64,000 nucleotides of DNA from contig SMSO01000007.1 of the NCBI GenBank assembly GCA_004764695.1, positions 1,054,001 through 1,118,000 on the forward strand, written 5' to 3'. The notes beneath the pieces were generated by a model. The model was not told the origin of the DNA. It made no database searches and saw only the letters and a program-made list of their open reading frames with translations. Origin of the DNA: Schizochytrium sp. TIO01 (taxonomy: Eukaryota > Protista > Bigyra: Labyrinthulomycetes). Below, in pieces: positions 1 through 64,000 of the stretch. The position numbers were made by a program, and so were the translations under genes. The first letter of the stretch is position 1. Each line of letters starts with the position of its first letter.

Positions 1-6
1 GAAGTA
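1..6 (+). tRNA. Probable 3' end of a third tRNA-Val copy, truncated by the window edge
   Basis: Window starts GAAGTA followed by a trailer (AATGACAGGATTATTTTT) similar to that of the two complete copies. Confidence 0.55.
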
Positions 7-122
7 AATGACAGGATTATTTTTTTCTCCTTTCTTTTTGCTCAATTTTTTCCCTCTTTTTTTTCTTTCTTCCTATGAAAAAAGAGAAAAGAAATGAAGT
101 TACTGCCCCAAACATCTCAAGT

Positions 123-195
123 GCTTCGATAACTCAGTTGGTAGAGTGGTAGGTTTACACCCTGCAAGTCTTGGGATCGACGCCCGATCGAAGTA
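123..195 (+). tRNA. trnV: tRNA-Val (anticodon TAC)
   Basis: 73-nt cloverleaf: acceptor GCTTCGA/TCGAAGT plus discriminator A, D-stem ACTC/GAGT, anticodon stem GTAGG/CCTGC with loop TT-TAC-AC, T-stem TTGGG/CCCGA with loop ATCGACG; oligo-T Pol III terminator follows. Confidence 0.93.
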
Positions 196-265
196 AATGA
201 TAGGTTTATTTTTTTCTTTTTCCCTTTCTTTTTTTGGTGCAGATACTTCAATTTTTTCCCTTTTC

Positions 266-320
<55 letters not shown>

Positions 321-463
321 CTATGAAAAAGACAAATGAAGTGAGGCTTCCACTACACTACCAAAATTATGCTACTCTCTGAGTGACTTTGTTTTTGGCA
401 TTGAGATCTTGAGACCTGAAATGTATTAACCAGTGGAGCCAGATGTAATAACATCTGTCAGAT

Positions 464-536
464 GCTTCGATAACTCAGTTGGTAGAGTGGTAGGTTTACA
501 CCCTGCAAGTCTTGGGATCGACGCCCGATCGAAGTA
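464..536 (+). tRNA. trnV: tRNA-Val (anticodon TAC), identical second copy
   Basis: Identical to 123-195 and followed by an oligo-T tract. Confidence 0.93.
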
Positions 537-1766
537 ATTGAGGATTTATTTTTCCCCTTTTTTTTTTCTTTTCTTTTGCTCCTTCGACTTTCTGTAACAT
601 TCCATTAAGATTAAATATATAGAGCATTGGAGAGCTTTGCTATTAAAGACCATAACCAGTTATATAGATATTATTTGCATGGCAGATGAATGGACTTGTT
701 TATTTCTTTACTAAAAACATCCAAAGCTATGTAGTAGTAGCATAGTATTGTTTTTCTTTTTCCTTACTATGTGCTCAAGTATCTTAATAGTTCTATAAAT
801 GCAGTTCTCATTTTCTGAACTCATTACTTACATAGAACAAGAACAGGGTCAAACGCGACCTCTTTATTTTAGAGCTACTGCTCAACGTTCACATTTTACT
901 TAGATAATCATCCCGCCAGGATTTAGATAACGTTATGAAGCAGTCAACAAATCCAATTTCTGTCGTGTAACTAAGTCAATGAAGGTATCGTCCTACGATG
1001 TATGTAAAAGAGCAACTAGAAAATGCCTAATACCTCCGTTTAATCTTGAGAGCAGCATAAGGACGTCGACAAGGAAACAACAAATACGCTTGGACTCCTC
1101 ATGACACCATTATGGCGATTGACTACTTTTGGCTCTAGAAGTGGGCTACTTTGACCAGTTAAAAGCTTTCCTCGGCAGCTTTACTCTGAGCGAAAGCTCA
1201 AGTCAAAGCATTGCGTTTTTGCACAATTCGCAAGGCTGAAACCTGCAGTGTACCTATAAAGTACTCTGTAAATCATCTTTCGTATTACCAGTTTGGGCAG
1301 ATGTTATCCAGCCTCAGGTTGAGGATTGCAAAAATGCTATGCTTTAGACACAAGTGTTGATTGCTATGCAAGGTGAGAATAACGATTTGTAAACTTGAAC
1401 AAGTTGAGGAACTTTCAACTGACTACGAATTCAAGCAAAACGCAGACAGCAAGTAAAGGGATGCTATTGTAGAACCAAGCAAAAGTAGATAAATCTGGAT
1501 ATTTTTGATGAGACGGACCGAAAAAAGAAAAAGAAAAAAAGAGAATGAACAACTACAACAACAACGATCATCGACAACATCAAAAATGTGCCAAAGTCAT
1601 GGGCGTGGTGGGAAGTGGAAGGGGATGAGAGGGTGAAGAGAAGTCAGGGTCGAAGTCAGTGTAAGGAATGCATATACCAAAGAGTAGTGTAAGGGACAAT
1701 TTAGCATCTAACCGAGAGTACAGGACATGAGAAGCGCATACTTGCGTGAGAAAGAAAAGACGAGAT

Positions 1767-3338
1767 TTAGCAGGCCGGAGAGGAGCGCGTAATCTTGTTG
1801 GCCAGCGCAAGACCACCAAGCGCTGTCTCCTTGTACTCCTCCTTCATGTCATTGCCGATCTGGCGCATGACCTCGACTACGGTATCAAAAGAAATGTGGT
1901 GGCTCTCCTCGGCAGAGACGATGGCGAGGGCAGCAGCGTTCATGGCCTTGGTGGCACCCATGGCGTTACGCTCAATGCAGGGGATCTGGACGAGACCATC
2001 GATGGGGTCGCAGGTGAGACCAAGAGAGTGCTCCATGGCAATCTCAGCAGCGTTCTCGACCTGACCGGGAGATCCGCCAAGGCAAGCAGCAAGACCAGCA
2101 GCAGCCATGGAGCTAGCGACACCAACCTCACCCTGGCAGCCAGCCTCAGCTCCGGAGATGGAGGCGTTTTGCTTGAAGAGGGCGCCAATGGCAGCTGCGG
2201 TCAGAAGGAAGCGACGAGGGGCAAGGACGACAGCTTCCTCGTAAGACGGGTAGAGGTGCTTGAGCTGGCGCACAGTGCGCGGGTTGAGGAGGTCAGTAAT
2301 GAGGTGCTTGATGCAAGCGGGGATGATACCACTGGCACCGTTGGTGGGTGCAGTGACGATCTGCGACCATCCACCAGCGTTCTCCTCGTTGACGGCGATG
2401 GCATACATGGAGAGCTTGGACATGCCGTTGAGCAGAGGGAGGAAGGAGTCCTCGTGGGACGGAAGGGAGTTGCTGCGAGCAAAGTGCTTCTCCTTCTGGT
2501 AGAGCTTGGGAGCACGGCGCTTGACTTCAAGGCGACCGGGGAGCATGGGCTCGGTGGAGGTGAGTCCGCGCTCAATGCAGCCGTTCATGACACCCCAGAT
2601 GCGGTCGAGCTTGGCATTGACCTCGTCCTCGGTGAATCCCTTGTGGAGCTCGTTGTGGCGCATGACCTCGGCAATGTCCATCTGCTTGTTGGCGCAGATT
2701 ACGAGGAGTTCCTTCATGTTCTTGAAGTGAAGGTCGAGGAGGTGAGCCTCCTTCTCCTGAGCGAGCTCAGCCTTTGTGGCATGCATCTCGTGCAGAGTAC
2801 GGATGAAACCACCTCCGATGCTGAAGTAAGTTTCCTCGAAGAGAAGAGTTTTGCCAGAGTCACCGAAGGCCTTGACAGTCATGGCGTTGGAGTGCTCCTT
2901 CTTGCGGTCAAAGCTCCAGGTGAGCTCCTCGCGCTCCTCAAAGGAGATGAACTTCTCACCTCCGAGGTGGAGCATACGATCGCGGGAGATCGAGTGCAAG
3001 ATCTCAACAGCGTTCTCGACTCTGTCGGGGGCTACGCCGGAAAGACCAAGGAGGCAGGCCTGGTCGGTGGCGTGGCCCTTTCCGGTGAGAGAGAGGGAAC
3101 CGAAGAGGTCAACCTGGACGCGGTCAACCTTGTCCATGAGGTCCTTCTTGCGGAGCTCATCCACGAAGTCGTTACAGGCCTTCATGGGGCCAACGGTGTG
3201 CGAAGAAGAGGGGCCCACGCCAATCTTGAAGAGCTCAAAGGTCGAGGTGGTCACGCTGCGGGTCGCCAGCTTGAAGGCGACGGGTCCCGCCATGGCGCCA
3301 CGGCGAGACAGGTTCGCACTCATCTTGAAGGCCATCAT
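1767..3338 (-). CDS. sdaA: Fe-S-dependent L-serine dehydratase (SdaA-type, fused beta/alpha chains), probable mitochondrial presequence
   Basis: FELFKIGVGPSSSHTVGPM, GSLSLTGKGHATD, AVNEENA, VTAPTNGASGIIP, SISGAEAGCQGEVG, EHSLGLTCDP..GLVQIPCIERN, YKETALGGLA; Arg/Ser/Ala-rich N-terminus without acidic residues; intronless with strong codon bias. Confidence 0.96.
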   Translation of the reverse strand: MMAFKMSANLSRRGAMAGPVAFKLATRSVTTSTFELFKIGVGPSSSHTVGPMKACNDFVDELRKKDLMDKVDRVQVDLFGSLSLTGKGHATDQACLLGLSGVAPDRVENAVEILHSISRDRMLHLGGEKFISFEEREELTWSFDRKKEHSNAMTVKAFGDSGKTLLFEETYFSIGGGFIRTLHEMHATKAELAQEKEAHLLDLHFKNMKELLVICANKQMDIAEVMRHNELHKGFTEDEVNAKLDRIWGVMNGCIERGLTSTEPMLPGRLEVKRRAPKLYQKEKHFARSNSLPSHEDSFLPLLNGMSKLSMYAIAVNEENAGGWSQIVTAPTNGASGIIPACIKHLITDLLNPRTVRQLKHLYPSYEEAVVLAPRRFLLTAAAIGALFKQNASISGAEAGCQGEVGVASSMAAAGLAACLGGSPGQVENAAEIAMEHSLGLTCDPIDGLVQIPCIERNAMGATKAMNAAALAIVSAEESHHISFDTVVEVMRQIGNDMKEEYKETALGGLALANKITRSSPAC

Positions 3339-5185
3339 GATTGCCCTCTTGCCTGCTTCAATCCCTGCTTCCCTGTTTGCTTGCCTGATTGCTTGCTCAC
3401 AGCAAACACCTCAGCCTGCAAGGAAACTGGCTGCGTTCGAGTTCTGTAATTCGGATTTGCTTCTGCAATTCTCCTCCTCTGCGCCCTCCTCCTCCTTCTC
3501 CCTCCTCCTCTTCTTCCTTTTCTTCCACTCAAGTGAAAGCATTTCTTTTTAATGCTTTCTTTTAATTTAAGTTTAAATAAATAAATAACAAATAAAAAGA
3601 AGTTAGTTTTTTTGTAGTGCTGATAAATGATCAAACAAATCAGACATCGCTACCAGTCTCCTAAGCTCTATCTACTGCACATGGTTGACCCCTTCTCTTT
3701 AAACTTTAAACTTTGTGTGGGATTTGATTACAAGAAAACCAGAAGAGAGGTCGCCGTGTTCCTTTGGGGCCCGCCGAAAGATGTGGCGCACTGTCTTCAA
3801 AACGCGTGCCTGCGCAGCTTATGGCGCTTTTCCCGTCTGCTTCCACTATCTCCAGCCTTTTGCCGGCTCCGTGTGAGTTTTGCTACTGCGTTATCGCGAC
3901 ACTGTTCGCGCATGGCAACGACCAACTTTTGTTTTTTGTTTCTTTTTGTGATTCCTGCGTTACCTTTAATTTAAAAAAGAAAAGAAAAAAAGTTAAATAA
4001 TGTTTTTTGTTTTTTTTTAAAGTAAGAAGTTCACAGCCGAGGGAAAAGGGAAACTTGAATGAAATACAGAGTCAGTTTCTTCGCTATGTGCGGCTTATTT
4101 CTTTGGTGGTTTCGCTGGAGCCTCCGCCTTCCTGCATCGACTGTGATTCATGTGCCCTCGTAAGCGCTACACCCGGCACAGTGTTCCGTGGCCAGGATGC
4201 CCCAAAGCTCGCTTGATCTGCAGCGCCACACGCTTCTGCTGTCTTTAGTTCTCTCAAGTTCTAGCTCTTTTGCAATTTTCCTTTTCTCTCTTTTCTTTCT
4301 TCAAGTTCTCATCTTTCTTTTATTTTAACTTCTAAGCCATAGAACAGCACTTTAGCACCGCGTTCTCTCGCCCTCTTTCCCGTTCTTTCCCGCGTAGACC
4401 ATCGCCTGTCTTCTGTTCTTTTTCTTTCTTTTCTTTTCTTTTCTTTTCTTTTCTCTGTCCTCCTTTTCTCGTTGCCTTGTCTTCACCTTCGTGCCAAGCT
4501 TCTTCACTGCATTGTTACCGGTAGACGATCCGCATTCCCTCCTGCTTTCACCCCTCGCGAATTAATAAGTCGTGGATGAGACACGCCGCCGCGCTCTCCT
4601 GTCGATGTGCGTATGAATATACACTCCATTCCTTTCCATTCCATTCCATCACTTCTTTCCGCGGCTTTTGGCCTCAAGAAACCCTGCAAAGGCGGCGCAA
4701 ACCCGTCGAAGGAAGGCATCGCGCGCAGGCTTTGTATGCTATGCTGATCAGTATAAACAGCGCTTGATTGAAAAGAGAAGAAGAGAAAAGAAAAGAAAAG
4801 AAAAGAAAAAAAGAAAAGCAGTCCACGCAAAGGAAAGGAGGGATTTATGACTCGGAGGAGAACGAAACTAGGGATTAGAAGAGGAAACAAACATAGGGGC
4901 AAATGTAATTTGCTGTTGAAAGAACTCAATTGCCTACTATAGTATATTGAAAAAAACAAACCCATGAACAATACTGTTCTTTGTTTGCTCATTTGCGACA
5001 CTTGAACGAACGAACGAACAGACAAACAAACAAACATACAAAAGCGACGTTAAGGTCCTCTTTGATTGCGGCTCACGCGTGCGCTAGGTTCACGTAGACA
5101 CAAAAGGCGCTGTCTTATGAAGAATAAGACTTGAGCAGTAGTAGTAGGAGTTGGCAAAGGGAAAGAAAGATATGCTGTTGAAAAA

Positions 5186-5372
5186 ATGAATGAATGAATG
5201 AACGAATGAATGAGTCAATCGATCAATCAATCAATCCATCAATATAGACATGGATATGAATATGAATTGAATATGGATATGAATATGGATATGGATGAAT
5301 ACGGATATAATAAATATATAAATGAATGAATGAATACGGATTTGAATATGGATATGGATGAATACGGATGAG
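5186..5372 (+). repeat. Compound low-complexity repeat ((TGAA)n, (TCAA)n, GAATAT/GGATAT hexamers)
   Basis: Read directly from the sequence. Confidence 0.8.
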
Positions 5373-5732
5373 CGAGTGAGCGAAGATAGTGAATACAATT
5401 TTTAGACTTTCTGTGGCCTTGAGTTTGTCAGGCTGGCTTGCTTTGCTTTTCTTTACTCGCTCGCTCGCTGCTGGCTGTTTGGGATAGGCCCTTCGAGCCG
5501 AGTTTATTGCTGGGTCTTGTAGTTACAGGGAGGTTTTCAGAATTTTCATTTGATCTGACTGCGTAACACTACAAAAGTTGGTTGAGGGGTTTGTTGGGTC
5601 AGGTTGTTTGATGGTGTATTGCAATCTCTTCTTTTGCCCCCCTTCTTTATCTTCATTTCCTTCTTTCGCCTTGGCCTTCGAAAGATATAAAGCGTCTTTA
5701 TTTTTGACTCCTTTCTTGAAAACTTGAAGACT

Positions 5733-5968
<236 letters not shown>

Positions 5969-8489
5969 GTAGTTCAAAAACAAAACTAGCTTTAATTTAG
6001 AAGCCTGAAGGGAATTAGGCAAGCAAAGGAAACCATGCCGATTCTATCATATCGAATGCAAGGTTCATCAATTCATCTACAAGAATAGCCAAACCAGAGA
6101 ATCCTCTGAAGGAACGAAAAAATGAAGGAAGGAAAAGAGTGGATTATTCAATTTGGCTGCCTCTCTTTAGCGCCCATCTTTTCTTTTCTCCTCTCTCTTT
6201 TCCTCCCTTCGCTTTCACATCCAATCTCACCAAAAGGCCCAGAAAAGGCAGAGCTGTCCCCTCTACTCCCCACTGGCCACTCTCTCCACCAGACCAGTGC
6301 TCAGTGTCCCTGTCGGTCTGCACTTCTTTCACCTTTTCTATGAATTGATGACTCACACTACCTATATACATAGGAAGACATTAGCAAGAGCACCTAAACA
6401 AAACAAAAGCAAATCACTACTGCTAGTATCCGCTAGCAGTTTCTTATTATTGCTTAGTGTTTCTCCAAAAAAAGAAAAGATGAGAAAAAGCTTTGTTTGA
6501 AGGGTTATTTGATTATATAACACTACGGAGAACGAAGGGAAAGAGAACGAGGTAATAGAAGAGATGAAAGGAGCGGGCGATCGAGCAGCCTCCTCGATCC
6601 ATGGAGGCAAAGAGAAAGGCAGAAAGAGAGAGAGGCCGAGAGAGAGGCCTGAAGAGGTGGTCTCTGTCTGCGACGCAAAGGCGGCTCAGCGACAGCCTTT
6701 CAGCCATTCTCCCGAGCGATTACTGAGAAGCTGCGCACAACGCGGTTCTCTGAGGTGCCTAAGCAGCGTGAAGTTTATCATCGCTGCGCGCGTTTTTCTC
6801 TTTTCTCTTTCTTTTTCCATAGGTATCATGCGCTGTAATTTATATTTTTAAGTTTAAAATTCTCTAAAGAACGTTCAGGTTTCGTCGTCATAGGTTGAAG
6901 ATTTAATGAGAAAAAGGTGATTGAAAGAAACCCGCAAAAGCTTGCGCTGCTGCACCTCAATCGCGAGATTGGGAGGGTCCGTGCAGAAAGATCACGACCT
7001 CAGACGGATTGGATTCAAGTCCGTCTGCATATTTGCCATTCCCGTTTGCATCTCAGCTTTTACATGCCTGCCTGGGTACCTATAATTTACATGAACCTAT
7101 AAAATCCTATAGTGTGAAACGAAAGTAGCAGTAGAAAAGCTCTCAGCTGCCTTTTCTTACTTTAGTAGTAATTAATTGAGATTAATTTATGAAAAACAAA
7201 CTGTGAGAATAAATTTTATTTCAGAAGTAAAAGGAATAAGGGCGTCGAGCAGAACCCAAAAGAACTGCCTCCGCATCTTTAAAGACACCAAACTATGTAT
7301 GGACCGTGCGATTACGAGGGCTATAATCGCGCGTCTGATGGCCACTGAGTCCCCTGACACGCTCGAAATACGACCCTTAAAGCCCGTACCCATTTAAAGC
7401 TCGGTCATCGTCGATTGGTGATCGACGAGCCGTTCTGGGTTAGAAGAAGGAAAGCGGAGAGGCACCTATCGTTTTCATTTGTTTATCAACTAATAATAAT
7501 AGTAACAACACCAACGATTAATATTTTTTAATTTTATATTTTAATGATGTAAAAAGGCGCAAAGTCTGTTGATGAAATGTGGTGGTTTTCCTGAAAAGAC
7601 TCATTTTCTAAGGTTGGCTCTGATCTGTGCTGGGATATGTACGAGCGCCTTTAATTGAGTGTACCTACAACTGGTGTGGATGGGTTACTGATCAAATATT
7701 TGGACCAACGCAGCGCTCGGATTTATTTGCAGAAAAAGACAAAAAAATTAAAAATTAATAGAAAACGAAAAAAACTGACCCGGGAGACTCCAACAAACGC
7801 CGCTTTCCGATTACTAACTGGTGACTGCGCAACGCATTTCCATGTCATATCCTATAAACTCTATATAATATAAATATTAGGAGTGGTGGGGCGACCTCTC
7901 CTCTTTTCTTTTTTTTTAAATTTGTTTTCTTACTTTCAAGCTCTTTCTTTCTTTTTGAGAGTTCTCGTCCCTCATTTCTAAGCAATGATGATATCTACTT
8001 TTTTTTAATCAATATTTTAACTTTAAAAAGAAGTTTAGAAAAGTGTTGGGTACCTCATGTTATTATTAGGATGATGGTTGGGCTTCGAATAAGTAGTTTT
8101 CGGTATTATTAGGTAGTATCTACTGATTCTGCTAAGGGTGTGGAGTAGCAATAGTATGTAGCTAGTTGTGAGAAGTTGTGAGAAAAGAATGAATGATAAG
8201 AATCGCGATTTGACGCGGCGCCAAGAACCATCAAGGGAGGGAAACCAGTCCACAGCAAATACGCGAGAGTGCCGATCTAAAGAAAGGAGGCAGCTGCAAG
8301 GTTCCACTCCAGCCTACCATGTATCCTGCCACGAGCATTGAGTTTGTCGGTATTGATTCCCTTTGGATAAAATTGAATGTTAAACGTTCTCCAAAGTACA
8401 GTTGGCGGCACAGAGATGTTGACGAGATGTAATCAAGCTAGATATTCTGTTTCTCACTATCTCAGGATAATATAATATACCTAGGATTT

Positions 8490-8580
8490 GATCTTGATCT
8501 TGATCTTGATCTTGATCTTGATCTTGATCTTGATCTTGATCTTGATCTTGATCTTGACCTTGACCTTGACCTTGATCTTA
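8490..8580 (+). repeat. (GATCTT/GACCTT)n hexamer repeat
   Basis: Read directly from the sequence. Confidence 0.95.
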
Positions 8581-11500
8581 ATCTTTCACAAGCATCCAGT
8601 TATATCTCTTGCCCATTCGTGCAGAGCTGGCCTGACAGAGCTAAGCTACACACAGAAACTCCGATGAACTGTAATCGAACAATCCAAGGTACAGAATGAA
8701 AAACGAGTAAATTCTTATCAAAGTACCTTCCGTTGAAGAAGACAACTCGATAGGTACGGGTATCAAGCTTAGCCCTCAGCCTGAACTTTCAAACAGGTTA
8801 GGCTTAAGGAGAGATGATCAAAAGCCCTCTTCATGTTCGGACGATAGCACGTGTACGCTGCTCACCTCGCTAGACATTATTGCGTGGATGCATGTCATCA
8901 TCGACAACCTTATAATTCATGTCATTGAGAAGGGTCTCTTTGCTTGAACTTTGCTGCACTGATGAAGACAATACAAGAACAAGGTATCAAGTACCTAGGC
9001 AGTCGACAAGAACGATCATGTGGATGTCTTCCGACCTGCTTATTTTGCTATTGGCGGGGCTCTTCTTAGAAAAGGAGCAGATGCCATCAAGAGTAGATTT
9101 GCTTTCGCTGTCGCTGCACACACTCAATCTCACACTTAGCTCTTGCATGTTCAAGTACCTAAGTAGGTACTTACTATGATGGAGCAATCAACCTGAGCAT
9201 TTTAAAAGTCGGCTTTTACAAAAGTAAAAAGTCTCGAAACAAGCCAATTCACGGCAACTTTAGCTACTACTAGTAGAGGTATATAGGTAGGTGGTATTTA
9301 CCTAGCTACGCCCATACCTTAGTAGGGACATACAAACCGGAGTTCAACTTGCTCGTGCCGGTTAGGTTGTACTTGTTACCAGGCCACGGAGCCATCATCA
9401 GCCAGGATGAAGATGTCTTCAAGCTGGGGACTTTGCTCTGGAAAGCAGGCGGGTGTAGGGATTCATAGTAGGTTGCTGTATGCAGCATTAATAAGGAGTA
9501 CAAAAACAGGGTCACAAGATTGAAGTTTGAGTCGCTCGGCTACGTGAGTAACCACAGAAAGTTGATAAAGGGTAGGACCTCTATGGTGAATTGTAAGTCA
9601 TCGTTGATTGGTGATTGAAGGATGCGGACAAGGATATTTGGAGGTGACAGAGACACTTCAATGATAATGAGCTGATCAAGAACCTCGAGAGCACCTGGTT
9701 GCAAAATTAAACTAGATACCTACTTTAAGGGATTGTTTTAATTCGAGTTTCTATCCGTGCCCAAAGGATTAGTAGGAGTGTCAGGTATTCTGGTTGTTCG
9801 TAAACCAACGGGAAAAGAAATATGTCCTTTGTACGACCATACGAAAATCACTCAATTGGCAGCTGTGCTACGACTCAATCACCAAGTTGGGAAACCTACA
9901 GCACGTCCTGATTGTGAAAAATGGACAGGTTGAACAGGACAAACTCAAGCAATAATTCCGAGGCTTCACACCAGAAAGTTGTTGCGCCTAAAAGCACGGT
10001 CTTTAATGTCTGGAGATGATTCATTATTCGACTCTATCTCAGCAGGAACCCACTGGGCTAAAGGAAACCGTCAGCAAACTTGAACGTCAAATGTTTCAAC
10101 AATTTTTCTATATTGGAACCTTTAGAACGTTGGTAAACTCGTTCTCGGCAGTTCTTGACCGAGCGCCTTTGTGGCATTCAAGTAATACATCATTCTCGCA
10201 TTTGGTACCTACCTACCTACCCACCTACCGTCGCTAGCGAATCCTGCACATCGATATCATATCCGCAATCCCGGCACGCTTTTTAATTCGTTTAAGGCCA
10301 TCCCAAACAAAGTATTGTGCCGAGAAAGAGCTTCGAATTATTGTTCAACCTGATACAAAAAGATGAAAATCTTTCAAGATCGTTCGAAATACGGGCATTT
10401 TCTTTTTTCTTTCTTTTCCTTTCTTGCATTCTCAACGCTTTCTTTTCTACCTTTTCTTTCTATTCTTTCTTTCAGTAAGTAGATACTAGGTATCAAAGGC
10501 ATATCTATGCCTTTGATAGTACATATAGCTTATTCAATCAAATGATCAGACTTATATTATACTCTTCACGGAAACAAGCTACTACCGTTGTCGCATGATT
10601 TTGCATTGATTGGCAAGCGTTACACTTTGGTACTCTTCATCCTCGAGGCGAACTTCATGTTGAGCTAGATTAGAATTTTTGTTGTTTATGTTATTGTGGA
10701 ATAGAACTGCTTTCATTTATGGAAGTACCGTGCGTGAACCATGATTGATCTGCAAAAAATGAACTATTCTAGCAGCTGTGAAGCACATGTGCCGCTTCCT
10801 ACGAAAGAACACATGGCAGAGCTCTTATGCTCACATGTATACAGGTTCCCAAACCCTACACACTCTTTGGCAATCAACTTTGAGGGTCTGTTCGTATTTG
10901 AGAGAAGTCCTTTTGAAGTTTGCAATCAATTCTGGCGAGCTTTTGAGTCCACAGTCGTCAATAATATCAAGCCTTTACGCAATTGTTATGCTACCTTGGA
11001 TTGAACTGAGCGGCAAAGGATATTAATTTAGCTCTACTTTACTGAACTCGCAGCTTGACTAGTATATATAATCTATAAGTACGGAATTACCTACTTTCAT
11101 ACATACTTTTATAAACCAGCAAAGCTTGAATTCGTGTCTGATCCGTTTGATATTACTTAACAACAGCTTGCTTCGTTCTGAAGGAGATGAGTGAAGACCA
11201 CCTGAAATCAATCGACACTTGATGTCATGATCACATTAGGAAAGAGGGAAGTACGTGGGTAGGTACGTAGGTATTTACTTACCTAGCAGCTTAGACTCCG
11301 TACCGGTAAAGAGCCCAGATATTATCAGTAAAACGAAAGGTTTACGACTAGGTAGCGTCGAGATAGATACCTGCAACTTTGTGTTTTTCAAGTCTATCAT
11401 AGATGGCTGGGGAGAGATCTCAGACCGTCACTAACCCTGGAGTAGCTTTCAGTTGATAAACACTCGGTTCGTTGAACGCAATCTGACGTAGACTCTGTTG

Positions 11501-11620
11501 AGTGACGCCTGCAAAGACTCTTTAGAAAGCAACTGGGCAGGGGCAGCAAATCATCAATGCGGAGAGAGGCCTTGCAGGAATACAAGAGCGGAAAGGGATT
11601 GCACCAGGTACGCTAGAAAG

Positions 11621-13315
11621 ATGACGAAGATGCCAAGGCGATTGGCAGCCAGAGTGATCCTAGGATGCGCAGGATTTTGGGTTCTGAGCAAAGCCGTTTG
11701 TTATCTGATATTTCTGGTTCGTACTCATCGCATGCTTAAGCGATTGCCATCGTTAGGGTCTGATCCGAACCAGGAAGCTCTAATCTTTGGATGGCCGGCC
11801 AGCAAAGAATTCTTGCAGGGCAGTTCGACCATGCGTGTGTCTCTAGACAGCTTTCGGAGAAATCTACTTGGTGGGCTGCGACGTAGGCTTGAGCGAGACC
11901 CAGAACTTCGAGCAAAGGGCGTGTTGAATGTATGGATGCTTAATTCGCGCATTGCTACAAAGATACCTAATATGCTTAATTTGGTAGTGGTCCATGGTCC
12001 ACAAGAAGTCCGTGAACTTCTCTCTGCAAAGAATCTTGACAAGTGTGTTAAAGGCCAAGCATACGAAGCCAGCGCTCCACTAATTGGTCGCAGCATTCTT
12101 GCTACGTCGGGCCAGGAGTGGCACGAACAGAGACTAATTTTAGAGCACGGATTTAAGGATGAGCTTCTTCGTAATGCACTCGAGGCTGCCACTGAATCGG
12201 TGCAACAATTTGTAAATAAACTCTCCCAGGTTGCTGCCCGAAAAGAAACATTCGAAGCCTCAGAGGAAACTCTCAAGCTTACCATGGATGTACTAGGTAA
12301 ATTCGCATTTTCCTATGACTTCAACTCTGTTGCAGCACCAACTACAAACGATGCGCCTCTGTATAACTGCTTCCAGACGATTCTGAGTACACTGAACTAC
12401 CGTGCAACAATGCCCCCTTTGCAACTTCTTAGTAGGCTTCCGCTACAAATGAACATTGACTTCGACGAAGCAATGCGCAAGCTCAATCATCATGTGCGAG
12501 AAATTGTGAAACTGCGTCAGCTTACTAGAATACAAGAAGATATTGGATTAGTGGAATCTACCTCACCGCGAGATTTGCTCGATGTTATGCTATCTACAGC
12601 TGTACCGGGGACCGATCATAGGCTTTCTGAACAACAAGTAGTAGATAATATTCAAACAATGCTCTTTGCGGGGCATGATACTACTGCAAATGTACTAACC
12701 ATGACACTTTACCAGCTTGCCGTCAATGATCAGACGTATGTTGCCCGTCTTCGTGAAGAGTTTGAACAAGTTCTAGGGACCACAAACCCATCTGCAAACC
12801 CAGAGTTCGATGATTTGCAAAAACTTACATTCATGGATGCTGTGCTCATTGAAGTCATGCGGCTACATCCACCAGCAGCATTTACACGCCGTCCCTTGGA
12901 AGATATCAATATTGGGGGCTATGAAATTCCCAAGGGTGTCGAAGTGGTTGTATTTCCTAACCTTACTCAACGTGATCCGGCCATGTATGATCGCGCTAAC
13001 GAATTTGTTCCAGAAAGATGGATTTCTCGTCTCGAAAAGGATAACTTGCCACTCAAAACTGAAGTTGCTGTGCTCGGTCGGCACTTTGCATTCTTACCTT
13101 TCAGTCTTGGTGCGCGAAATTGCATCGGGCGAAGCTTAGCAGCCAATCTTGAGCTCAAGCTTGCCCTTGTCAAGCTATTACAGAGTTTCAATTTCGAACA
13201 CCAGCCTGGTCCAGACTTTCAAGAAGACCCTATAATATGGCTTACCCTCAACCCATGTCCAATCCACCTTCTCCCTATTCCGAGAAATTACACTGCGCCA
13301 GAGGTGTCCAAATAA
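11621..13315 (+). CDS. Cytochrome P450 (membrane-anchored)
   Basis: N-terminal hydrophobic anchor; I-helix AGHDTT; K-helix EVMR; PERW; heme motif FSLGARNCIG. First in-frame ATG is at 11621; the ORF-track start at 11498 is TTG. Confidence 0.95.
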   Translation: MTKMPRRLAARVILGCAGFWVLSKAVCYLIFLVRTHRMLKRLPSLGSDPNQEALIFGWPASKEFLQGSSTMRVSLDSFRRNLLGGLRRRLERDPELRAKGVLNVWMLNSRIATKIPNMLNLVVVHGPQEVRELLSAKNLDKCVKGQAYEASAPLIGRSILATSGQEWHEQRLILEHGFKDELLRNALEAATESVQQFVNKLSQVAARKETFEASEETLKLTMDVLGKFAFSYDFNSVAAPTTNDAPLYNCFQTILSTLNYRATMPPLQLLSRLPLQMNIDFDEAMRKLNHHVREIVKLRQLTRIQEDIGLVESTSPRDLLDVMLSTAVPGTDHRLSEQQVVDNIQTMLFAGHDTTANVLTMTLYQLAVNDQTYVARLREEFEQVLGTTNPSANPEFDDLQKLTFMDAVLIEVMRLHPPAAFTRRPLEDINIGGYEIPKGVEVVVFPNLTQRDPAMYDRANEFVPERWISRLEKDNLPLKTEVAVLGRHFAFLPFSLGARNCIGRSLAANLELKLALVKLLQSFNFEHQPGPDFQEDPIIWLTLNPCPIHLLPIPRNYTAPEVSK

Positions 13316-14167
13316 TATTTTGACCACAGTCCCCTCGTGATTTGACGTGTACAAGGCTGCTGGCTCGAGAAAAAATGATTCTTCCTGATGATGAACTACT
13401 CTGCTCACCTCCTTGATCTTTATTTACAACATATTGATAAATTGATCAAATAGAGGAGGAAAATACACCAGAATATCAGGCATTAGGAATGGCGAGTTCT
13501 CCCAGCAACTCGAGCTCTAGTTACATCCTCCGCAATTTCTTTAAATAAGATTTAGAAAAGAGTTTATTATGATTTCTGAAGATTTGACCGAAGTGGTAGC
13601 ATCAAATTTAACTCACCACTTCTCGGTCTCTGAGTGGGAATTCTACTGGCCAAGTCTGAACTCCCTTTATACTAAATAAAGAGCTGGCTTATAGCTCCAT
13701 GGAATAACTCTCAACATCGAATTCACAAACTCGATGATCCGATGTTTGTTTTGGAGAGAGTTATTACGAGGAAGTTAAATTTAAATTTCTAGTAGTAACT
13801 CTGAAAGAAACACTACAAGAAAGAACCACGCTTCTCCAAGTGCCGACCTAGTTTTATAGGGGTTATAGACATGAGTTTAGTCTAAATGTTCAACGAATAC
13901 GGAGGGGGAGGCCAGTGTTTGAATTTGGAGTACCTTGGTACTTTTCGTTTCACTCTATTTTCTGTTCCTGCAGTATATGTAGGTCGTTTTCTTTTCTCAT
14001 TTCAAGAACTTAAAAGTAGCAAACATAATATGTAATCTCTATAAAATCTTATCTAGGTCTACGGTAATACCAATGCATGGATGTCGCCTGTGTTTTAACT
14101 TTAGATGGTTACCTCATGACTCAAAGGATTGCCTTGAATGAAAATAAAAGTGACAAATGAGATCACT

Positions 14168-16506
14168 TCAAAGTTCTCCACCCTTCCTCTGAGATGAATC
14201 ATTACTGCTATTGCTATTCTGAAGTCGACGGAGGGCAGTTAGACGCGCAGATCTACGACGCAGAGCAGCTTCAGCAAAGCGAGAAGAAGTACTGGCGCCA
14301 GCTACTGTATCAGTAGCAGATCGAGGTCTATCAGTTTCAGATTGAGCGCGGGGGAAATTCGGCTGCCTTCTTTTATTTCCAACGCGTCTAACTATAGGCG
14401 TCACACGCGTTAAAGTGGTGCGGTTACGAGTTCCTGCAGAAAAGAGGGATTCAGCTGGTTGTAAATCTTGAGCGCCATCGAGCAAAGACAGTGGTTGCGA
14501 AAAACTGAAATTAGGTCCCACGAGATCTTCTGTGAGCAGTGGAGTAATCCTTTCTAAGAGGCTGTCCCGAATGCTCTCAGAAACACTTGATTCCCAGTAG
14601 TTGCGCAAGCGATTTGCACGAAGCTTCTGCCAAGCAGCCTTGACCATTTCACGTTCTCCCTGAATGGTATCGAACATACCAAGCATATTATCTCGACGTG
14701 TAGAGTGCCGACCGCCGCACATTCCCGTGTGCATATGAATAGGACTATCTGGAATTGCGAGACACCAGGCACAAAACTCACAACCGCACACACATGTAAT
14801 GGCAGGACACCCAGAGAATTCATCGAAAACAAGTCCGCATCGAGGACAAAATATGCAAAGCATACGATTCTCGATGTAATGGACATGTTCATCCAGAGTG
14901 GAGGGTTGTTGATCTTCCAAAGTAATGTTGCGGCGATCTTGTTGATATCTGCGATAGTGGTTGTTTGTTCTGTCACGTTCGTTCATATGCATAGGACGTC
15001 TTCTGCGCGCTTCTATGCCAAGATGCATGGCAAGTCCATCCCCATGGTCGTATCTACCGTCACCAAGTCCCGCCAGAAATCCTGTATGAGGTATTATATG
15101 CTGACGTAATTGTTCGGCTAATCTGAGGGTAGTCGCATGGGATCTTTGAACCTCATCAAAAGTTTGTCTTTGCAAGGCATGCGAGCGCTGCTCTGCATCG
15201 TCAACGGCAAGAGATACAGTCAGATCTATGAAAGTCAACAGATTCTCACGAGGCAACACCATGACAATTCTATTCTTTGGTAGTCTCTCCTGACACATTT
15301 CTCCCAAACAGCGCATGCTGCCATGGAAGTCAAACTCAACATGTGTACCAGGCTGGTTTGCAACACGTAAAGCATGTCCAACGCAGTCCCCGCATGTGCG
15401 ATGGCCTCGACAACACGTCAGAGAGCAAGAGTCATCTGATTGTGTAAGACAGATTACGCACGTACGCGTACGTCCCGACGTTTCTCCTGGTTTCGATGCG
15501 AGGGCGCACGTTTGTCCTCGCAGCATTTGTCTTATTTGTAATAGTTTGATGCGTTCCCCAACAACATCTTCGCTGTTGTTCCTGTAACTATTCAACTGAA
15601 TAATTGATTCTAAACGTTGTTGTAAATCCTGATTGACACGATCAAGATCTAGTCTATGACTCGCTCGCAATTCTTGCACAAGTTAGTTTGAGATTCGAAT
15701 GTTGGATAGGCTAAGCGCTCAACTTACATGACAGTTCTCAGTGAGATCCCATGTTCCTCAATACTGTCAATCAGCTCTCGGGCTGCGCTTTCAGAGTACT
15801 TGTTTCCATTCAGTCTTTTTGAAGCAGATCATTAATTACATTTAATATATCCTGGTTAGCTGCAGCTGTTCATATGAGTTTTACGAAGACAATAGAAGGA
15901 ACGTACTGGAGTTCTGTTAGAAACATCAGTTGCGGAATAACAGATCTTATAGATTGCAGACCAGCATCACCAATCATGTTGTTATTAAGGCTATACTCAT
16001 CCGATCATTATTTGTTGTTAGTTTTTGTAAATGTAGTAGTCAGTTGGTAGGTACAATAGACTTACTTGATTACCTCAAAGAAAGCCTCTGCGTTCGAACG
16101 CAGGGCATTGCAGAGGCTTGCTGCGCCAGCATCAGTGATGCGATTACCTGACAAGCTAATTAAGACAACAAAGTGTATAATGAGATGTGAGTCAACGCCT
16201 CGTAAGAAGATCATTTGCCTTCGTAACAAGTTATTCATTGGCAGAAACTTACTTTATGAACTTGATCGCACGACTTGATGTAATCGCAGGAATGATTTTA
16301 TGAATATCCTCATCCGTGATATCTAAGTTTTGCAACCTGCACAGTTAGCTCGAAACAGTCACTAAGTTAGTCATATGTAGTGCACAAATTAGCTTTCAAC
16401 CTGTTTAAGGCCTAGTTCGCAATAACGCTGGGCCCTGAACGTACTGGAGCTCGTTGTAACCGTGCTGAAGGCCGTCTATGGCTTGTTGAATACGGGCTTG
16501 TGACAT
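14168..16506 (-). CDS. Spliced LRR(RI-type x4)-RING-RING2(Rcat-like) protein, putative RBR-related E3 ligase
   Basis: Exons (minus): 16506-16445 (MSQARIQQAIDGLQHGYNEL), 16336-16253 (84 nt, LQNLDITDEDIHKIIPAITSSRAIKFI), 16155-16066 (90 nt, LSGNRITDAGAASLCNALRSNAEAFFEVI), 15990-15907 (84 nt, LNNNMIGDAGLQSIRSVIPQLMFLTEL), 15814-15728 (87 nt, LNGNKYSESAARELIDSIEEHGISLRTV), 15653-14168. All introns GT-AG and phase 2. Last exon has RING CVIC..C..H..C..C and CPRC..FSGCPAITCVCGCEFCAWCL. Confidence 0.88.
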
Positions 16507-17181
16507 TGTTTCTGACGCTGCTTTGGAAACCTTGCAATCGCAGATGCGGGCGTTGTTGTTCGTCCTTCGGGAGCCGACTATTTGCAGTGCTTGCGTTCGT
16601 GCACAGTCAGTCGTCGTTGGCCGAGACGGTGCGCGTCTGAGAAAGTCTGCCTGAGGACTCTACCTTCGATTGGTTTCGGATTTGCTGAGCTTTCTTTCCC
16701 AGTTCTCAGCTTTCTCTGATTTTGGGCCTACTTATGAGTTTTCCTACTAGTATACTCCTTAGTTTACCTTCCTCTAGATGATACCTATAGAAGTGTTAAC
16801 ATTGGTTATTTTTAATTTCTAAAGAAAAGTAGTATTTAATGAAGGTACCTAGATACCTACGTATTAGTACTAGCACTTTTATGTCACCTCTGAGCTTTTT
16901 TCAAATTTTATTTTTTCAAATTTTATTTTTTAATATCCTGTATCATACATATGAGTTATATATGAATGTAAAGCAAGAAATAAATGTATATGATTGTTTT
17001 TAATCAATGTCAGAAGTAAATTAAAAAGTGTATTAATTATGCTACTATATAGGTTTCTTTTCTACTTTAAGAGTGCTAAAAAATTCGTGATCCTTGGCAG
17101 AGAATGAGGATCGAGGCAAATCGAAGCGCTCAGAGTACGTTGACCCTAGGGTAACCGCGGGGATTCTGATGTCGAGTTTGT

Positions 17182-17183
17182 GA

Positions 17184-17251
<68 letters not shown>

Positions 17252-17252
17252 A
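17182..17252 (+). repeat. (GAAA)n microsatellite
   Basis: Read directly from the sequence. Confidence 0.97.
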
Positions 17253-17477
17253 GACCTTATTAAAGGGCTAATATATACCCTAATATTAATTCGAAGCGGA
17301 TTGGGGTTTTTGATTTATTTTAATGGATAGATGTCATTCTATAATGCCTTCACCAACGCTCTGAGGGACACTTTTCTCACTCTCTCTCCTTTTCTCCTTT
17401 AAAAAACAAGGGCTCTCAGAGGCTGAATACTTTATTTATTATTAAAATTAATGTAGGTCCTACTAGCTCCAAACTAA

Positions 17478-17922
17478 CCTGCATATAGTTGTGTGTTGCA
17501 CCTATCCAAGCTTGGATGGGATATTACTAATAAGATAAGCTTTTCAGAAGAGGGGGTACATAAGGGTCTTGACGCATTATCACCGCAGGTAAAAGAACTC
17601 GCCTAGCACTGAGCAACATACATGTCTTGCCTGCATATAGTTGTGTGTTGCACCTATCCAAGCTTGGATGGGATATTACTAATAAGATAAGCTTTTCAGA
17701 AGAGGGGTACATAAGGGTCTTGACGCATTATCACCGCAGGTAAAAGAACTCGCCTAGCACTGATGTCTTGCCTGCATATAGTTGTGTGTTGCACCTATCC
17801 AAGCTTGGATGGGATATTACTAATAAGATAAGCTTTTCAGAAGAGGGGGTACATAAGGGTCTTGACGCATTATCACCGCAGGTAAAAGAACTCGCCTAGC
17901 ACTGAGCAACATACATGTCTTG
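17478..17922 (+). repeat. Tandem repeat, 3 copies of a ~152-bp unit (second copy 141 bp)
   Basis: Units start CCTGCATATAGTTGTG at 17478, 17630 and 17771; each contains the palindrome ATCCAAGCTTGGAT. Confidence 0.95.
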
Positions 17923-19611
17923 GTACAAAATAAAACAAGCACGGGGCAAGGAATATGGAGAAAATAATATGGTGAGCAGCTTTTGGTTAGGTGGCACACT
18001 TGTCCTCAGTCGGTTTTTAATATGCTGCAGCGGGTTTTATCTGAAACCTGCGATCTAGCGAGCTTGCACTACTAGTAGTAGATACCTCTAGAGGTACAGG
18101 TAACCATATTACTAGTATACTCTTAAAGGTGTGAAGTACACCCGTCCAAGTCTGGATGTTCATATAAAGTATAATGTAGGTACACTAGTAATGGGTCAGT
18201 ATGGAAATCTTTGCATTTGGGATAGCACGCAGCCATCCAAGCTTGGAGTAGTATGTTCTTCAAAATAGAAGTTTATACTATGAATCATGTTCCGCCCGCG
18301 TTCTCGGTTGCTTTCACTGAGAGTACATGTCTGGAATGACATATTATATGCAAGGATGGAAATACCATATACTCAGTTGAAGTCATCTGATGTAATTAAT
18401 TTTTTGACGTGTAATAAAAAACGGGACCTAAATAAAATTCCATCTCGAAAATTGGAAAAACTTGCTGAGCATCAGATTAGCTAAACTGGATTGGAATTGG
18501 TATCTTCTTGAGAAACAGCAGTAATCTCATTCTTGTTGCTGCACAACAACTGAGAGCTAAATAAAATAGCTAACATAGCATTCGTGGTAAATGCCGCAAT
18601 GGGAAACAGAAATTGTATTTTCCAGAGCTTGAAGTAGCAGTTTGAGAAGTATGGATCCAATTCACTGTGGACTACTACCAATTCAGATTAGAAAACGGTC
18701 TCATTAGTTTGAGATGAGTGTAAGTAACATCCAGTCTTGCAGATTGTGATATTTGTAATCACTCATCGAAATCAAAATCATGCATTCTCGTAATTTCCAT
18801 CTTCCAAGACCTAAAGCATGCAAACGCGAAAGCAAGAAGTATAACATAAGTGTATCTTTCCAACACTGTTGCCTTTACGATCTGAATGTTTTATAGAACA
18901 GAATTGTGTCTATGTCATCGATAAAACAGGTCACTAATCCTACGCATGTTCTGAGAATTAAGTATGTCTTTACTCGAGCCTTGACCTAAGCAAAACTATT
19001 CTAAACTCTTAGCGCTACCTATCAAAAGCAGAGAGGCATCTTAATTTCGCCAACCCTTCACAATTGCTTGGGTGGAGGTGGGAACTCATAAAAATAGGTC
19101 ACATTGCCTTTGATAGTCTATCATAAGTAGCGACATGTACTCAGCCATGAAATCGTTGATCTTCACATGTAAAAGGAACATGATATGAAAAATACCAGGT
19201 AGTAGTCCTAATAGCAGCTAACCTAGGCAACTAGTAATAGCAAAGGAGGCACAGAAACGGAGTCAAAACACTTTTGCTAGAGCAGAACAGGCAGTCGACA
19301 AAACACTGAGATAGCAACGAGCCCTATTCCTGTGTCGTCAACCCCTTCTCCCCCCCTTGCATATACTGGTGTATGGACTGGTATACGTCTCCCGTAGAAA
19401 GAAACCCGAGAAGGGCTGATAAATCTGCTGGTTTCGTTAAGCTCCGTTCGCGTCATAGAGGAAAGCAAAACTTGTGCGCGCAGATCAGGGAACAACTACA
19501 GAGAATCCGCCTCCAAAAACGTCTAGGGCAACCTTTTGCACGATAGCAACAGATACAACTGCCTCTATAGCGTACAAACAACAAGAGGAGCTATATCTAA
19601 GACTACTAAAA

Positions 19612-21003
19612 ATGGTCCGCGTAAATTCGCTTGGAGAGGCCCTCGAGGTTATTCATAACAAAAGTGCTGAAGAAGCAGTGTACGTTTTCCCTTTTTTCTT
19701 GTAATTTGGATTTTCGGATAGGGAAAGCTTCCTCTAAAATTATGGTAACAGTCTTCAATTTGTGGAACTTGACGTCGAGGAAATGCAAGAACTTGCATCG
19801 CTTCTTGAAAAGGAAAAATTATTGAAAAGCCTATGGTACGTTCTCTTTCTCGCACGTAGATGTCTCATCTAAGCAAACCAAAGCGGGTTCATTGATTTGT
19901 ATCATCGAGAATAAGCTAACTTTAAATTTATTGGAATATCACATCATAGCCTCTCCCATATCAGTATGGGTCCAGAAGGTGGGCGTGTGCTTGCAAATGC
20001 CCTAAAAGCGAACGCCTCCCTGGAAACACTAAACCGAGTTCCCTTTTGAGGTGTCTCACTACTGTGTGACAGCTAACCAAGTGATAATCAACGTGTATTG
20101 ATATGGTCTTTTTTAGATTATGGAGCAACGATCTCAGCCTGCGCGGCTTATGCGCAGTTGCTGACGTCTTGCGAGTGAATACTTCATTGAAACCCCTGAG
20201 GTAAGCAGAAGGCGATCGTGTATTCAGAGATTCGCATTCCTCAAATTGGCTACTCACTTGCCCTATGAAATATATGCGCTTACTCTACCACTTTCAGCAT
20301 TGCAGATGACCCTGTCTGTGCTGAAAGTGCAGTCGCACTTGCAAATGCATTGCGTGATAATACAACGCTGCAGTCTTTCGCGTAAGTTCAACTCCAGCGT
20401 GAAATGTGCAATAGCCCTTTACTTACTTTTCAAAACAGTGTTTGGAGCAACGAGCTTGGGGCCGAATCAGCAATCAAGATTGCTGAAGTCATACAGTTCA
20501 ATTCAGTCCTGATAGATTTAAAGTAAGTACTTGATGCCCCCTTGTTATTCTACGGATCACTAACAGTAGCCCATGTATGGTCTTTGATGTGTTCATCATG
20601 CAGCCTTTCCCGAGATGAGCCTTGGGCCCAGGGACGCAGAAGTCATTGCAGGAGCTTTTAAACTAGATAGATCTCTGCTCAGCCTTGAGTAAGTTTTATC
20701 GTGAAGGGATTTTGGGTTTTCCACCTGACTAACCCAAGACTAATCTCTATATGTCGCTCTTTATTTACTAGTATATCATGGAACAATATCGGCAACGAAG
20801 GCACCAATGAGCTTGCAAAAGCCTTGGCAGAAAACGCCTCGTTGAAGTCTTTACAAGGCGCATAGATGACTCTATTGAATTTTTGGCATGGGAAAATGCG
20901 CAAACTATTTGCTAACCTATTTATCGTACAATGGAATTACTTCGAGCGGCGGATGTGCTCTTGCACAGGCATTGCGGATTAATACAGGATCAGAAATTTT
21001 GGT
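19612..21003 (+). pseudogene. Degenerate LRR gene: start exon plus eight single-LRR exons
   Basis: Exon 19612-19679 (MVRVNSLGEALEVIHNKSAEEA), then LRR exons 19752-19835, 19950-20033 (donor CC instead of GT), 20117-20200 (LWSNDLSLRGLCAVADVLRVNTSLKPL), 20298-20381, 20439-20522, 20604-20688 (85 nt, frameshift), 20772-20855 (ISWNNIGNEGTNELAKALAENASLKSL, donor lost), 20920-21003 (acceptor lost). Confidence 0.85.
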
Positions 21004-21927
21004 GTACGTTTTGAGCAAGCACATATGCATGGTTGAATTCTCCTCATCACTTTGCGTGTCGTTGCTCTGTTTGATTCTACAAGCACTTTGAATAATAAAT
21101 TGCAGAGCTGTAGCCTTTTGCCTTTTGGAGATTGGTTGGGTCAACTTGTGGCAAATATATGGTTCTCTGTATAAAAGTCCGTCGATTTATTGCTAGTAGT
21201 AGATCTGAATATATGGCTTAGGAAAGTGAAGGAGGAAACCACTTTGTGAGGGTATAAATAAGCAGAAGAACCTGGCAGACTCATTACAGCGTCCTACAGT
21301 GGTTGGAATGCAAAAGCTTTTGGTCAGAGCTTGCTACTTATATATGTTCTATTGTGTAATATTACATAGACTAAAACAAAGATTATATCCTATTTCGAAG
21401 TAATGTTCAGCTAGGTGCCTTACCCTACCTCAATTTAAACTAACCTAACTCTACAGCCCGACACTCTTTGCCTCAACATGGTACATTCATCCTAGAACAT
21501 CAAGAACCAAGTCTCATCCTTTTTACTTTCACCTTCGTCGACAGGCTTCACTTCATTACTTCATCTGAGTTCGCCATTTTCTTGTCAGACTACCTATGTA
21601 CACTCTACTACACAAGCTAATATGCAATAACCTGTTAAAGAGTACGTAACGATTTCGGAGAAAGTGTTGTGTCTGTGATACTACACTGGTCCTACGTTTA
21701 ATGAAGTCCTTGTGCAAAATTAGAAAAGCGCAAAACTCCACAACCTTCGTGTCGTAGTGTCCAAAGATTGATGGGAGCGTGTGCGAGGAAGTTGCGTATC
21801 CCAGGCTCTCTGATGGTAGATTGGAGCAGCGATCAGATGCCCGAAAATATAAATTGGTTGCAAGGAGGTGTAAAGAAATGGAAACAAATCGCCAGATTTA
21901 GAGTTGCAGAGATTCGTTTATTTTTAA

Positions 21928-24900
21928 TTATTCCAATCTAAAATCTGCGCCGACAATATCTGGTGTTAGCAAAGGTGACAATAAGTCTTTCAAAACGAGT
22001 CGAAGATTTCTATCCTGAATTTGTGCATTCCAGTACTCACGCAGACGTTCTGCGCGGAGCAACTGCCACTCCTCACGAACCTGCTCAAATGAATCAGGGT
22101 AAAATATATCCTGCCCAAGTCTTCTTGAACAGGTTCTCACATGAGCATGGCAAACAACTTCATCCTGAGAACTATACCCAAGACACCAAGCGCAGAAGAG
22201 GTGTCCACAAGCATTATTACCACATTTTACAGCGCAGCAACCATCAAATTCGTGTACATAAGCCTTACAGTTCGGACAACATGTGCTCAAGATCTTCTCT
22301 TGAATATGCAGTAAATGCCGCCGTGCGTCACTATTTTGTTCTTCTGCACGTACAACTTCCGCTATGCGCCTTTGGATCTCTTTCTCAGCCCAAACTGCTG
22401 CCTCACTTTCTGCCTTCATCTTCGCAATCAACAAAAGATGAGTCAAGGCAGTTGATGCAAGACGGGTGATTTCTTGACCTGATATTTTCCCACTACATTC
22501 AGGTTTCATGCATGCCATTGTTCCATCAGCATCCACTCTGACGTTAGCAAGTGGTTGTGCCGCCGCTTCTACTGCAGATTCGATACAGCCTCTGCAAAGG
22601 AAGTCCCCCTCCTCGCAGCTCGTGCCCTCAGAAAGCCGATGCTTCTCGAAACATACAAGACATTCCTTGAGAGGGTTTTCAGGAGCTCCAAAAGCTTCAT
22701 GTTGGAGTGCTTGGCGAGCGCTTGGACGTTGACTTGGGTCTGTCGCGGTAAGAGCCTCGATAAGTGTCTGCATTGCAGCAGTCCGTTCAGTGGGATACAA
22801 CTCTTTTAAGCTTATGCCCACAGAGTACATGTCCATTGCTGTTTCAAACCTATGTACAGGCCCATTCTGCAACTCAGGGGCAATGTACCGTGGCGTTGCC
22901 TGAAGTGATGTGTATGTTGCAGTGTAGTTTGCAACCTTGATGCCGTCAAAGTCACCGATCAATGGTGTTATGTTGCTTGTGAGGAAAATGTTTTCTGGTT
23001 TGATGTCACAATGCACAATGCCGTGGGCATGTAAATCCGCCACACCGACAAGCAGGCCCACAGCAAGTCGGTCACGTGCTTCTTTGCCTTCGTTAGGATG
23101 ACTCTCAATCCACTTGGCAAGGTCACCTTGCTCGTAGAAAGGCATGACAATACAACCACGTGGCTCTCCATTAGAGGTATCCACAAAAGCACCAGTGATA
23201 CGTATCACGTGATGAGACTCCACTTTGCCCAGATTGGCAACTTGTTTGTAGAAAGTTTTAGATTGACTTAGATGCCCAAGCTGAAACTCTTTGAGAACCA
23301 TAGTTTTTCCAACGTTGTCAAGAACCTTTTGGACTTTCTTGCCACCTCTAAAGGATAGGGGCTCACCGACACGCTGAAAGTCCGAAACTGTCACATTCGT
23401 CAACCAAAGGTCAGAACATGCTACTTCAAAAACACCCTCTGCAGCTACGTGAAGCTTTTCTAGCCAAGCTCTATCCTGCAACAACTCAGGATAATGTTCC
23501 TGCGCGTGTTGCAGAGTTTCAGCAAGCTTATGACGAAAAACTTTGCTAAGCTCGATAGGGTTGCCTTTAGAGAGATTGCGCTTCTGTTTCTTGATTCGAT
23601 TTCTAAAGAGCTTTCGTTCTTCCTCATCCAAGTCCTCAGCGTCGACATCTTCTCTAGCTCTTTTTAATCTCTCTGTCGCTTTCCTCGACTTGTCAAGTTT
23701 CTGGTATAATTTCTCAACATCTAAGACGGAAGGTTCTTTCAAACCCAGTAATGCATAGTCATACAGTTCAGAGAGCTCTTTGGATGTGCACTTGCTCGCT
23801 TCATTTAACACAGTGTTTTCACAGTATGATTCGAAACGAGCGAATGTTGAACTTATTGCGCAAAGTATCTTAGATAAGTGGGCACTAAGTGTATCTCCTT
23901 GTAGCACTTCAATCTCTTCTTGAAGAGCACGCTCAAGCTCAGATAATTCGGGCCCGAGATTCATGGCCTGCTCAGGTATCCTAAGAGCAACCCATAATCC
24001 ATCACCAAGTTCTAGCTCAGACAATCGAGAGACGACGCATTTTGCAGCTTGTTGGCTTCGTTCGCCAATGTTGTTTGGTCGGCCATCTCCATTTCTCTTG
24101 TATCCTTCGACGCATTGGACAGCCCGAGCAACAAGTTCTTGGCAGTGTTTGAAGTCATCTGTGCTGGTCTCTTCAGTAACCGGTGCAAGGTCGATCTTTA
24201 AATCGTGTACCAAACTTTCAATTCTCATTTTGAAATCGCGGACTACATCCTCATCACTTTCGCAGAGGTTTGCGCGAACCCATGGGTACACGACCTGCAT
24301 AAGTGAACGTAGGCGGTCTCGTTCAGCATTCCGCTTTTCGATGAGACTGGGCAAGTCATTTGCAGAGCTTGCACGAATCTGGCCTTGTAGTGCATCAAGA
24401 CACTGTTTGGAGTTCTTGATGTCAGCGGAGACCTGTCGCAACTTCACTTGGCCAAAGTAGCCCTGGATCGCCGGTCCTACGAATATCTCAAGCAAGGCAA
24501 TCCCAGTCTGCAAGGAATTTCCTCTGACCCCGCCTCGGTCCGCGCGCAAGTCCGAGACTTTCTTGGCAAGCTGCACCACATCAGCGAAACTCACGCTCGC
24601 TCCATCCGGCCGTTCTCTGAGGCGAACAAGAAGACGTAAGTAAACGAGCAAAACGATGGTGAAGCAGCAGCAAAAGCAGAAGCAAAAGTTAGTATCCCCT
24701 ACATCTTAATAACACAATTCGTGAAATGAATGATTACACGATCCCAAACAAAGATTAACCGCATGAACTTACCCGAATCCATCCAAAGTAGCAAGCCCGG
24801 CGTCATTAATGCCATCTTGCTCGTTCTTGGGCTCTGCAGAAGGGTCGTTCTCTCTGCAAACACAGGGATCGGTGTCTGAAGAGGAATCGGCAATGTCGTC

Positions 24901-25675
24901 TCCAGGAGGACATACCGTTTCGAACAATTCTTTAGGGGTTCCAGAAAAATTGTCATAGCTGCATTTTGTAAACGAATGAACGAATGAAAGAGAATAAAAG
25001 CGCTTGTTAGAAAAACGATGAACGCATCTAAAGACGGCCTCGCAAGTCCATGGAGACACGGAGACAACCATAGAAGGCAAGGCTCTGCGCAAGCTGGGAA
25101 TAGCAGCACAGGGAACGGAACTTACTAGATTGCAACAGAAGGACATGCTTTGTGCAGATACTTTGCGACGGCTTTTGCGCCCTCTGAGCCAATGTTGTTA
25201 CTATAAAGACTGTGAGTATAAATAAATCATTTTTGTTCATTCGTTGTCAGGAAAGATAGCTCCAGTCAGTGATTCGGTTGATCCCCTTTTCTTTTCTATT
25301 ACAAAATGTTGCCTCATTAAAATAATCACCTCTCCTTCTGCTGCTGCCTATCTTATTCTATAGATATACTGCGGAATAGATTTCCTTCTTCTCTTTCTAA
25401 AAAAGAAAAGAGTTCTTTGCCTTTCTAAACTACCCAACTACGTAGGTAGTGTACGAGCAGTGCTTTCCTTTTTTTTTTTTCTAAACCCTACTAAAAGACC
25501 AACCACTCAAAAGAAAGTAAGATAGAAAGAAAAAGAGGGACCGTAGTACTACCTATTATATAGCTTTCCGTGGATGATTCCACAAACGTACACCAACGTT
25601 TGAAGGTTATTGCAACCTTCGAGTGCCTTTGCGACGGCCTTTGCGCCCTCATTGCTAATGTTGTTGTCTCCAATA
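21928..25675 (-). CDS. Spliced LRR-coiled-coil-Ser/Thr kinase-RING-RING2(Rcat-like) protein; no start exon found nearby
   Basis: Exons (minus): 25675-25592 (LRR IGDNNISNEGAKAVAKALEGCNNLQTL), 25209-25126 (LRR LYSNNIGSEGAKAVAKYLHKACPSVAI), 24958-24773, 24616-21928; all phase-2 GT-AG joins keep the frame. Kinase: VLKEF, HCDIKPENIF, GDFDG, YIAPE, DMYSVG. C-terminus: CLVC RING and CPNC..FDGCCAVKC..C..FCAWCL. Confidence 0.88.
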
Positions 25676-26028
25676 CTGTGAGTATAAATAAATCATTTTT
25701 GTTCATTAGTTGTCAGGAAAGACAGCTCCAGTCAGTGATTTGGTTGATTCCCTTTTCTTTTCTATTTCAAAATGTTGCCTCATAGAAAGTAATCACCTCT
25801 TCTTCGGCTGCTGTCTATCTAATTCTATAGAGATACTACTGAATAGATTTCCTGTTGTCCTTCCTTCTTCTCTTTAAAGAAGAAAAAGAAAAGAAAAGTT
25901 CATCTCCTTTCTAAATTACCCAACAACGTAGGTAGTACGAGCAGTGCTTTCGTTTTGATTCTGAACCCTACTAAAACACCGACCACTCAAATGAAAGTAA
26001 GATAGAGAGAAAAAGAGGAACCGTAGTA
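25126..26028 (-). repeat. Two tandem ~466-bp units, each an 84-nt LRR exon plus a conserved intron
   Basis: Introns 25210-25591 and 25676-26028 align along their length; similarity stops abruptly after CCGTAGTA at 26028. Confidence 0.92.
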
Positions 26029-26544
26029 ATGAAACGTGGTTATGATTACTTAGAGGTATTTGGGGAAATGTCTTAGGTGGTAGTAATTAGTTATTACTAT
26101 GGCTAGGATTGTCTTGTAGAATGTGCTTGATAAATTCAAGTGCTTCTGGTCGCTTTGGTATTTCGGGTCTGCCTGCAGGTTTTGCTTTGCAGACTCCTCT
26201 TGATGCTTGCTTGGTTCCCTTCATTCCCTGGTTGATTCCGGCGCAGTGTTGTACATCACCCATCATGCCATCGTGACACTTTTGTCCTGCTTTCGTCAGA
26301 TAGGTGCTCCTCTTAATCTTGCGAAGTCATGTCGCAGAGATGTGTCTGAATTCCTTCTCAGTAGCCTTCTTAGAACCTTCATCGTCATAGCCAAACTCTA
26401 GCTGACCAAATTTATCTCTTATCACTTCCCTTGAGCATCTTTGACTCACTCGAGATTCTCGCACATGCTTATCTTGAAACAGGTTGTTTAGAATCACCAA
26501 AAAACTCAAGAGACATAGCGTGCGAATACAAAACAAAGTCTTAG

Positions 26545-28599
26545 TTACTGTTTACGTTCTAGTTCTTTCTGGAGGTAGCTGATTTCCCATTCAGCCCACT
26601 TTGCAAAGTCATCAGGATCCATATCCTCCTTAAATTCAGCCTCACCAAAGCCGATAAACATTGGCTTCTTGCCTTTCTCATGATTGCACATAATATTGCG
26701 CCGATCTATATCGCCATGTAAAATCCCAAGTGAGTGAATCGACTTGAGAGCGGCTACCGCCTCTTCCTTAAACTTATCCGTAAGGTCGTCATCTGTAACG
26801 TGCTCGCCTGCAAAACTTAAACCAAGCCCGTACATGAACCCATCTTCAAACAATCCAAGACCAAGAAACTCTGGTACACACTTGCCTTGAAGCGGAAGCA
26901 AGGAATCGTAAACGATAGCTTCGAACCTGAGATGATCGACCAAATACGATTCCTTGAAAGTATCGAGCAACTTTAGTACAGCATCTACATCACCTTTGGT
27001 TGCATGCGGAATTTTACAGCGGGAGATTGTTCCCGGATCACCTTCCCAACGAAACGAGCCAAGGAACTCTTCGTCTTTCAGTTGGTGCAAAGATGTCCAA
27101 TCAGACCGAGGTGGGATTTTTTTATCTGGAGAGGGGGGAAACCCGTAGAACTCTGTGTCAGGTACTTCGAGACTAAAGACATCATCGTCATCGTTGATGT
27201 CCTGGTTAATTTCCTTGTAAACATCGTTTTCAGCCTTGCAGCGCCTGGGTAGCTGTTCATGTCTACACTCACTAGAGCAGGGCGTAAGGAGCGCCCCTTC
27301 GCTGTTTGTAAATTCTGGTACGCGGTTCTCTTTTGCGATCATAATACCCAGTGCTAGAAGCTGTGCTGCACTTAGACTGTTTCTGTCAATATCCCCCACG
27401 GCATCACATTTAACAGATGGTGTAATTAGCAGATTGCCAGCGCAATCACGAAAGAACAGAGCTGTATCGAAGTAGTTCGAGTAGATACCTACTAGAGATT
27501 TGTTGAACAACATCCAAGTGTACAATTTACGAATCACTGAGAACCTCGAATGACGTTGTGACGTGCAATCGACATCACGACAGTCATGATTGCAGTATTC
27601 ATCAGAAAGATCAACGTGATGGAATTCAGGTCTTTCAAGTGCACCAATGACCCAAGGTTTAAATTGATTCACATAGGGTTCTAAACCAATTGCAAAATCC
27701 ACTGGGCCCCATGTTTCGGTGTAGTCTCCAAAACGGTGGTTTGATGTCTTAGGCACTTGCTCAATTCCTCCGTCTTTAAGAATGTCAAGTACTGCTCCCA
27801 AGAGAAAAGACATATGTGGGATTATTGAAGATGCACCTGCGGTACTTATATCCTTGAGGTACTGTATTGAGGATTCTAGCGAAATCGTGGTTCGGCTTGC
27901 CTGTAAAGTTTCGATGTACCCAGCATCACGACAGTAGTTTAGTAAAGTTTTCATCTCCAATTTACGAACATGCATGGGTGACGCATGGTTTTCAGAAGTA
28001 TCAGTGGAGCACTTTACTTGTAACTCTTTACGAGGCAACTGGGGAGTTGCACTGGAGAGTGCCTGGAATACTGAGCTTTTATTATTATGAAAGGAATTAT
28101 ATGCAGCCTCGCTCCTACGAATTCCATAGAGGCTCTCATACATGTCCGTTTCGTTTGTTATTATTTCCTTCTGAATGTACCTGAGTCTTATATCGAGACG
28201 CGCACCTCTTTTCTCGGCGCGTCGAATCTGCGAGCATAAGTCCATTGCAGATTCCAAACATTCTCTTTCAAGTCTGGAGTGCTCTTCAGGTTGCTCTTCC
28301 ATATCTTTCTTAGTTCCGGACCGTTCAGAACGCAGCTCGCTTCGGGTGAGCGCACAGTCTTCATTGGGGGGATTCTCCAGAATTCTCTTCTTAAGTCTTG
28401 CAATATCTTTTGTACAGGATATGCGTTTGGCCTTTAGGTTCTCGAACTTTGCGACATCGCTAGAATGCACAGATATCGAATGTCTTAAGAAAGGGTCTTC
28501 GGCATACGACACTTTTGAGCTAGCGGAGCGTGTATTCACACGCCCTACCCAGGTCCTGGGCAATGGGGGGGGCGAGCTGATTGTGACAAACCGCCTCAT
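26545..28599 (-). CDS. Crinkler-type REase-fold plus atypical kinase effector with degenerate catalytic motifs
   Basis: Paralog of 31089-33665: VDFAIG..GALER..SVIRKLYTWM..VGIYSNY..FFRD; kinase FEAIVYDSLLPLQGKCVPEFLG, IHSLGILHGDIDRRNIM, and FIGFG where the paralog has FIDFS. Confidence 0.75.
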   Translation of the reverse strand: MRRFVTISSPPPLPRTWVGRVNTRSASSKVSYAEDPFLRHSISVHSSDVAKFENLKAKRISCTKDIARLKKRILENPPNEDCALTRSELRSERSGTKKDMEEQPEEHSRLERECLESAMDLCSQIRRAEKRGARLDIRLRYIQKEIITNETDMYESLYGIRRSEAAYNSFHNNKSSVFQALSSATPQLPRKELQVKCSTDTSENHASPMHVRKLEMKTLLNYCRDAGYIETLQASRTTISLESSIQYLKDISTAGASSIIPHMSFLLGAVLDILKDGGIEQVPKTSNHRFGDYTETWGPVDFAIGLEPYVNQFKPWVIGALERPEFHHVDLSDEYCNHDCRDVDCTSQRHSRFSVIRKLYTWMLFNKSLVGIYSNYFDTALFFRDCAGNLLITPSVKCDAVGDIDRNSLSAAQLLALGIMIAKENRVPEFTNSEGALLTPCSSECRHEQLPRRCKAENDVYKEINQDINDDDDVFSLEVPDTEFYGFPPSPDKKIPPRSDWTSLHQLKDEEFLGSFRWEGDPGTISRCKIPHATKGDVDAVLKLLDTFKESYLVDHLRFEAIVYDSLLPLQGKCVPEFLGLGLFEDGFMYGLGLSFAGEHVTDDDLTDKFKEEAVAALKSIHSLGILHGDIDRRNIMCNHEKGKKPMFIGFGEAEFKEDMDPDDFAKWAEWEISYLQKELERKQ

Positions 28600-31088
28600 G
28601 GCTTGAATTGAAGCTAATTTGGGGTTTGCTTTCTGCAGGTGCTGCCAACAAATTGTTCTAGCTATTTCTTTTTTTTAAAATCGAAATTTATCAACTTGAA
28701 TTTGAATGATTATTAAAATATATATTAATTTAAAAGACATTGATTTTAGTTTGAAATGTTATTCACAAGGTACACTATTATTTTTAATCAGATTTAAAAA
28801 AACATTTTTTTTTTAAAAATTAAAGGTTTAATGTATATAATATACGCCTATATGCTGATGCAAATCGTGAAATGTTGTATTTACCATACTGCAGTCGGTT
28901 TACGCTCTTAATCTCTCCGACTAACGCGGGGCCAGTCGAGAGTATACTACTAGGCAGTCCTAATAGCTCGGACCTCATTATATGAGGTACTCTTTTTGTT
29001 TTGTTTTTTATTTACAGGTGCTTTTTTTCTATCTTCTAAATATTTTATTTTTAATTTTTAAAATTAAGAGTTAGGCAGTAACTCAAACCACAGCAATCAC
29101 GCACTACCCGGCAAGAGCAAATCTAAAAGATGTTATATTTCAACCCAAGGAGTTGACTCTGACAAGTGAGAGCGTGGTTAACTTGTTACCTCTGACTAGT
29201 GAGAGCGCCTTCGCCGTTATCCCCGAATGCTTCTGTTCTGAAGGCTGCCTAACAAGAATGACAATCTTTATACGAAGCCTCTCTAGACGACCAATAGTGC
29301 GCTAGTGCAGAGTACTCCTCGAGAGGTTGCGTGTGTGTATGCCATGCGCATTTTCTCCACCGTGTTGTTGCTTGTGATGACGTCGAGTGGGTATCTTTAA
29401 AAAAGAAAAATGTTTTAATTTTATAAATTAAAAAAATAATAAAGAATAAGAAGGAGATGTCATAGCTTTCTTTTGTCTGCCACAATATTCCCCAAACTCA
29501 ACGTGAGGTTTAACATAATTTCAGATTAGGTAGGAAGGAAGGCCTATCAAAAACACTGGGAGATTGAATGTAAATTTTGGAAAGAAAAAAGAAAGAAAGA
29601 AAACTTGAATGTCTGAACAATGTTTACATCTTTTATGCTAATAGGAAATAGTTTTCTTTACTTTTCAAACTGTAAAGACTTTGTCTTCTTTTCAACGTAG
29701 GTGTGCATTTTCCTCCCGAGGGAGGGACTTGAGCTACCCAATTGGGAATCCTGATGTGCCTTCTGGTAGAGTATGCAGAGCTGTTGCAGCATGGGCAATA
29801 CCTAATGAGTGAGCTCAACACTCAATTGCTTATTAAGATAGTGGCCCTGGCAAATGGAACTCGAACGCACAAATAGCGTCAGCGCCCTTGAATTTATGAG
29901 TTGTCGGACGTGCACTTGTCACGAACGAAAGACTTTTGAAAGTCAAGGACTCGAAAAGTACAACCAAATTCATAAAGCCAGTGTTCGTGAATCAATGGCC
30001 ATATCATGTGGGCGGTTTGAAGTAGTTCTGACTCTCTAGAATTCAAACACGAAGGACACTTACTGACAGTGTCTATGTTGACTGGACTTTGACCTTCTAA
30101 TTTAGTGACTTAAAGGACCTAAGTTTAATTGAGAATTTCTGCAAAATTCGTAAAAACGAGTTAATGTGTAGCAATGCAGATCTGATGTTTAGTTTAGGCT
30201 CCTTTGACAATCGCCCTTTTAAAAAAGAAAAGAATAAAAGAATAAAGAGAGAATCAGTGAAAGGGAGAGTCTTCATTCGGCAACGTCATTCAGAATATGC
30301 GCTACCCAATCTTTATAATCATGCTTGGAGTGAATGAAGGACTTGAATTAGATTTTAATTATAAAGTTATACTCAAAAGTAGTCTAGTCGAAAAAGGTCG
30401 AGCTTTATTTAAAACTTAATTTTAAATTAAATGAAACAAATTCTTGTTAAAAAAAAATAATTAAAAGTGTTGAGAGGTGACATTGAACATAAGCTTCTTC
30501 TCTTCAATTAATTGCTTTTGAGAGCGCCTGATCACTCACACCAACTTCAAGACGTCTTATCAGGAGATGAAATGAATCAGGATGAGGGGAAACAAGAATT
30601 GGGAATGGTAGGGAAAGGGGGGGTTCAAGGAGAGGGCAAATTCTCATTTCGAAAAAGAAAGTACCCTCGAAAACAATAAGTCGAGAGAAAGAAAATTTGC
30701 GGTCGGCCATCTTAGATGTCACCTCTGAAAAAGTTTTACTTTTGTCATTTCATTTCTTTCGAGGTAAAAGATTTTCGATCTCTCTTCCCTTAAAAGATTT
30801 TTGAGGTACGCAAATGGAAAGATCGCTTTCGGGTTCTGGTAAAGCTGAAAGGGGGAAAGGACAATCACGCTTGCTCGAGCAAAACGAATGTCCCTCTCAA
30901 ATTGAAGCACGCGTAATTGACACGTTTGGATTTCCATCGATCGAGCACGTCGCGTGTTATTCTGAGCTCTGTTGGTCTGGCTAGATCTAGGATGCGTAAT
31001 CTCTTGTTGAGTGAAAGTGGGTGTTTTTCGTTGCAGGTAAATCCGGAATTCTGTCAGCACGTGCAGAGTTGAAGAAGATAAAACAAGG

Positions 31089-33665
31089 ATGGCTCTGCGC
31101 CCCGAGAAGCCGTCGAATCTCGTACGGAGACCTTCAACGAGGTCTATCGTTGGTGCTTTTGAGAGAGTGTTGACTGTTTCTCGGAATTTGCAAGAGAAAA
31201 CTGGTGAATTGGCTTCGAAATTGAAAGTCTCGAGGCACGAAATTCGACCTTCCATTAATCCTTCCTTGGCCCTGGCCATTGATGCTGCAGTGAGAGGAGA
31301 CGAAAAAGCACAGAAGATTGTACGAGAGAGTGAATCCAAAGTTCCTCTGTGTCAGAAAAGGGCGGTCGCGGCGTACACAGCCGCAAGCCACTCTCTCTTT
31401 CGTGTCCTTGCAGACACTGCAGCACTGGAGGAAACAAAGACAGAGTGTGCACTCTTAGTCTCTCAGGCACTCTCCCTTTTCCAAGTTGTTGAAGGTAAGC
31501 AAAACCCGAACACGATTGATAGGCCGTCCATTAGTGAAATCGTTAAGAGTGTGAAAGGGCTTGAAACGAGGCAAGAAGAAGAAGAAGAAGAAGAAGAAGA
31601 AAAGGAGAAAGCAATGCCCTTTCCTCGTCTCTCAAGAAAGAAAGCCAAGCACGGCTTGTCTGCGCCCCTTCACGCGAAAGGGGACGGGACCACTCGGGAT
31701 CAACGTGTTCGAAAGGCGGGAGGCGGAGACGGAATGGCGAGCAACCGACTTAGCACGAGCAGTCGCTCATCGCAGCGAACTGACAACGCGGGGATGCTTA
31801 ACCGACTTGCCCTCTATCATGACCGTCTAAAAACTGAACAAGCTAGACTTCGAGAACTTGAAAAAGATTTGAAAGAGCTGAAAAAGGAGCTACCTGACGG
31901 TGCTGCTCTTGTCCTTGATGATGTTTTAAATGGGGACGTTCCGTTTAAGAATGCAAGAAAAGACGTGAAGGAAAATACGAATTTAGAGGATCGAGAAAGG
32001 GTTCTTTTTCTTGACGCTCTGCGCATAGCATCTGATATGAAGGAAGCCCGAGCTAAAATCGAGAAAACCGAGGGAAAGATTGAGGAATTTGAGTCTGGAG
32101 GCGGTGAAGAAGGAGAAAGCAATTGGCACTTCTCCGGATCAGTTTGGGAATCCCTTGGGTGCGCTTTACCTGAAATTACTCACGATCCTTCTTTACCCGT
32201 ATCAAACACGAATATCTCAAATACGGATAACTATCCTTTTGCCCCGAAGACTGTCCAGGGGATTGACTGGGATAATTTCATGGCATACTGCGCAGATAAA
32301 GGATATTTGGAAAAACTTCAGCAAGAATCAACTAATGAAAGTGTTGGTGATTTACTTGAGAGGTCAATGCGCTCTCTTTATATAAAGTCTGAGAGTTCCG
32401 TTGGACTTTGTTTTTCACAAGTTTTCCAAGCAGTCATCTCTACTCTAGACTTCATTCCAAAAAACCTCCGCTACACGTCTGACAAGTCCTCGACGGGTGG
32501 TCTTCGACCAGATTTTATTATTGGTACCGTCAGAGATGGGGTTACAGTACCTATAAATCCCTTGCTTGTGGGTGAACTGAAGAGTTACAGTTCAGATTCT
32601 GAACCATTTTATTTCCGTTGGTGTGAAAGGAATGGACATGACCCTGAACAATGCCCTAATCGTGCTCATTCTGAGAGGCACACGAATGTGTCCCCAATTA
32701 GACAGTTGTATAACTACATGGTCGACTCTGGCAAGTTTGTTGGTGTTTACTCCCACTATGGCTGTACTGCGGCATTCTTCCGTGACTGTAAAGGCACTCT
32801 TGTTACAACACCGATGCTCCCTGACGACTCTGCTCCAATGAGCGTGCCACAGTTGCTCGCCTTGGTTATCATGATTGCCATGTCTGAGGAGGTGCCGGAA
32901 TTTTACGACGGTAAAAGGCCCATTTTGGTGCCATGCGAAGGTACAAGAAGTTGCAAAGGTGTCAATCATCCCCATACCAGTCTACCTGATGACTGTAAGT
33001 GGGCAGAGGACGATCTCAAGCGTAGCGCTAAACCTAGAACAGGAGCCACTGCAACGAGAAGGGCGGCGAACAAGTCCCTTTACAAAAAGCATGACACTCC
33101 CATCACCTGGGATGATCTCTACAACTGCAAGTACATTTCTGACTGCTACACAGGTAACGCAGTTGAGTGTGAGATCATGGGCGAGCGAGCAGTGGTTAAA
33201 TACAACGATTTCGGCGATCACGAAGATGCTGATGAGCGTCTTGACCAGATTGATTTTGAAGCTGAAGTCTACGCAAACTTGTCTGACTTGCAGGGGGATT
33301 GTATTCCCAAATACCTGGGCCATGGCTCCATTACCGATACTGATGGATCCCAGTATGGTTTTGCTACCTCTTATGCAGGTGAGGCACTCTCGTATGAATC
33401 TCTTGATTCTCTCACTGAAGAGTTCAAGGCAAGCGTCAAGGATGCCCTAGACAAGATACACGCGCGTGGTGTTTTACATGGCGACCTGAGACTTCCGAAC
33501 ATCCTGAAGTCGAAGGACGATCCCGAGAAGGCAGTTTTTATCGACTTCAGTCATTCAGGGATCTATGACGACCCTGATGATCAGTTCTTTCAAGACCACG
33601 CAAGGCTTGAGAAGGAGAACCTCGTCAAGCTCTTGAAAGGCGAAAAAATCAAACAAGTTTTTTGA
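31089..33665 (+). CDS. Crinkler-type PD-(D/E)xK nuclease plus atypical kinase effector (alternative start 31614)
   Basis: Coiled coil; RPDFIIG..VGELKS..PIRQLYNYM..GVYSHY; kinase AVVK, FEAEVYANLSDLQGDCIPKYLG, IHARGVLHGDLRLPNIL, VFIDFSHS. Confidence 0.8.
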   Translation: MALRPEKPSNLVRRPSTRSIVGAFERVLTVSRNLQEKTGELASKLKVSRHEIRPSINPSLALAIDAAVRGDEKAQKIVRESESKVPLCQKRAVAAYTAASHSLFRVLADTAALEETKTECALLVSQALSLFQVVEGKQNPNTIDRPSISEIVKSVKGLETRQEEEEEEEEEKEKAMPFPRLSRKKAKHGLSAPLHAKGDGTTRDQRVRKAGGGDGMASNRLSTSSRSSQRTDNAGMLNRLALYHDRLKTEQARLRELEKDLKELKKELPDGAALVLDDVLNGDVPFKNARKDVKENTNLEDRERVLFLDALRIASDMKEARAKIEKTEGKIEEFESGGGEEGESNWHFSGSVWESLGCALPEITHDPSLPVSNTNISNTDNYPFAPKTVQGIDWDNFMAYCADKGYLEKLQQESTNESVGDLLERSMRSLYIKSESSVGLCFSQVFQAVISTLDFIPKNLRYTSDKSSTGGLRPDFIIGTVRDGVTVPINPLLVGELKSYSSDSEPFYFRWCERNGHDPEQCPNRAHSERHTNVSPIRQLYNYMVDSGKFVGVYSHYGCTAAFFRDCKGTLVTTPMLPDDSAPMSVPQLLALVIMIAMSEEVPEFYDGKRPILVPCEGTRSCKGVNHPHTSLPDDCKWAEDDLKRSAKPRTGATATRRAANKSLYKKHDTPITWDDLYNCKYISDCYTGNAVECEIMGERAVVKYNDFGDHEDADERLDQIDFEAEVYANLSDLQGDCIPKYLGHGSITDTDGSQYGFATSYAGEALSYESLDSLTEEFKASVKDALDKIHARGVLHGDLRLPNILKSKDDPEKAVFIDFSHSGIYDDPDDQFFQDHARLEKENLVKLLKGEKIKQVF

Positions 33666-33771
33666 ACACTCACAAGTTAATAACCCCTAACTCATGAAAA
33701 GAAGAAGAAGAAGAAGAAATAATCAATGTTTGTTTTGTTTCCAATCCATTTTATAATAAAATGCTACTTAG

Positions 33772-33887
33772 TTAGGTTACGGAGAGGATCTCTCGCAAGT
33801 GATTTTCCACTGCAGAACTTGTGTACTCACTGAACCGCCGCTTGTCTTTGGATTGATGGCAAGTTTCGAACAATGCCAACGGATCCA

Positions 33888-33928
<41 letters not shown>

Positions 33929-34530
33929 ACTTTAGTCGCTTCGGCGTAGTCTTGGGAGGGTCCAAGCAATGGAATTGGGCCTGGGACAAAGGAGTTAAGT
34001 AGCCACGAAAAGAGCACACGAGCGGTCCTTCCATTGCCAAATGCAAAGGGTTTGAGAAACAGGAACCTTGCTGTGAATTCTGTCGCAACGTGCAAAGCAT
34101 CTTGCAATGCGGCGGCTTCTACATCTTTTACATCTTGCTTTCCTGTGATCGAGAAAGGCGTGGTTTGGTATTTTATAATGAGATTCCTCAGTGCACGATC
34201 AAGAAGCCCAGGGGTTGGATGAACAAGAGGAATTCTTGTCAAATCACAGCTAATTTGGTGACGCCTGAATGAGAATGCGGATGCACTTCGCAATTTGCTG
34301 CTGCTGTGGGGCTGGCCGAGGATGATTGCGTTAAGTTTGCAGAGAAACGAAAAGGAAAGGCCGCCATCATAATGCATTGCGAACTTGTAAGCTTCAACGA
34401 GGTTGGTTCTGTTTTTTTCTTCGGTTTCCAGGGCTACTCGCTGTAAAAACCAAGTTATCAAGGGGCCGTTTTGCAGTTCGCAGCGACTCCTTGCTTCTCG
34501 CGCTAGTTCACTCAAGTCAAGGCCGGTCAT
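33772..34530 (-). CDS. Fic/Fido-domain protein with non-canonical motif
   Basis: FLFLKPFAFGNGRTARVL versus the Fic consensus HPFx(D/E)GNGRxxR; upstream helix LCKLNAIIL. Confidence 0.82.
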
Positions 34531-34698
34531 TTTTCTGTTGTTGTTTTGTTTTGTTTTTGTAGATTTGCTTGGTTGATGAAAGAAGTGCAGAGAAAATTAA
34601 ATTTGTTCGTTCTTCTTCTTGATTTGACTATTTTCTAATGAATAAAAGCGCGTTGGTTCTTTTATTTTCATGTTTTTGCTTCCTTGTTATATATTAAA

Positions 34699-35139
34699 TT
34701 AAACCCAAGGTTCCATTCGTTCTCTGGAGAGCCGCACGTCAAAAATGACACCATCGTTCGCACCGGTAATCAAGGTGCTAGAGAGTGTGACATCAAAGAG
34801 ATAATTGCCGTAAGAAATGTCCTGCTTTTGGATGTCTCCTAGACAGTCAATGTCTAGCTCAGGGAGGCAAATTTCGCCTAGAAAGCCGCGCAGCCGGGCT
34901 GGTGCAATGTAAACTCTATCTCCATCTTCTTCAATTAAGGCAAGATCAGACTCTTCAAGAGGGAGTACCTCGTGCGCAGCAGGGGAAACGCACATGGCCA
35001 CTTTGGCATTATCATACTTGTACGCAAATAGAACGACCGTCTCACTAAGCAACTCAAGAGAGTATTCAATGTTGTCCTGATGAAATCCAACATCTTCTTC
35101 CTTTTCGTAATCCACGTAGAAATTCGGTAGCCAAGCCAT
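34699..35139 (-). CDS. Hypothetical acidic protein (146 aa)
   Basis: ATG at 35139 follows an A-rich leader; protein-like composition; no recognised motif. Confidence 0.6.
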   Translation of the reverse strand: MAWLPNFYVDYEKEEDVGFHQDNIEYSLELLSETVVLFAYKYDNAKVAMCVSPAAHEVLPLEESDLALIEEDGDRVYIAPARLRGFLGEICLPELDIDCLGDIQKQDISYGNYLFDVTLSSTLITGANDGVIFDVRLSRERMEPWV

Positions 35140-35681
35140 TTGTTTTCTGGGTCTGGTACGTTTGTTTTCTTCTTCTTGTTTTGGTTCTACATTTCTCTTG
35201 GGTTTGGGACGGTTCTGCAGTGGATTGCTTGGAAACATGGCAACAATAAACGCGCACGCCCAACACAAAGGGAATAAATCAGAACAAATTTGGGTTTTGC
35301 TTGGTCATTTTACAATTTTGTCCTATATCAAAGTTATCCTAGTGTAAACCCTATCAACCTCATGAGTAAGAATATGTACTTCCAGGAGTCCCACCTGCTT
35401 GAACCATTCTCGACGCCACAACTATATAATACTACTGGACTGTTACCTTTGATTCATCGACTAAGTTGTCTCCTACTATAAACTCTAGTATGAAAAATAA
35501 CTCGAGTGGTGTGTTCAGAACAGTTAGGGAACAGTCGAATCGACAGGTCGAATCGGTCGATAGAGTCGATTCGACTCAATCGACTGGTCGAATCGGTCGT
35601 TCTCTATAGTGGAACGATATAGAACACATCAGAATTCAATCCAAAGGGCCAAAAAGTCGAGTCAAACAGACCAAAAAAACC

Positions 35682-36878
35682 ATGGCAACGCCATTTAGGG
35701 AACGCCAGACCAATGCGAATGTGGGTGTCGCTCAAGATGGCGTTCCCTGGCCACCCCCGCCGACTACTGCAAAGAAAGCGAGGCGACCAAGGGCGGCGGC
35801 GAACAACGCAAGCTCTTCTTCTTCTTCCTCCATTAGCCATGACCTTGAAAATGAAACAGGGCGACAAGAAGAAAATCGTGGTTCTTCAACCAAGCTCCTC
35901 GAACAGCTGATTTCAACGGTGGGTCAACTGGAAGAGAGCATCAAAGGCCTGCATAAGGACTTGCGCAGAGGTGAGAAGCGCATGAGGCGCATGGAGCACG
36001 TTGTTTCCACGCTGGTAGAAGCTACCGGACAGGATTTCGCTCAAATCCAGGAAAGGCTCAAGGCGGATAACGAGAGGCTCCGCAAGGTCTTCAAAAAGAC
36101 ATTACCCTTCGTACAGCTCAGTAGTGCAGATGAACAAGGGGGCAAGGAAATTGCTGCTCGAATCGGCGAGCTCGATCTCCCACACGAAGAGCACGAGGGA
36201 GCTGGCTTACAAATTAACCAGCTGGAGGTGGCTAGCATGAATAATGACGACAATGATGATGATGACTTTCATCACGGTGGGAATAGCGATCAAGAGCAAG
36301 AAGAAGAGGAGGAAGAGGAAGAAGACCAAGAGGAGAAGCAGAGGAAAATGTACGAAGCGTTAAAAGAGCCCTTTGATAAATGGTTCCTGGCTTCAGGCAG
36401 TCAACGCATTCCTATGGTGTTCACCTTTCTTGCTGCGAAGAACATGAATCCCCGGCCTTACAGCAATTCAAAATCAGGGAAAAGAAGGGATAAAGATATG
36501 AAAGAAAGGGCTGCTTTTGTTCAAAGGTACTATAAGAATAAAATGCAGAGACTGCCCCTTTGGAGCGAGCTGATCAAGGATTACTTGGATTACGCGGAGG
36601 CATCTGAGCACCGCGAGATTTCATTTCCTGCAAACTTCAATGCTTTCAGTGTCGATGCGGTCAACGCAGGTCTCAAACAGAGCTACGCAACGTTCCAGGC
36701 TCGGCTGATGGACTCTTTCCGCAAGACGGTTACCCTAAAGCACGAGAATGACGACCGTCTAAGACAAGAATGGACTGTTATCCTGGAGCACGTATTTGAG
36801 GAAAAAGAGCTCACCGTTCCGTTCCGCGCGGAGGAAGAACAAGAACAGTCTGATAGCAGTGACTCAGACGACGAATGA
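35682..36878 (+). CDS. Hypothetical protein with coiled coil and acidic tracts
   Basis: 398-aa intronless ORF with an ATG start. Confidence 0.75.
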   Translation: MATPFRERQTNANVGVAQDGVPWPPPPTTAKKARRPRAAANNASSSSSSSISHDLENETGRQEENRGSSTKLLEQLISTVGQLEESIKGLHKDLRRGEKRMRRMEHVVSTLVEATGQDFAQIQERLKADNERLRKVFKKTLPFVQLSSADEQGGKEIAARIGELDLPHEEHEGAGLQINQLEVASMNNDDNDDDDFHHGGNSDQEQEEEEEEEEDQEEKQRKMYEALKEPFDKWFLASGSQRIPMVFTFLAAKNMNPRPYSNSKSGKRRDKDMKERAAFVQRYYKNKMQRLPLWSELIKDYLDYAEASEHREISFPANFNAFSVDAVNAGLKQSYATFQARLMDSFRKTVTLKHENDDRLRQEWTVILEHVFEEKELTVPFRAEEEQEQSDSSDSDDE

Positions 36879-37019
36879 GTGAATGAATGACAATTTTAGA
36901 AATCAATTTTCCCCCTTTTTTAAAAATTTATCACCTTTAAAAATAACAGAAAGTAAGAACAAGTCTATTCATTCTTTCTTTTCTTTCTTTCTTTTCTTTC
37001 TTTCTTTCTTTCTTTCATC

Positions 37020-37505
37020 ATGACTAGCACCCAGGTAGCTACTACAACTACATCCAGCATCCAAGACAGAACGAGCACAATTACCGAGCTCCAGCGCCTC
37101 GGCGCGCTCGCGCGCTCAATTGAAGGGACAGAAGGAGCCTCGGACGGCACTTTGCAAAGCAACACAGACCGCCTCGGCACGCTCTGGCTGGGCGCAGCGG
37201 ACTTACTTTTTCGTTACCCAGCCAGTCTCTCTTCAATCCAGTCATCTAGCATGCTTAGTGCACACCTTGGTAGTGACCGAGATAGCTTGGTTGCATGGGC
37301 GGGCGCGCCTGACGCTTCTGTGACTGTGGATGAATACGAAGCAGACCTTCGCGCGATACAGAAAACTGTGGGTGAGACTAGGCGGGACCGCGTGCCCTCC
37401 ATTGTATCAATCGTCTCTCTGGTTGCTGTGGTCGCAGGTTTACTTGCTGCTTTCCTGATGCTTCAAAGAGAGTTACCTCGTTTACGGTGGACTGCTTTCT
37501 TTTAG
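37020..37505 (+). CDS. Hypothetical protein with C-terminal transmembrane helix
   Basis: 161 aa; hydrophobic segment IVSIVSLVAVVAGLLAAFLML. Confidence 0.7.
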   Translation: MTSTQVATTTTSSIQDRTSTITELQRLGALARSIEGTEGASDGTLQSNTDRLGTLWLGAADLLFRYPASLSSIQSSSMLSAHLGSDRDSLVAWAGAPDASVTVDEYEADLRAIQKTVGETRRDRVPSIVSIVSLVAVVAGLLAAFLMLQRELPRLRWTAFF

Positions 37506-37551
37506 GCATAATTCTTCTGAAAACACAAACAAAAACAAAAACAAAAACAAT

Positions 37552-38016
37552 TTAGTTATTGTCGCAGGTTCGAATCATCACCCTTTCAGGGGAGAAAGGC
37601 GAGTTTAGGTACTTGGATAACAAGCTACGGATCTCACTCTCCTCAAGCAAGGATGGGTACGCAGTGATTGTGACCTGCATATCTTTATGGTAGCGACCTT
37701 TACTCAGATCGTCCAGTAGTCTTCTTAGAAAGTCCCTGTCATTCAAAGCGATTTGGATTTTCTTCAGTTTTTTCAATTGATTGAAAGCGAAGTAATCTTC
37801 GAGTTCTTCATTATACAAAAGCTATCCTCTGTATAATGGGTTTCTCAGGATCATCATTTCGTGCGCGTTGAGTAGTTGCATCGCGCGACCGAAGAGAATT
37901 GAATCAGCTTGGTCGTCATCCTCCTCGTATTGCTCGAACTCGTTTCCGACGAGGAATTGAACCGCGTGAGGTGCCGGCCGCCCGGGCAGGCCACTCTTCA
38001 GGATATGATAAACCAT
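37552..38016 (-). pseudogene. Tandem paralog family copy 1, interrupted by an in-frame TAG
   Basis: MVYHILKSG...LYRG*LLYNEE...SPFSPERVMI; the TAG at 37824-37822 falls where copies 3 and 4 have Glu (LYSGEL). Confidence 0.8.
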
Positions 38017-38235
38017 GCCTTTCTTCTTCTTCTTCTTCTTCTTCTTCTTCTTTCAAGGGTCTGGAGATAATTTAGAGAATTCAACATTTTCTTTAATCTT
38101 TTTTTTTCTTCCTTCTTCTTTCATTGAGTAACCTAGCTAAGTCGCATTGGATGAAGTAACCTAGCTAGGTAGGTCCACACGGGAAATGAATGAATGAGTA
38201 ATGAGAGAGAAAGGTGGTGAGGGGGGGGGATTCAC

Positions 38236-38694
38236 TTAAGCGGTGGTCGCGTCTTCGATGATCACCCTTTCCTGCGAGAAAGGCGAGTTTGGGTCACTAT
38301 CCAGCATCTCACGAATGGCCTTTTCGTCGAGAAGACCCGGGTAAGTTGCAATCGTGACCTGCAAATCATCGGAATAGTCAATCATTTTCAGATCCCAAAG
38401 GAGTTGTCGCACAAACCTCTCGTCATCCAGTCTTATCCAAATCTTTTTGAGGTTAGGGAGCTCGTAGACCTCACGGAAAAATTCATGGATAGCTGCATCA
38501 TAAAAAAGTTGACCCACGTGAAGCTCTTGTTTGTAGATCTCCATTCTTGTACAATCCCTCATTCTCGTCACGTTCTCCTTGAACATTTCTTCGGTATAAT
38601 CATCGTTCTCGTCGGGTTCAAACCCGTCGTCACCAACTCCGAATGCAAAGCATGGGAGGCAAACACACCCGCCTTCAAGAAGATGGCAAACCAT
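38236..38694 (-). CDS. Tandem paralog family copy 2 (152 aa, unknown function)
   Basis: Intact ORF, clearly similar to 39646-40101 (YDA.I.EFF..VYELP..KKIWI.LDDE.FV..LL.DLKMI.YSDDLQVTIA.YPGLLDEK). Confidence 0.8.
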   Translation of the reverse strand: MVCHLLEGGCVCLPCFAFGVGDDGFEPDENDDYTEEMFKENVTRMRDCTRMEIYKQELHVGQLFYDAAIHEFFREVYELPNLKKIWIRLDDERFVRQLLWDLKMIDYSDDLQVTIATYPGLLDEKAIREMLDSDPNSPFSQERVIIEDATTA

Positions 38695-38955
38695 CGTGTT
38701 TTTGTTTGTTTGTTTTTTTTGTTTGACTTTCCTTTTTCCTGCAAACTTTCTTCCTTTTCTTCTCAGGGTAGATAATTTGGCAGGGTAATTATTCTTTCTG
38801 CAAACTTTCTTCCTTTTCTTCTCGGGCTGGATAATTTGGCAAGGTAATTATTTATTCTTTCTGTTCTTCCATAATTTCTTCTTTGTTAAGTAACCTAGCT
38901 AAGTCGCATCGGAAATGAAATGAGCGGTGAGAAGGGCCGGGAGGATCTTAGGAGA

Positions 38956-39410
38956 TCACTTAAGTGGTCTTGTTTCAATGATCACCCTTCCCTGAGAGAA
39001 AGGCGAGTTGCTGCCTGTGTACAGCATCTTGCGAATGGTCTTTTCATCGAGAAGACTCGGGTAAGCCGCAATCGTGACCTGCACATCATCGGAATATTCA
39101 ATCATTTTCAGATCCCCAATGAGTTCTCGTAAAAAGCTCTCGTCATTCAGTCTTATATAGATCTTTTTGAGTTCAGGGAGTTCGTAGACCTCCCGGAAAA
39201 ATTCTTTGATACCCGCATCATACCAAAGTTCACCTGAGTAAAGGTTGTTCCTGCAGATCAGCATTTCTTTACATTCCCTCTCATCACGTTCCGCTGGAAA
39301 AGTTCTTCGGGATAATCACCGTACTTGTCGAGCTCAAACCCTTCGTCGCCAATTTGGAATGAAAAGAGTGGGAAGCCCAAGTTTCCGCCTTGAAGAACAT
39401 GGTAAACCAT
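38956..39410 (-). pseudogene. Tandem paralog family copy 3, frameshifted
   Basis: ATG at 39410 (MVYHVLQGGNLGFPLFSFQIGDEG); a frameshift near 39280 separates it from the 102-aa C-terminal ORF. Confidence 0.8.
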
Positions 39411-39645
39411 CGTGTTTGCTTGTTTGTTTGTTTGTTTGTTTGTTTGTTTGTTTGTTTGTTTGTTTGTTTGTTTTTCCTAGTTTTTCTACAAACTCCTTCT
39501 CCTTTTCTTCTTAGGGTAGATAATTTGGCAAGGTGATTATTCTTTCTAAAAACTTTTTTTTCTTACTTCTTTTCTTTGTTATGGAACCTAGCTAAGTTGC
39601 ATTGAAATGAATGAATGAGTGACGAGGGAGATCTTAGGAGATCAC

Positions 39646-40101
39646 TTAAGCGGTCTTGTTTTCAATGATCACTCTTTCCTGGGAGAAAGGCGAGTCGTTG
39701 CCTCTATACAGCATCTTGCGAATGGTCTTTTCATCGAGAAGACCAGGGTAAGCTGCAATTGTGACCTGCAAATCATCGGAATATTCAATCATTTTCAGAT
39801 CCTCAAGGAGTTCTTGTACAAAACTCTCGTCATCCAGGCCTATCCAGATCTTTTTGACTCTAGGGAGTTCGTAGACCCCCTCGAAAAATTCTTTGATACC
39901 CGCATCATACGAAAGTTCACCTGAGTAAAGGCGGTTCCTAAAGATCAGCATTTCTTCACATTCCATCATCCTCCCCACGTTCTGCCGGAAAAGTCCTTCG
40001 GGGTAACCACCGTACTTGTTGAGCTTGAACCCTTCGTCACCAATTTGGAATGAAAAGATAGGTTGGCTGAAGCTTCCGCCTTGAAGAACATGATAAACCA
40101 T
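39646..40101 (-). CDS. Tandem paralog family copy 4 (151 aa, unknown function)
   Basis: Intact ORF; paralog of the three adjacent copies. Confidence 0.8.
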   Translation of the reverse strand: MVYHVLQGGSFSQPIFSFQIGDEGFKLNKYGGYPEGLFRQNVGRMMECEEMLIFRNRLYSGELSYDAGIKEFFEGVYELPRVKKIWIGLDDESFVQELLEDLKMIEYSDDLQVTIAAYPGLLDEKTIRKMLYRGNDSPFSQERVIIENKTA

Positions 40102-40104
40102 CGC

Positions 40105-40592
40105 GTTTGCTTGTTTGTTTGTTTGTTTGTTTGTTTGTTTGTTTGTTTGTTTGTTTGTTTGTTTGTTTGTTTGTTTGTTTGTTTGTTTGTTTGTTTGTTT
40201 GTTTGTTTGTTTGTTTGTTTGTTTGTTTGTTTGTTTGTTTGTTTGTTTGTTTGTTTGTTTGTTTGTTTGTTTGTTTGTTTGTTTGTTTGTTTGTTTGTTT
40301 GTTTGTTTGTTTGTTTGTTTGTTTGTTTGTTTGTTTGTTTGTTTGTTTGTTTGTTTGTTTGTTTGTTTGTTTGTTTGTTTGTTTGTTTGTTTGTTTGTTT
40401 GTTTGTTTGTTTGTTTGTTTGTTTGTTTGTTTGTTTGTTTGTTTGTTTGTTTGTTTGTTTGTTTGTTTGTTTGTTTGTTTGTTTGTTTGTTTGTTTGTTT
40501 GTTTGTTTGTTTGTTTGTTTGTTTGTTTGTTTGTTTGTTTGTTTGTTTGTTTGTTTGTTTGTTTGTTTGTTTGTTTGTTTGTTCGTTTGTTT
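40105..40592 (+). repeat. (GTTT)n microsatellite, ~120 units
   Basis: Near-perfect run immediately upstream of the copy-4 ATG. Confidence 0.98.
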
Positions 40593-40627
40593 TTCCTTTT
40601 TTTCTGTAAACTTTCTCTTTCCTTCTC

Positions 40628-41121
40628 AGGGCTCCTCTCTAACCGTCTAACCTGACGAGATCTTCCAACAACTGGAATTATTGTACTTCCATTTGTACCA
40701 ATTTTTGTAAGTTTGAAATTGTAGTTTGTTAAGGGAAATTGTAGTTTATGATAGTTGTACCATATTCTTAGGTAAGATTCCTGTAAATATACACCACCCG
40801 CAAAACTTTGTACTTCCATTTGCTCCAAGGGTCTGGGACTTTTGGTAGACCAGATCGACCTTGCTGAAATATGCCTATATTGCCAAAGGAGGGCTCCTCT
40901 AACCGTCTAACCTGACGAGGTCTTCCAACAACTGGAATTATTGTACTTCCATTTGTACCAATTTCTGTAAGTTTGAAATTGTGGTTTGTTAAGTGAAATT
41001 GTAGTTTATGATAGTTGTACCATAGTCGTAGGTAAGATTCCTGTAAATATACACCACTCCGCAAAACTTTGTACTTCCATTTGCTCCAAGGGTCTGGAGC
41101 TTTTGGTAGACCAGATCGACC
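40628..41121 (+). repeat. Direct repeat, two ~232-bp copies (40628-40860, 40890-41121)
   Basis: AGGGCTCCTCT...CCAGATCGACC occurs twice with few mismatches and a 29-bp spacer. Confidence 0.93.
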
Positions 41122-41346
41122 AAACGGTTTGCCATAGTTTTTGCGCGGCCGGGAACAGAGCTCTTCATGAAGAGCGATTTAGAAAAACGAGAAGGAAATC
41201 GGATAACTCCAGACTTTTTGATCTTTTGGGCTTCTCCAGATCCCAAACCAGAAATCCAGAGCTCTTTAGCATTGCATTTTCCTTTAAATTCACTTTCACG
41301 AGTTCTCGCATCTAGACATAAGAAAGAAATAGTACGTATAGAAACA

Positions 41347-42501
41347 ATGAGCGGAGATAAGCAAGAAGTTCAAGACACTGAGCAAGTGCAGCAGGTTTAC
41401 TCCAAGTATGCAAACCTCTCTCCTGCCATGCAGCGCCTAGTGCTCAACGATCCCATGGTGAAGAACGCTTCGCCGCGCCTGCTGGATATCTGGCACTACA
41501 CCAATCGCTTCATCGGAGCGGCAGGTTTTGTCTACCATGCGGCCCAAGTAGCGCGCATGTGTGGACTGGTTTTTCATTCTGCTGACGCTAAGCGTGATTT
41601 TCGTCGTCATCAGTTGGATACACATGGTATAAAGGGGTTAGATTGGGATAATATTCCCAAGTCGGAGGTTTTTCCAGGCCTTTTCGGTGAAAAATCCAGA
41701 CTCGACAACTTTGAAAACTCCATAGTATTACCAGTACCTGGTTCAGCGACCGGGGGAACTGTGACAATTTCCCCGGGGACCAATTCGACCAAGTTTCCTA
41801 TGCTTACTGAGAAGTTCGCTCGCCGCTTGATTTTGCGTTGCGGTCAGAAAGGCTTAGATAAGGACTACGCTGAGTTCCTCCTTGCCATGAATGATATTGT
41901 GGTGAAGGTTGCTACCGGTCAGTACGTGCAATCCGAAGAAGAGCAGGATCAACAGCCTCGGGGTACCAAGCGACCTGCTACCTGGCAGGAGGAACTGGAG
42001 TACCAGGAGCGTATGGAGGAGCTCAAATTAAAGAAAGCTCGTCGAGATGCCGAAGAAGCCCAGTTGAGGCAGATTCAGGCGGAGAATTTCTTCAAAATGA
42101 TGGCTGCCTATGGAGGTGACGAGTCTGACCGCGACAAGATCCACCGCATGGATTACCAACGCAATATCGTTTTCTCCATTGGTGATTCCTTGCTTCAGGA
42201 TATCAGGGGAGGTCACTCACAAATGCAGAGTGGCCAGCCTGTGCACACCATTATGGACGCCGAGCCTGCAGAAAGAGAAATTACCATTTCCGAAGTTGCT
42301 TTGCGATTGCTGGGACGCCCTGCACGCGACAAGGAACTTCCCAAGTTTGGAATGGCTGTGAGCAAACTCTATTTTGCTAAGTACGGCACCAAGCCTCCCA
42401 AGCGCAACCAGTTCGTGGATGGTGCGCCTCGCCAAGTCAATTCTTATACTACTAAGGACCTTGACCTTCTTGAGCAAGGCATTCATCAGTGTATCCAATA
42501 A
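41347..42501 (+). CDS. Giant-virus-type putative DNA-binding protein (KilA/Bro/MSV199-like architecture)
   Basis: MLTEKFARRLILRCG..DYAEFLL, then a coiled coil, then C-terminal ITISEVA..FGMAVSKLYFAKYG.KPPKR.QFVDG..RQVNSYT.KDLDLLE, a domain I recognise from nucleocytovirus proteins. Confidence 0.7.
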   Translation: MSGDKQEVQDTEQVQQVYSKYANLSPAMQRLVLNDPMVKNASPRLLDIWHYTNRFIGAAGFVYHAAQVARMCGLVFHSADAKRDFRRHQLDTHGIKGLDWDNIPKSEVFPGLFGEKSRLDNFENSIVLPVPGSATGGTVTISPGTNSTKFPMLTEKFARRLILRCGQKGLDKDYAEFLLAMNDIVVKVATGQYVQSEEEQDQQPRGTKRPATWQEELEYQERMEELKLKKARRDAEEAQLRQIQAENFFKMMAAYGGDESDRDKIHRMDYQRNIVFSIGDSLLQDIRGGHSQMQSGQPVHTIMDAEPAEREITISEVALRLLGRPARDKELPKFGMAVSKLYFAKYGTKPPKRNQFVDGAPRQVNSYTTKDLDLLEQGIHQCIQ

Positions 42502-42767
42502 AACTCTGCAAGTAGATAAATCGATGGAAAATTTCTAAACACTCAAATAAAACGAAAATGTAGTACCTCTAGATCTTCCTGCACCCAAAATTGAATTGGA
42601 GGAGAGTGATGAGTCATCCATGCGCCATCAAAATCCCCTTTCCACCTTCGGTTTTTCGTAGGTACCCTTTTATTTTGGTTCTCACCCCAAAGCAGACCGC
42701 TAACTAAGCTTAAATTTTCTTTTATAGATACGAAGGTGAGAGTGTGAAAGAAGAGGAGGGAGAGAAA

Positions 42768-44201
42768 ATGGGAAAGGGCAAACGCCGCCAAAGCCGCAAA
42801 CGCGGTGACGACAGTGCGACGACGAACGAGGGCGCGACGGGAGCCAAAGCGTCAGGCAGTCGCAGGGGTGTGCCGTTCCGGAAGGTCGGTATTGGGCGTT
42901 TAGATCCCGTCCCTGAGAATAACGCGATGGAGAATCAAGGCGCTTTGGACGATGCCGAGAGCAGGCGCCGCACAGCCCAACGAGTATATGATGATACGAC
43001 CAATAAGCTCCAAAGGATAGAGGAGAAGATCGAGCAACTTGAAGAGGCGGTCGATGAGGGCAACGAACAGGAGCTTTTTGACCAACTGCCTGAATATAAT
43101 CAACGCCGTTTTGGAAATGTTGATGGTTACTTCGCGTATTTATCCAAGAAAGATGAGTCTTTGACCAAAAAAATTCAAGTTCAAGGCGAAGTATTGAAGA
43201 CGGCCACTCAGGAGGTCCAAGACCTTAGGGCAGCACTCAGACTGATCACACACGGTGATAAGCGCTATGTTGAGGTCACTGGTTGGATCAACGGATCGAA
43301 ATATAGTACTGGCGTTCGTCAGAGCGTCTACTATGCCGCAGCTGATACAGGTGGAATGTACCTCACCTCGGTCGATGAAGAGCCTCACGATGCTCATCGA
43401 AATGCTATATACTATAATGGAGAAGACCTCAATTTTAAGCTTTTCTTTTGTGACGAAAAGGCGGCCAGAGAATTTACAGTCTTGATTTCCAACGGCCGGA
43501 GTCAGCGAGTGAACACGAAGATATCTAATTTGGAAAGTATACCCAACGAAGACCTCCGTAACATTCTTTACGACGATTATGATACTACGGATGAACCAGA
43601 CTCGCCTGGCATCTCCCACTCATCTTCAATCTCTAGCAAGACTTTGGCTGATTTGTCGAGTAACCTGGCCAAATTTCAATCCATTGAACGTTCTGATTTA
43701 GTGGCGCGTGGTAAAGCACAAGTCTGTCACCTTGTGGATAAGAGTCACGTTGGAAGCATCGAAGGTTTCTCTGATGATGACAACAATAAGCTATGCTTAA
43801 CCCCGACTCTTCACGCGAAGTTCGATGGGAATCGGAACAGGCACGGATATTCATCTGCCCCTGACATACTGATCGAGCACGTTGTTGCGCCGCGAGAGGG
43901 CCTCATTGTTTCCGCTCCGGGGTTAATTGAAAACCCTGGATTCACCGATGACCAACTACAGGAACGCGCTTTGGTCTGGCTCAAAGTGAACTTTCCTTAC
44001 AAAGAAGACTTCATTCTTTTTGGGAATCTACTCAAATTTGGTAGCATCGTTGATCCTGAGGAGGACCTAGAGTTGCGGTGTTGGGTTGTCTATACTTTTG
44101 TCCACGTTCTTGATAAAGATCAGTTTATAAAGAATATTGATTGGAAAGCAGAACGCACGAAGCAAGTATGGGAGGAACTGAGTTTTAATCAAAGCAATTA
44201 A
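42768..44201 (+). CDS. Coiled-coil plus Crinkler-type HNH-like nuclease effector
   Basis: AKFQSIE..KAQVCHLVDK..DDDNNKLCLTPTLHAKFDG..TFVHVLDKDQFIKNIDWKAERTKQVW; paralog at 63093-64000. Confidence 0.72.
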   Translation: MGKGKRRQSRKRGDDSATTNEGATGAKASGSRRGVPFRKVGIGRLDPVPENNAMENQGALDDAESRRRTAQRVYDDTTNKLQRIEEKIEQLEEAVDEGNEQELFDQLPEYNQRRFGNVDGYFAYLSKKDESLTKKIQVQGEVLKTATQEVQDLRAALRLITHGDKRYVEVTGWINGSKYSTGVRQSVYYAAADTGGMYLTSVDEEPHDAHRNAIYYNGEDLNFKLFFCDEKAAREFTVLISNGRSQRVNTKISNLESIPNEDLRNILYDDYDTTDEPDSPGISHSSSISSKTLADLSSNLAKFQSIERSDLVARGKAQVCHLVDKSHVGSIEGFSDDDNNKLCLTPTLHAKFDGNRNRHGYSSAPDILIEHVVAPREGLIVSAPGLIENPGFTDDQLQERALVWLKVNFPYKEDFILFGNLLKFGSIVDPEEDLELRCWVVYTFVHVLDKDQFIKNIDWKAERTKQVWEELSFNQSN

Positions 44202-44294
44202 CCGTCTGAACTTAAAAAATAAAAACAAATTACCACTAAGGCGGAATGTCTCCGGGTCGTCTATATTCTCAGCCAGTTTTGCAGACAGTCCGCT

Positions 44295-44360
44295 TCGCCA
44301 AGTCAATTCTTATACTACTAAGGACCTTGACCTTCTTGAGCAAGGCATTCATCAGTGTAT
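44295..44360 (+). repeat. 66-bp exact duplicate of 42429-42494 (3' end of the 41347-42501 gene)
   Basis: TCGCCAAGTCAATTCTTATACTACTAAGGACCTTGACCTTCTTGAGCAAGGCATTCATCAGTGTAT at both sites. Confidence 0.95.
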
Positions 44361-44612
44361 GTAGATAAAGAAGAAAAACAAAATCCTATTTTTCCCTTAC
44401 GTTCTTTTTATGATTTATCCCTTTTCCGCTATTGAAAACACCGTACTAGGGTCAATTAAGCAAAATAACTCCTCAACTACACCCATAATTTTTTTATCGA
44501 CCCAAATTTTCAGCTTGCTCAATTCATAGCAACTCTGTGGTGGTGTCTATATGGCGAGTTTTGGAAGAAATACACCTTGTTTTTAGCTTGCCACCCAGCC
44601 TTATAGTTTTCC

Positions 44613-45251
44613 CTATTGCTGCCAGCTCTCTAGCTGCCACAGGTAGTCACTTTTCATAGAAGTAGGGATTGTAGATGAGCGCGAATAAAGTTGAATTTTT
44701 TTCGTACTTTGGTCTACGCCGACATAAGCACCGGTCTGGCAGAGAGAGTGCGCGCAGTCACCGTCTGCAAGCCACAGATAAGCTTTCAAGGTATCCTGGT
44801 ACTCGAAGCGAAACTGGTCCAAAGCGCCGCCCGTCGCGCTTTGTTCAGGCAAAAAACTAAGCTGTTCTGAAGTAGTATCAACAAATCCTGTCACACCGAG
44901 ATTAGTTGCTGATCGAATTGCCACAGCTCGCTTTGCGCCCTGCCTTCCTGGAATGTCTTCAAATACGAATCGACCTGTCGTCGAGCCGTCGATCACAAGT
45001 GTCTCTGAAGATCCATTGAGACCGGCCCTTGCATCCAGAGCGACTGAGCGCAAGTAGAGCGGAGTTTCGCAAATGATTTCATTGTTTACTTTGCAAGGCC
45101 CTGAGTGGTTGCGAGTCGCAGCTGCTTGAAACACGAGTTCCTTTTCTTTGAGGAAAATGACCAGCGCACAAACGAATGTAAGCATGGAGACTCCCAGGGT
45201 CAGTACCTCTGCATGTGGCACCGTTCGCAAGGAGAAGAGGTCACTCTTCAT
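44613..45251 (-). CDS. Hypothetical membrane-anchored protein with a beta-rich C-terminal region
   Basis: N-terminal TM helix LTLGVSMLTFVCALVIFL; no firm family. Confidence 0.7.
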   Translation of the reverse strand: MKSDLFSLRTVPHAEVLTLGVSMLTFVCALVIFLKEKELVFQAAATRNHSGPCKVNNEIICETPLYLRSVALDARAGLNGSSETLVIDGSTTGRFVFEDIPGRQGAKRAVAIRSATNLGVTGFVDTTSEQLSFLPEQSATGGALDQFRFEYQDTLKAYLWLADGDCAHSLCQTGAYVGVDQSTKKIQLYSRSSTIPTSMKSDYLWQLESWQQ

Positions 45252-45658
45252 TTTTCTTCTTCTTCGTCGTTTTTGTGTTAATTAATTCTCCCTTTGTTTG
45301 TTTTACAGTTTCTGTTATTACACTAATTATATTAAAAACAAAACTTTGTGTATTTATTTATTCAACAGAGGATGGTTCTTGTGAATCGATTGTTGGGTCG
45401 GGCTGGACAGCAGCAGCGATCTCGCGTGCTTTGTGTTGGAATCAAACAAAGTATACCAGCGGAAGATAAAACTTTACCGCCCATATTCTTAAATGGATTT
45501 GATTTTTTTTTAATTTTACCCTTTCAATTAAATCCCAAAATAATTTGATATGAAGAGAAGAAAAGGGAGGTATTTATATTTTATACTTAAAGTTTTAAAA
45601 GGAAATTGAGAAATAAAAGAGAGAAAAGGGGGTTCTGCTTGTTCTTGTTCTTCTAGTG

Positions 45659-46582
45659 ATGGCTCGACTGCTCTTTGCTCGCCCTCTCTCACTGGAGTGG
45701 TTGCACAAGCAGTCTGCTCGCGAGGCGAAGGGGTACAAGCGAGAGGATGCCGAGAAACTTGCTCTTATTTACCTCTCGAAGAGTGACGACTCTGCCTTTG
45801 TGTACAGCCTTGACGAAGTTTGGAAACTTGCGGGTTACAGTAGAAAGGACATTGCTAAACGAGCTATCTTCGGTTCGAAGTTACAGAGTTGTACAGGGGA
45901 AGGGCTTAAAAGGGGCGAAGAAGTAAAAAATTTTAAATACTATCACGAGAACGAAAATAAGAAAGGAATAACAAAAACCAAAACAGAAGTAAAAAACGAA
46001 GAAACGAAGAATGCTCCACCACCACCAAGGAAGCGCGTGCGCAGGCAGCACGGCGGTCACAATCGCGAGGATATCCGTATGACTCGCTTCGGGCTTGTGA
46101 AGTTCCTTCTCTCTGGGCGGACTCCGGCCTCCACCGCACTTGCACTCTTCTTAGTGAAACTTGGTTGTGCCCACCTTCGAGCTTTGTCTGATCCGGAGGT
46201 AGTGCTACCTAGCAGTTACTACGAGGAGCATGCAGATGCCCACGCAGAATTATTGAGTGACCTAGCTACGTGTCAAGCGGCGACAGGAGCGAAGACTTTG
46301 CACGACCAGACTGCGGATAGGCTTGCGCTAGAGCATGGAGGTAGGCGCGAGGTTGTGCTCTCTAGTGGCTCGCGTCCGGATGTCGTGACGGATGCTTATG
46401 TCATTGAAGTGAAGCCTTCGCGCGAGTGGATGCATGGCCTCGGGCAGGCCCAGGCTTACGCAGAGGAGACTGGCTTGGAGCCTTACCTCTTCCTGATTGG
46501 GCAGCCTAGCGAGCTAGCGAAAACTGTCTGCAGATCGAAGGGTGTAAAGCTGGGATTCTGTTTGCCTTCGCAGCCCTATTAG
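45659..46582 (+). CDS. MSV199/AntA-like DNA-binding domain fused to a PD-(D/E)xK endonuclease
   Basis: FVYSLDEVWKLAGYSRKDIAKRA..HGGHNREDIRMT..KFLL (large-DNA-virus-type N-terminus); REV..SGSRPDVVTDAYVIEVK..WMHGLGQAQAY nuclease. Confidence 0.8.
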   Translation: MARLLFARPLSLEWLHKQSAREAKGYKREDAEKLALIYLSKSDDSAFVYSLDEVWKLAGYSRKDIAKRAIFGSKLQSCTGEGLKRGEEVKNFKYYHENENKKGITKTKTEVKNEETKNAPPPPRKRVRRQHGGHNREDIRMTRFGLVKFLLSGRTPASTALALFLVKLGCAHLRALSDPEVVLPSSYYEEHADAHAELLSDLATCQAATGAKTLHDQTADRLALEHGGRREVVLSSGSRPDVVTDAYVIEVKPSREWMHGLGQAQAYAEETGLEPYLFLIGQPSELAKTVCRSKGVKLGFCLPSQPY

Positions 46583-47451
46583 CAGAAAGCACTGTCATTC
46601 TCGTCAAGTTGGAGCCCGCAAATGCGTCTCCCTCCATTGCTAAACTCTTCGCAAGAATAAAGACCTTCTCTCTCCGCGACTTCGAGCATGAAATCCTGGA
46701 TAGACTTGAAGACAGGCCCGTGCGCATCCACTCCAGCTTTGCGGTAATTGGCGTCCCCTGAGTGTGCGATCTCATGCACAAGAACCCGCATGGTGGAGTT
46801 CACAGGATCAAAATCGTTCGCGTTTTTGCGCAAACAGAGCTCAAACAGCATTCCTTTGCCACTGTTGGCACCCACAGTGGTCCCACCTGGCTGAAAGAGT
46901 TCTACGAGGAGCAGAGGCCGATTGAGGTGCTTCTTGAGGATCCTCTTCATATTTTCTGTGACCTCTCTGCCGTCCACGCTGTTCAAAGGTTTGCCTTCCT
47001 TTACAAGGTCGTCGATGCGTGCAATCAAAATCATGGCGCGCCTCTGGAGCCCTGCGAGATGGTTAGCAGCTTGCTCGTCTCCAGGGACCCCTGCAGCTAC
47101 GAAATAACCTTGGTCGTCTAGATCTGCGGTCTTCTTCAGCAATCTCGCTTTGCCGCTCTTGGCCTCGCCCATATTTTTTCTCACGAGAGACACAGCTTTG
47201 GTCCCTCCAGCTTCAACCACATTTTTCCCTATACTCACTTCTTCTCCTTCTTTGACCTGATCTCTCGTAAGGTTCTGTGGTTCTGCACTGACAGAAATTG
47301 AGGTGGGCGAGGCTAGATCAGAGTAATTGTCCGTCCAAGTTCTGTAAGCAACTACAATAGCAAGTAGCACAAGCATTGCGAAAATGATTGTGGCTCCGAA
47401 ACGGTATCCGCTGTCTCCTCCGTCGCCAGACCCGAGGTGTTGCGACGTCAT
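46579..47451 (-). CDS. WLM-like zinc metallopeptidase of the nucleocytovirus type, with N-terminal TM
   Basis: NSGKG..ELCLR..NSTMRVLVHEIAH..HGPVF..MLEVAEREGLY..ICGL matches the giant-virus WLM-like peptidase pattern. Confidence 0.82.
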   Translation of the reverse strand: MTSQHLGSGDGGDSGYRFGATIIFAMLVLLAIVVAYRTWTDNYSDLASPTSISVSAEPQNLTRDQVKEGEEVSIGKNVVEAGGTKAVSLVRKNMGEAKSGKARLLKKTADLDDQGYFVAAGVPGDEQAANHLAGLQRRAMILIARIDDLVKEGKPLNSVDGREVTENMKRILKKHLNRPLLLVELFQPGGTTVGANSGKGMLFELCLRKNANDFDPVNSTMRVLVHEIAHSGDANYRKAGVDAHGPVFKSIQDFMLEVAEREGLYSCEEFSNGGRRICGLQLDENDSAFC

Positions 47452-47624
47452 TCTTCTTCTTCTCTTTGGTTTTCTTTTTTTCGAGGTGGTGGTGATGAAT
47501 GTAACCCCCTTTCAAATTTGATGATTTGATATAATAATAATAATAATATAACAATGAAGAAAAGAATCAAAAAAACTGTATTTTAGTATTCAATTTAAAA
47601 TAAACAAATCAAGCAACCACAGCA

Positions 47625-48818
47625 ATGAACGCCCAGCGCGCTAATGTAGAGGTTGGTCAGATGGATTTGAATCCCTTCAATCCCAACGAAGCTCGCCAAA
47701 TGGGGCTCGTCTCCACACAGTTTGGTGTTTTTTCCACCCTGTGCCTGGCAGCCTCGGCTCTGGTGATCTATTCTATTGTCCATGCGGCGAGGTTCCAAAC
47801 ACAAGGAGGTCTGGAACCGACCACTTCTCTTATTTCTAGCTCTTCGGGTCCCTCAAATGAAACCTCTAGTAGTGCCCTAGCCGCTTCAGAGACCACCACA
47901 CCTACTCTAAGTGAGGGCAGGGAAAGAGCGGGTCTCATTTTACTAGCTACGGGAGCTTCTGCAATGTCGATTGTGCTCATTGTCATATCGTTTTTTGCAT
48001 TTGAAGCGCGTTCCGGCGTCAGCTCATCTCTGCACGTGCTCGCCTCCTTCTACGTAGCCTTTGCACTGCTTTTCATGATTGGTACAATAGTCTACTCTCG
48101 TCAGCTCGTAGTGATGGGAAAGTTTTATGCGTTTGCAAGTGCCGTAATGCTCGTTCTGATTGTCGCGACAGGCGCCTTCATGCGAAAGAGAATCGAGGAG
48201 TCTGCTTTGTGGCTGGCTGTTGTTGCTTTTGTGATAGGCGCGACGGCCTTTGGTATTGAATGGCCTTGGTGGAGCGCCTTTATTGTAGGTCTTTTTGCAG
48301 GTCTATCTGCTGCGCTTTGGGTTGGTCTTTCACCTGTGTTAAGCCTTACTGTGGGTTGCGCTTCGGCCGCTACGAGTTTGCTTGTAAAATTGCTAGATGA
48401 CGAGCATAAAGGAACCAATCGTGGCAGCATGATCGGCCTCATTGCTGGCTTCTTTGGTGTCTGTGCAATGCTTCTAGCAGGAATAGCTATTGTAGCGCGC
48501 CGCAGGCAAGATCCTTTCGGCTTTATTAAGACTACACAGGACCAGTTTACGACCCCGCCAGACTTTGAGTACCACAGCAAGTCAAATGAAGTTCCCATCA
48601 TTGAGCGGGGATTTGAAAATTACTTTGATGCTTTAGACAGAACTCACCGCCAGCTCCGCCAGCAGCACAAGGCGAGAGAGAAAGAAGAGGGAAAGGATGA
48701 AGATCACGCCGACCACCACAACGACGCCGGCGCAGAGCAAGCAGCGGAAGAAGAAGGCGATAACCACCACGATCGTTTCTGGCACACAGACGATCAAGCA
48801 GGTACACACGTTGTTTAA
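47625..48818 (+). CDS. Multi-pass membrane protein (~8 TM), unknown function
   Basis: 397 aa with many hydrophobic helices and a charged C-terminal tail. Confidence 0.8.
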   Translation: MNAQRANVEVGQMDLNPFNPNEARQMGLVSTQFGVFSTLCLAASALVIYSIVHAARFQTQGGLEPTTSLISSSSGPSNETSSSALAASETTTPTLSEGRERAGLILLATGASAMSIVLIVISFFAFEARSGVSSSLHVLASFYVAFALLFMIGTIVYSRQLVVMGKFYAFASAVMLVLIVATGAFMRKRIEESALWLAVVAFVIGATAFGIEWPWWSAFIVGLFAGLSAALWVGLSPVLSLTVGCASAATSLLVKLLDDEHKGTNRGSMIGLIAGFFGVCAMLLAGIAIVARRRQDPFGFIKTTQDQFTTPPDFEYHSKSNEVPIIERGFENYFDALDRTHRQLRQQHKAREKEEGKDEDHADHHNDAGAEQAAEEEGDNHHDRFWHTDDQAGTHVV

Positions 48819-49005
48819 ATAAAGAGATTACCTGTGTGAGGGAGGGAGTGAGTGAACAGAAAAAATAATATTTTTTTCTGGGCTTTAGAGAAAATAGGAA
48901 ATTTTAATAGAGAAAACAAAAAGACCTTGTTGTTCTATTAGAAATCAACGTAGTAAAGTATATTTAAAAAAGAAAAGAACGAAAACAAAAAAAACATCAT
49001 CAAAA

Positions 49006-49718
49006 ATGGATCAGGTCATGGATGGTTTGAATGACTTTGATCAGGTTTACCCTAGCATTGCAAGGGAAAAGAAGCTCCACGAGCGCAAAGAGCTCTTGGA
49101 GCAGCTACTCGAAGCCTTGGACCGGCAGACAGTTGAAAATCTCCGTGTTTCCGCAACTGGTGAAATTGTGAGGACAAAAGAAGAGACCGAGCATTTGAAT
49201 CAACAACAAAAGCTCCAACTTCGTCACCTCGACCAAAAGGAGCGAGGCTCGTGAATATGGACGACCTGCCTAAAGAAGGAGAGCTAAACGAATTACTCTT
49301 CGGGCGACCAGGTAAAAACATTGATTCCCCTGAGAATATTCCCACAGAGAAGCCGGCAATTGAATTCCAAACAGCTCGCCGAGTTGCAGATGGAAAGGCT
49401 TTTCACCGGCTCTACATGAACAGATTCCCGTGGGAGTTTCTGATCATCATTGGAATGCTTTCCTTCGCGTGCTTCTTTCTCTATCTTCGCATGCGCAGAC
49501 TCTCTTCGGCTGTGCTGCAAAAGCGGCGCAGTTTGCGTAGAAAGAAATCCTCGGTGCGTCAGGAATCGCACTTGGATTCCATTGATCTGAGAGAAATGAT
49601 CCGGGGTGAAATTAGAGCCGCTCTAGCTGTTCAAACGGCAAAACATGAGCCAGGAGCAGCGGTGACTACTACCAGAGACGCAATGCCCTTATTGCCGCCT
49701 ATCCGCGTATCTTCTTAA
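49006..49718 (+). CDS. Hypothetical single-TM protein, probably one gene split by a frameshift in an A-run near 49210
   Basis: ORFs 49006-49254 and 49251-49718; the second frame is open upstream (KAPTSSPRPKGARLVNMDD); TM FLIIIGMLSFACFFLYL. Confidence 0.6.
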
Positions 49719-52437
49719 TTTTCTTGGGCCGTGTGATGCCTCGGATATCTTGGATTTCTAGATCATTTCCTCGGCGCTTCCGCAAGCGCGGAACAACTTG
49801 CCTCCTCTGCTTTAACTTGTTTTGGTGCTCCGCGCGACGTTTTTCGTCGGCCTGTTTCACTTGCCTCTCTTTGCGATCAGCGGTTCGGTCTTCAACGGGT
49901 TCTCTTGCGAGCTCGTGTAGCAGGGGTTGCTCTTTCTCTTTTTGAGGTTTTTTGGGTTGCTGCTGTTGCCTTATTATTGGTTCGACCGGAGCACGTGGCT
50001 TAGTGTGAACAGGTTGTGGCTGTTGTTGCCTCTGCCCTGGTGTATCACTTCGATGTATGTTTTGGTAACTTTGTACTTGCTGACTGATTCTCGCAATCTC
50101 TTCGTTGGTCATAGGCTTTGGTGGTAGACTCTGCTGCTGCTGTTGGTTGTGGTAATGCTGCCGAGGTAACTGTGACTGTTGGTGATAAAATTGCTGTGGT
50201 TGTTTGCGGGGATACTGCTGCTGCTGGTGGTGGTTGTGGTAATGCTGCCGAGTCTGAGGCGGTTGCTGTGGCGGCTGTCGGTGATAAGGGGGTAGAGCAT
50301 GAGGTTGCTGCTGTTGCTGCTGCTGCCGCCCTGAAGATCCCGTGTAATTCATTCTTCGCAACCCATTCGACGTATCATCTTGCTTTATCGCTCTATTCCG
50401 AATTTGCAGAAACCGCCTCGTCGCTTCCTCTTTCGATAGGCTCGTTTCTGCTTGTCTGGAATATTGAGATCCGTTTCTTCGCTGTGGGGAAGGGGTTCTC
50501 TTTTTGCTTCTATTTGGATCTCTCTGTTCCGTCCTGCCCACTCGAGAATGCTCATTTCCGCTAACCTCGTTCTGGCGAGTCTTTGATGATAAAGTTGAAG
50601 CACCTGCAATACCTAAAGAAGCAAGGAAACCTCGGGATGCGGTAGCACCTGTTGCTGCTCCTTCTTGGAAATTCTGGTGTTTCCTGTTACCTGAATAGCC
50701 GTTGTCGCCTTGTTCGCGCTCGCCTACTTCACGAATGCTTTCCTGCCCCCTTCTTAATGCAGCTTGTTTCTTCTGCTCCTTGGCGTAATGCTTAACTCCC
50801 TGGTCGACCTTCTTTTGAAACTCAGTGAGGAAGTTGCGAGTCGAAGTACTGGCTTTGTCTACGGGCCCCCCTTGTCCCATGACAGAAGAAATTCCTTCGC
50901 CAACTGTACTCAGAATATCCGCTGCCTGGCGACTTCCTTGTTTTGCATAGCCGGATAGCTTATCAACGCCTCGAGCAAGATCGCTTGCAGAGACAACATA
51001 ATGCTTGCCGCGTGTATCCCTAAACCGGAAGTACCCGGATTGGTCGTTCTTGTGTACTACCGCCTCCTTGCCAAAGTCAATTCCGGAGCCAGGGAAACTG
51101 AATTGACTGCGATCCTTAAAGGATTTTACATCGACGAACTCTACCGGACTTCCGTCTCATTTCGCACCTGATGGGGAGAGTAAACTATTGAAACCATTCA
51201 AAGCTCTCGATCCTTGGGTATACATCTCACCAGCTAAACCATTTGATAGAGCTTTGGTCCCCTTTGATACCTTTTTCACCACTCCAAGAGCAAGCCCACC
51301 CCCGATAATGTTACCAAGTGCATCTACATTCGTATTCCACTGAGAGGTTCCGTTTCCAAAGAAGGAATTGTTGAAATTGTTCTCTAACTTCAGCACACCA
51401 GTGTTCAGTTCATGTCTCGCGGGATATATGTAAGGCATCATATCATACTGATGAGGTTGTTGTTGCTGTATGAGTTTATCCAAGCCTTTCATGCTGTCTG
51501 GGTAAGCGGATCCTTTGATACTTGGAAGCTCAGGACCGTTGACAGGATAAACCGATGGTCCTCCAGTAACAGAATCCGGAAGCTTGATTCTAGGCAACTT
51601 GGGATCTTGCAAAAGGTGGCGCTGTATTCTCAGTTGGCCCACAGTTGGTGCAGGAGGTCGCTCAGGGCCATTTCGCGCATAAACAGAGGGCGCAGGCGGT
51701 GTTTGCATTGAAGGCCTAAATCTATTTCGTTCTGGGTGCTGCAAGCGCTCCCTTTGTTCCCTTAATTGATCTGCTGTGGGTAAAGGGGGTCTTTCAGGAC
51801 CAAACACTCTCTGGTTCTGCGCTTGTGGCGCCCCTAACAAACTCTGCTGTTGCTCTTGTATCCGTTGCGGTTGTGGTCGGTCCAGGGCCTCTGGGTGGGT
51901 AGGTATTTCCCTCTGTGTATTACCACGGTTTCTATTGTTTCTGTAATTGTGAATGAGCCCTGCGAGGGATGCATAGAGATACTTTAGAAGGTTTCCAAAG
52001 TGTGAGACGCCGTTGCGAAAGACCCCAAAGAACACAAAGAAAATGAATGTTAGACCGAAGACCAGAAGCTGTAAGCCCGCAATTCTGTTATTCTGAATGA
52101 TGAGCACCAAGCCTGCAAGACAGGCCAGGACGCACATAAGCAAACCAATTAAGTAAACCACAGCGATATAGTCCTGGACCTTCCTGATTTTACTGTACCA
52201 CATTCTCACTTCCAGAAACGCCCAGGTTACAGCGCTACAAGCAATCAAGCTGATGAGAAAAATCTCGATGCATCGCCTTAGAACGTTCGCACTTGTGCTA
52301 TTCTGCTGCCTTTGCTCTGCATTGCCCGCCCTTTCGTAGAAAGCAAAGACGAAAATCAGTGCCACAGTAACAAGAAGCAGGGCAAACGAGCGAGTGCGCA
52401 ATTCATTGGTCCTCCTTACGAGGAAACTCTGATCCAT
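49699..52437 (-). pseudogene. ~910-codon membrane protein (4 TM plus Pro/Gln-rich tail) interrupted by one in-frame TGA at 51159-51157
   Basis: After ..SGAK-TGA the same frame stays open for 92 codons (DGSPVEFVDVKSFKDRSQF...GEGISSV) and runs directly into the ORF starting at 50880. Confidence 0.75.
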
Positions 52438-52526
52438 CCTTTACTTGTTTGTTTTTCTTTATATTCTTCTCTTTGTTTTGTTGTCGTCGCGTGTTGCCGT
52501 TTGTTGACCCCTTTTATCTTACACGT

Positions 52527-53048
52527 CTATAAAAAATTACTTTTTTCGTGTTGCGGATCTATCTGGTGATGATGATATTGTTTCGCTTTCAGAAGTCGGG
52601 CCCAAAATACAATAATGAGAACCACTTTCAGCAAGGCCATGAAGATTCCCCACACGATGACGAAACTTACTATCCTGACGTCCAGGGTCCTCGAGTTGGG
52701 AAAGAAACAACAGATTACACCCGTCATAAATAGCAAGAGGGTGGCTAAACATAAGTAGCGCTGGGAGATGCTAAGATTTACTTGCTGCTCAGGGATATAC
52801 TCCAGACCAGTACAAATTCGGAACCAGAACACACCAGCAGAGAGCCACGAAAAGACAAGTCCGTAAATGAGAATGTAAGAGAGTGACCTGTACAAGGCAT
52901 CCTCGGAAGAAGCATCCTCGAGTCTCTTGCTCTTATTTGCGACGCTGAAATAAAACACAGTCTGCCAGGTTAGAACCGCTGCAATTGCAATGATTCCAAG
53001 ACCCAGCACCACCTCGATCAGTGACAATTTGTTGGAATTCATGATCAC
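52527..53048 (-). CDS. 4-TM membrane protein
   Basis: 173 aa with four hydrophobic helices; topology like the N-terminus of the adjacent gene starting at 52437. Confidence 0.75.
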   Translation of the reverse strand: MIMNSNKLSLIEVVLGLGIIAIAAVLTWQTVFYFSVANKSKRLEDASSEDALYRSLSYILIYGLVFSWLSAGVFWFRICTGLEYIPEQQVNLSISQRYLCLATLLLFMTGVICCFFPNSRTLDVRIVSFVIVWGIFMALLKVVLIIVFWARLLKAKQYHHHQIDPQHEKSNFL

Positions 53049-53185
53049 CTGCCTGTTTTTCTCGTCGTTCTCACCTTTTTCTTTTTCTTTCTTTCTTTCT
53101 TTCTTTTTATTCTATGATTTTAGTCGTTTCTTCTTCTTTTTTAATATTTTCCCCTTTTTTCTCTCTTTTGTCCTGTTGTCATTAA

Positions 53186-53359
53186 TTATTGCATATTCTG
53201 CCAAGTATAGAGAATTGTCATGGCAGAAAGAAGTAGCGTCAATGAACATATCATGGGCCACCAGAGACGCTGGGTGTGCATTGTGATGATCATACAAATC
53301 ATCGCATAAATGCAGCAGGATACTGCAATGGTAACAATACCAGTGGTTCGCGAAGTCAT
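53186..53359 (-). CDS. Small hydrophobic protein (57 aa, two TM), below the ORF-track cut-off
   Basis: MTSRTTGIVTIAVSCCIYAMICMIITMHTQRLWWPMICSLTLLLSAMTILYTWQNMQ; flanked by AT-rich spacers and co-oriented with its neighbours. Confidence 0.55.
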   Translation of the reverse strand: MTSRTTGIVTIAVSCCIYAMICMIITMHTQRLWWPMICSLTLLLSAMTILYTWQNMQ

Positions 53360-53435
53360 TGGTTTGGTATTATTCCTTTTTTCTTTGTAAGCTTTTATTT
53401 CTTTTTTTGTTGCCTGGTTGATTCGCCCGCTTTTC

Positions 53436-54050
53436 CGGAGTGGTAAGGAGCTTAGATGTAGTACTTTTGAAAAGTACTACGTCTTAAATTGGAAAGTGTA
53501 CTAAAAGGCTATTTCTGGGCAAAGTCACGTACCCATACGGAGTGGTAAGGAGCTTAGATGTAGTACTTTTGAAAAGTACTACGTCTTAAATTGGAAAGTG
53601 TACTAAAAGGCTATTTCTGGACAAAGTCACGTACCCATACGGAGTGGTAAGGAGCTTAGATGTAGTACTTTTGAAAAGTACTACGTCTTAAATTGGAAAG
53701 TGTACTAAAAGGCTATTTCTGGACAAAGTCACGTACCCATACGGAGTGGTAAGGAGCTTAGATGTAGTACTTTTGAAAAGTACTACGTCTTAAATTGGAA
53801 AGTGTACTAAAAGGCTATTTCTGGACAAAGTCACGTACCCATACGGAGTGGTAAGGAGCTTAGATGTAGTACTTTTGAAAAGTACTACGTCTTAAATTGG
53901 AAAGTGTACTAAAAGGCTATTTCTGGACAAAGTCACGTACCCATACGGAGTGGTAAGGAGCTTAGATGTAGTACTTTTGAAAAGTACTACGTCTTAAATT
54001 GGAAAGTGTACTAAAAGGCTATTTCTGGACAAAGTCACGTACCCATACGG
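53436..54050 (+). repeat. Six tandem 102-bp units, each with an internal palindrome
   Basis: Units start at 53436, 53538, 53640, 53742, 53844 and 53946; nearly identical; each has GTAGTACTTTT-G-AAAAGTACTAC. Confidence 0.98.
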
Positions 54051-54479
54051 AAAGTAGTAGATGGGTCTTAGTAAAGAATTGTATGTGGTTTACTATGGAC
54101 TAAGTATTTTTGAGTAGAATTCCTGGTCAAAAGCACGGCAGAGACTTGTTGAAGACGGTGCTTGGCAATCTGGAGAGATTCATTAAGCCTTCAGACGTGT
54201 CTGAGGGGATCCACTGGGCCTGCAGCTACATTCGAATACCTCAAAAGTAATTCATCTAACTCGCAGCGCGCGAAATTGCTCTTTTGTTGGAGTTCTTGCT
54301 CAGAATAGGAACGATAAGGCGCGGAGCGCGCAATTTTGTGAATATTGAGGTTTTACAGGCCTTCCTGAGCACCCGGGCAGCCTGTAATGAAAACAGAGGC
54401 TGGTAAATAGACTCCCTCAATTTTTAGCCCCCAACTTTGAATAATTGATGGAGGTATAGCGGTTTCCATACCTGCGCAA

Positions 54480-57400
54480 ATGGCCTCCACTATGAGTTCT
54501 CCAACACCGATGGAGGAAGGACAACATTGCTTCAGTTCTAGCATGCAGCAGCCAGATGAATGTCAAACTCAAACGAAAATCCCCTTTCCAGGATACCAAG
54601 GCATATATGAATCGCTCTCCAAGACCCAGCGCACAGTGGAGAAACTTGTAAAACGCCCTGCTTTAGAAGAGGTCCACAACAATATTCCACCTATCCCAAC
54701 ACAGAACGAGGATGGGACTTTCCAGCAAGCACAACATAAATCAAGCCCTGATGACGCAAATCGCAAAAAGAAATGTACCCATGAAGGTTGCATCTACATG
54801 AGTGGCTCGGTGAATCACTTACAGCTCACTTGGATGAAAAAGATCTTGAGTAAAAAAAAGGTATTTTGGTCAGACCTTTGGTTTCACCCCCGCCTACCAT
54901 CCTTCAATAAGAATCCCGACATAACGGAATACTTCTATAGGAGTTTCATTATTTGGCACCCTCATAAGCAATTTGGCCTTGGGGACCCTAAATGCCCTAC
55001 CTGCGAAAAGGACTTGAAATGGAAGGAATACAGGTATCGAACAGTGGAAGGGTTTTCTGATACTCACTATGCAGCAATTGCGATATATAAGTGCGCAACA
55101 CCTACCTGTAATAGCTCTACTTTCAACTCCCTAACTGATGCGTTTTTGCTGAAAGTCCCTGACTCGGTAATGCTCTCTTGCCCAATCTATCCTTTCGCAC
55201 ATTCGGCAGTCACGATAGAGGTTGTGGACCTCGTCTTTCACTCTGTAAGTGGGGGGAATGGAGGTCTTGCAAAAATATCTTCCATTCTTGCTAATAACCG
55301 GCTTGGAACATACCTTCGAAAGGCTTGCCTTTGGATTGATCATGTCAAGGAATATACGAAGAAGCAACTTGCGTCAGTTTTCTCCAGGCCTGCTTCATCA
55401 TTTCAAACAACTCTGAATGGGCAGGAAGGGCAAACAAGCCAAACTAGCAGATCTTCCGAGCTTCCTAGGTATCCTGAGTTCCCGGAGTTCATGGATCACT
55501 GTACCTATAATGGCAGCCTTGGTCCCTCAAGGCAGAATCTAGCTGAAATATTTAAACATACAGTAGACGAGCACAATGAATTTTGGAAGCGCTATATGGG
55601 TGGAATTACTGGCTTCAAAATTGCAGCTGACCATCACCATAACGTGAGTGGACGAGCTACCATTCCAGGCGAAGGAATGAGTGAGCGCACTGTCCCTTTG
55701 CATGGAGTACACGCCTGGATGAATGAGCGGCAGCAAATCGGATCCTTTGTTGGTACGAGGTCGACTACAACTCAGGAACGCGATGCTGTAGCACAGGAGA
55801 TGAAAGAGAGATTCGAAGAGCGAGGCGAAAAGCTTGTTATTGCTTGTTTAGATAAATGTTGTCTAGATAGTTCGTGGATCCTTCAACATTTTCCTGATGC
55901 CACTCCGATTCTTGACAATGCGCACCTTATAAGTCGATACTTTAAGCCACTCAAAAATAAGCCTGAAATGACCGGAGCTATTGAGAAATTTAAAAGGGAC
56001 CTTTCCAAAGCTATAACAGGTACTTCCCAAAGGCAAAAAATGTTAAAAGGTGTCGAAATTTTTAAAAAAATCGAAAAAGTCATCGATGATCTCAAGACGA
56101 TGGAGGCCTCTCAAAATGTTCCACTTGATAAACGGATAGTCACAGAGGATTTACTGAAGGCTCACAGTGATCAACGATGCCATATAGAGCACTGTCTGGA
56201 CCTTCCAGAAAACTGTCCATGGGCTATACATGATCGTTTTATGCGATGCATGATACTTCGCGGCACGAACCAGCTCGAAAACTTTTGGAGACATCTACGA
56301 GCGGTAACTCCTGAGTCGTGTAGTTTGGAGTATGCATTCAACCTCTGGCTTGCTTTTATTACGTCTTGGAACTTTATGAGAGAGATACAGTTTGATAAAA
56401 GATGGGGCTACTTACCAATTTCGCCACTTCATATGGCTTTGACTCAGCATATAAAATTGGAGCACTGTGAAGGGTTGTTTGCACCGCCGCCAGATGGCGC
56501 TAAAGGTATTGCAGAGCTCTTTTGTGTGCTCCCTCTTGCCCGAGAGACTAGCCCTCACATGTTTGGAATCCCTCCTACCTTCGCATCAACAGGAGTAAAT
56601 CTCGCTGGTGAATCTATTGACCCTGCATTCGCTTCAGCAATTTTAAGTCTCTCTATAGGTGAAACAACAGTCTTTGATCATACTATCGAAAAAGCTTTGC
56701 AGCATTGGGTGCCACACAGCAGTGACAAACAAGCTCGAACCCAGCCATCAGAAGATACCCAATCAGTGAGCCAAGAAGCTGCTTCTGATACAGAAAGTGT
56801 TGAAGGGCAGTTTATTACACCTAGGATTCCTCCCCCACGGACCTCAACTAGTCTGATGAATCCCAGACGAACAGCATATTCCGCACGGGCAAAGAGAGCT
56901 GGAAAGGGTGCAGAAATTAGGATGGGTCATTCTAATACATCTAAAAACCGATCTAACAGGAGATCAAAGGAGACGGGAAACCCTGCAAGAATGCGAAAGA
57001 ACTGGTTTGGGAGTACTTTGAACCAGATCCAAACACTCGCTGTTCATGATGAGACACTGGAGCAAGTTCACATAGTACCCAGTCAGAATACCATCATACC
57101 CTTATCTTCCTTACAAAACTCTGTTGGGAAGACTCCTTCTATATTTTACCAGTTCCAGGCTTCACTCAATCCATTCGAAAGACGTTTCCTACGTTTCATT
57201 GTCCTTCATTACTATCCTTGGCGTGATTATCTGCCTAATGATCTTCGTCAGATAGACACAAAGAATATCAACTATCGACTCCTACATAAGATGTGGAATG
57301 CTTTTGTTAATGGGTTCCATCGAAGTGATAACCCATTCAAGACATTCATCAAAATGCACACACAGGTACAACTTAAAAATGCTCTAGAGGCCTATGTTGG

Positions 57401-59231
57401 TCTTCTCAAGGTTACACCCTGTTCGGGTTTACCATCAAGGCTTCGTCAAGGTGAACTATCGCAATCCTTCAATCTTGCAGTGCAGAAGATCATTGAGGAA
57501 GGAGAAAGCTCGATGCAACAAAATGAATCAGTTCAAGGTAGTAACACCACTACTGAGATCTTCCAAGAACAAACAATTGTTACTACTAGAACTTATATGC
57601 GCCAAGTTTCTCATTCAAAGGAAGGTGAAGCAGATGGAAACAGAGGTATTACACATGAGCGTAGTGCAAACATCAGTATCGGGTCAGTCAACCCGAATGA
57701 AGACATTCATTCTGCCACGTTAGATACTAATAAAGCTGTGCCTATGATTAGTACAAGTATCAATCAGCCAGAGAGTGGAGATATAGGTCCACAGCTGGAC
57801 ACCCCTCAACAAGATGACGAGCATGTTCAGAATGTGGATGAGTCTGAGCTCAATATTATCGATAACCTTCAAACTACTATCGATGGAGAAGCCAGCGATA
57901 TTCAAGATGATAATCCGACTAGTACGCGTGAATGGGTGCTTAAGTTGAATCCAGAACTGTTTGATGCAGTGAGACAAGCGCCTAAGAGTGGAACAGGTCG
58001 TATCAAATGGCCATTTGTTTATGCCCAGTGGAGACGCATAGGGCTTCCAGTCCACATGAATACTAGCGTATATCACTCCTATAACAATTCTCTTAAGTTT
58101 AAACGCAAGAGAGATGCTCAAAAAAATAAAAATAGTCTGCGAAACGCCGTGATTCGCGCAGACAGTGATTCTAGGATCCACGAAAATATGTCTTGCTCAA
58201 TCCACAGAGAAGAAACACTCAGAATTAACAACTCGACTGATTTGGAGGAGGGATTGGAACCTCTAGTAGCTCTTTCTAACATAGTTCCTCCCGCTCCTGA
58301 TAATGAAATTGATAATAGTTTGATTTCTCAAAATACAAATAAGAAGATAAATGCGCCTGTACCACCTGGAAAAAGAAGAAAACTCAGGAAAACAGCTTCG
58401 GCATCTTCTAGTAGTAGCGAAAAGGAAGATAGTACACAGGATCAACCACCTTCTCAACCTCAGAGAAATTTACATACAGAAAAGCCTGGTTATCAAAATC
58501 TATCAATTCCAGAAAATGCTATAACTTCACAGATTTTGGGCCAGGTGCAGCAACAAAAAAGCAATAGTGTGAATATAAATGAGAGGGAAGATCTTGCTTC
58601 TCTCCAAAGTCTAGATGTGAGCGATGCGGATAATGAAAGAAATGGAAATGAAGATGTACAGGATGCTGATTTGAACAAAAATATACTTAGAAGGTCTCGA
58701 AGATTGTATGTATTAAGTTCAAAAGAAGACAGAACCTCTGCTACTCCCAAATCAGACGTGATTGAAAATCAAGAGCGTCGTATCGCCAGCACAAGCTCTG
58801 CACAAGGTACAAGAGATGGCGGCGACGTACAGAAGCACAAGCAGCAAATTGTTAAAACCTGTTGTACGCTTGGTGCTAAAGTGAAAAAGCTTTCTCAACA
58901 ACTAACTTTGGAGAGCATTGCACGCTGCGAAACGGAACTCCAAACACAAGCAAGCGCAACCAGTACTACACGTCAGTTCCTTCAATTTACGGAGGATGAA
59001 GATCAGCTCATAAAACATATCTGGGGTTGCGAACAAATTTTGATACGGCCCCAACAAGGGAGAAATACCACTATTAAATGGGGACCTTTTCAAAAACGTT
59101 GGTTATATTTAGTTGCTGTTCTAAAGCTCAGCAAAGAAGGTGACAATTACAATGTTTGTAACCGCGAGCAGTTGAGACAGCGCATGAAGTACATCAATCC
59201 AAATCCAAAACAACGAAAAAGAAGAAAATAA
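54480..59231 (+). mobile_element. DDE transposase, Dada-superfamily-like (1583 aa)
   Basis: CPTC..YKC..C zinc finger; KIAADHHH (first D), MNERQQI, CLDKCC (second D), ILDNAHLISRY (DxxH), RGTNQLENFWRHL (E); C-terminal Trp-spaced Myb-like helical repeats and a basic NLS-like end. Element ends not resolved. Confidence 0.68.
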
Positions 59232-59252
59232 AGAAAAGAAAGAAAGAAAGAG

Positions 59253-59307
<55 letters not shown>

Positions 59308-59308
59308 A
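59231..59308 (+). repeat. (AAAG)n microsatellite
   Basis: Read directly from the sequence. Confidence 0.95.
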
Positions 59309-59594
59309 CCTTGCCAATCTCAGCCAATGAACCTATCTCTCATGGTACCCTATATACTTCTAGAAAACGAAAAGTCGATTTTTTAAATTAAAAACTTTTT
59401 CAGGGTTTTTCTTTTTGGGCGTCTTTTATGAAGAAATTTGGCCATTCCAAGGCTCAAATCGGGCGGGGCGGCGCTGCGCGGCCAAAAAGTTTACCTACTT
59501 TCTCCCTCCAGGGAGAAAATTAAAAGAAAATAAAAAGAAATGTTTAATTTAAAAATTTACCTACTTTTGCCCAATCTAAGTACCCTACCTAGCG

Positions 59595-60115
59595 GTACCC
59601 AACTACGTAAACTACTTAGGTAGTGTACCAGCAGTACTACAAACACCAAGCACTAAAAAGAAAGAAAGAAAAAGCTTGGTCCTGACTATTACGATAGCTT
59701 TCCCTCGTGGATGATTCCACAAACGTACTCTAAAGATTGAAGGTTCTTGCATCCCTCGAGTGCCTTTGCGACGGCCTTTGCGCCCTCCGAGCCAATGTTG
59801 TTCCAACCAAGACTGTGAGTAAAAATGAATAAGTTTGTTTTGTTCATTCGTTGTCAGGATAGACAGCTCCAGTCAGTTGATCCTGTTTTGTTTTGTCTTT
59901 CTGCACAATAAAAAGCAATCACTTCTTCTTCTGCTGTTGTGCTGCCTATCAAATTATATAGATTTCCTTTTGCGCGTCCTTGTTTTCTTTCTAAAAAAGA
60001 AAAGAGTTCTTTGCCTTTCTAAAGTACCCAACTACGTAAACTACTTAGGTAGTGTACCAGCAGTGCTTTCGTTTTGATTCCTTTCCCCTACTACAAACAC
60101 CAACCACAAGAAAGA
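59595..60115 (-). other. Isolated LRR exon cassette (84-nt exon 59812-59729 with flanking intron), homologous to the 25.1-26.0 kb units
   Basis: CTCACAG|T CTT GGT TGG AAC AAC ATT...TTA GA|GTACGT encodes LGWNNIGSEGAKAVAKALEGCKNLQSL; the intron flanks align to 25210-25591. Confidence 0.92.
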
Positions 60116-60138
60116 AAGAAAGAAAGAAAGAAAACTTA

Positions 60139-60726
60139 TTAAAGATGGAAGTGCTTAGGTTTATTACTATGTAGATGCTTAGCATGACTTCTCATGTAAG
60201 TAGTTCTAGACGACTGGGAACCCCCGAGGTTCTTCCTCGCTTTGTAAATCAAAACCCCTGAGCCAGCGACCGCCCCGCCTCCAAGCAAGACGCCAGTTGT
60301 GACAAGTGCTATCCCCGCACCTTCTCCTCCCTTGTCGCCTACTTGGTTGTTGGCCGCTCGTGAAATAGAGGCGGCTCTGCCTGGAGAAAGGGCGTTTGGG
60401 TCATCCAGGATCCTTTCTAAGCCGGTCACTCCCTCGCCTTCTGCTACAAGATCTATGTAGCTCTGAACAGTCGTGTCATTCGAGGTATCCTGCAATGCAT
60501 TGTAAATAAAAGTAGCGTTCTGGACCGCAAGAGGTCTCGTGGAGTTAGCAATGAGCGTCTGAAGCTTGGTGATTGTGTAAATACAATCGGTCTGGTCAGC
60601 CCAGAAGATTGGTTGATCATCTCCGTAATCGGTATTAGCAGGCCAAGGCCACGCTGTTGTTGAAGTCACAGCCCCAGTGGTGGTGGTGGTTGCAGCTGTT
60701 GCAGCAGTAGTGGTTGTGCTAGACAT
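60139..60726 (-). CDS. Hypothetical Thr-rich protein with a C-terminal TM
   Basis: 195 aa; Thr-rich N-terminus and a Gly-rich hydrophobic helix. Confidence 0.7.
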   Translation of the reverse strand: MSSTTTTAATAATTTTTGAVTSTTAWPWPANTDYGDDQPIFWADQTDCIYTITKLQTLIANSTRPLAVQNATFIYNALQDTSNDTTVQSYIDLVAEGEGVTGLERILDDPNALSPGRAASISRAANNQVGDKGGEGAGIALVTTGVLLGGGAVAGSGVLIYKARKNLGGSQSSRTTYMRSHAKHLHSNKPKHFHL

Positions 60727-60968
60727 TGGAAAATGTTTATTTCTGTTACTACTACTTCTTTTTCTTCTTCTTCTCTAGAATGTGGATACGAAAAAAAAGT
60801 TGGCCTAACCAAATTGTAAAAGGGTCTTGTACCAATTTATATTATCTCCGTTTAAAAGGGAAGACCCCTGTTAGAACAACAAAGGCATTTTGGGTCGTTA
60901 CCTGTAGCCAGCCAGAGTCAGAGAGACACCAATAGTAAAAGGGAGAGAAATCTAACCTCACCAAAAAA

Positions 60969-62922
60969 ATGATTAACGCGGAGCAGAAATTAAGGCTCGG
61001 GATTGTGATTTTGATCATTAGCATCTTGGTGGTTCTCGCACTAACTTCTTCAGGTGCCTCAATGATCGCTCGTGCTAATTCTTACCTTGATGCGAATGAT
61101 ATTGGTTACCAGACAGGAAATGATGAAGATCCCGATGCGGAAAATGATGATGACGCGGATACAAGTACCTCCACGACTTCTGTGGAAGGTGGTGATACTG
61201 GGAGCACAACGGCTTCTTCCAGTGGGACCAGTTCTTCAGAAACAACCTATGATCCTAATCTAAGGGCGTGCCCCACAACAGAAAATGTGGTGCGCCGCCG
61301 ACGGATGATAACATTTGGGGAGGTATGAAATTAAATAGCATGCCACAGGATAAAGACATTTCTGGGGGTCCTACAGTCAACGGCGCTCTTACTGCAAATG
61401 TGGGAGAGTTCATGGGTGTGCGCAGCAAGGGAGCAGAACCCTTTTTTCCTGATTGGGAGTTTGGATAGTACATAAACGAAGGCCAAGTTTCCATTGATCG
61501 CGCAAACGCCAAGACCTTTCGTATCAATATCTTCTGCGCCAGTTATAATGACGACAAGTTCCCTATCCCCACTGACGAATTCAAAGCGGCTTATTTGAAC
61601 TTCTGGAAAGTCGCAGGTGCTGGTTTTATCACCCCTGAATGGGGCAAGCTAGATGTTTTTGATTTTGATTCCAGCCACCCTGCTGATCACCACGATTCTG
61701 CTTCGAAGATCATCAGTGCGGTAGCGAAAAAGTATCCTGACTGGTGGCCGCAGGTCAAGGCAAAGACGCTTCCCGAGGAGGCCTGCTTGATCATGATGAG
61801 CTACCGTAAGTACGGCTCTGGAGGGCAGTACCTTGGCGTTTATTCAAGAGTGAAGGGACCTATCGATTCCACTTCTCTGCACGAACTGGGCCACCGCTCA
61901 GGCGGTCACTCTTACATGCTTGGATGGGACACCAAGAAGAAGATCTATACAATGCCTGGTACTCTTTCGAATGACGGCATGTGCATGATGAGCTACACGA
62001 CGCGCTACATGGACCTCTACGCTCCTCCCTGGTACCACCGCAACGGCTGGTTCAGAGCAGAGCCTGGGTCTTATCGTTACATTCAGAACGGTGCGACGTA
62101 CAAGATGAATATGTTTCACCAGTGGAAGGCCGATGGGCGCGTGCACTGCTTGGTGGCTCTAAGCCCGTTCACTGGGGAGTATGTGTTTTACAAGATTAGT
62201 ATGATTGGCTGGTCCAAGCCAGGCATTGAGACAACTTTATGGCTGGCTGGCCGGACCAAGAATGGCAAAACTCGCATTCCACCTGCGGATATTCCTGACA
62301 TCGAGACGAATAATCTTATGAAAGGTTCTAACAACGATGGTTTCATTCGCTGGGTGGCCTACCCGGCCGCTTGGGTCTCGACGGGTGGCAATGATATGGA
62401 GCTCCGTGCCTGCCGCGACCCAATTACAGGCGGAGGAGAGGACTGGATAGATCCTAACACTGGCCTGCGCTTTGTGGTGAGCAATGTCGTGAAGGACTGG
62501 GAGAATTACCAGTGTGACGTGACAGTAACCTACGATGCTTCTTACTTGAAGCGTACCCTACCTCCTCAGATTACCAAGATTGCGACTGGAGTTTACAAGC
62601 ACCAGAAGGGCAGTGATTTGTATGACGACAGCAAGGGTTCCGTAACGGATAACAGTTCCACTTTGCTCATTGTTACCTTCAAAAATCCCAATCCAGGCAG
62701 CACGCGCCCATTCATTTGCAATGCCAAGAGAAGAGCTGCTTTACACAAGGAGGAATGGGCTTAGGAGGGCCAAACAACCAGAAATGCATCTTGCTTGGAG
62801 GGACTTCACAGGATTTCTACTTCCAGGCAAAGAAAGGAACCTTGGCAGGCAAAGAAGACGTTGCTGTTATTTGTCTAGGTGAGACCTATACTCGCAAAAT
62901 CAAGTTCACGCACCACAAGTAA
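60969..62922 (+). pseudogene. Disrupted membrane-anchored metzincin-like metalloprotease (M11/gametolysin-like)
   Basis: N-terminal TM (60969 ORF); frameshift near 61283 in an A-run; in-frame TAG at 61466-61468; SLHELGHRSGGHS plus a possible Met-turn MCMMSY; second frameshift near 62720. Confidence 0.65.
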
Positions 62923-62991
62923 TCAAAGTGAGTCGAAGAAAAAGAAAAAGGGAAACATGATTTAGACGTAAGCAATAAACACCAAAAAAAC

Positions 62992-63056
62992 CATTCATTC
63001 ATTCATTCATTCATTCATTCATTCATTCATTCATTCATTCATTCATTCATTCATTC
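62992..63056 (+). repeat. (CATT)n microsatellite
   Basis: Read directly from the sequence. Confidence 0.95.
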
Positions 63057-63092
63057 TCCTTAACCACTGGCCGGCCCTCTTGAACTGATTAT

Positions 63093-64000
63093 TTATCCTC
63101 TTCTGCTTCGCGCATCTTCCCAGTGGGATTCTGTTTCGGTTGCTTTCCATTGGAGGTTCTCGTAGAACTGATCTCTATCCTTCACAAACACGAAGGTAAA
63201 GAAATCGGTGAAACCATCAATCCTTTTCTCGGCTTTTGTACCCTCTTTCACGTAAAAGGCAACCGTATCACAATCAATGGGTTCAAACCCAGTGATTTTG
63301 ACCCAAGTTCTCATTCGAGTTTCCCCAGCGCGGTCAGTAGCAGTAACGTTCTCATTGGGACTGTAGTCGGGCGCAGGCGAGATCATGATCTGAGGAAACT
63401 TACCTCTGGCGTACCCGTACTGATAACGTCGACCGTCGTACATGCGATGCATCGCCGTCGACAAGGCTAAGCGATTATTGTCGTCGTCCTCGATGTGCGC
63501 ATCCTCCACAGCCGACTTATGAACTAGGTGTGCACAATCCGCCGCCCCCCTTCGAAGGAAGAATGAGGCCTCAATCGATTGGAACATGGCTAAGTCCGAA
63601 TCAGGTTCCACAGCGGTGTACACTGTGCTATCGCTGTCACCACAACGCGCAGAGCCTGGCTCATCATCCGAATGATAGTCCGTGCTGTAAATGCTCTGGA
63701 TATTGTCGACATAAACGACTTCAGGGGAAATCAGATCAACGTTGTCATTATTGTATCCGAGACTATTCGACAAGATCTCGTTGCAAAACATAGCAGCATC
63801 TCGAACGCTAGTGAAGATAATCTCGAAGGTCAAGTCCATGGGTGGGTTGTCTCCTTCGTACCGAATAGCTCTTCTATGCGGTGGAACGTCCGTATCTTCG
63901 ATTACCTCCACAGACCCAGCGTTGTTGGCTGCCGTCATGTACACGAAGCGACGCAAGCCTTTGGCATTCTTACTATCGTTGAGGGTACCACAAACCTTGA
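63093..64000 (-). CDS. Crinkler-type HNH-like effector, 5'-partial; paralog of 42768-44201
   Basis: DSDLAMFQSIE..ADCAHLVHK..DDDNNRLALSTAMHRMYDG..FTFVFVKDRDQFYENLQWKA; the frame is open to the window end (KVCGTLNDSKNAKGLRRFVY aligns with EVTGWINGSKYSTGVRQSVY). Confidence 0.75.
   Translation of the reverse strand, partial: KVCGTLNDSKNAKGLRRFVYMTAANNAGSVEVIEDTDVPPHRRAIRYEGDNPPMDLTFEIIFTSVRDAAMFCNEILSNSLGYNNDNVDLISPEVVYVDNIQSIYSTDYHSDDEPGSARCGDSDSTVYTAVEPDSDLAMFQSIEASFFLRRGAADCAHLVHKSAVEDAHIEDDDNNRLALSTAMHRMYDGRRYQYGYARGKFPQIMISPAPDYSPNENVTATDRAGETRMRTWVKITGFEPIDCDTVAFYVKEGTKAEKRIDGFTDFFTFVFVKDRDQFYENLQWKATETESHWEDARSRRG

Follow-up and report, generated by a model that had tools for sequence, protein, structure and literature searches.

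A large LRR-kinase-E3 gene family with hypervariable codons on the predicted binding face in Schizochytrium sp. TIO01: a candidate recognition repertoire

The 64,000-nucleotide stretch of Schizochytrium sp. TIO01 DNA analysed here (the window) contains three neighbouring loci, A, B and C, and an orphan cassette, in which leucine-rich repeats (LRRs) are carried one to an exon, and these raise the question of whether such cassettes belong to working genes and, if so, what the genes might do. An earlier note had proposed a family of modular build, in which a variable LRR array is coupled to kinase and E3 outputs. All four elements lie where it placed them, and the full LRR exons, 3 for locus A, 7-8 for locus B and 2 for locus C, come close to the 14 it had counted. 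The features are as follows.

Locus A, 14168-16506, minus strand
16445-16506, minus: exon 1, start exon with ATG, 62 nt, AG/GT, phase 2
16253-16336, minus: LRR exon, 84 nt, AG/GT, phase-2 introns
16066-16155, minus: LRR exon, 90 nt, AG/GT, phase-2 introns
15907-15990, minus: LRR exon, 84 nt, AG/GT, phase-2 introns
15728-15787, minus: cap exon, 60 nt, AG/GT, phase-2 introns
14168-15659, minus: last exon, an ORF with its stop at 14168, encoding a helical linker, RING1, Rcat and C-terminal helices
15293-15460, minus: RING1, by Cys/His pattern
14717-14848, minus: Rcat, by Cys/His pattern
Locus B, 19612-21003, plus strand
19612-19679, plus: exon 1, start exon
19752-19835, 19950-20033 and 20117-20200, plus: LRR exons 2-4, 84 nt each
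20298-20381 and 20439-20522, plus: LRR exons 5-6, 84 nt each
20604-20688, plus: exon 7 (LRR), 85 nt, with a +1 frameshift
20772-20855, plus: exon 8 (LRR), 84 nt, lacking a donor
20920-21003, plus: decayed ninth exon
Locus C, 21928-25675, minus strand
25592-25675 and 25132-25215, minus: LRR exons, 84 nt, phase-2 introns
25126-26028, minus: two tandem intron+exon units of ~450 bp
24773-24958, minus: linker exon, 186 nt, open frame, phase 2 at both ends
21928-24616, minus: effector exon, 2.7 kb, Pfam Pkinase E 2.1e-29
Within the effector exon, minus: all-alpha domain of ~430 aa ahead of the kinase
22795-23334, minus: predicted non-RD kinase, with HCDIKPEN at 22990-23013
22495-22662, minus: RING1, followed by a long helix
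22129-22278, minus: Rcat
Orphan cassette
59610-60134, minus: LRR unit, exon plus flanking intron sequence
59729-59812, minus: LRR exon, AG/GTACGT, open frame

Joining the exons of locus A, as a local frame check, gives 623 open codons, and the phase-2 acceptor at 15660/15659 brings the last exon back into the frame of the ORF. The same stop-free joined frame, with AG/GT borders and phase 2 throughout, is found in the window, in the copies on C14 and C24 and in a further C14 copy, although on C24 the start ATG is replaced by ATA. Pfam gives no match to the locus A ORF at E<=0.01; its E3 module, which is common to loci A and C (BLASTP E 1e-21), was recognised only by a paralogue profile and by fold search. 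By its appearance locus A is an intact, functional small member, an LRR-E3 gene without a kinase.

Locus B has the exon array that the earlier note described, with three corrections: the donor after 20033 is CC instead of GT, there is none after 20855, and exon 7 is 85 nt long rather than the 84 nt of the 99%-identical copy on contig C14. Both broken donors are also present in the C14 copy, whereas only the window copy has the +1 frameshift, at 20622, and substitutions between the two copies are spread equally (12 in exons, 10 in non-exons). Spliced joints of locus B type, 20381>20439 and 20688>20772, occur in RNA-like runs, with SNPs that fit the C14 copy. Locus B therefore looks like a decaying, pseudogene-like array of LRRs only that is transcribed.

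Locus C is a 5'-truncated copy: its effector exon is intact, but the start exon and the greater part of the array are missing. What remains of the array breaks off mid-intron at about 26028, paralogue contigs diverge at 26023-26026, and neither a start exon nor intron 1 sequence for this locus was found anywhere in the window. Its linker exon has a homologue in the one linker exon of paralogue L008; the intron at 24617-24772 is spliced in three RNA-like runs and unspliced in the DNA-like run, and the paralogue junction from the last LRR exon to the linker is present in runs X5 and X9. Since locus B evolves like a pseudogene and locus C is truncated, the window copies are poor examples of the family.

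The orphan unit shows intron homology of 82-93%, and its exon has the top LRR_6 score of any single exon. It adjoins an ORF encoding DUF6729, and a transposon was considered as a general driver and rejected: only two full copies of this ORF exist, none systematically near family members. In the virus-like segment that the earlier note saw next to the loci, ten ORFs at 26-52 kb have no match in PHROGs and almost none in Pfam, and no Pfam match is to a viral family; since PHROGs covers phages only, this weighs little.

The genome-wide search that the earlier note had called for gives, for the E3 module, 103 matches in the genome that the window comes from and, as a first-look count, at least 410 candidate LRR exons. 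About 50 effector exons are intact (~925 codons; open frames of 875-973 codons), and the family comprises more than 50 genes, locus C among them, with many members clustered or near contig ends. The canonical gene opens with a 53-nt start exon that encodes no signal peptide, continues with a variable number of 84-nt exons, each encoding a 28-residue RI-type LRR, and a linker exon, and closes with one large exon for the all-alpha domain, a predicted non-RD Ser/Thr kinase and an E3 module of RBR type without an IBR. The proposal of a modular family in which a variable LRR array is joined to a kinase and an E3 module is thus borne out.

Assignment to the RI type is based on a 28-29-residue period, the pattern LxxLxLxxN(x)L...G...L and matches to LRR_6. 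In loci A, B and C one repeat occupies one 84-nt exon, with two exceptions (one of 90 and one of 85 nt), and single window exons score below threshold against Pfam LRR_6 (E 3.5e-4 to 0.46) because each is only part of a repeat; these queries were the exons one by one, the spliced locus A join serving for the frame check only. The 28-aa period and LRR consensus recur, with phase-2 introns as had been claimed, in 122 exons of 15 paralogues, 110 of which keep both AG/GT and an open frame. A public transcript protein, MMETSP P0043 (1240 aa, LRR_6 E 1.4e-33, together with a kinase), maps exon by exon and with one residue different onto the divergent paralogue L018, which has eleven 84-nt phase-2 LRR exons. 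This match, a P450 similarity to Hondaea of 71% and the 5S and subtelomere architecture point to the thraustochytrid Aurantiochytrium limacinum, or a very near relative of it, as the most likely identity of the organism. Given this recurrence and the transcript match, the one-repeat-per-exon pattern is far beyond chance. With every intron in phase 2, the frame can survive the gain, loss or exchange of units, and arrays do differ in number, with 2, 3, 3, 6, 6, 6, 6, 8, 8, 8, 10 and 11 LRR exons and three arrays of at least 15.

The arrays of the main clade are homogenised, introns and exon cores staying almost the same throughout the genome. Over 106 units, identity reaches 96-97% in introns and exon cores, more than in the effector exon (~91%), but only ~50% in the 21 nt behind the x positions of LxxLxLxxN. 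Nucleotide diversity, ~0 in both the 338-nt intron and the 63-nt exon core, rises to 0.4-0.7 at exon nucleotides 5-10, 23-25 and 73-84. Identities within arrays and between paralogues are 0.974 and 0.956 for introns, 0.973 and 0.963 for exon cores, and 0.54 and 0.46 for variable sites, with 0.908 for the effector exon between paralogues; distance at 4-fold sites of the core is 0.025, against 0.65 at first and second positions of the variable codons. From 95 LRR exons come 85 distinct peptides, and each of the five x positions shows 11-14 different residues, mostly polar or aromatic, two of them with a main two-way split plus rare variants. Polar, charged and aromatic residues and Gly make up more than 90% at the variable positions, and the variable codons are depleted of stops (1 observed against 14 expected, Poisson P 1.3e-5). 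The codons of the predicted binding face are thus hypervariable, and the family combines fixed exon length, symmetric phase, variable exon number and binding-face hypervariability, as expected of a receptor system that diversifies by shuffling.

In the RNA-like runs the intron bins lie 10-100 times below the LRR exon bin, which is not so in the DNA-like run. No full-length main-clade transcripts were seen in short-read contigs, which break in repeats; from stop depletion and splicing we infer that the homogenised arrays are probably translated.

How the variable codons came to differ bears on a rival account, in which they are diversified by targeted mutation (site-directed hypermutation or templated patch repair, possibly somatic) and not by selection on germline variants. 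The variable patches are 20-fold more different than flanking neutral sites, synonymous sites of the patches included, and in a recent 1.3-kb duplicate only 1 intron base differs but 5 of 8 bases do so in one variable patch. Yet the variants are multi-nucleotide haplotypes, common to several units and recurring in new combinations: the 3' variable segment has 36 haplotypes, many of them recurrent, in two main lineages, and the S/D and Q/T dimorphisms differ at 3 bases, with no significant association between them within exons (Fisher P 0.135). This pattern fits the reassortment of old alleles rather than fresh mutation, and neither a mutational bias nor a template repeat was seen, so that we hold targeted mutation to be very unlikely. 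Synonymous sites within the 3' variable segment vary too, leaving no clean dN>dS signal there; its pattern fits old haplotypes kept by selection and could also arise from a local mutational process.

A second account starts from the size of the unit. Exon plus intron measure ~425 bp (419-431 bp; 321 or ~175 bp in older paralogues), and in the 'Group 5' LORE-TEARS of A. limacinum, interpreted in the publication as spacers, a ~421-bp unit is repeated about 5 times from one 5S rRNA gene to the next. The family has 2 to at least 15 copies of its unit, and in 6 main-clade loci the array has a 5S gene ~1.5 kb upstream, as do, close by, locus A copies in 2 more cases; LORE-TEARS were compared by their published description only. 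The arrays might then be structural subtelomeric repeats whose coding look is incidental or residual, in a largely pseudogenic family, and the fit in unit size, copy number and place, together with the defects of window copies B and C, speaks for this. It is hard to reconcile with the splice sites and open frames of the 110 exons, the depletion of stops, variation that is specific to codon and structure, the excess of exons over introns in RNA-like runs, and the ~50 intact effector exons, whose dN/dS against paralogues is about 0.3; we consider it highly improbable.

For the effector, the earlier note had given RING-RING2 and kinase-RING-RING2 outputs; the split into E3 and kinase-E3 members stands, and the module is better named, from its sequence and model, an RBR-type RING1 plus Rcat without an IBR. 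The locus C domain is a eukaryotic protein kinase by its predicted motifs, and MVLK (the beta-3 Lys), HCDIKPEN (non-RD) and DFD are kept in 20/21 paralogues; a protein atlas search returned generic kinase clusters only. The E3 module has 17 invariant Cys/His, one of which is the counterpart of the catalytic Cys of an Rcat. RING1 reads C-x2-C-x11-C-x3-[H/D]-x2-C-x2-C...C-x4-C with all Cys invariant, its His being present in older paralogues and locus A and replaced by Asp in the main clade, and in profile searches it weakly matches the RINGs of TRAF6 and RNF4. A profile search of the PDB with the module gave ARIH1 RING2 as best match (1wd2, E 0.001), with the Cys in exact register, and the AF2 model (pLDDT 85) has only RBR ligases as its top Foldseek matches: RNF216 (E 1e-4), ARIH1/2, HOIL-1 and parkin. 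The stretch from RING1 to Rcat is free of Cys and His, Pfam IBR is without a match among the members tested, and in the model the linker is a single helix of ~53 residues (98-150). The His two residues after the Rcat catalytic Cys is absent, with Ala invariant in 13/13 aligned sequences. Given the Ala, the missing IBR and, in the main clade, the Asp for the RING1 His, the ligase chemistry may differ or be lost.

Elsewhere in the effector exon, Pfam finds no NTPase (NACHT/NB-ARC) and no Ras/Roc or COR. The all-alpha domain before the kinase has no specific fold match (Foldseek E>=0.14; VIA Z<=8.9, helical-bundle background), and we claim for it neither a fold nor a role in cell death, the best Foldseek matches being ClyA-type pore-forming toxins at E 0.14-0.5.

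The E3 module is widespread as a separate clade, with 1,778 clusters at E<=1e-10, and in other proteins the same kinase-E3 module stands behind ankyrin (Hondaea) or WD40 repeats. That it is joined to many N-terminal domains, that the effector is under purifying selection and that an LRR on an E3 module recalls substrate-recognising ligases would all suit plain substrate adaptors in an E3 family that has expanded as the F-box-LRR proteins have, with endogenous targets and a diversity owed to relaxed or lineage-specific regulation. Such adaptors would leave unexplained why the scaffold is homogenised while five binding-face positions alone vary almost to saturation, and why members cluster near contig ends; we find this account improbable.

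We rather favour, with moderate confidence, the reading of these loci as a large, fast-evolving family of cytosolic sensor-like proteins, with a recombined scaffold, selected diversity on the LRR face and kinase/E3 output; to judge from sequence, the family has the look of a recognition repertoire. Pre-existing variable half-cassettes would be reshuffled as the constant scaffold undergoes ectopic recombination and gene conversion, while selection would keep the diversity of the binding face. The LRR surface would bind a variable ligand, perhaps a viral, microbial or non-self protein, and binding would free kinase and/or ubiquitin-ligase activity on the ligand or a signalling partner. The partner might instead be the organism's own kind: in an allorecognition system (self/non-self, cell-fusion or mating compatibility) the LRR faces would bind polymorphic proteins of conspecifics, after the manner of the fungal HET/NWD NLRs. 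The near-identical repeats, concerted evolution and few hypervariable surface codons are a signature like that of Podospora nwd/hnwd (PMC1805685, PMC2873952), but neither a NOD domain nor a known cell-death domain was found, and we think allorecognition unlikely.

A bolder form of the sensor reading, which we offer tentatively and with considerable doubt, is that the ~340-nt introns and 63-nt cores are themselves a selected recombination scaffold, that ectopic exchange between chromosome ends, reshuffling a pool of variable half-cassettes, yields a germline combinatorial LRR-kinase-E3 repertoire, and that the arrays are 'LORE-TEARS'. If so, the family would be a protist counterpart of the fungal NLRs of high internal conservation, without a NOD, and the subtelomeres of a persistently mirusvirus-infected protist would be a nursery for recognition genes. 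Were the arrays the published subtelomeric 'spacers', the architecture of Aurantiochytrium chromosome ends would need re-reading as coding.

Innate recognition in free-living heterotrophic protists is almost unknown, and the family is a concrete and very large candidate, with a testable candidate ligand-binding surface and two predicted enzymatic outputs in a host that can be grown in culture, carries persistent mirusviruses and has already been modified genetically, the genome preprint listing knockout strains. The IBR-less RING1-Rcat module, with Ala for the catalytic His, is also of interest for ubiquitin biochemistry. As the earlier note had supposed, no description of the architecture was found in the literature searched, and the Aurantiochytrium papers searched make no mention of the family.

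Among known systems, the RBR ligases (ARIH1/HHARI, RNF216, HOIL-1, parkin) share with the family a RING1 that ends in the RBR-typical C-x4-C, and the Rcat spacing CPxC-x9-C*-x4-C-x4-C-x4-C-x2-C is in register with ARIH1 RING2; the family differs in having no IBR zinc domain and Ala for His after the catalytic Cys. The LRR- or SPRY-guided ligases of immunity (LRSAM1, bacterial IpaH/NEL effectors, TRIM5alpha) also have a variable recognition domain fused directly to a ubiquitin ligase, and the TRIM5 recognition surface is under positive selection. To our knowledge these have other E3 chemistry and domain order, and neither a kinase nor cassette exons.

Fungal NLRs with highly internally conserved repeats (Podospora nwd/hnwd, het-e/het-d; PMC1805685, PMC2873952, PMC4986451) are like the family in their near-identical tandem repeats under concerted evolution with a handful of hypervariable surface positions, in repeat-number instability and in carrying interchangeable sensor repeats on one effector chassis. 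Their repeats are WD40, ANK or TPR inside single exons, whereas those of the family are split by conserved introns, and they have the NACHT or NB-ARC switch that the family lacks.

The 90-bp-exon LRR genes of Tetrahymena (Xiong et al. 2019, PMC6564038) are, like the family, tandem arrays of exons of exactly one length, with >96% phase-2 introns and a 'junction' codon split between exons; young copies are still alike in nucleotides, the genes are enriched in subtelomeric and pericentromeric regions, some genes are protein kinase fusions, and one LRR exon+intron unit adjoins a mobile element. They differ in exon length, in belonging to a ciliate and in numbering thousands of genes; no E3 module is described, nor is the contrast of five hypervariable codons with an invariant scaffold. 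The Ectocarpus LRR-ROCO and NB-ARC-TPR candidate receptors (Zambounis et al. 2012, PMC3341825; PMC11378527) include, in LRR-ROCO, the same one repeat per fixed-length exon, exon shuffling and variable repeat number, in a stramenopile host and with a cytosolic signalling output, and diversifying selection on the concave LRR face may be compared with the variable face codons here. The Ectocarpus exons are 72 nt, encoding a 24-residue plant-type LRR rather than an 84-nt RI-type one, the output is a ROC-COR GTPase (plus or minus kinase) rather than a kinase with RBR E3, and the extreme intron homogenisation of the family is unreported there. The design principle of one-repeat-per-exon phase-2 LRR arrays, published for Tetrahymena and Ectocarpus, is therefore not new, while the architecture and the lineage are; as a third, independent origin of 'one LRR per symmetric exon', the family strengthens the view of this gene architecture as a general route to rapid receptor diversification.

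The earlier note read three neighbouring loci of the window, together with an orphan cassette farther to the right, as LRR genes built with one repeat per exon, and this structure is confirmed by exon structures, phase-2 introns, splicing and the match of a public protein, P0043, discussed below.

LRR loci of the window
14168-16506, minus strand: locus A; a 62-nt start exon, then exons of 84, 90, 84 and 60 nt and a 1,492-nt last exon
19612-21003, plus strand: locus B, head-to-head with A; a start exon, seven LRR exons and a dead ninth exon
21928-25675, minus strand: locus C; two 84-nt LRR exons, a single 186-nt linker exon and a 2.7-kb exon
59610-60134 (59.6-60.1 kb): a lone, orphan LRR unit

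Introns in the window are short and of the GT..AG type, often with a CTAAC branch site, and the sequence is eukaryotic. The introns of locus A each run from a GT donor to an AG acceptor and interrupt a codon after its second base, and the joined frame has zero stops (a frame check made in a local script only). The LRR exons of locus B are 84 nt long in six of seven cases and 85 nt in the other, two of its donors are broken, and its substitution density is the same in exons and non-exons. Each LRR exon of locus C sits inside one of two tandem ~450-bp intron-plus-exon units; with its start exon missing and its array starting in the middle of an intron, the locus is a 5'-truncated copy. The effector exon of locus C, which encodes an alpha domain, a kinase and a C-terminal RING1-helix-Rcat segment (the E3 module), is intact, with a dN/dS of 0.32 against the copy on contig C24. 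Loci A, B and C form a segmentally duplicated block, with further copies on contigs C14 (99% identical) and C24 (96-97%); three of the five copies of locus A retain both an open frame and a start codon, ATA stands in place of the ATG in that on C24, and one copy is frameshifted. We interpret the window as containing one apparently intact LRR-E3 gene (A), one pseudogene-like array (B) and one truncated family member (C). Searched one by one, the LRR exons match Pfam LRR_6 (RI-type) below threshold, as is expected of repeats whose beta-strand is divided by an exon boundary.

Between loci A and B (region 17530-18005) a ~150-bp segment occurs twice in direct orientation, at 17478-17629 and 17771-17922, and copies of the intervening block on C14, C24 and C31 carry the same duplication. 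A DUF6729 (transposase-like) ORF of 1,583 codons (54480-59231, plus strand) ends ~400 bp before the orphan LRR unit; only two full copies plus fragments are present in the genome, so we rejected it as a general link to the family. Long ORFs at 26545-28599 (minus strand) and 31089-33665 (plus strand) have weak matches only, kinase-like (C-lobe) or APH-like, and the other ORFs between 26 and 52 kb match no Pfam or PHROGs family. Ladders of BLAST hits mark long microsatellites at 39420-40582 (4-nt period, CAAA/GTTT-like, ~1.1 kb) and 5736-5968 (8-nt period, ~230 bp). Two tRNA genes (123-195 and 464-536), 340 bp apart with identical Rfam scores, are likely a tandem duplicate, and the P450 of the window shares 71% identity with a protein from Hondaea, a thraustochytrid.

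Splicing is evident in public runs. The spliced form of the last intron of locus C (24617-24772) occurs in three RNA-like runs and is absent from the DNA-like run; in the RNA-like runs the flanking intron bins are 10-100 times shallower than the LRR exon bin, whereas in the DNA-like run intron and exon depths are equal. Two introns of a B-type locus are spliced in public-run contigs, which by their SNPs are closer to the 99%-identical copy on C14 than to that in the window. The strongest transcript evidence for the cassette design is P0043 (MMETSP0960), a complete transcript-derived protein of 1,240 aa that maps with a single residue difference to the paralogue L018 in this genome, a gene with a start exon, eleven 84-nt LRR exons, phase-2 introns of ~85-105 nt and an effector exon; its Pfam matches are LRR_6 (E 1e-33) and Pkinase.

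The family to which locus C belongs is large. Its C-terminal 270 residues have 103 matches in the 64-Mb genome, of which ~50 keep a frame open over 875-973 codons and upwards of 12 are fragments, and at least 410 candidate LRR exons are present genome-wide. The canonical gene, as seen in 14 close paralogues, opens with a 53-nt exon encoding no signal peptide, followed by LRR exons in ~425-bp units, of which the shortest of these arrays has 3 and the longest at least 15; units of 321 or ~175 bp are seen in older paralogues. For many matches the location is a small contig, a cluster (~six genes per 170 kb) or a stretch no more than 100 kb from the end of a contig. At six loci of the main clade (L002, L003, L006, L007, L010 and L013) and two copies of locus A (L023 and L024), the first LRR exon is preceded, at a distance of ~1.5 kb, by a co-oriented 5S rRNA gene (Rfam 95-97 bits); the window itself has no 5S gene. 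This adjacency ties the family to an rDNA-bearing chromosome-end architecture. A telomere-to-telomere study of Aurantiochytrium limacinum described subtelomeric rDNA interspersed with 'LORE-TEARS', stated to be without GenBank similarity and discussed as spacers, of which Group 5 places about five units of ~421 bp between one 5S gene and the next. Going by that published description, the LRR arrays would fit Group 5 in unit size, copy number and position; LRR genes are mentioned neither in that study nor in the 2025 mirusvirus paper.

Alignment of 106 exon-plus-intron units reveals hypervariable codons on a constant scaffold. Nucleotide diversity is approximately zero in the 338-nt intron and a 63-nt exon core, and reaches 0.4-0.7 at exon positions 5-10, 23-25 and 73-84.

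Identity of array components and of the effector exon
Intron: within arrays 0.974; between paralogues 0.956
Exon core: within arrays 0.973; between paralogues 0.963
Variable sites: within arrays 0.54; between paralogues 0.46
Effector exon: between paralogues 0.908

Intron and core identity exceed that of the effector exon (dS between paralogues 0.08-0.15), and the array has therefore been homogenised across chromosomes, except for ~21 nt per exon. These correspond to codons 2, 3, 25 and 26 and the split junction codon, and coincide exactly with the x positions of L-x-x-L-x-L-x-x-N, which in every LRR structure line the concave face that is exposed to solvent. At codons 2, 3 and 26 and at the junction codon 11-14 different residues occur, Q and T predominate at codon 25, and S or D occupies codon 8, another dimorphic position; variable residues are for the most part S, G, N, Q, T, E, Y, R, K, W and H. 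Stop codons at these positions are depleted (1 observed against 14 expected, P 1.3e-5). The variants are multi-base haplotypes that recur, and those of the 3' patch fall into two main lineages that also differ at linked synonymous sites. A recent 1.3-kb duplicate differs by one intron base, yet by 5/8 bases in one patch. That a targeted mutational process generates the variable patches seems to us very improbable. We favor a process in which recombination and conversion within the constant scaffold would reassort old variable half-cassettes, with selection maintaining the diversity of the binding face.

The kinase of the effector exon is non-RD (HCDIKPEN) with DFD, motifs kept in 20 of 21 paralogue effector exons and absent from that of L020, and the ~430 residues N-terminal to it are all-alpha, with no specific fold match found. 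The E3 module has invariant Cys/His at 17 positions; the best PDB match of its paralogue profile is the ARIH1 RING2 domain (E 0.001, in exact register), and its AF2 model (pLDDT 85) most resembles the RBR ligases RNF216 (E 1e-4), ARIH1/2, HOIL-1 and parkin. No IBR lies between RING1 and Rcat, which are joined by a ~53-residue helix, and where known RBRs have a His after the catalytic Cys, this module has an invariant Ala. Searched as a profile, the module recovers 1,778 sequence clusters at E<=1e-10. Among public proteins sampled for architecture (including P0045, P0060, P0058, P0064, P0130 and P0144), it follows ankyrin repeats and a kinase in Hondaea fermentalgiana, WD40 repeats and a kinase, a kinase alone in the dinoflagellate Durusdinium, and DEAD or UPF1-like helicases, as in Pythium; none of those sampled has a Pfam IBR match. 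Judged from these sequences, the IBR-less RING1-Rcat looks like a widespread module not annotated as such. P0040/P0199, a transcript-derived protein of MMETSP0958 that carries the same MMETSP taxon number as P0043, presents a third architecture: complete at 603 aa, it joins ten diverged RI-type LRRs straight to the E3 module and lacks both alpha domain and kinase. The MMETSP headers of P0193 and P0199 give TAXON_ID 87120, which NCBI taxonomy assigns to a basidiomycete; the number for Aurantiochytrium limacinum is 87102, and a digit transposition in the source metadata is the probable cause.

The proposal that these genes constitute a diversifying LRR sensor-E3/kinase immune-receptor system divides in two: sequence-level evidence gives good support to a diversifying sensor family, and the immune role stands as a candidate. 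The closest published analogues are three: the Ectocarpus ROCO genes (PMC3341825), with exons of 72 nt rather than the 84 nt seen here, the Tetrahymena LRR genes (PMC6564038), with 90-bp exons, >96% phase-2 introns and subtelomeric young copies, and the fungal NLRs (PMC1805685, PMC2873952, PMC4986451), in which highly conserved repeats carry hypervariable sites. The cassette-exon design is thus already known; the lineage and the sensor-kinase-E3 architecture are new.
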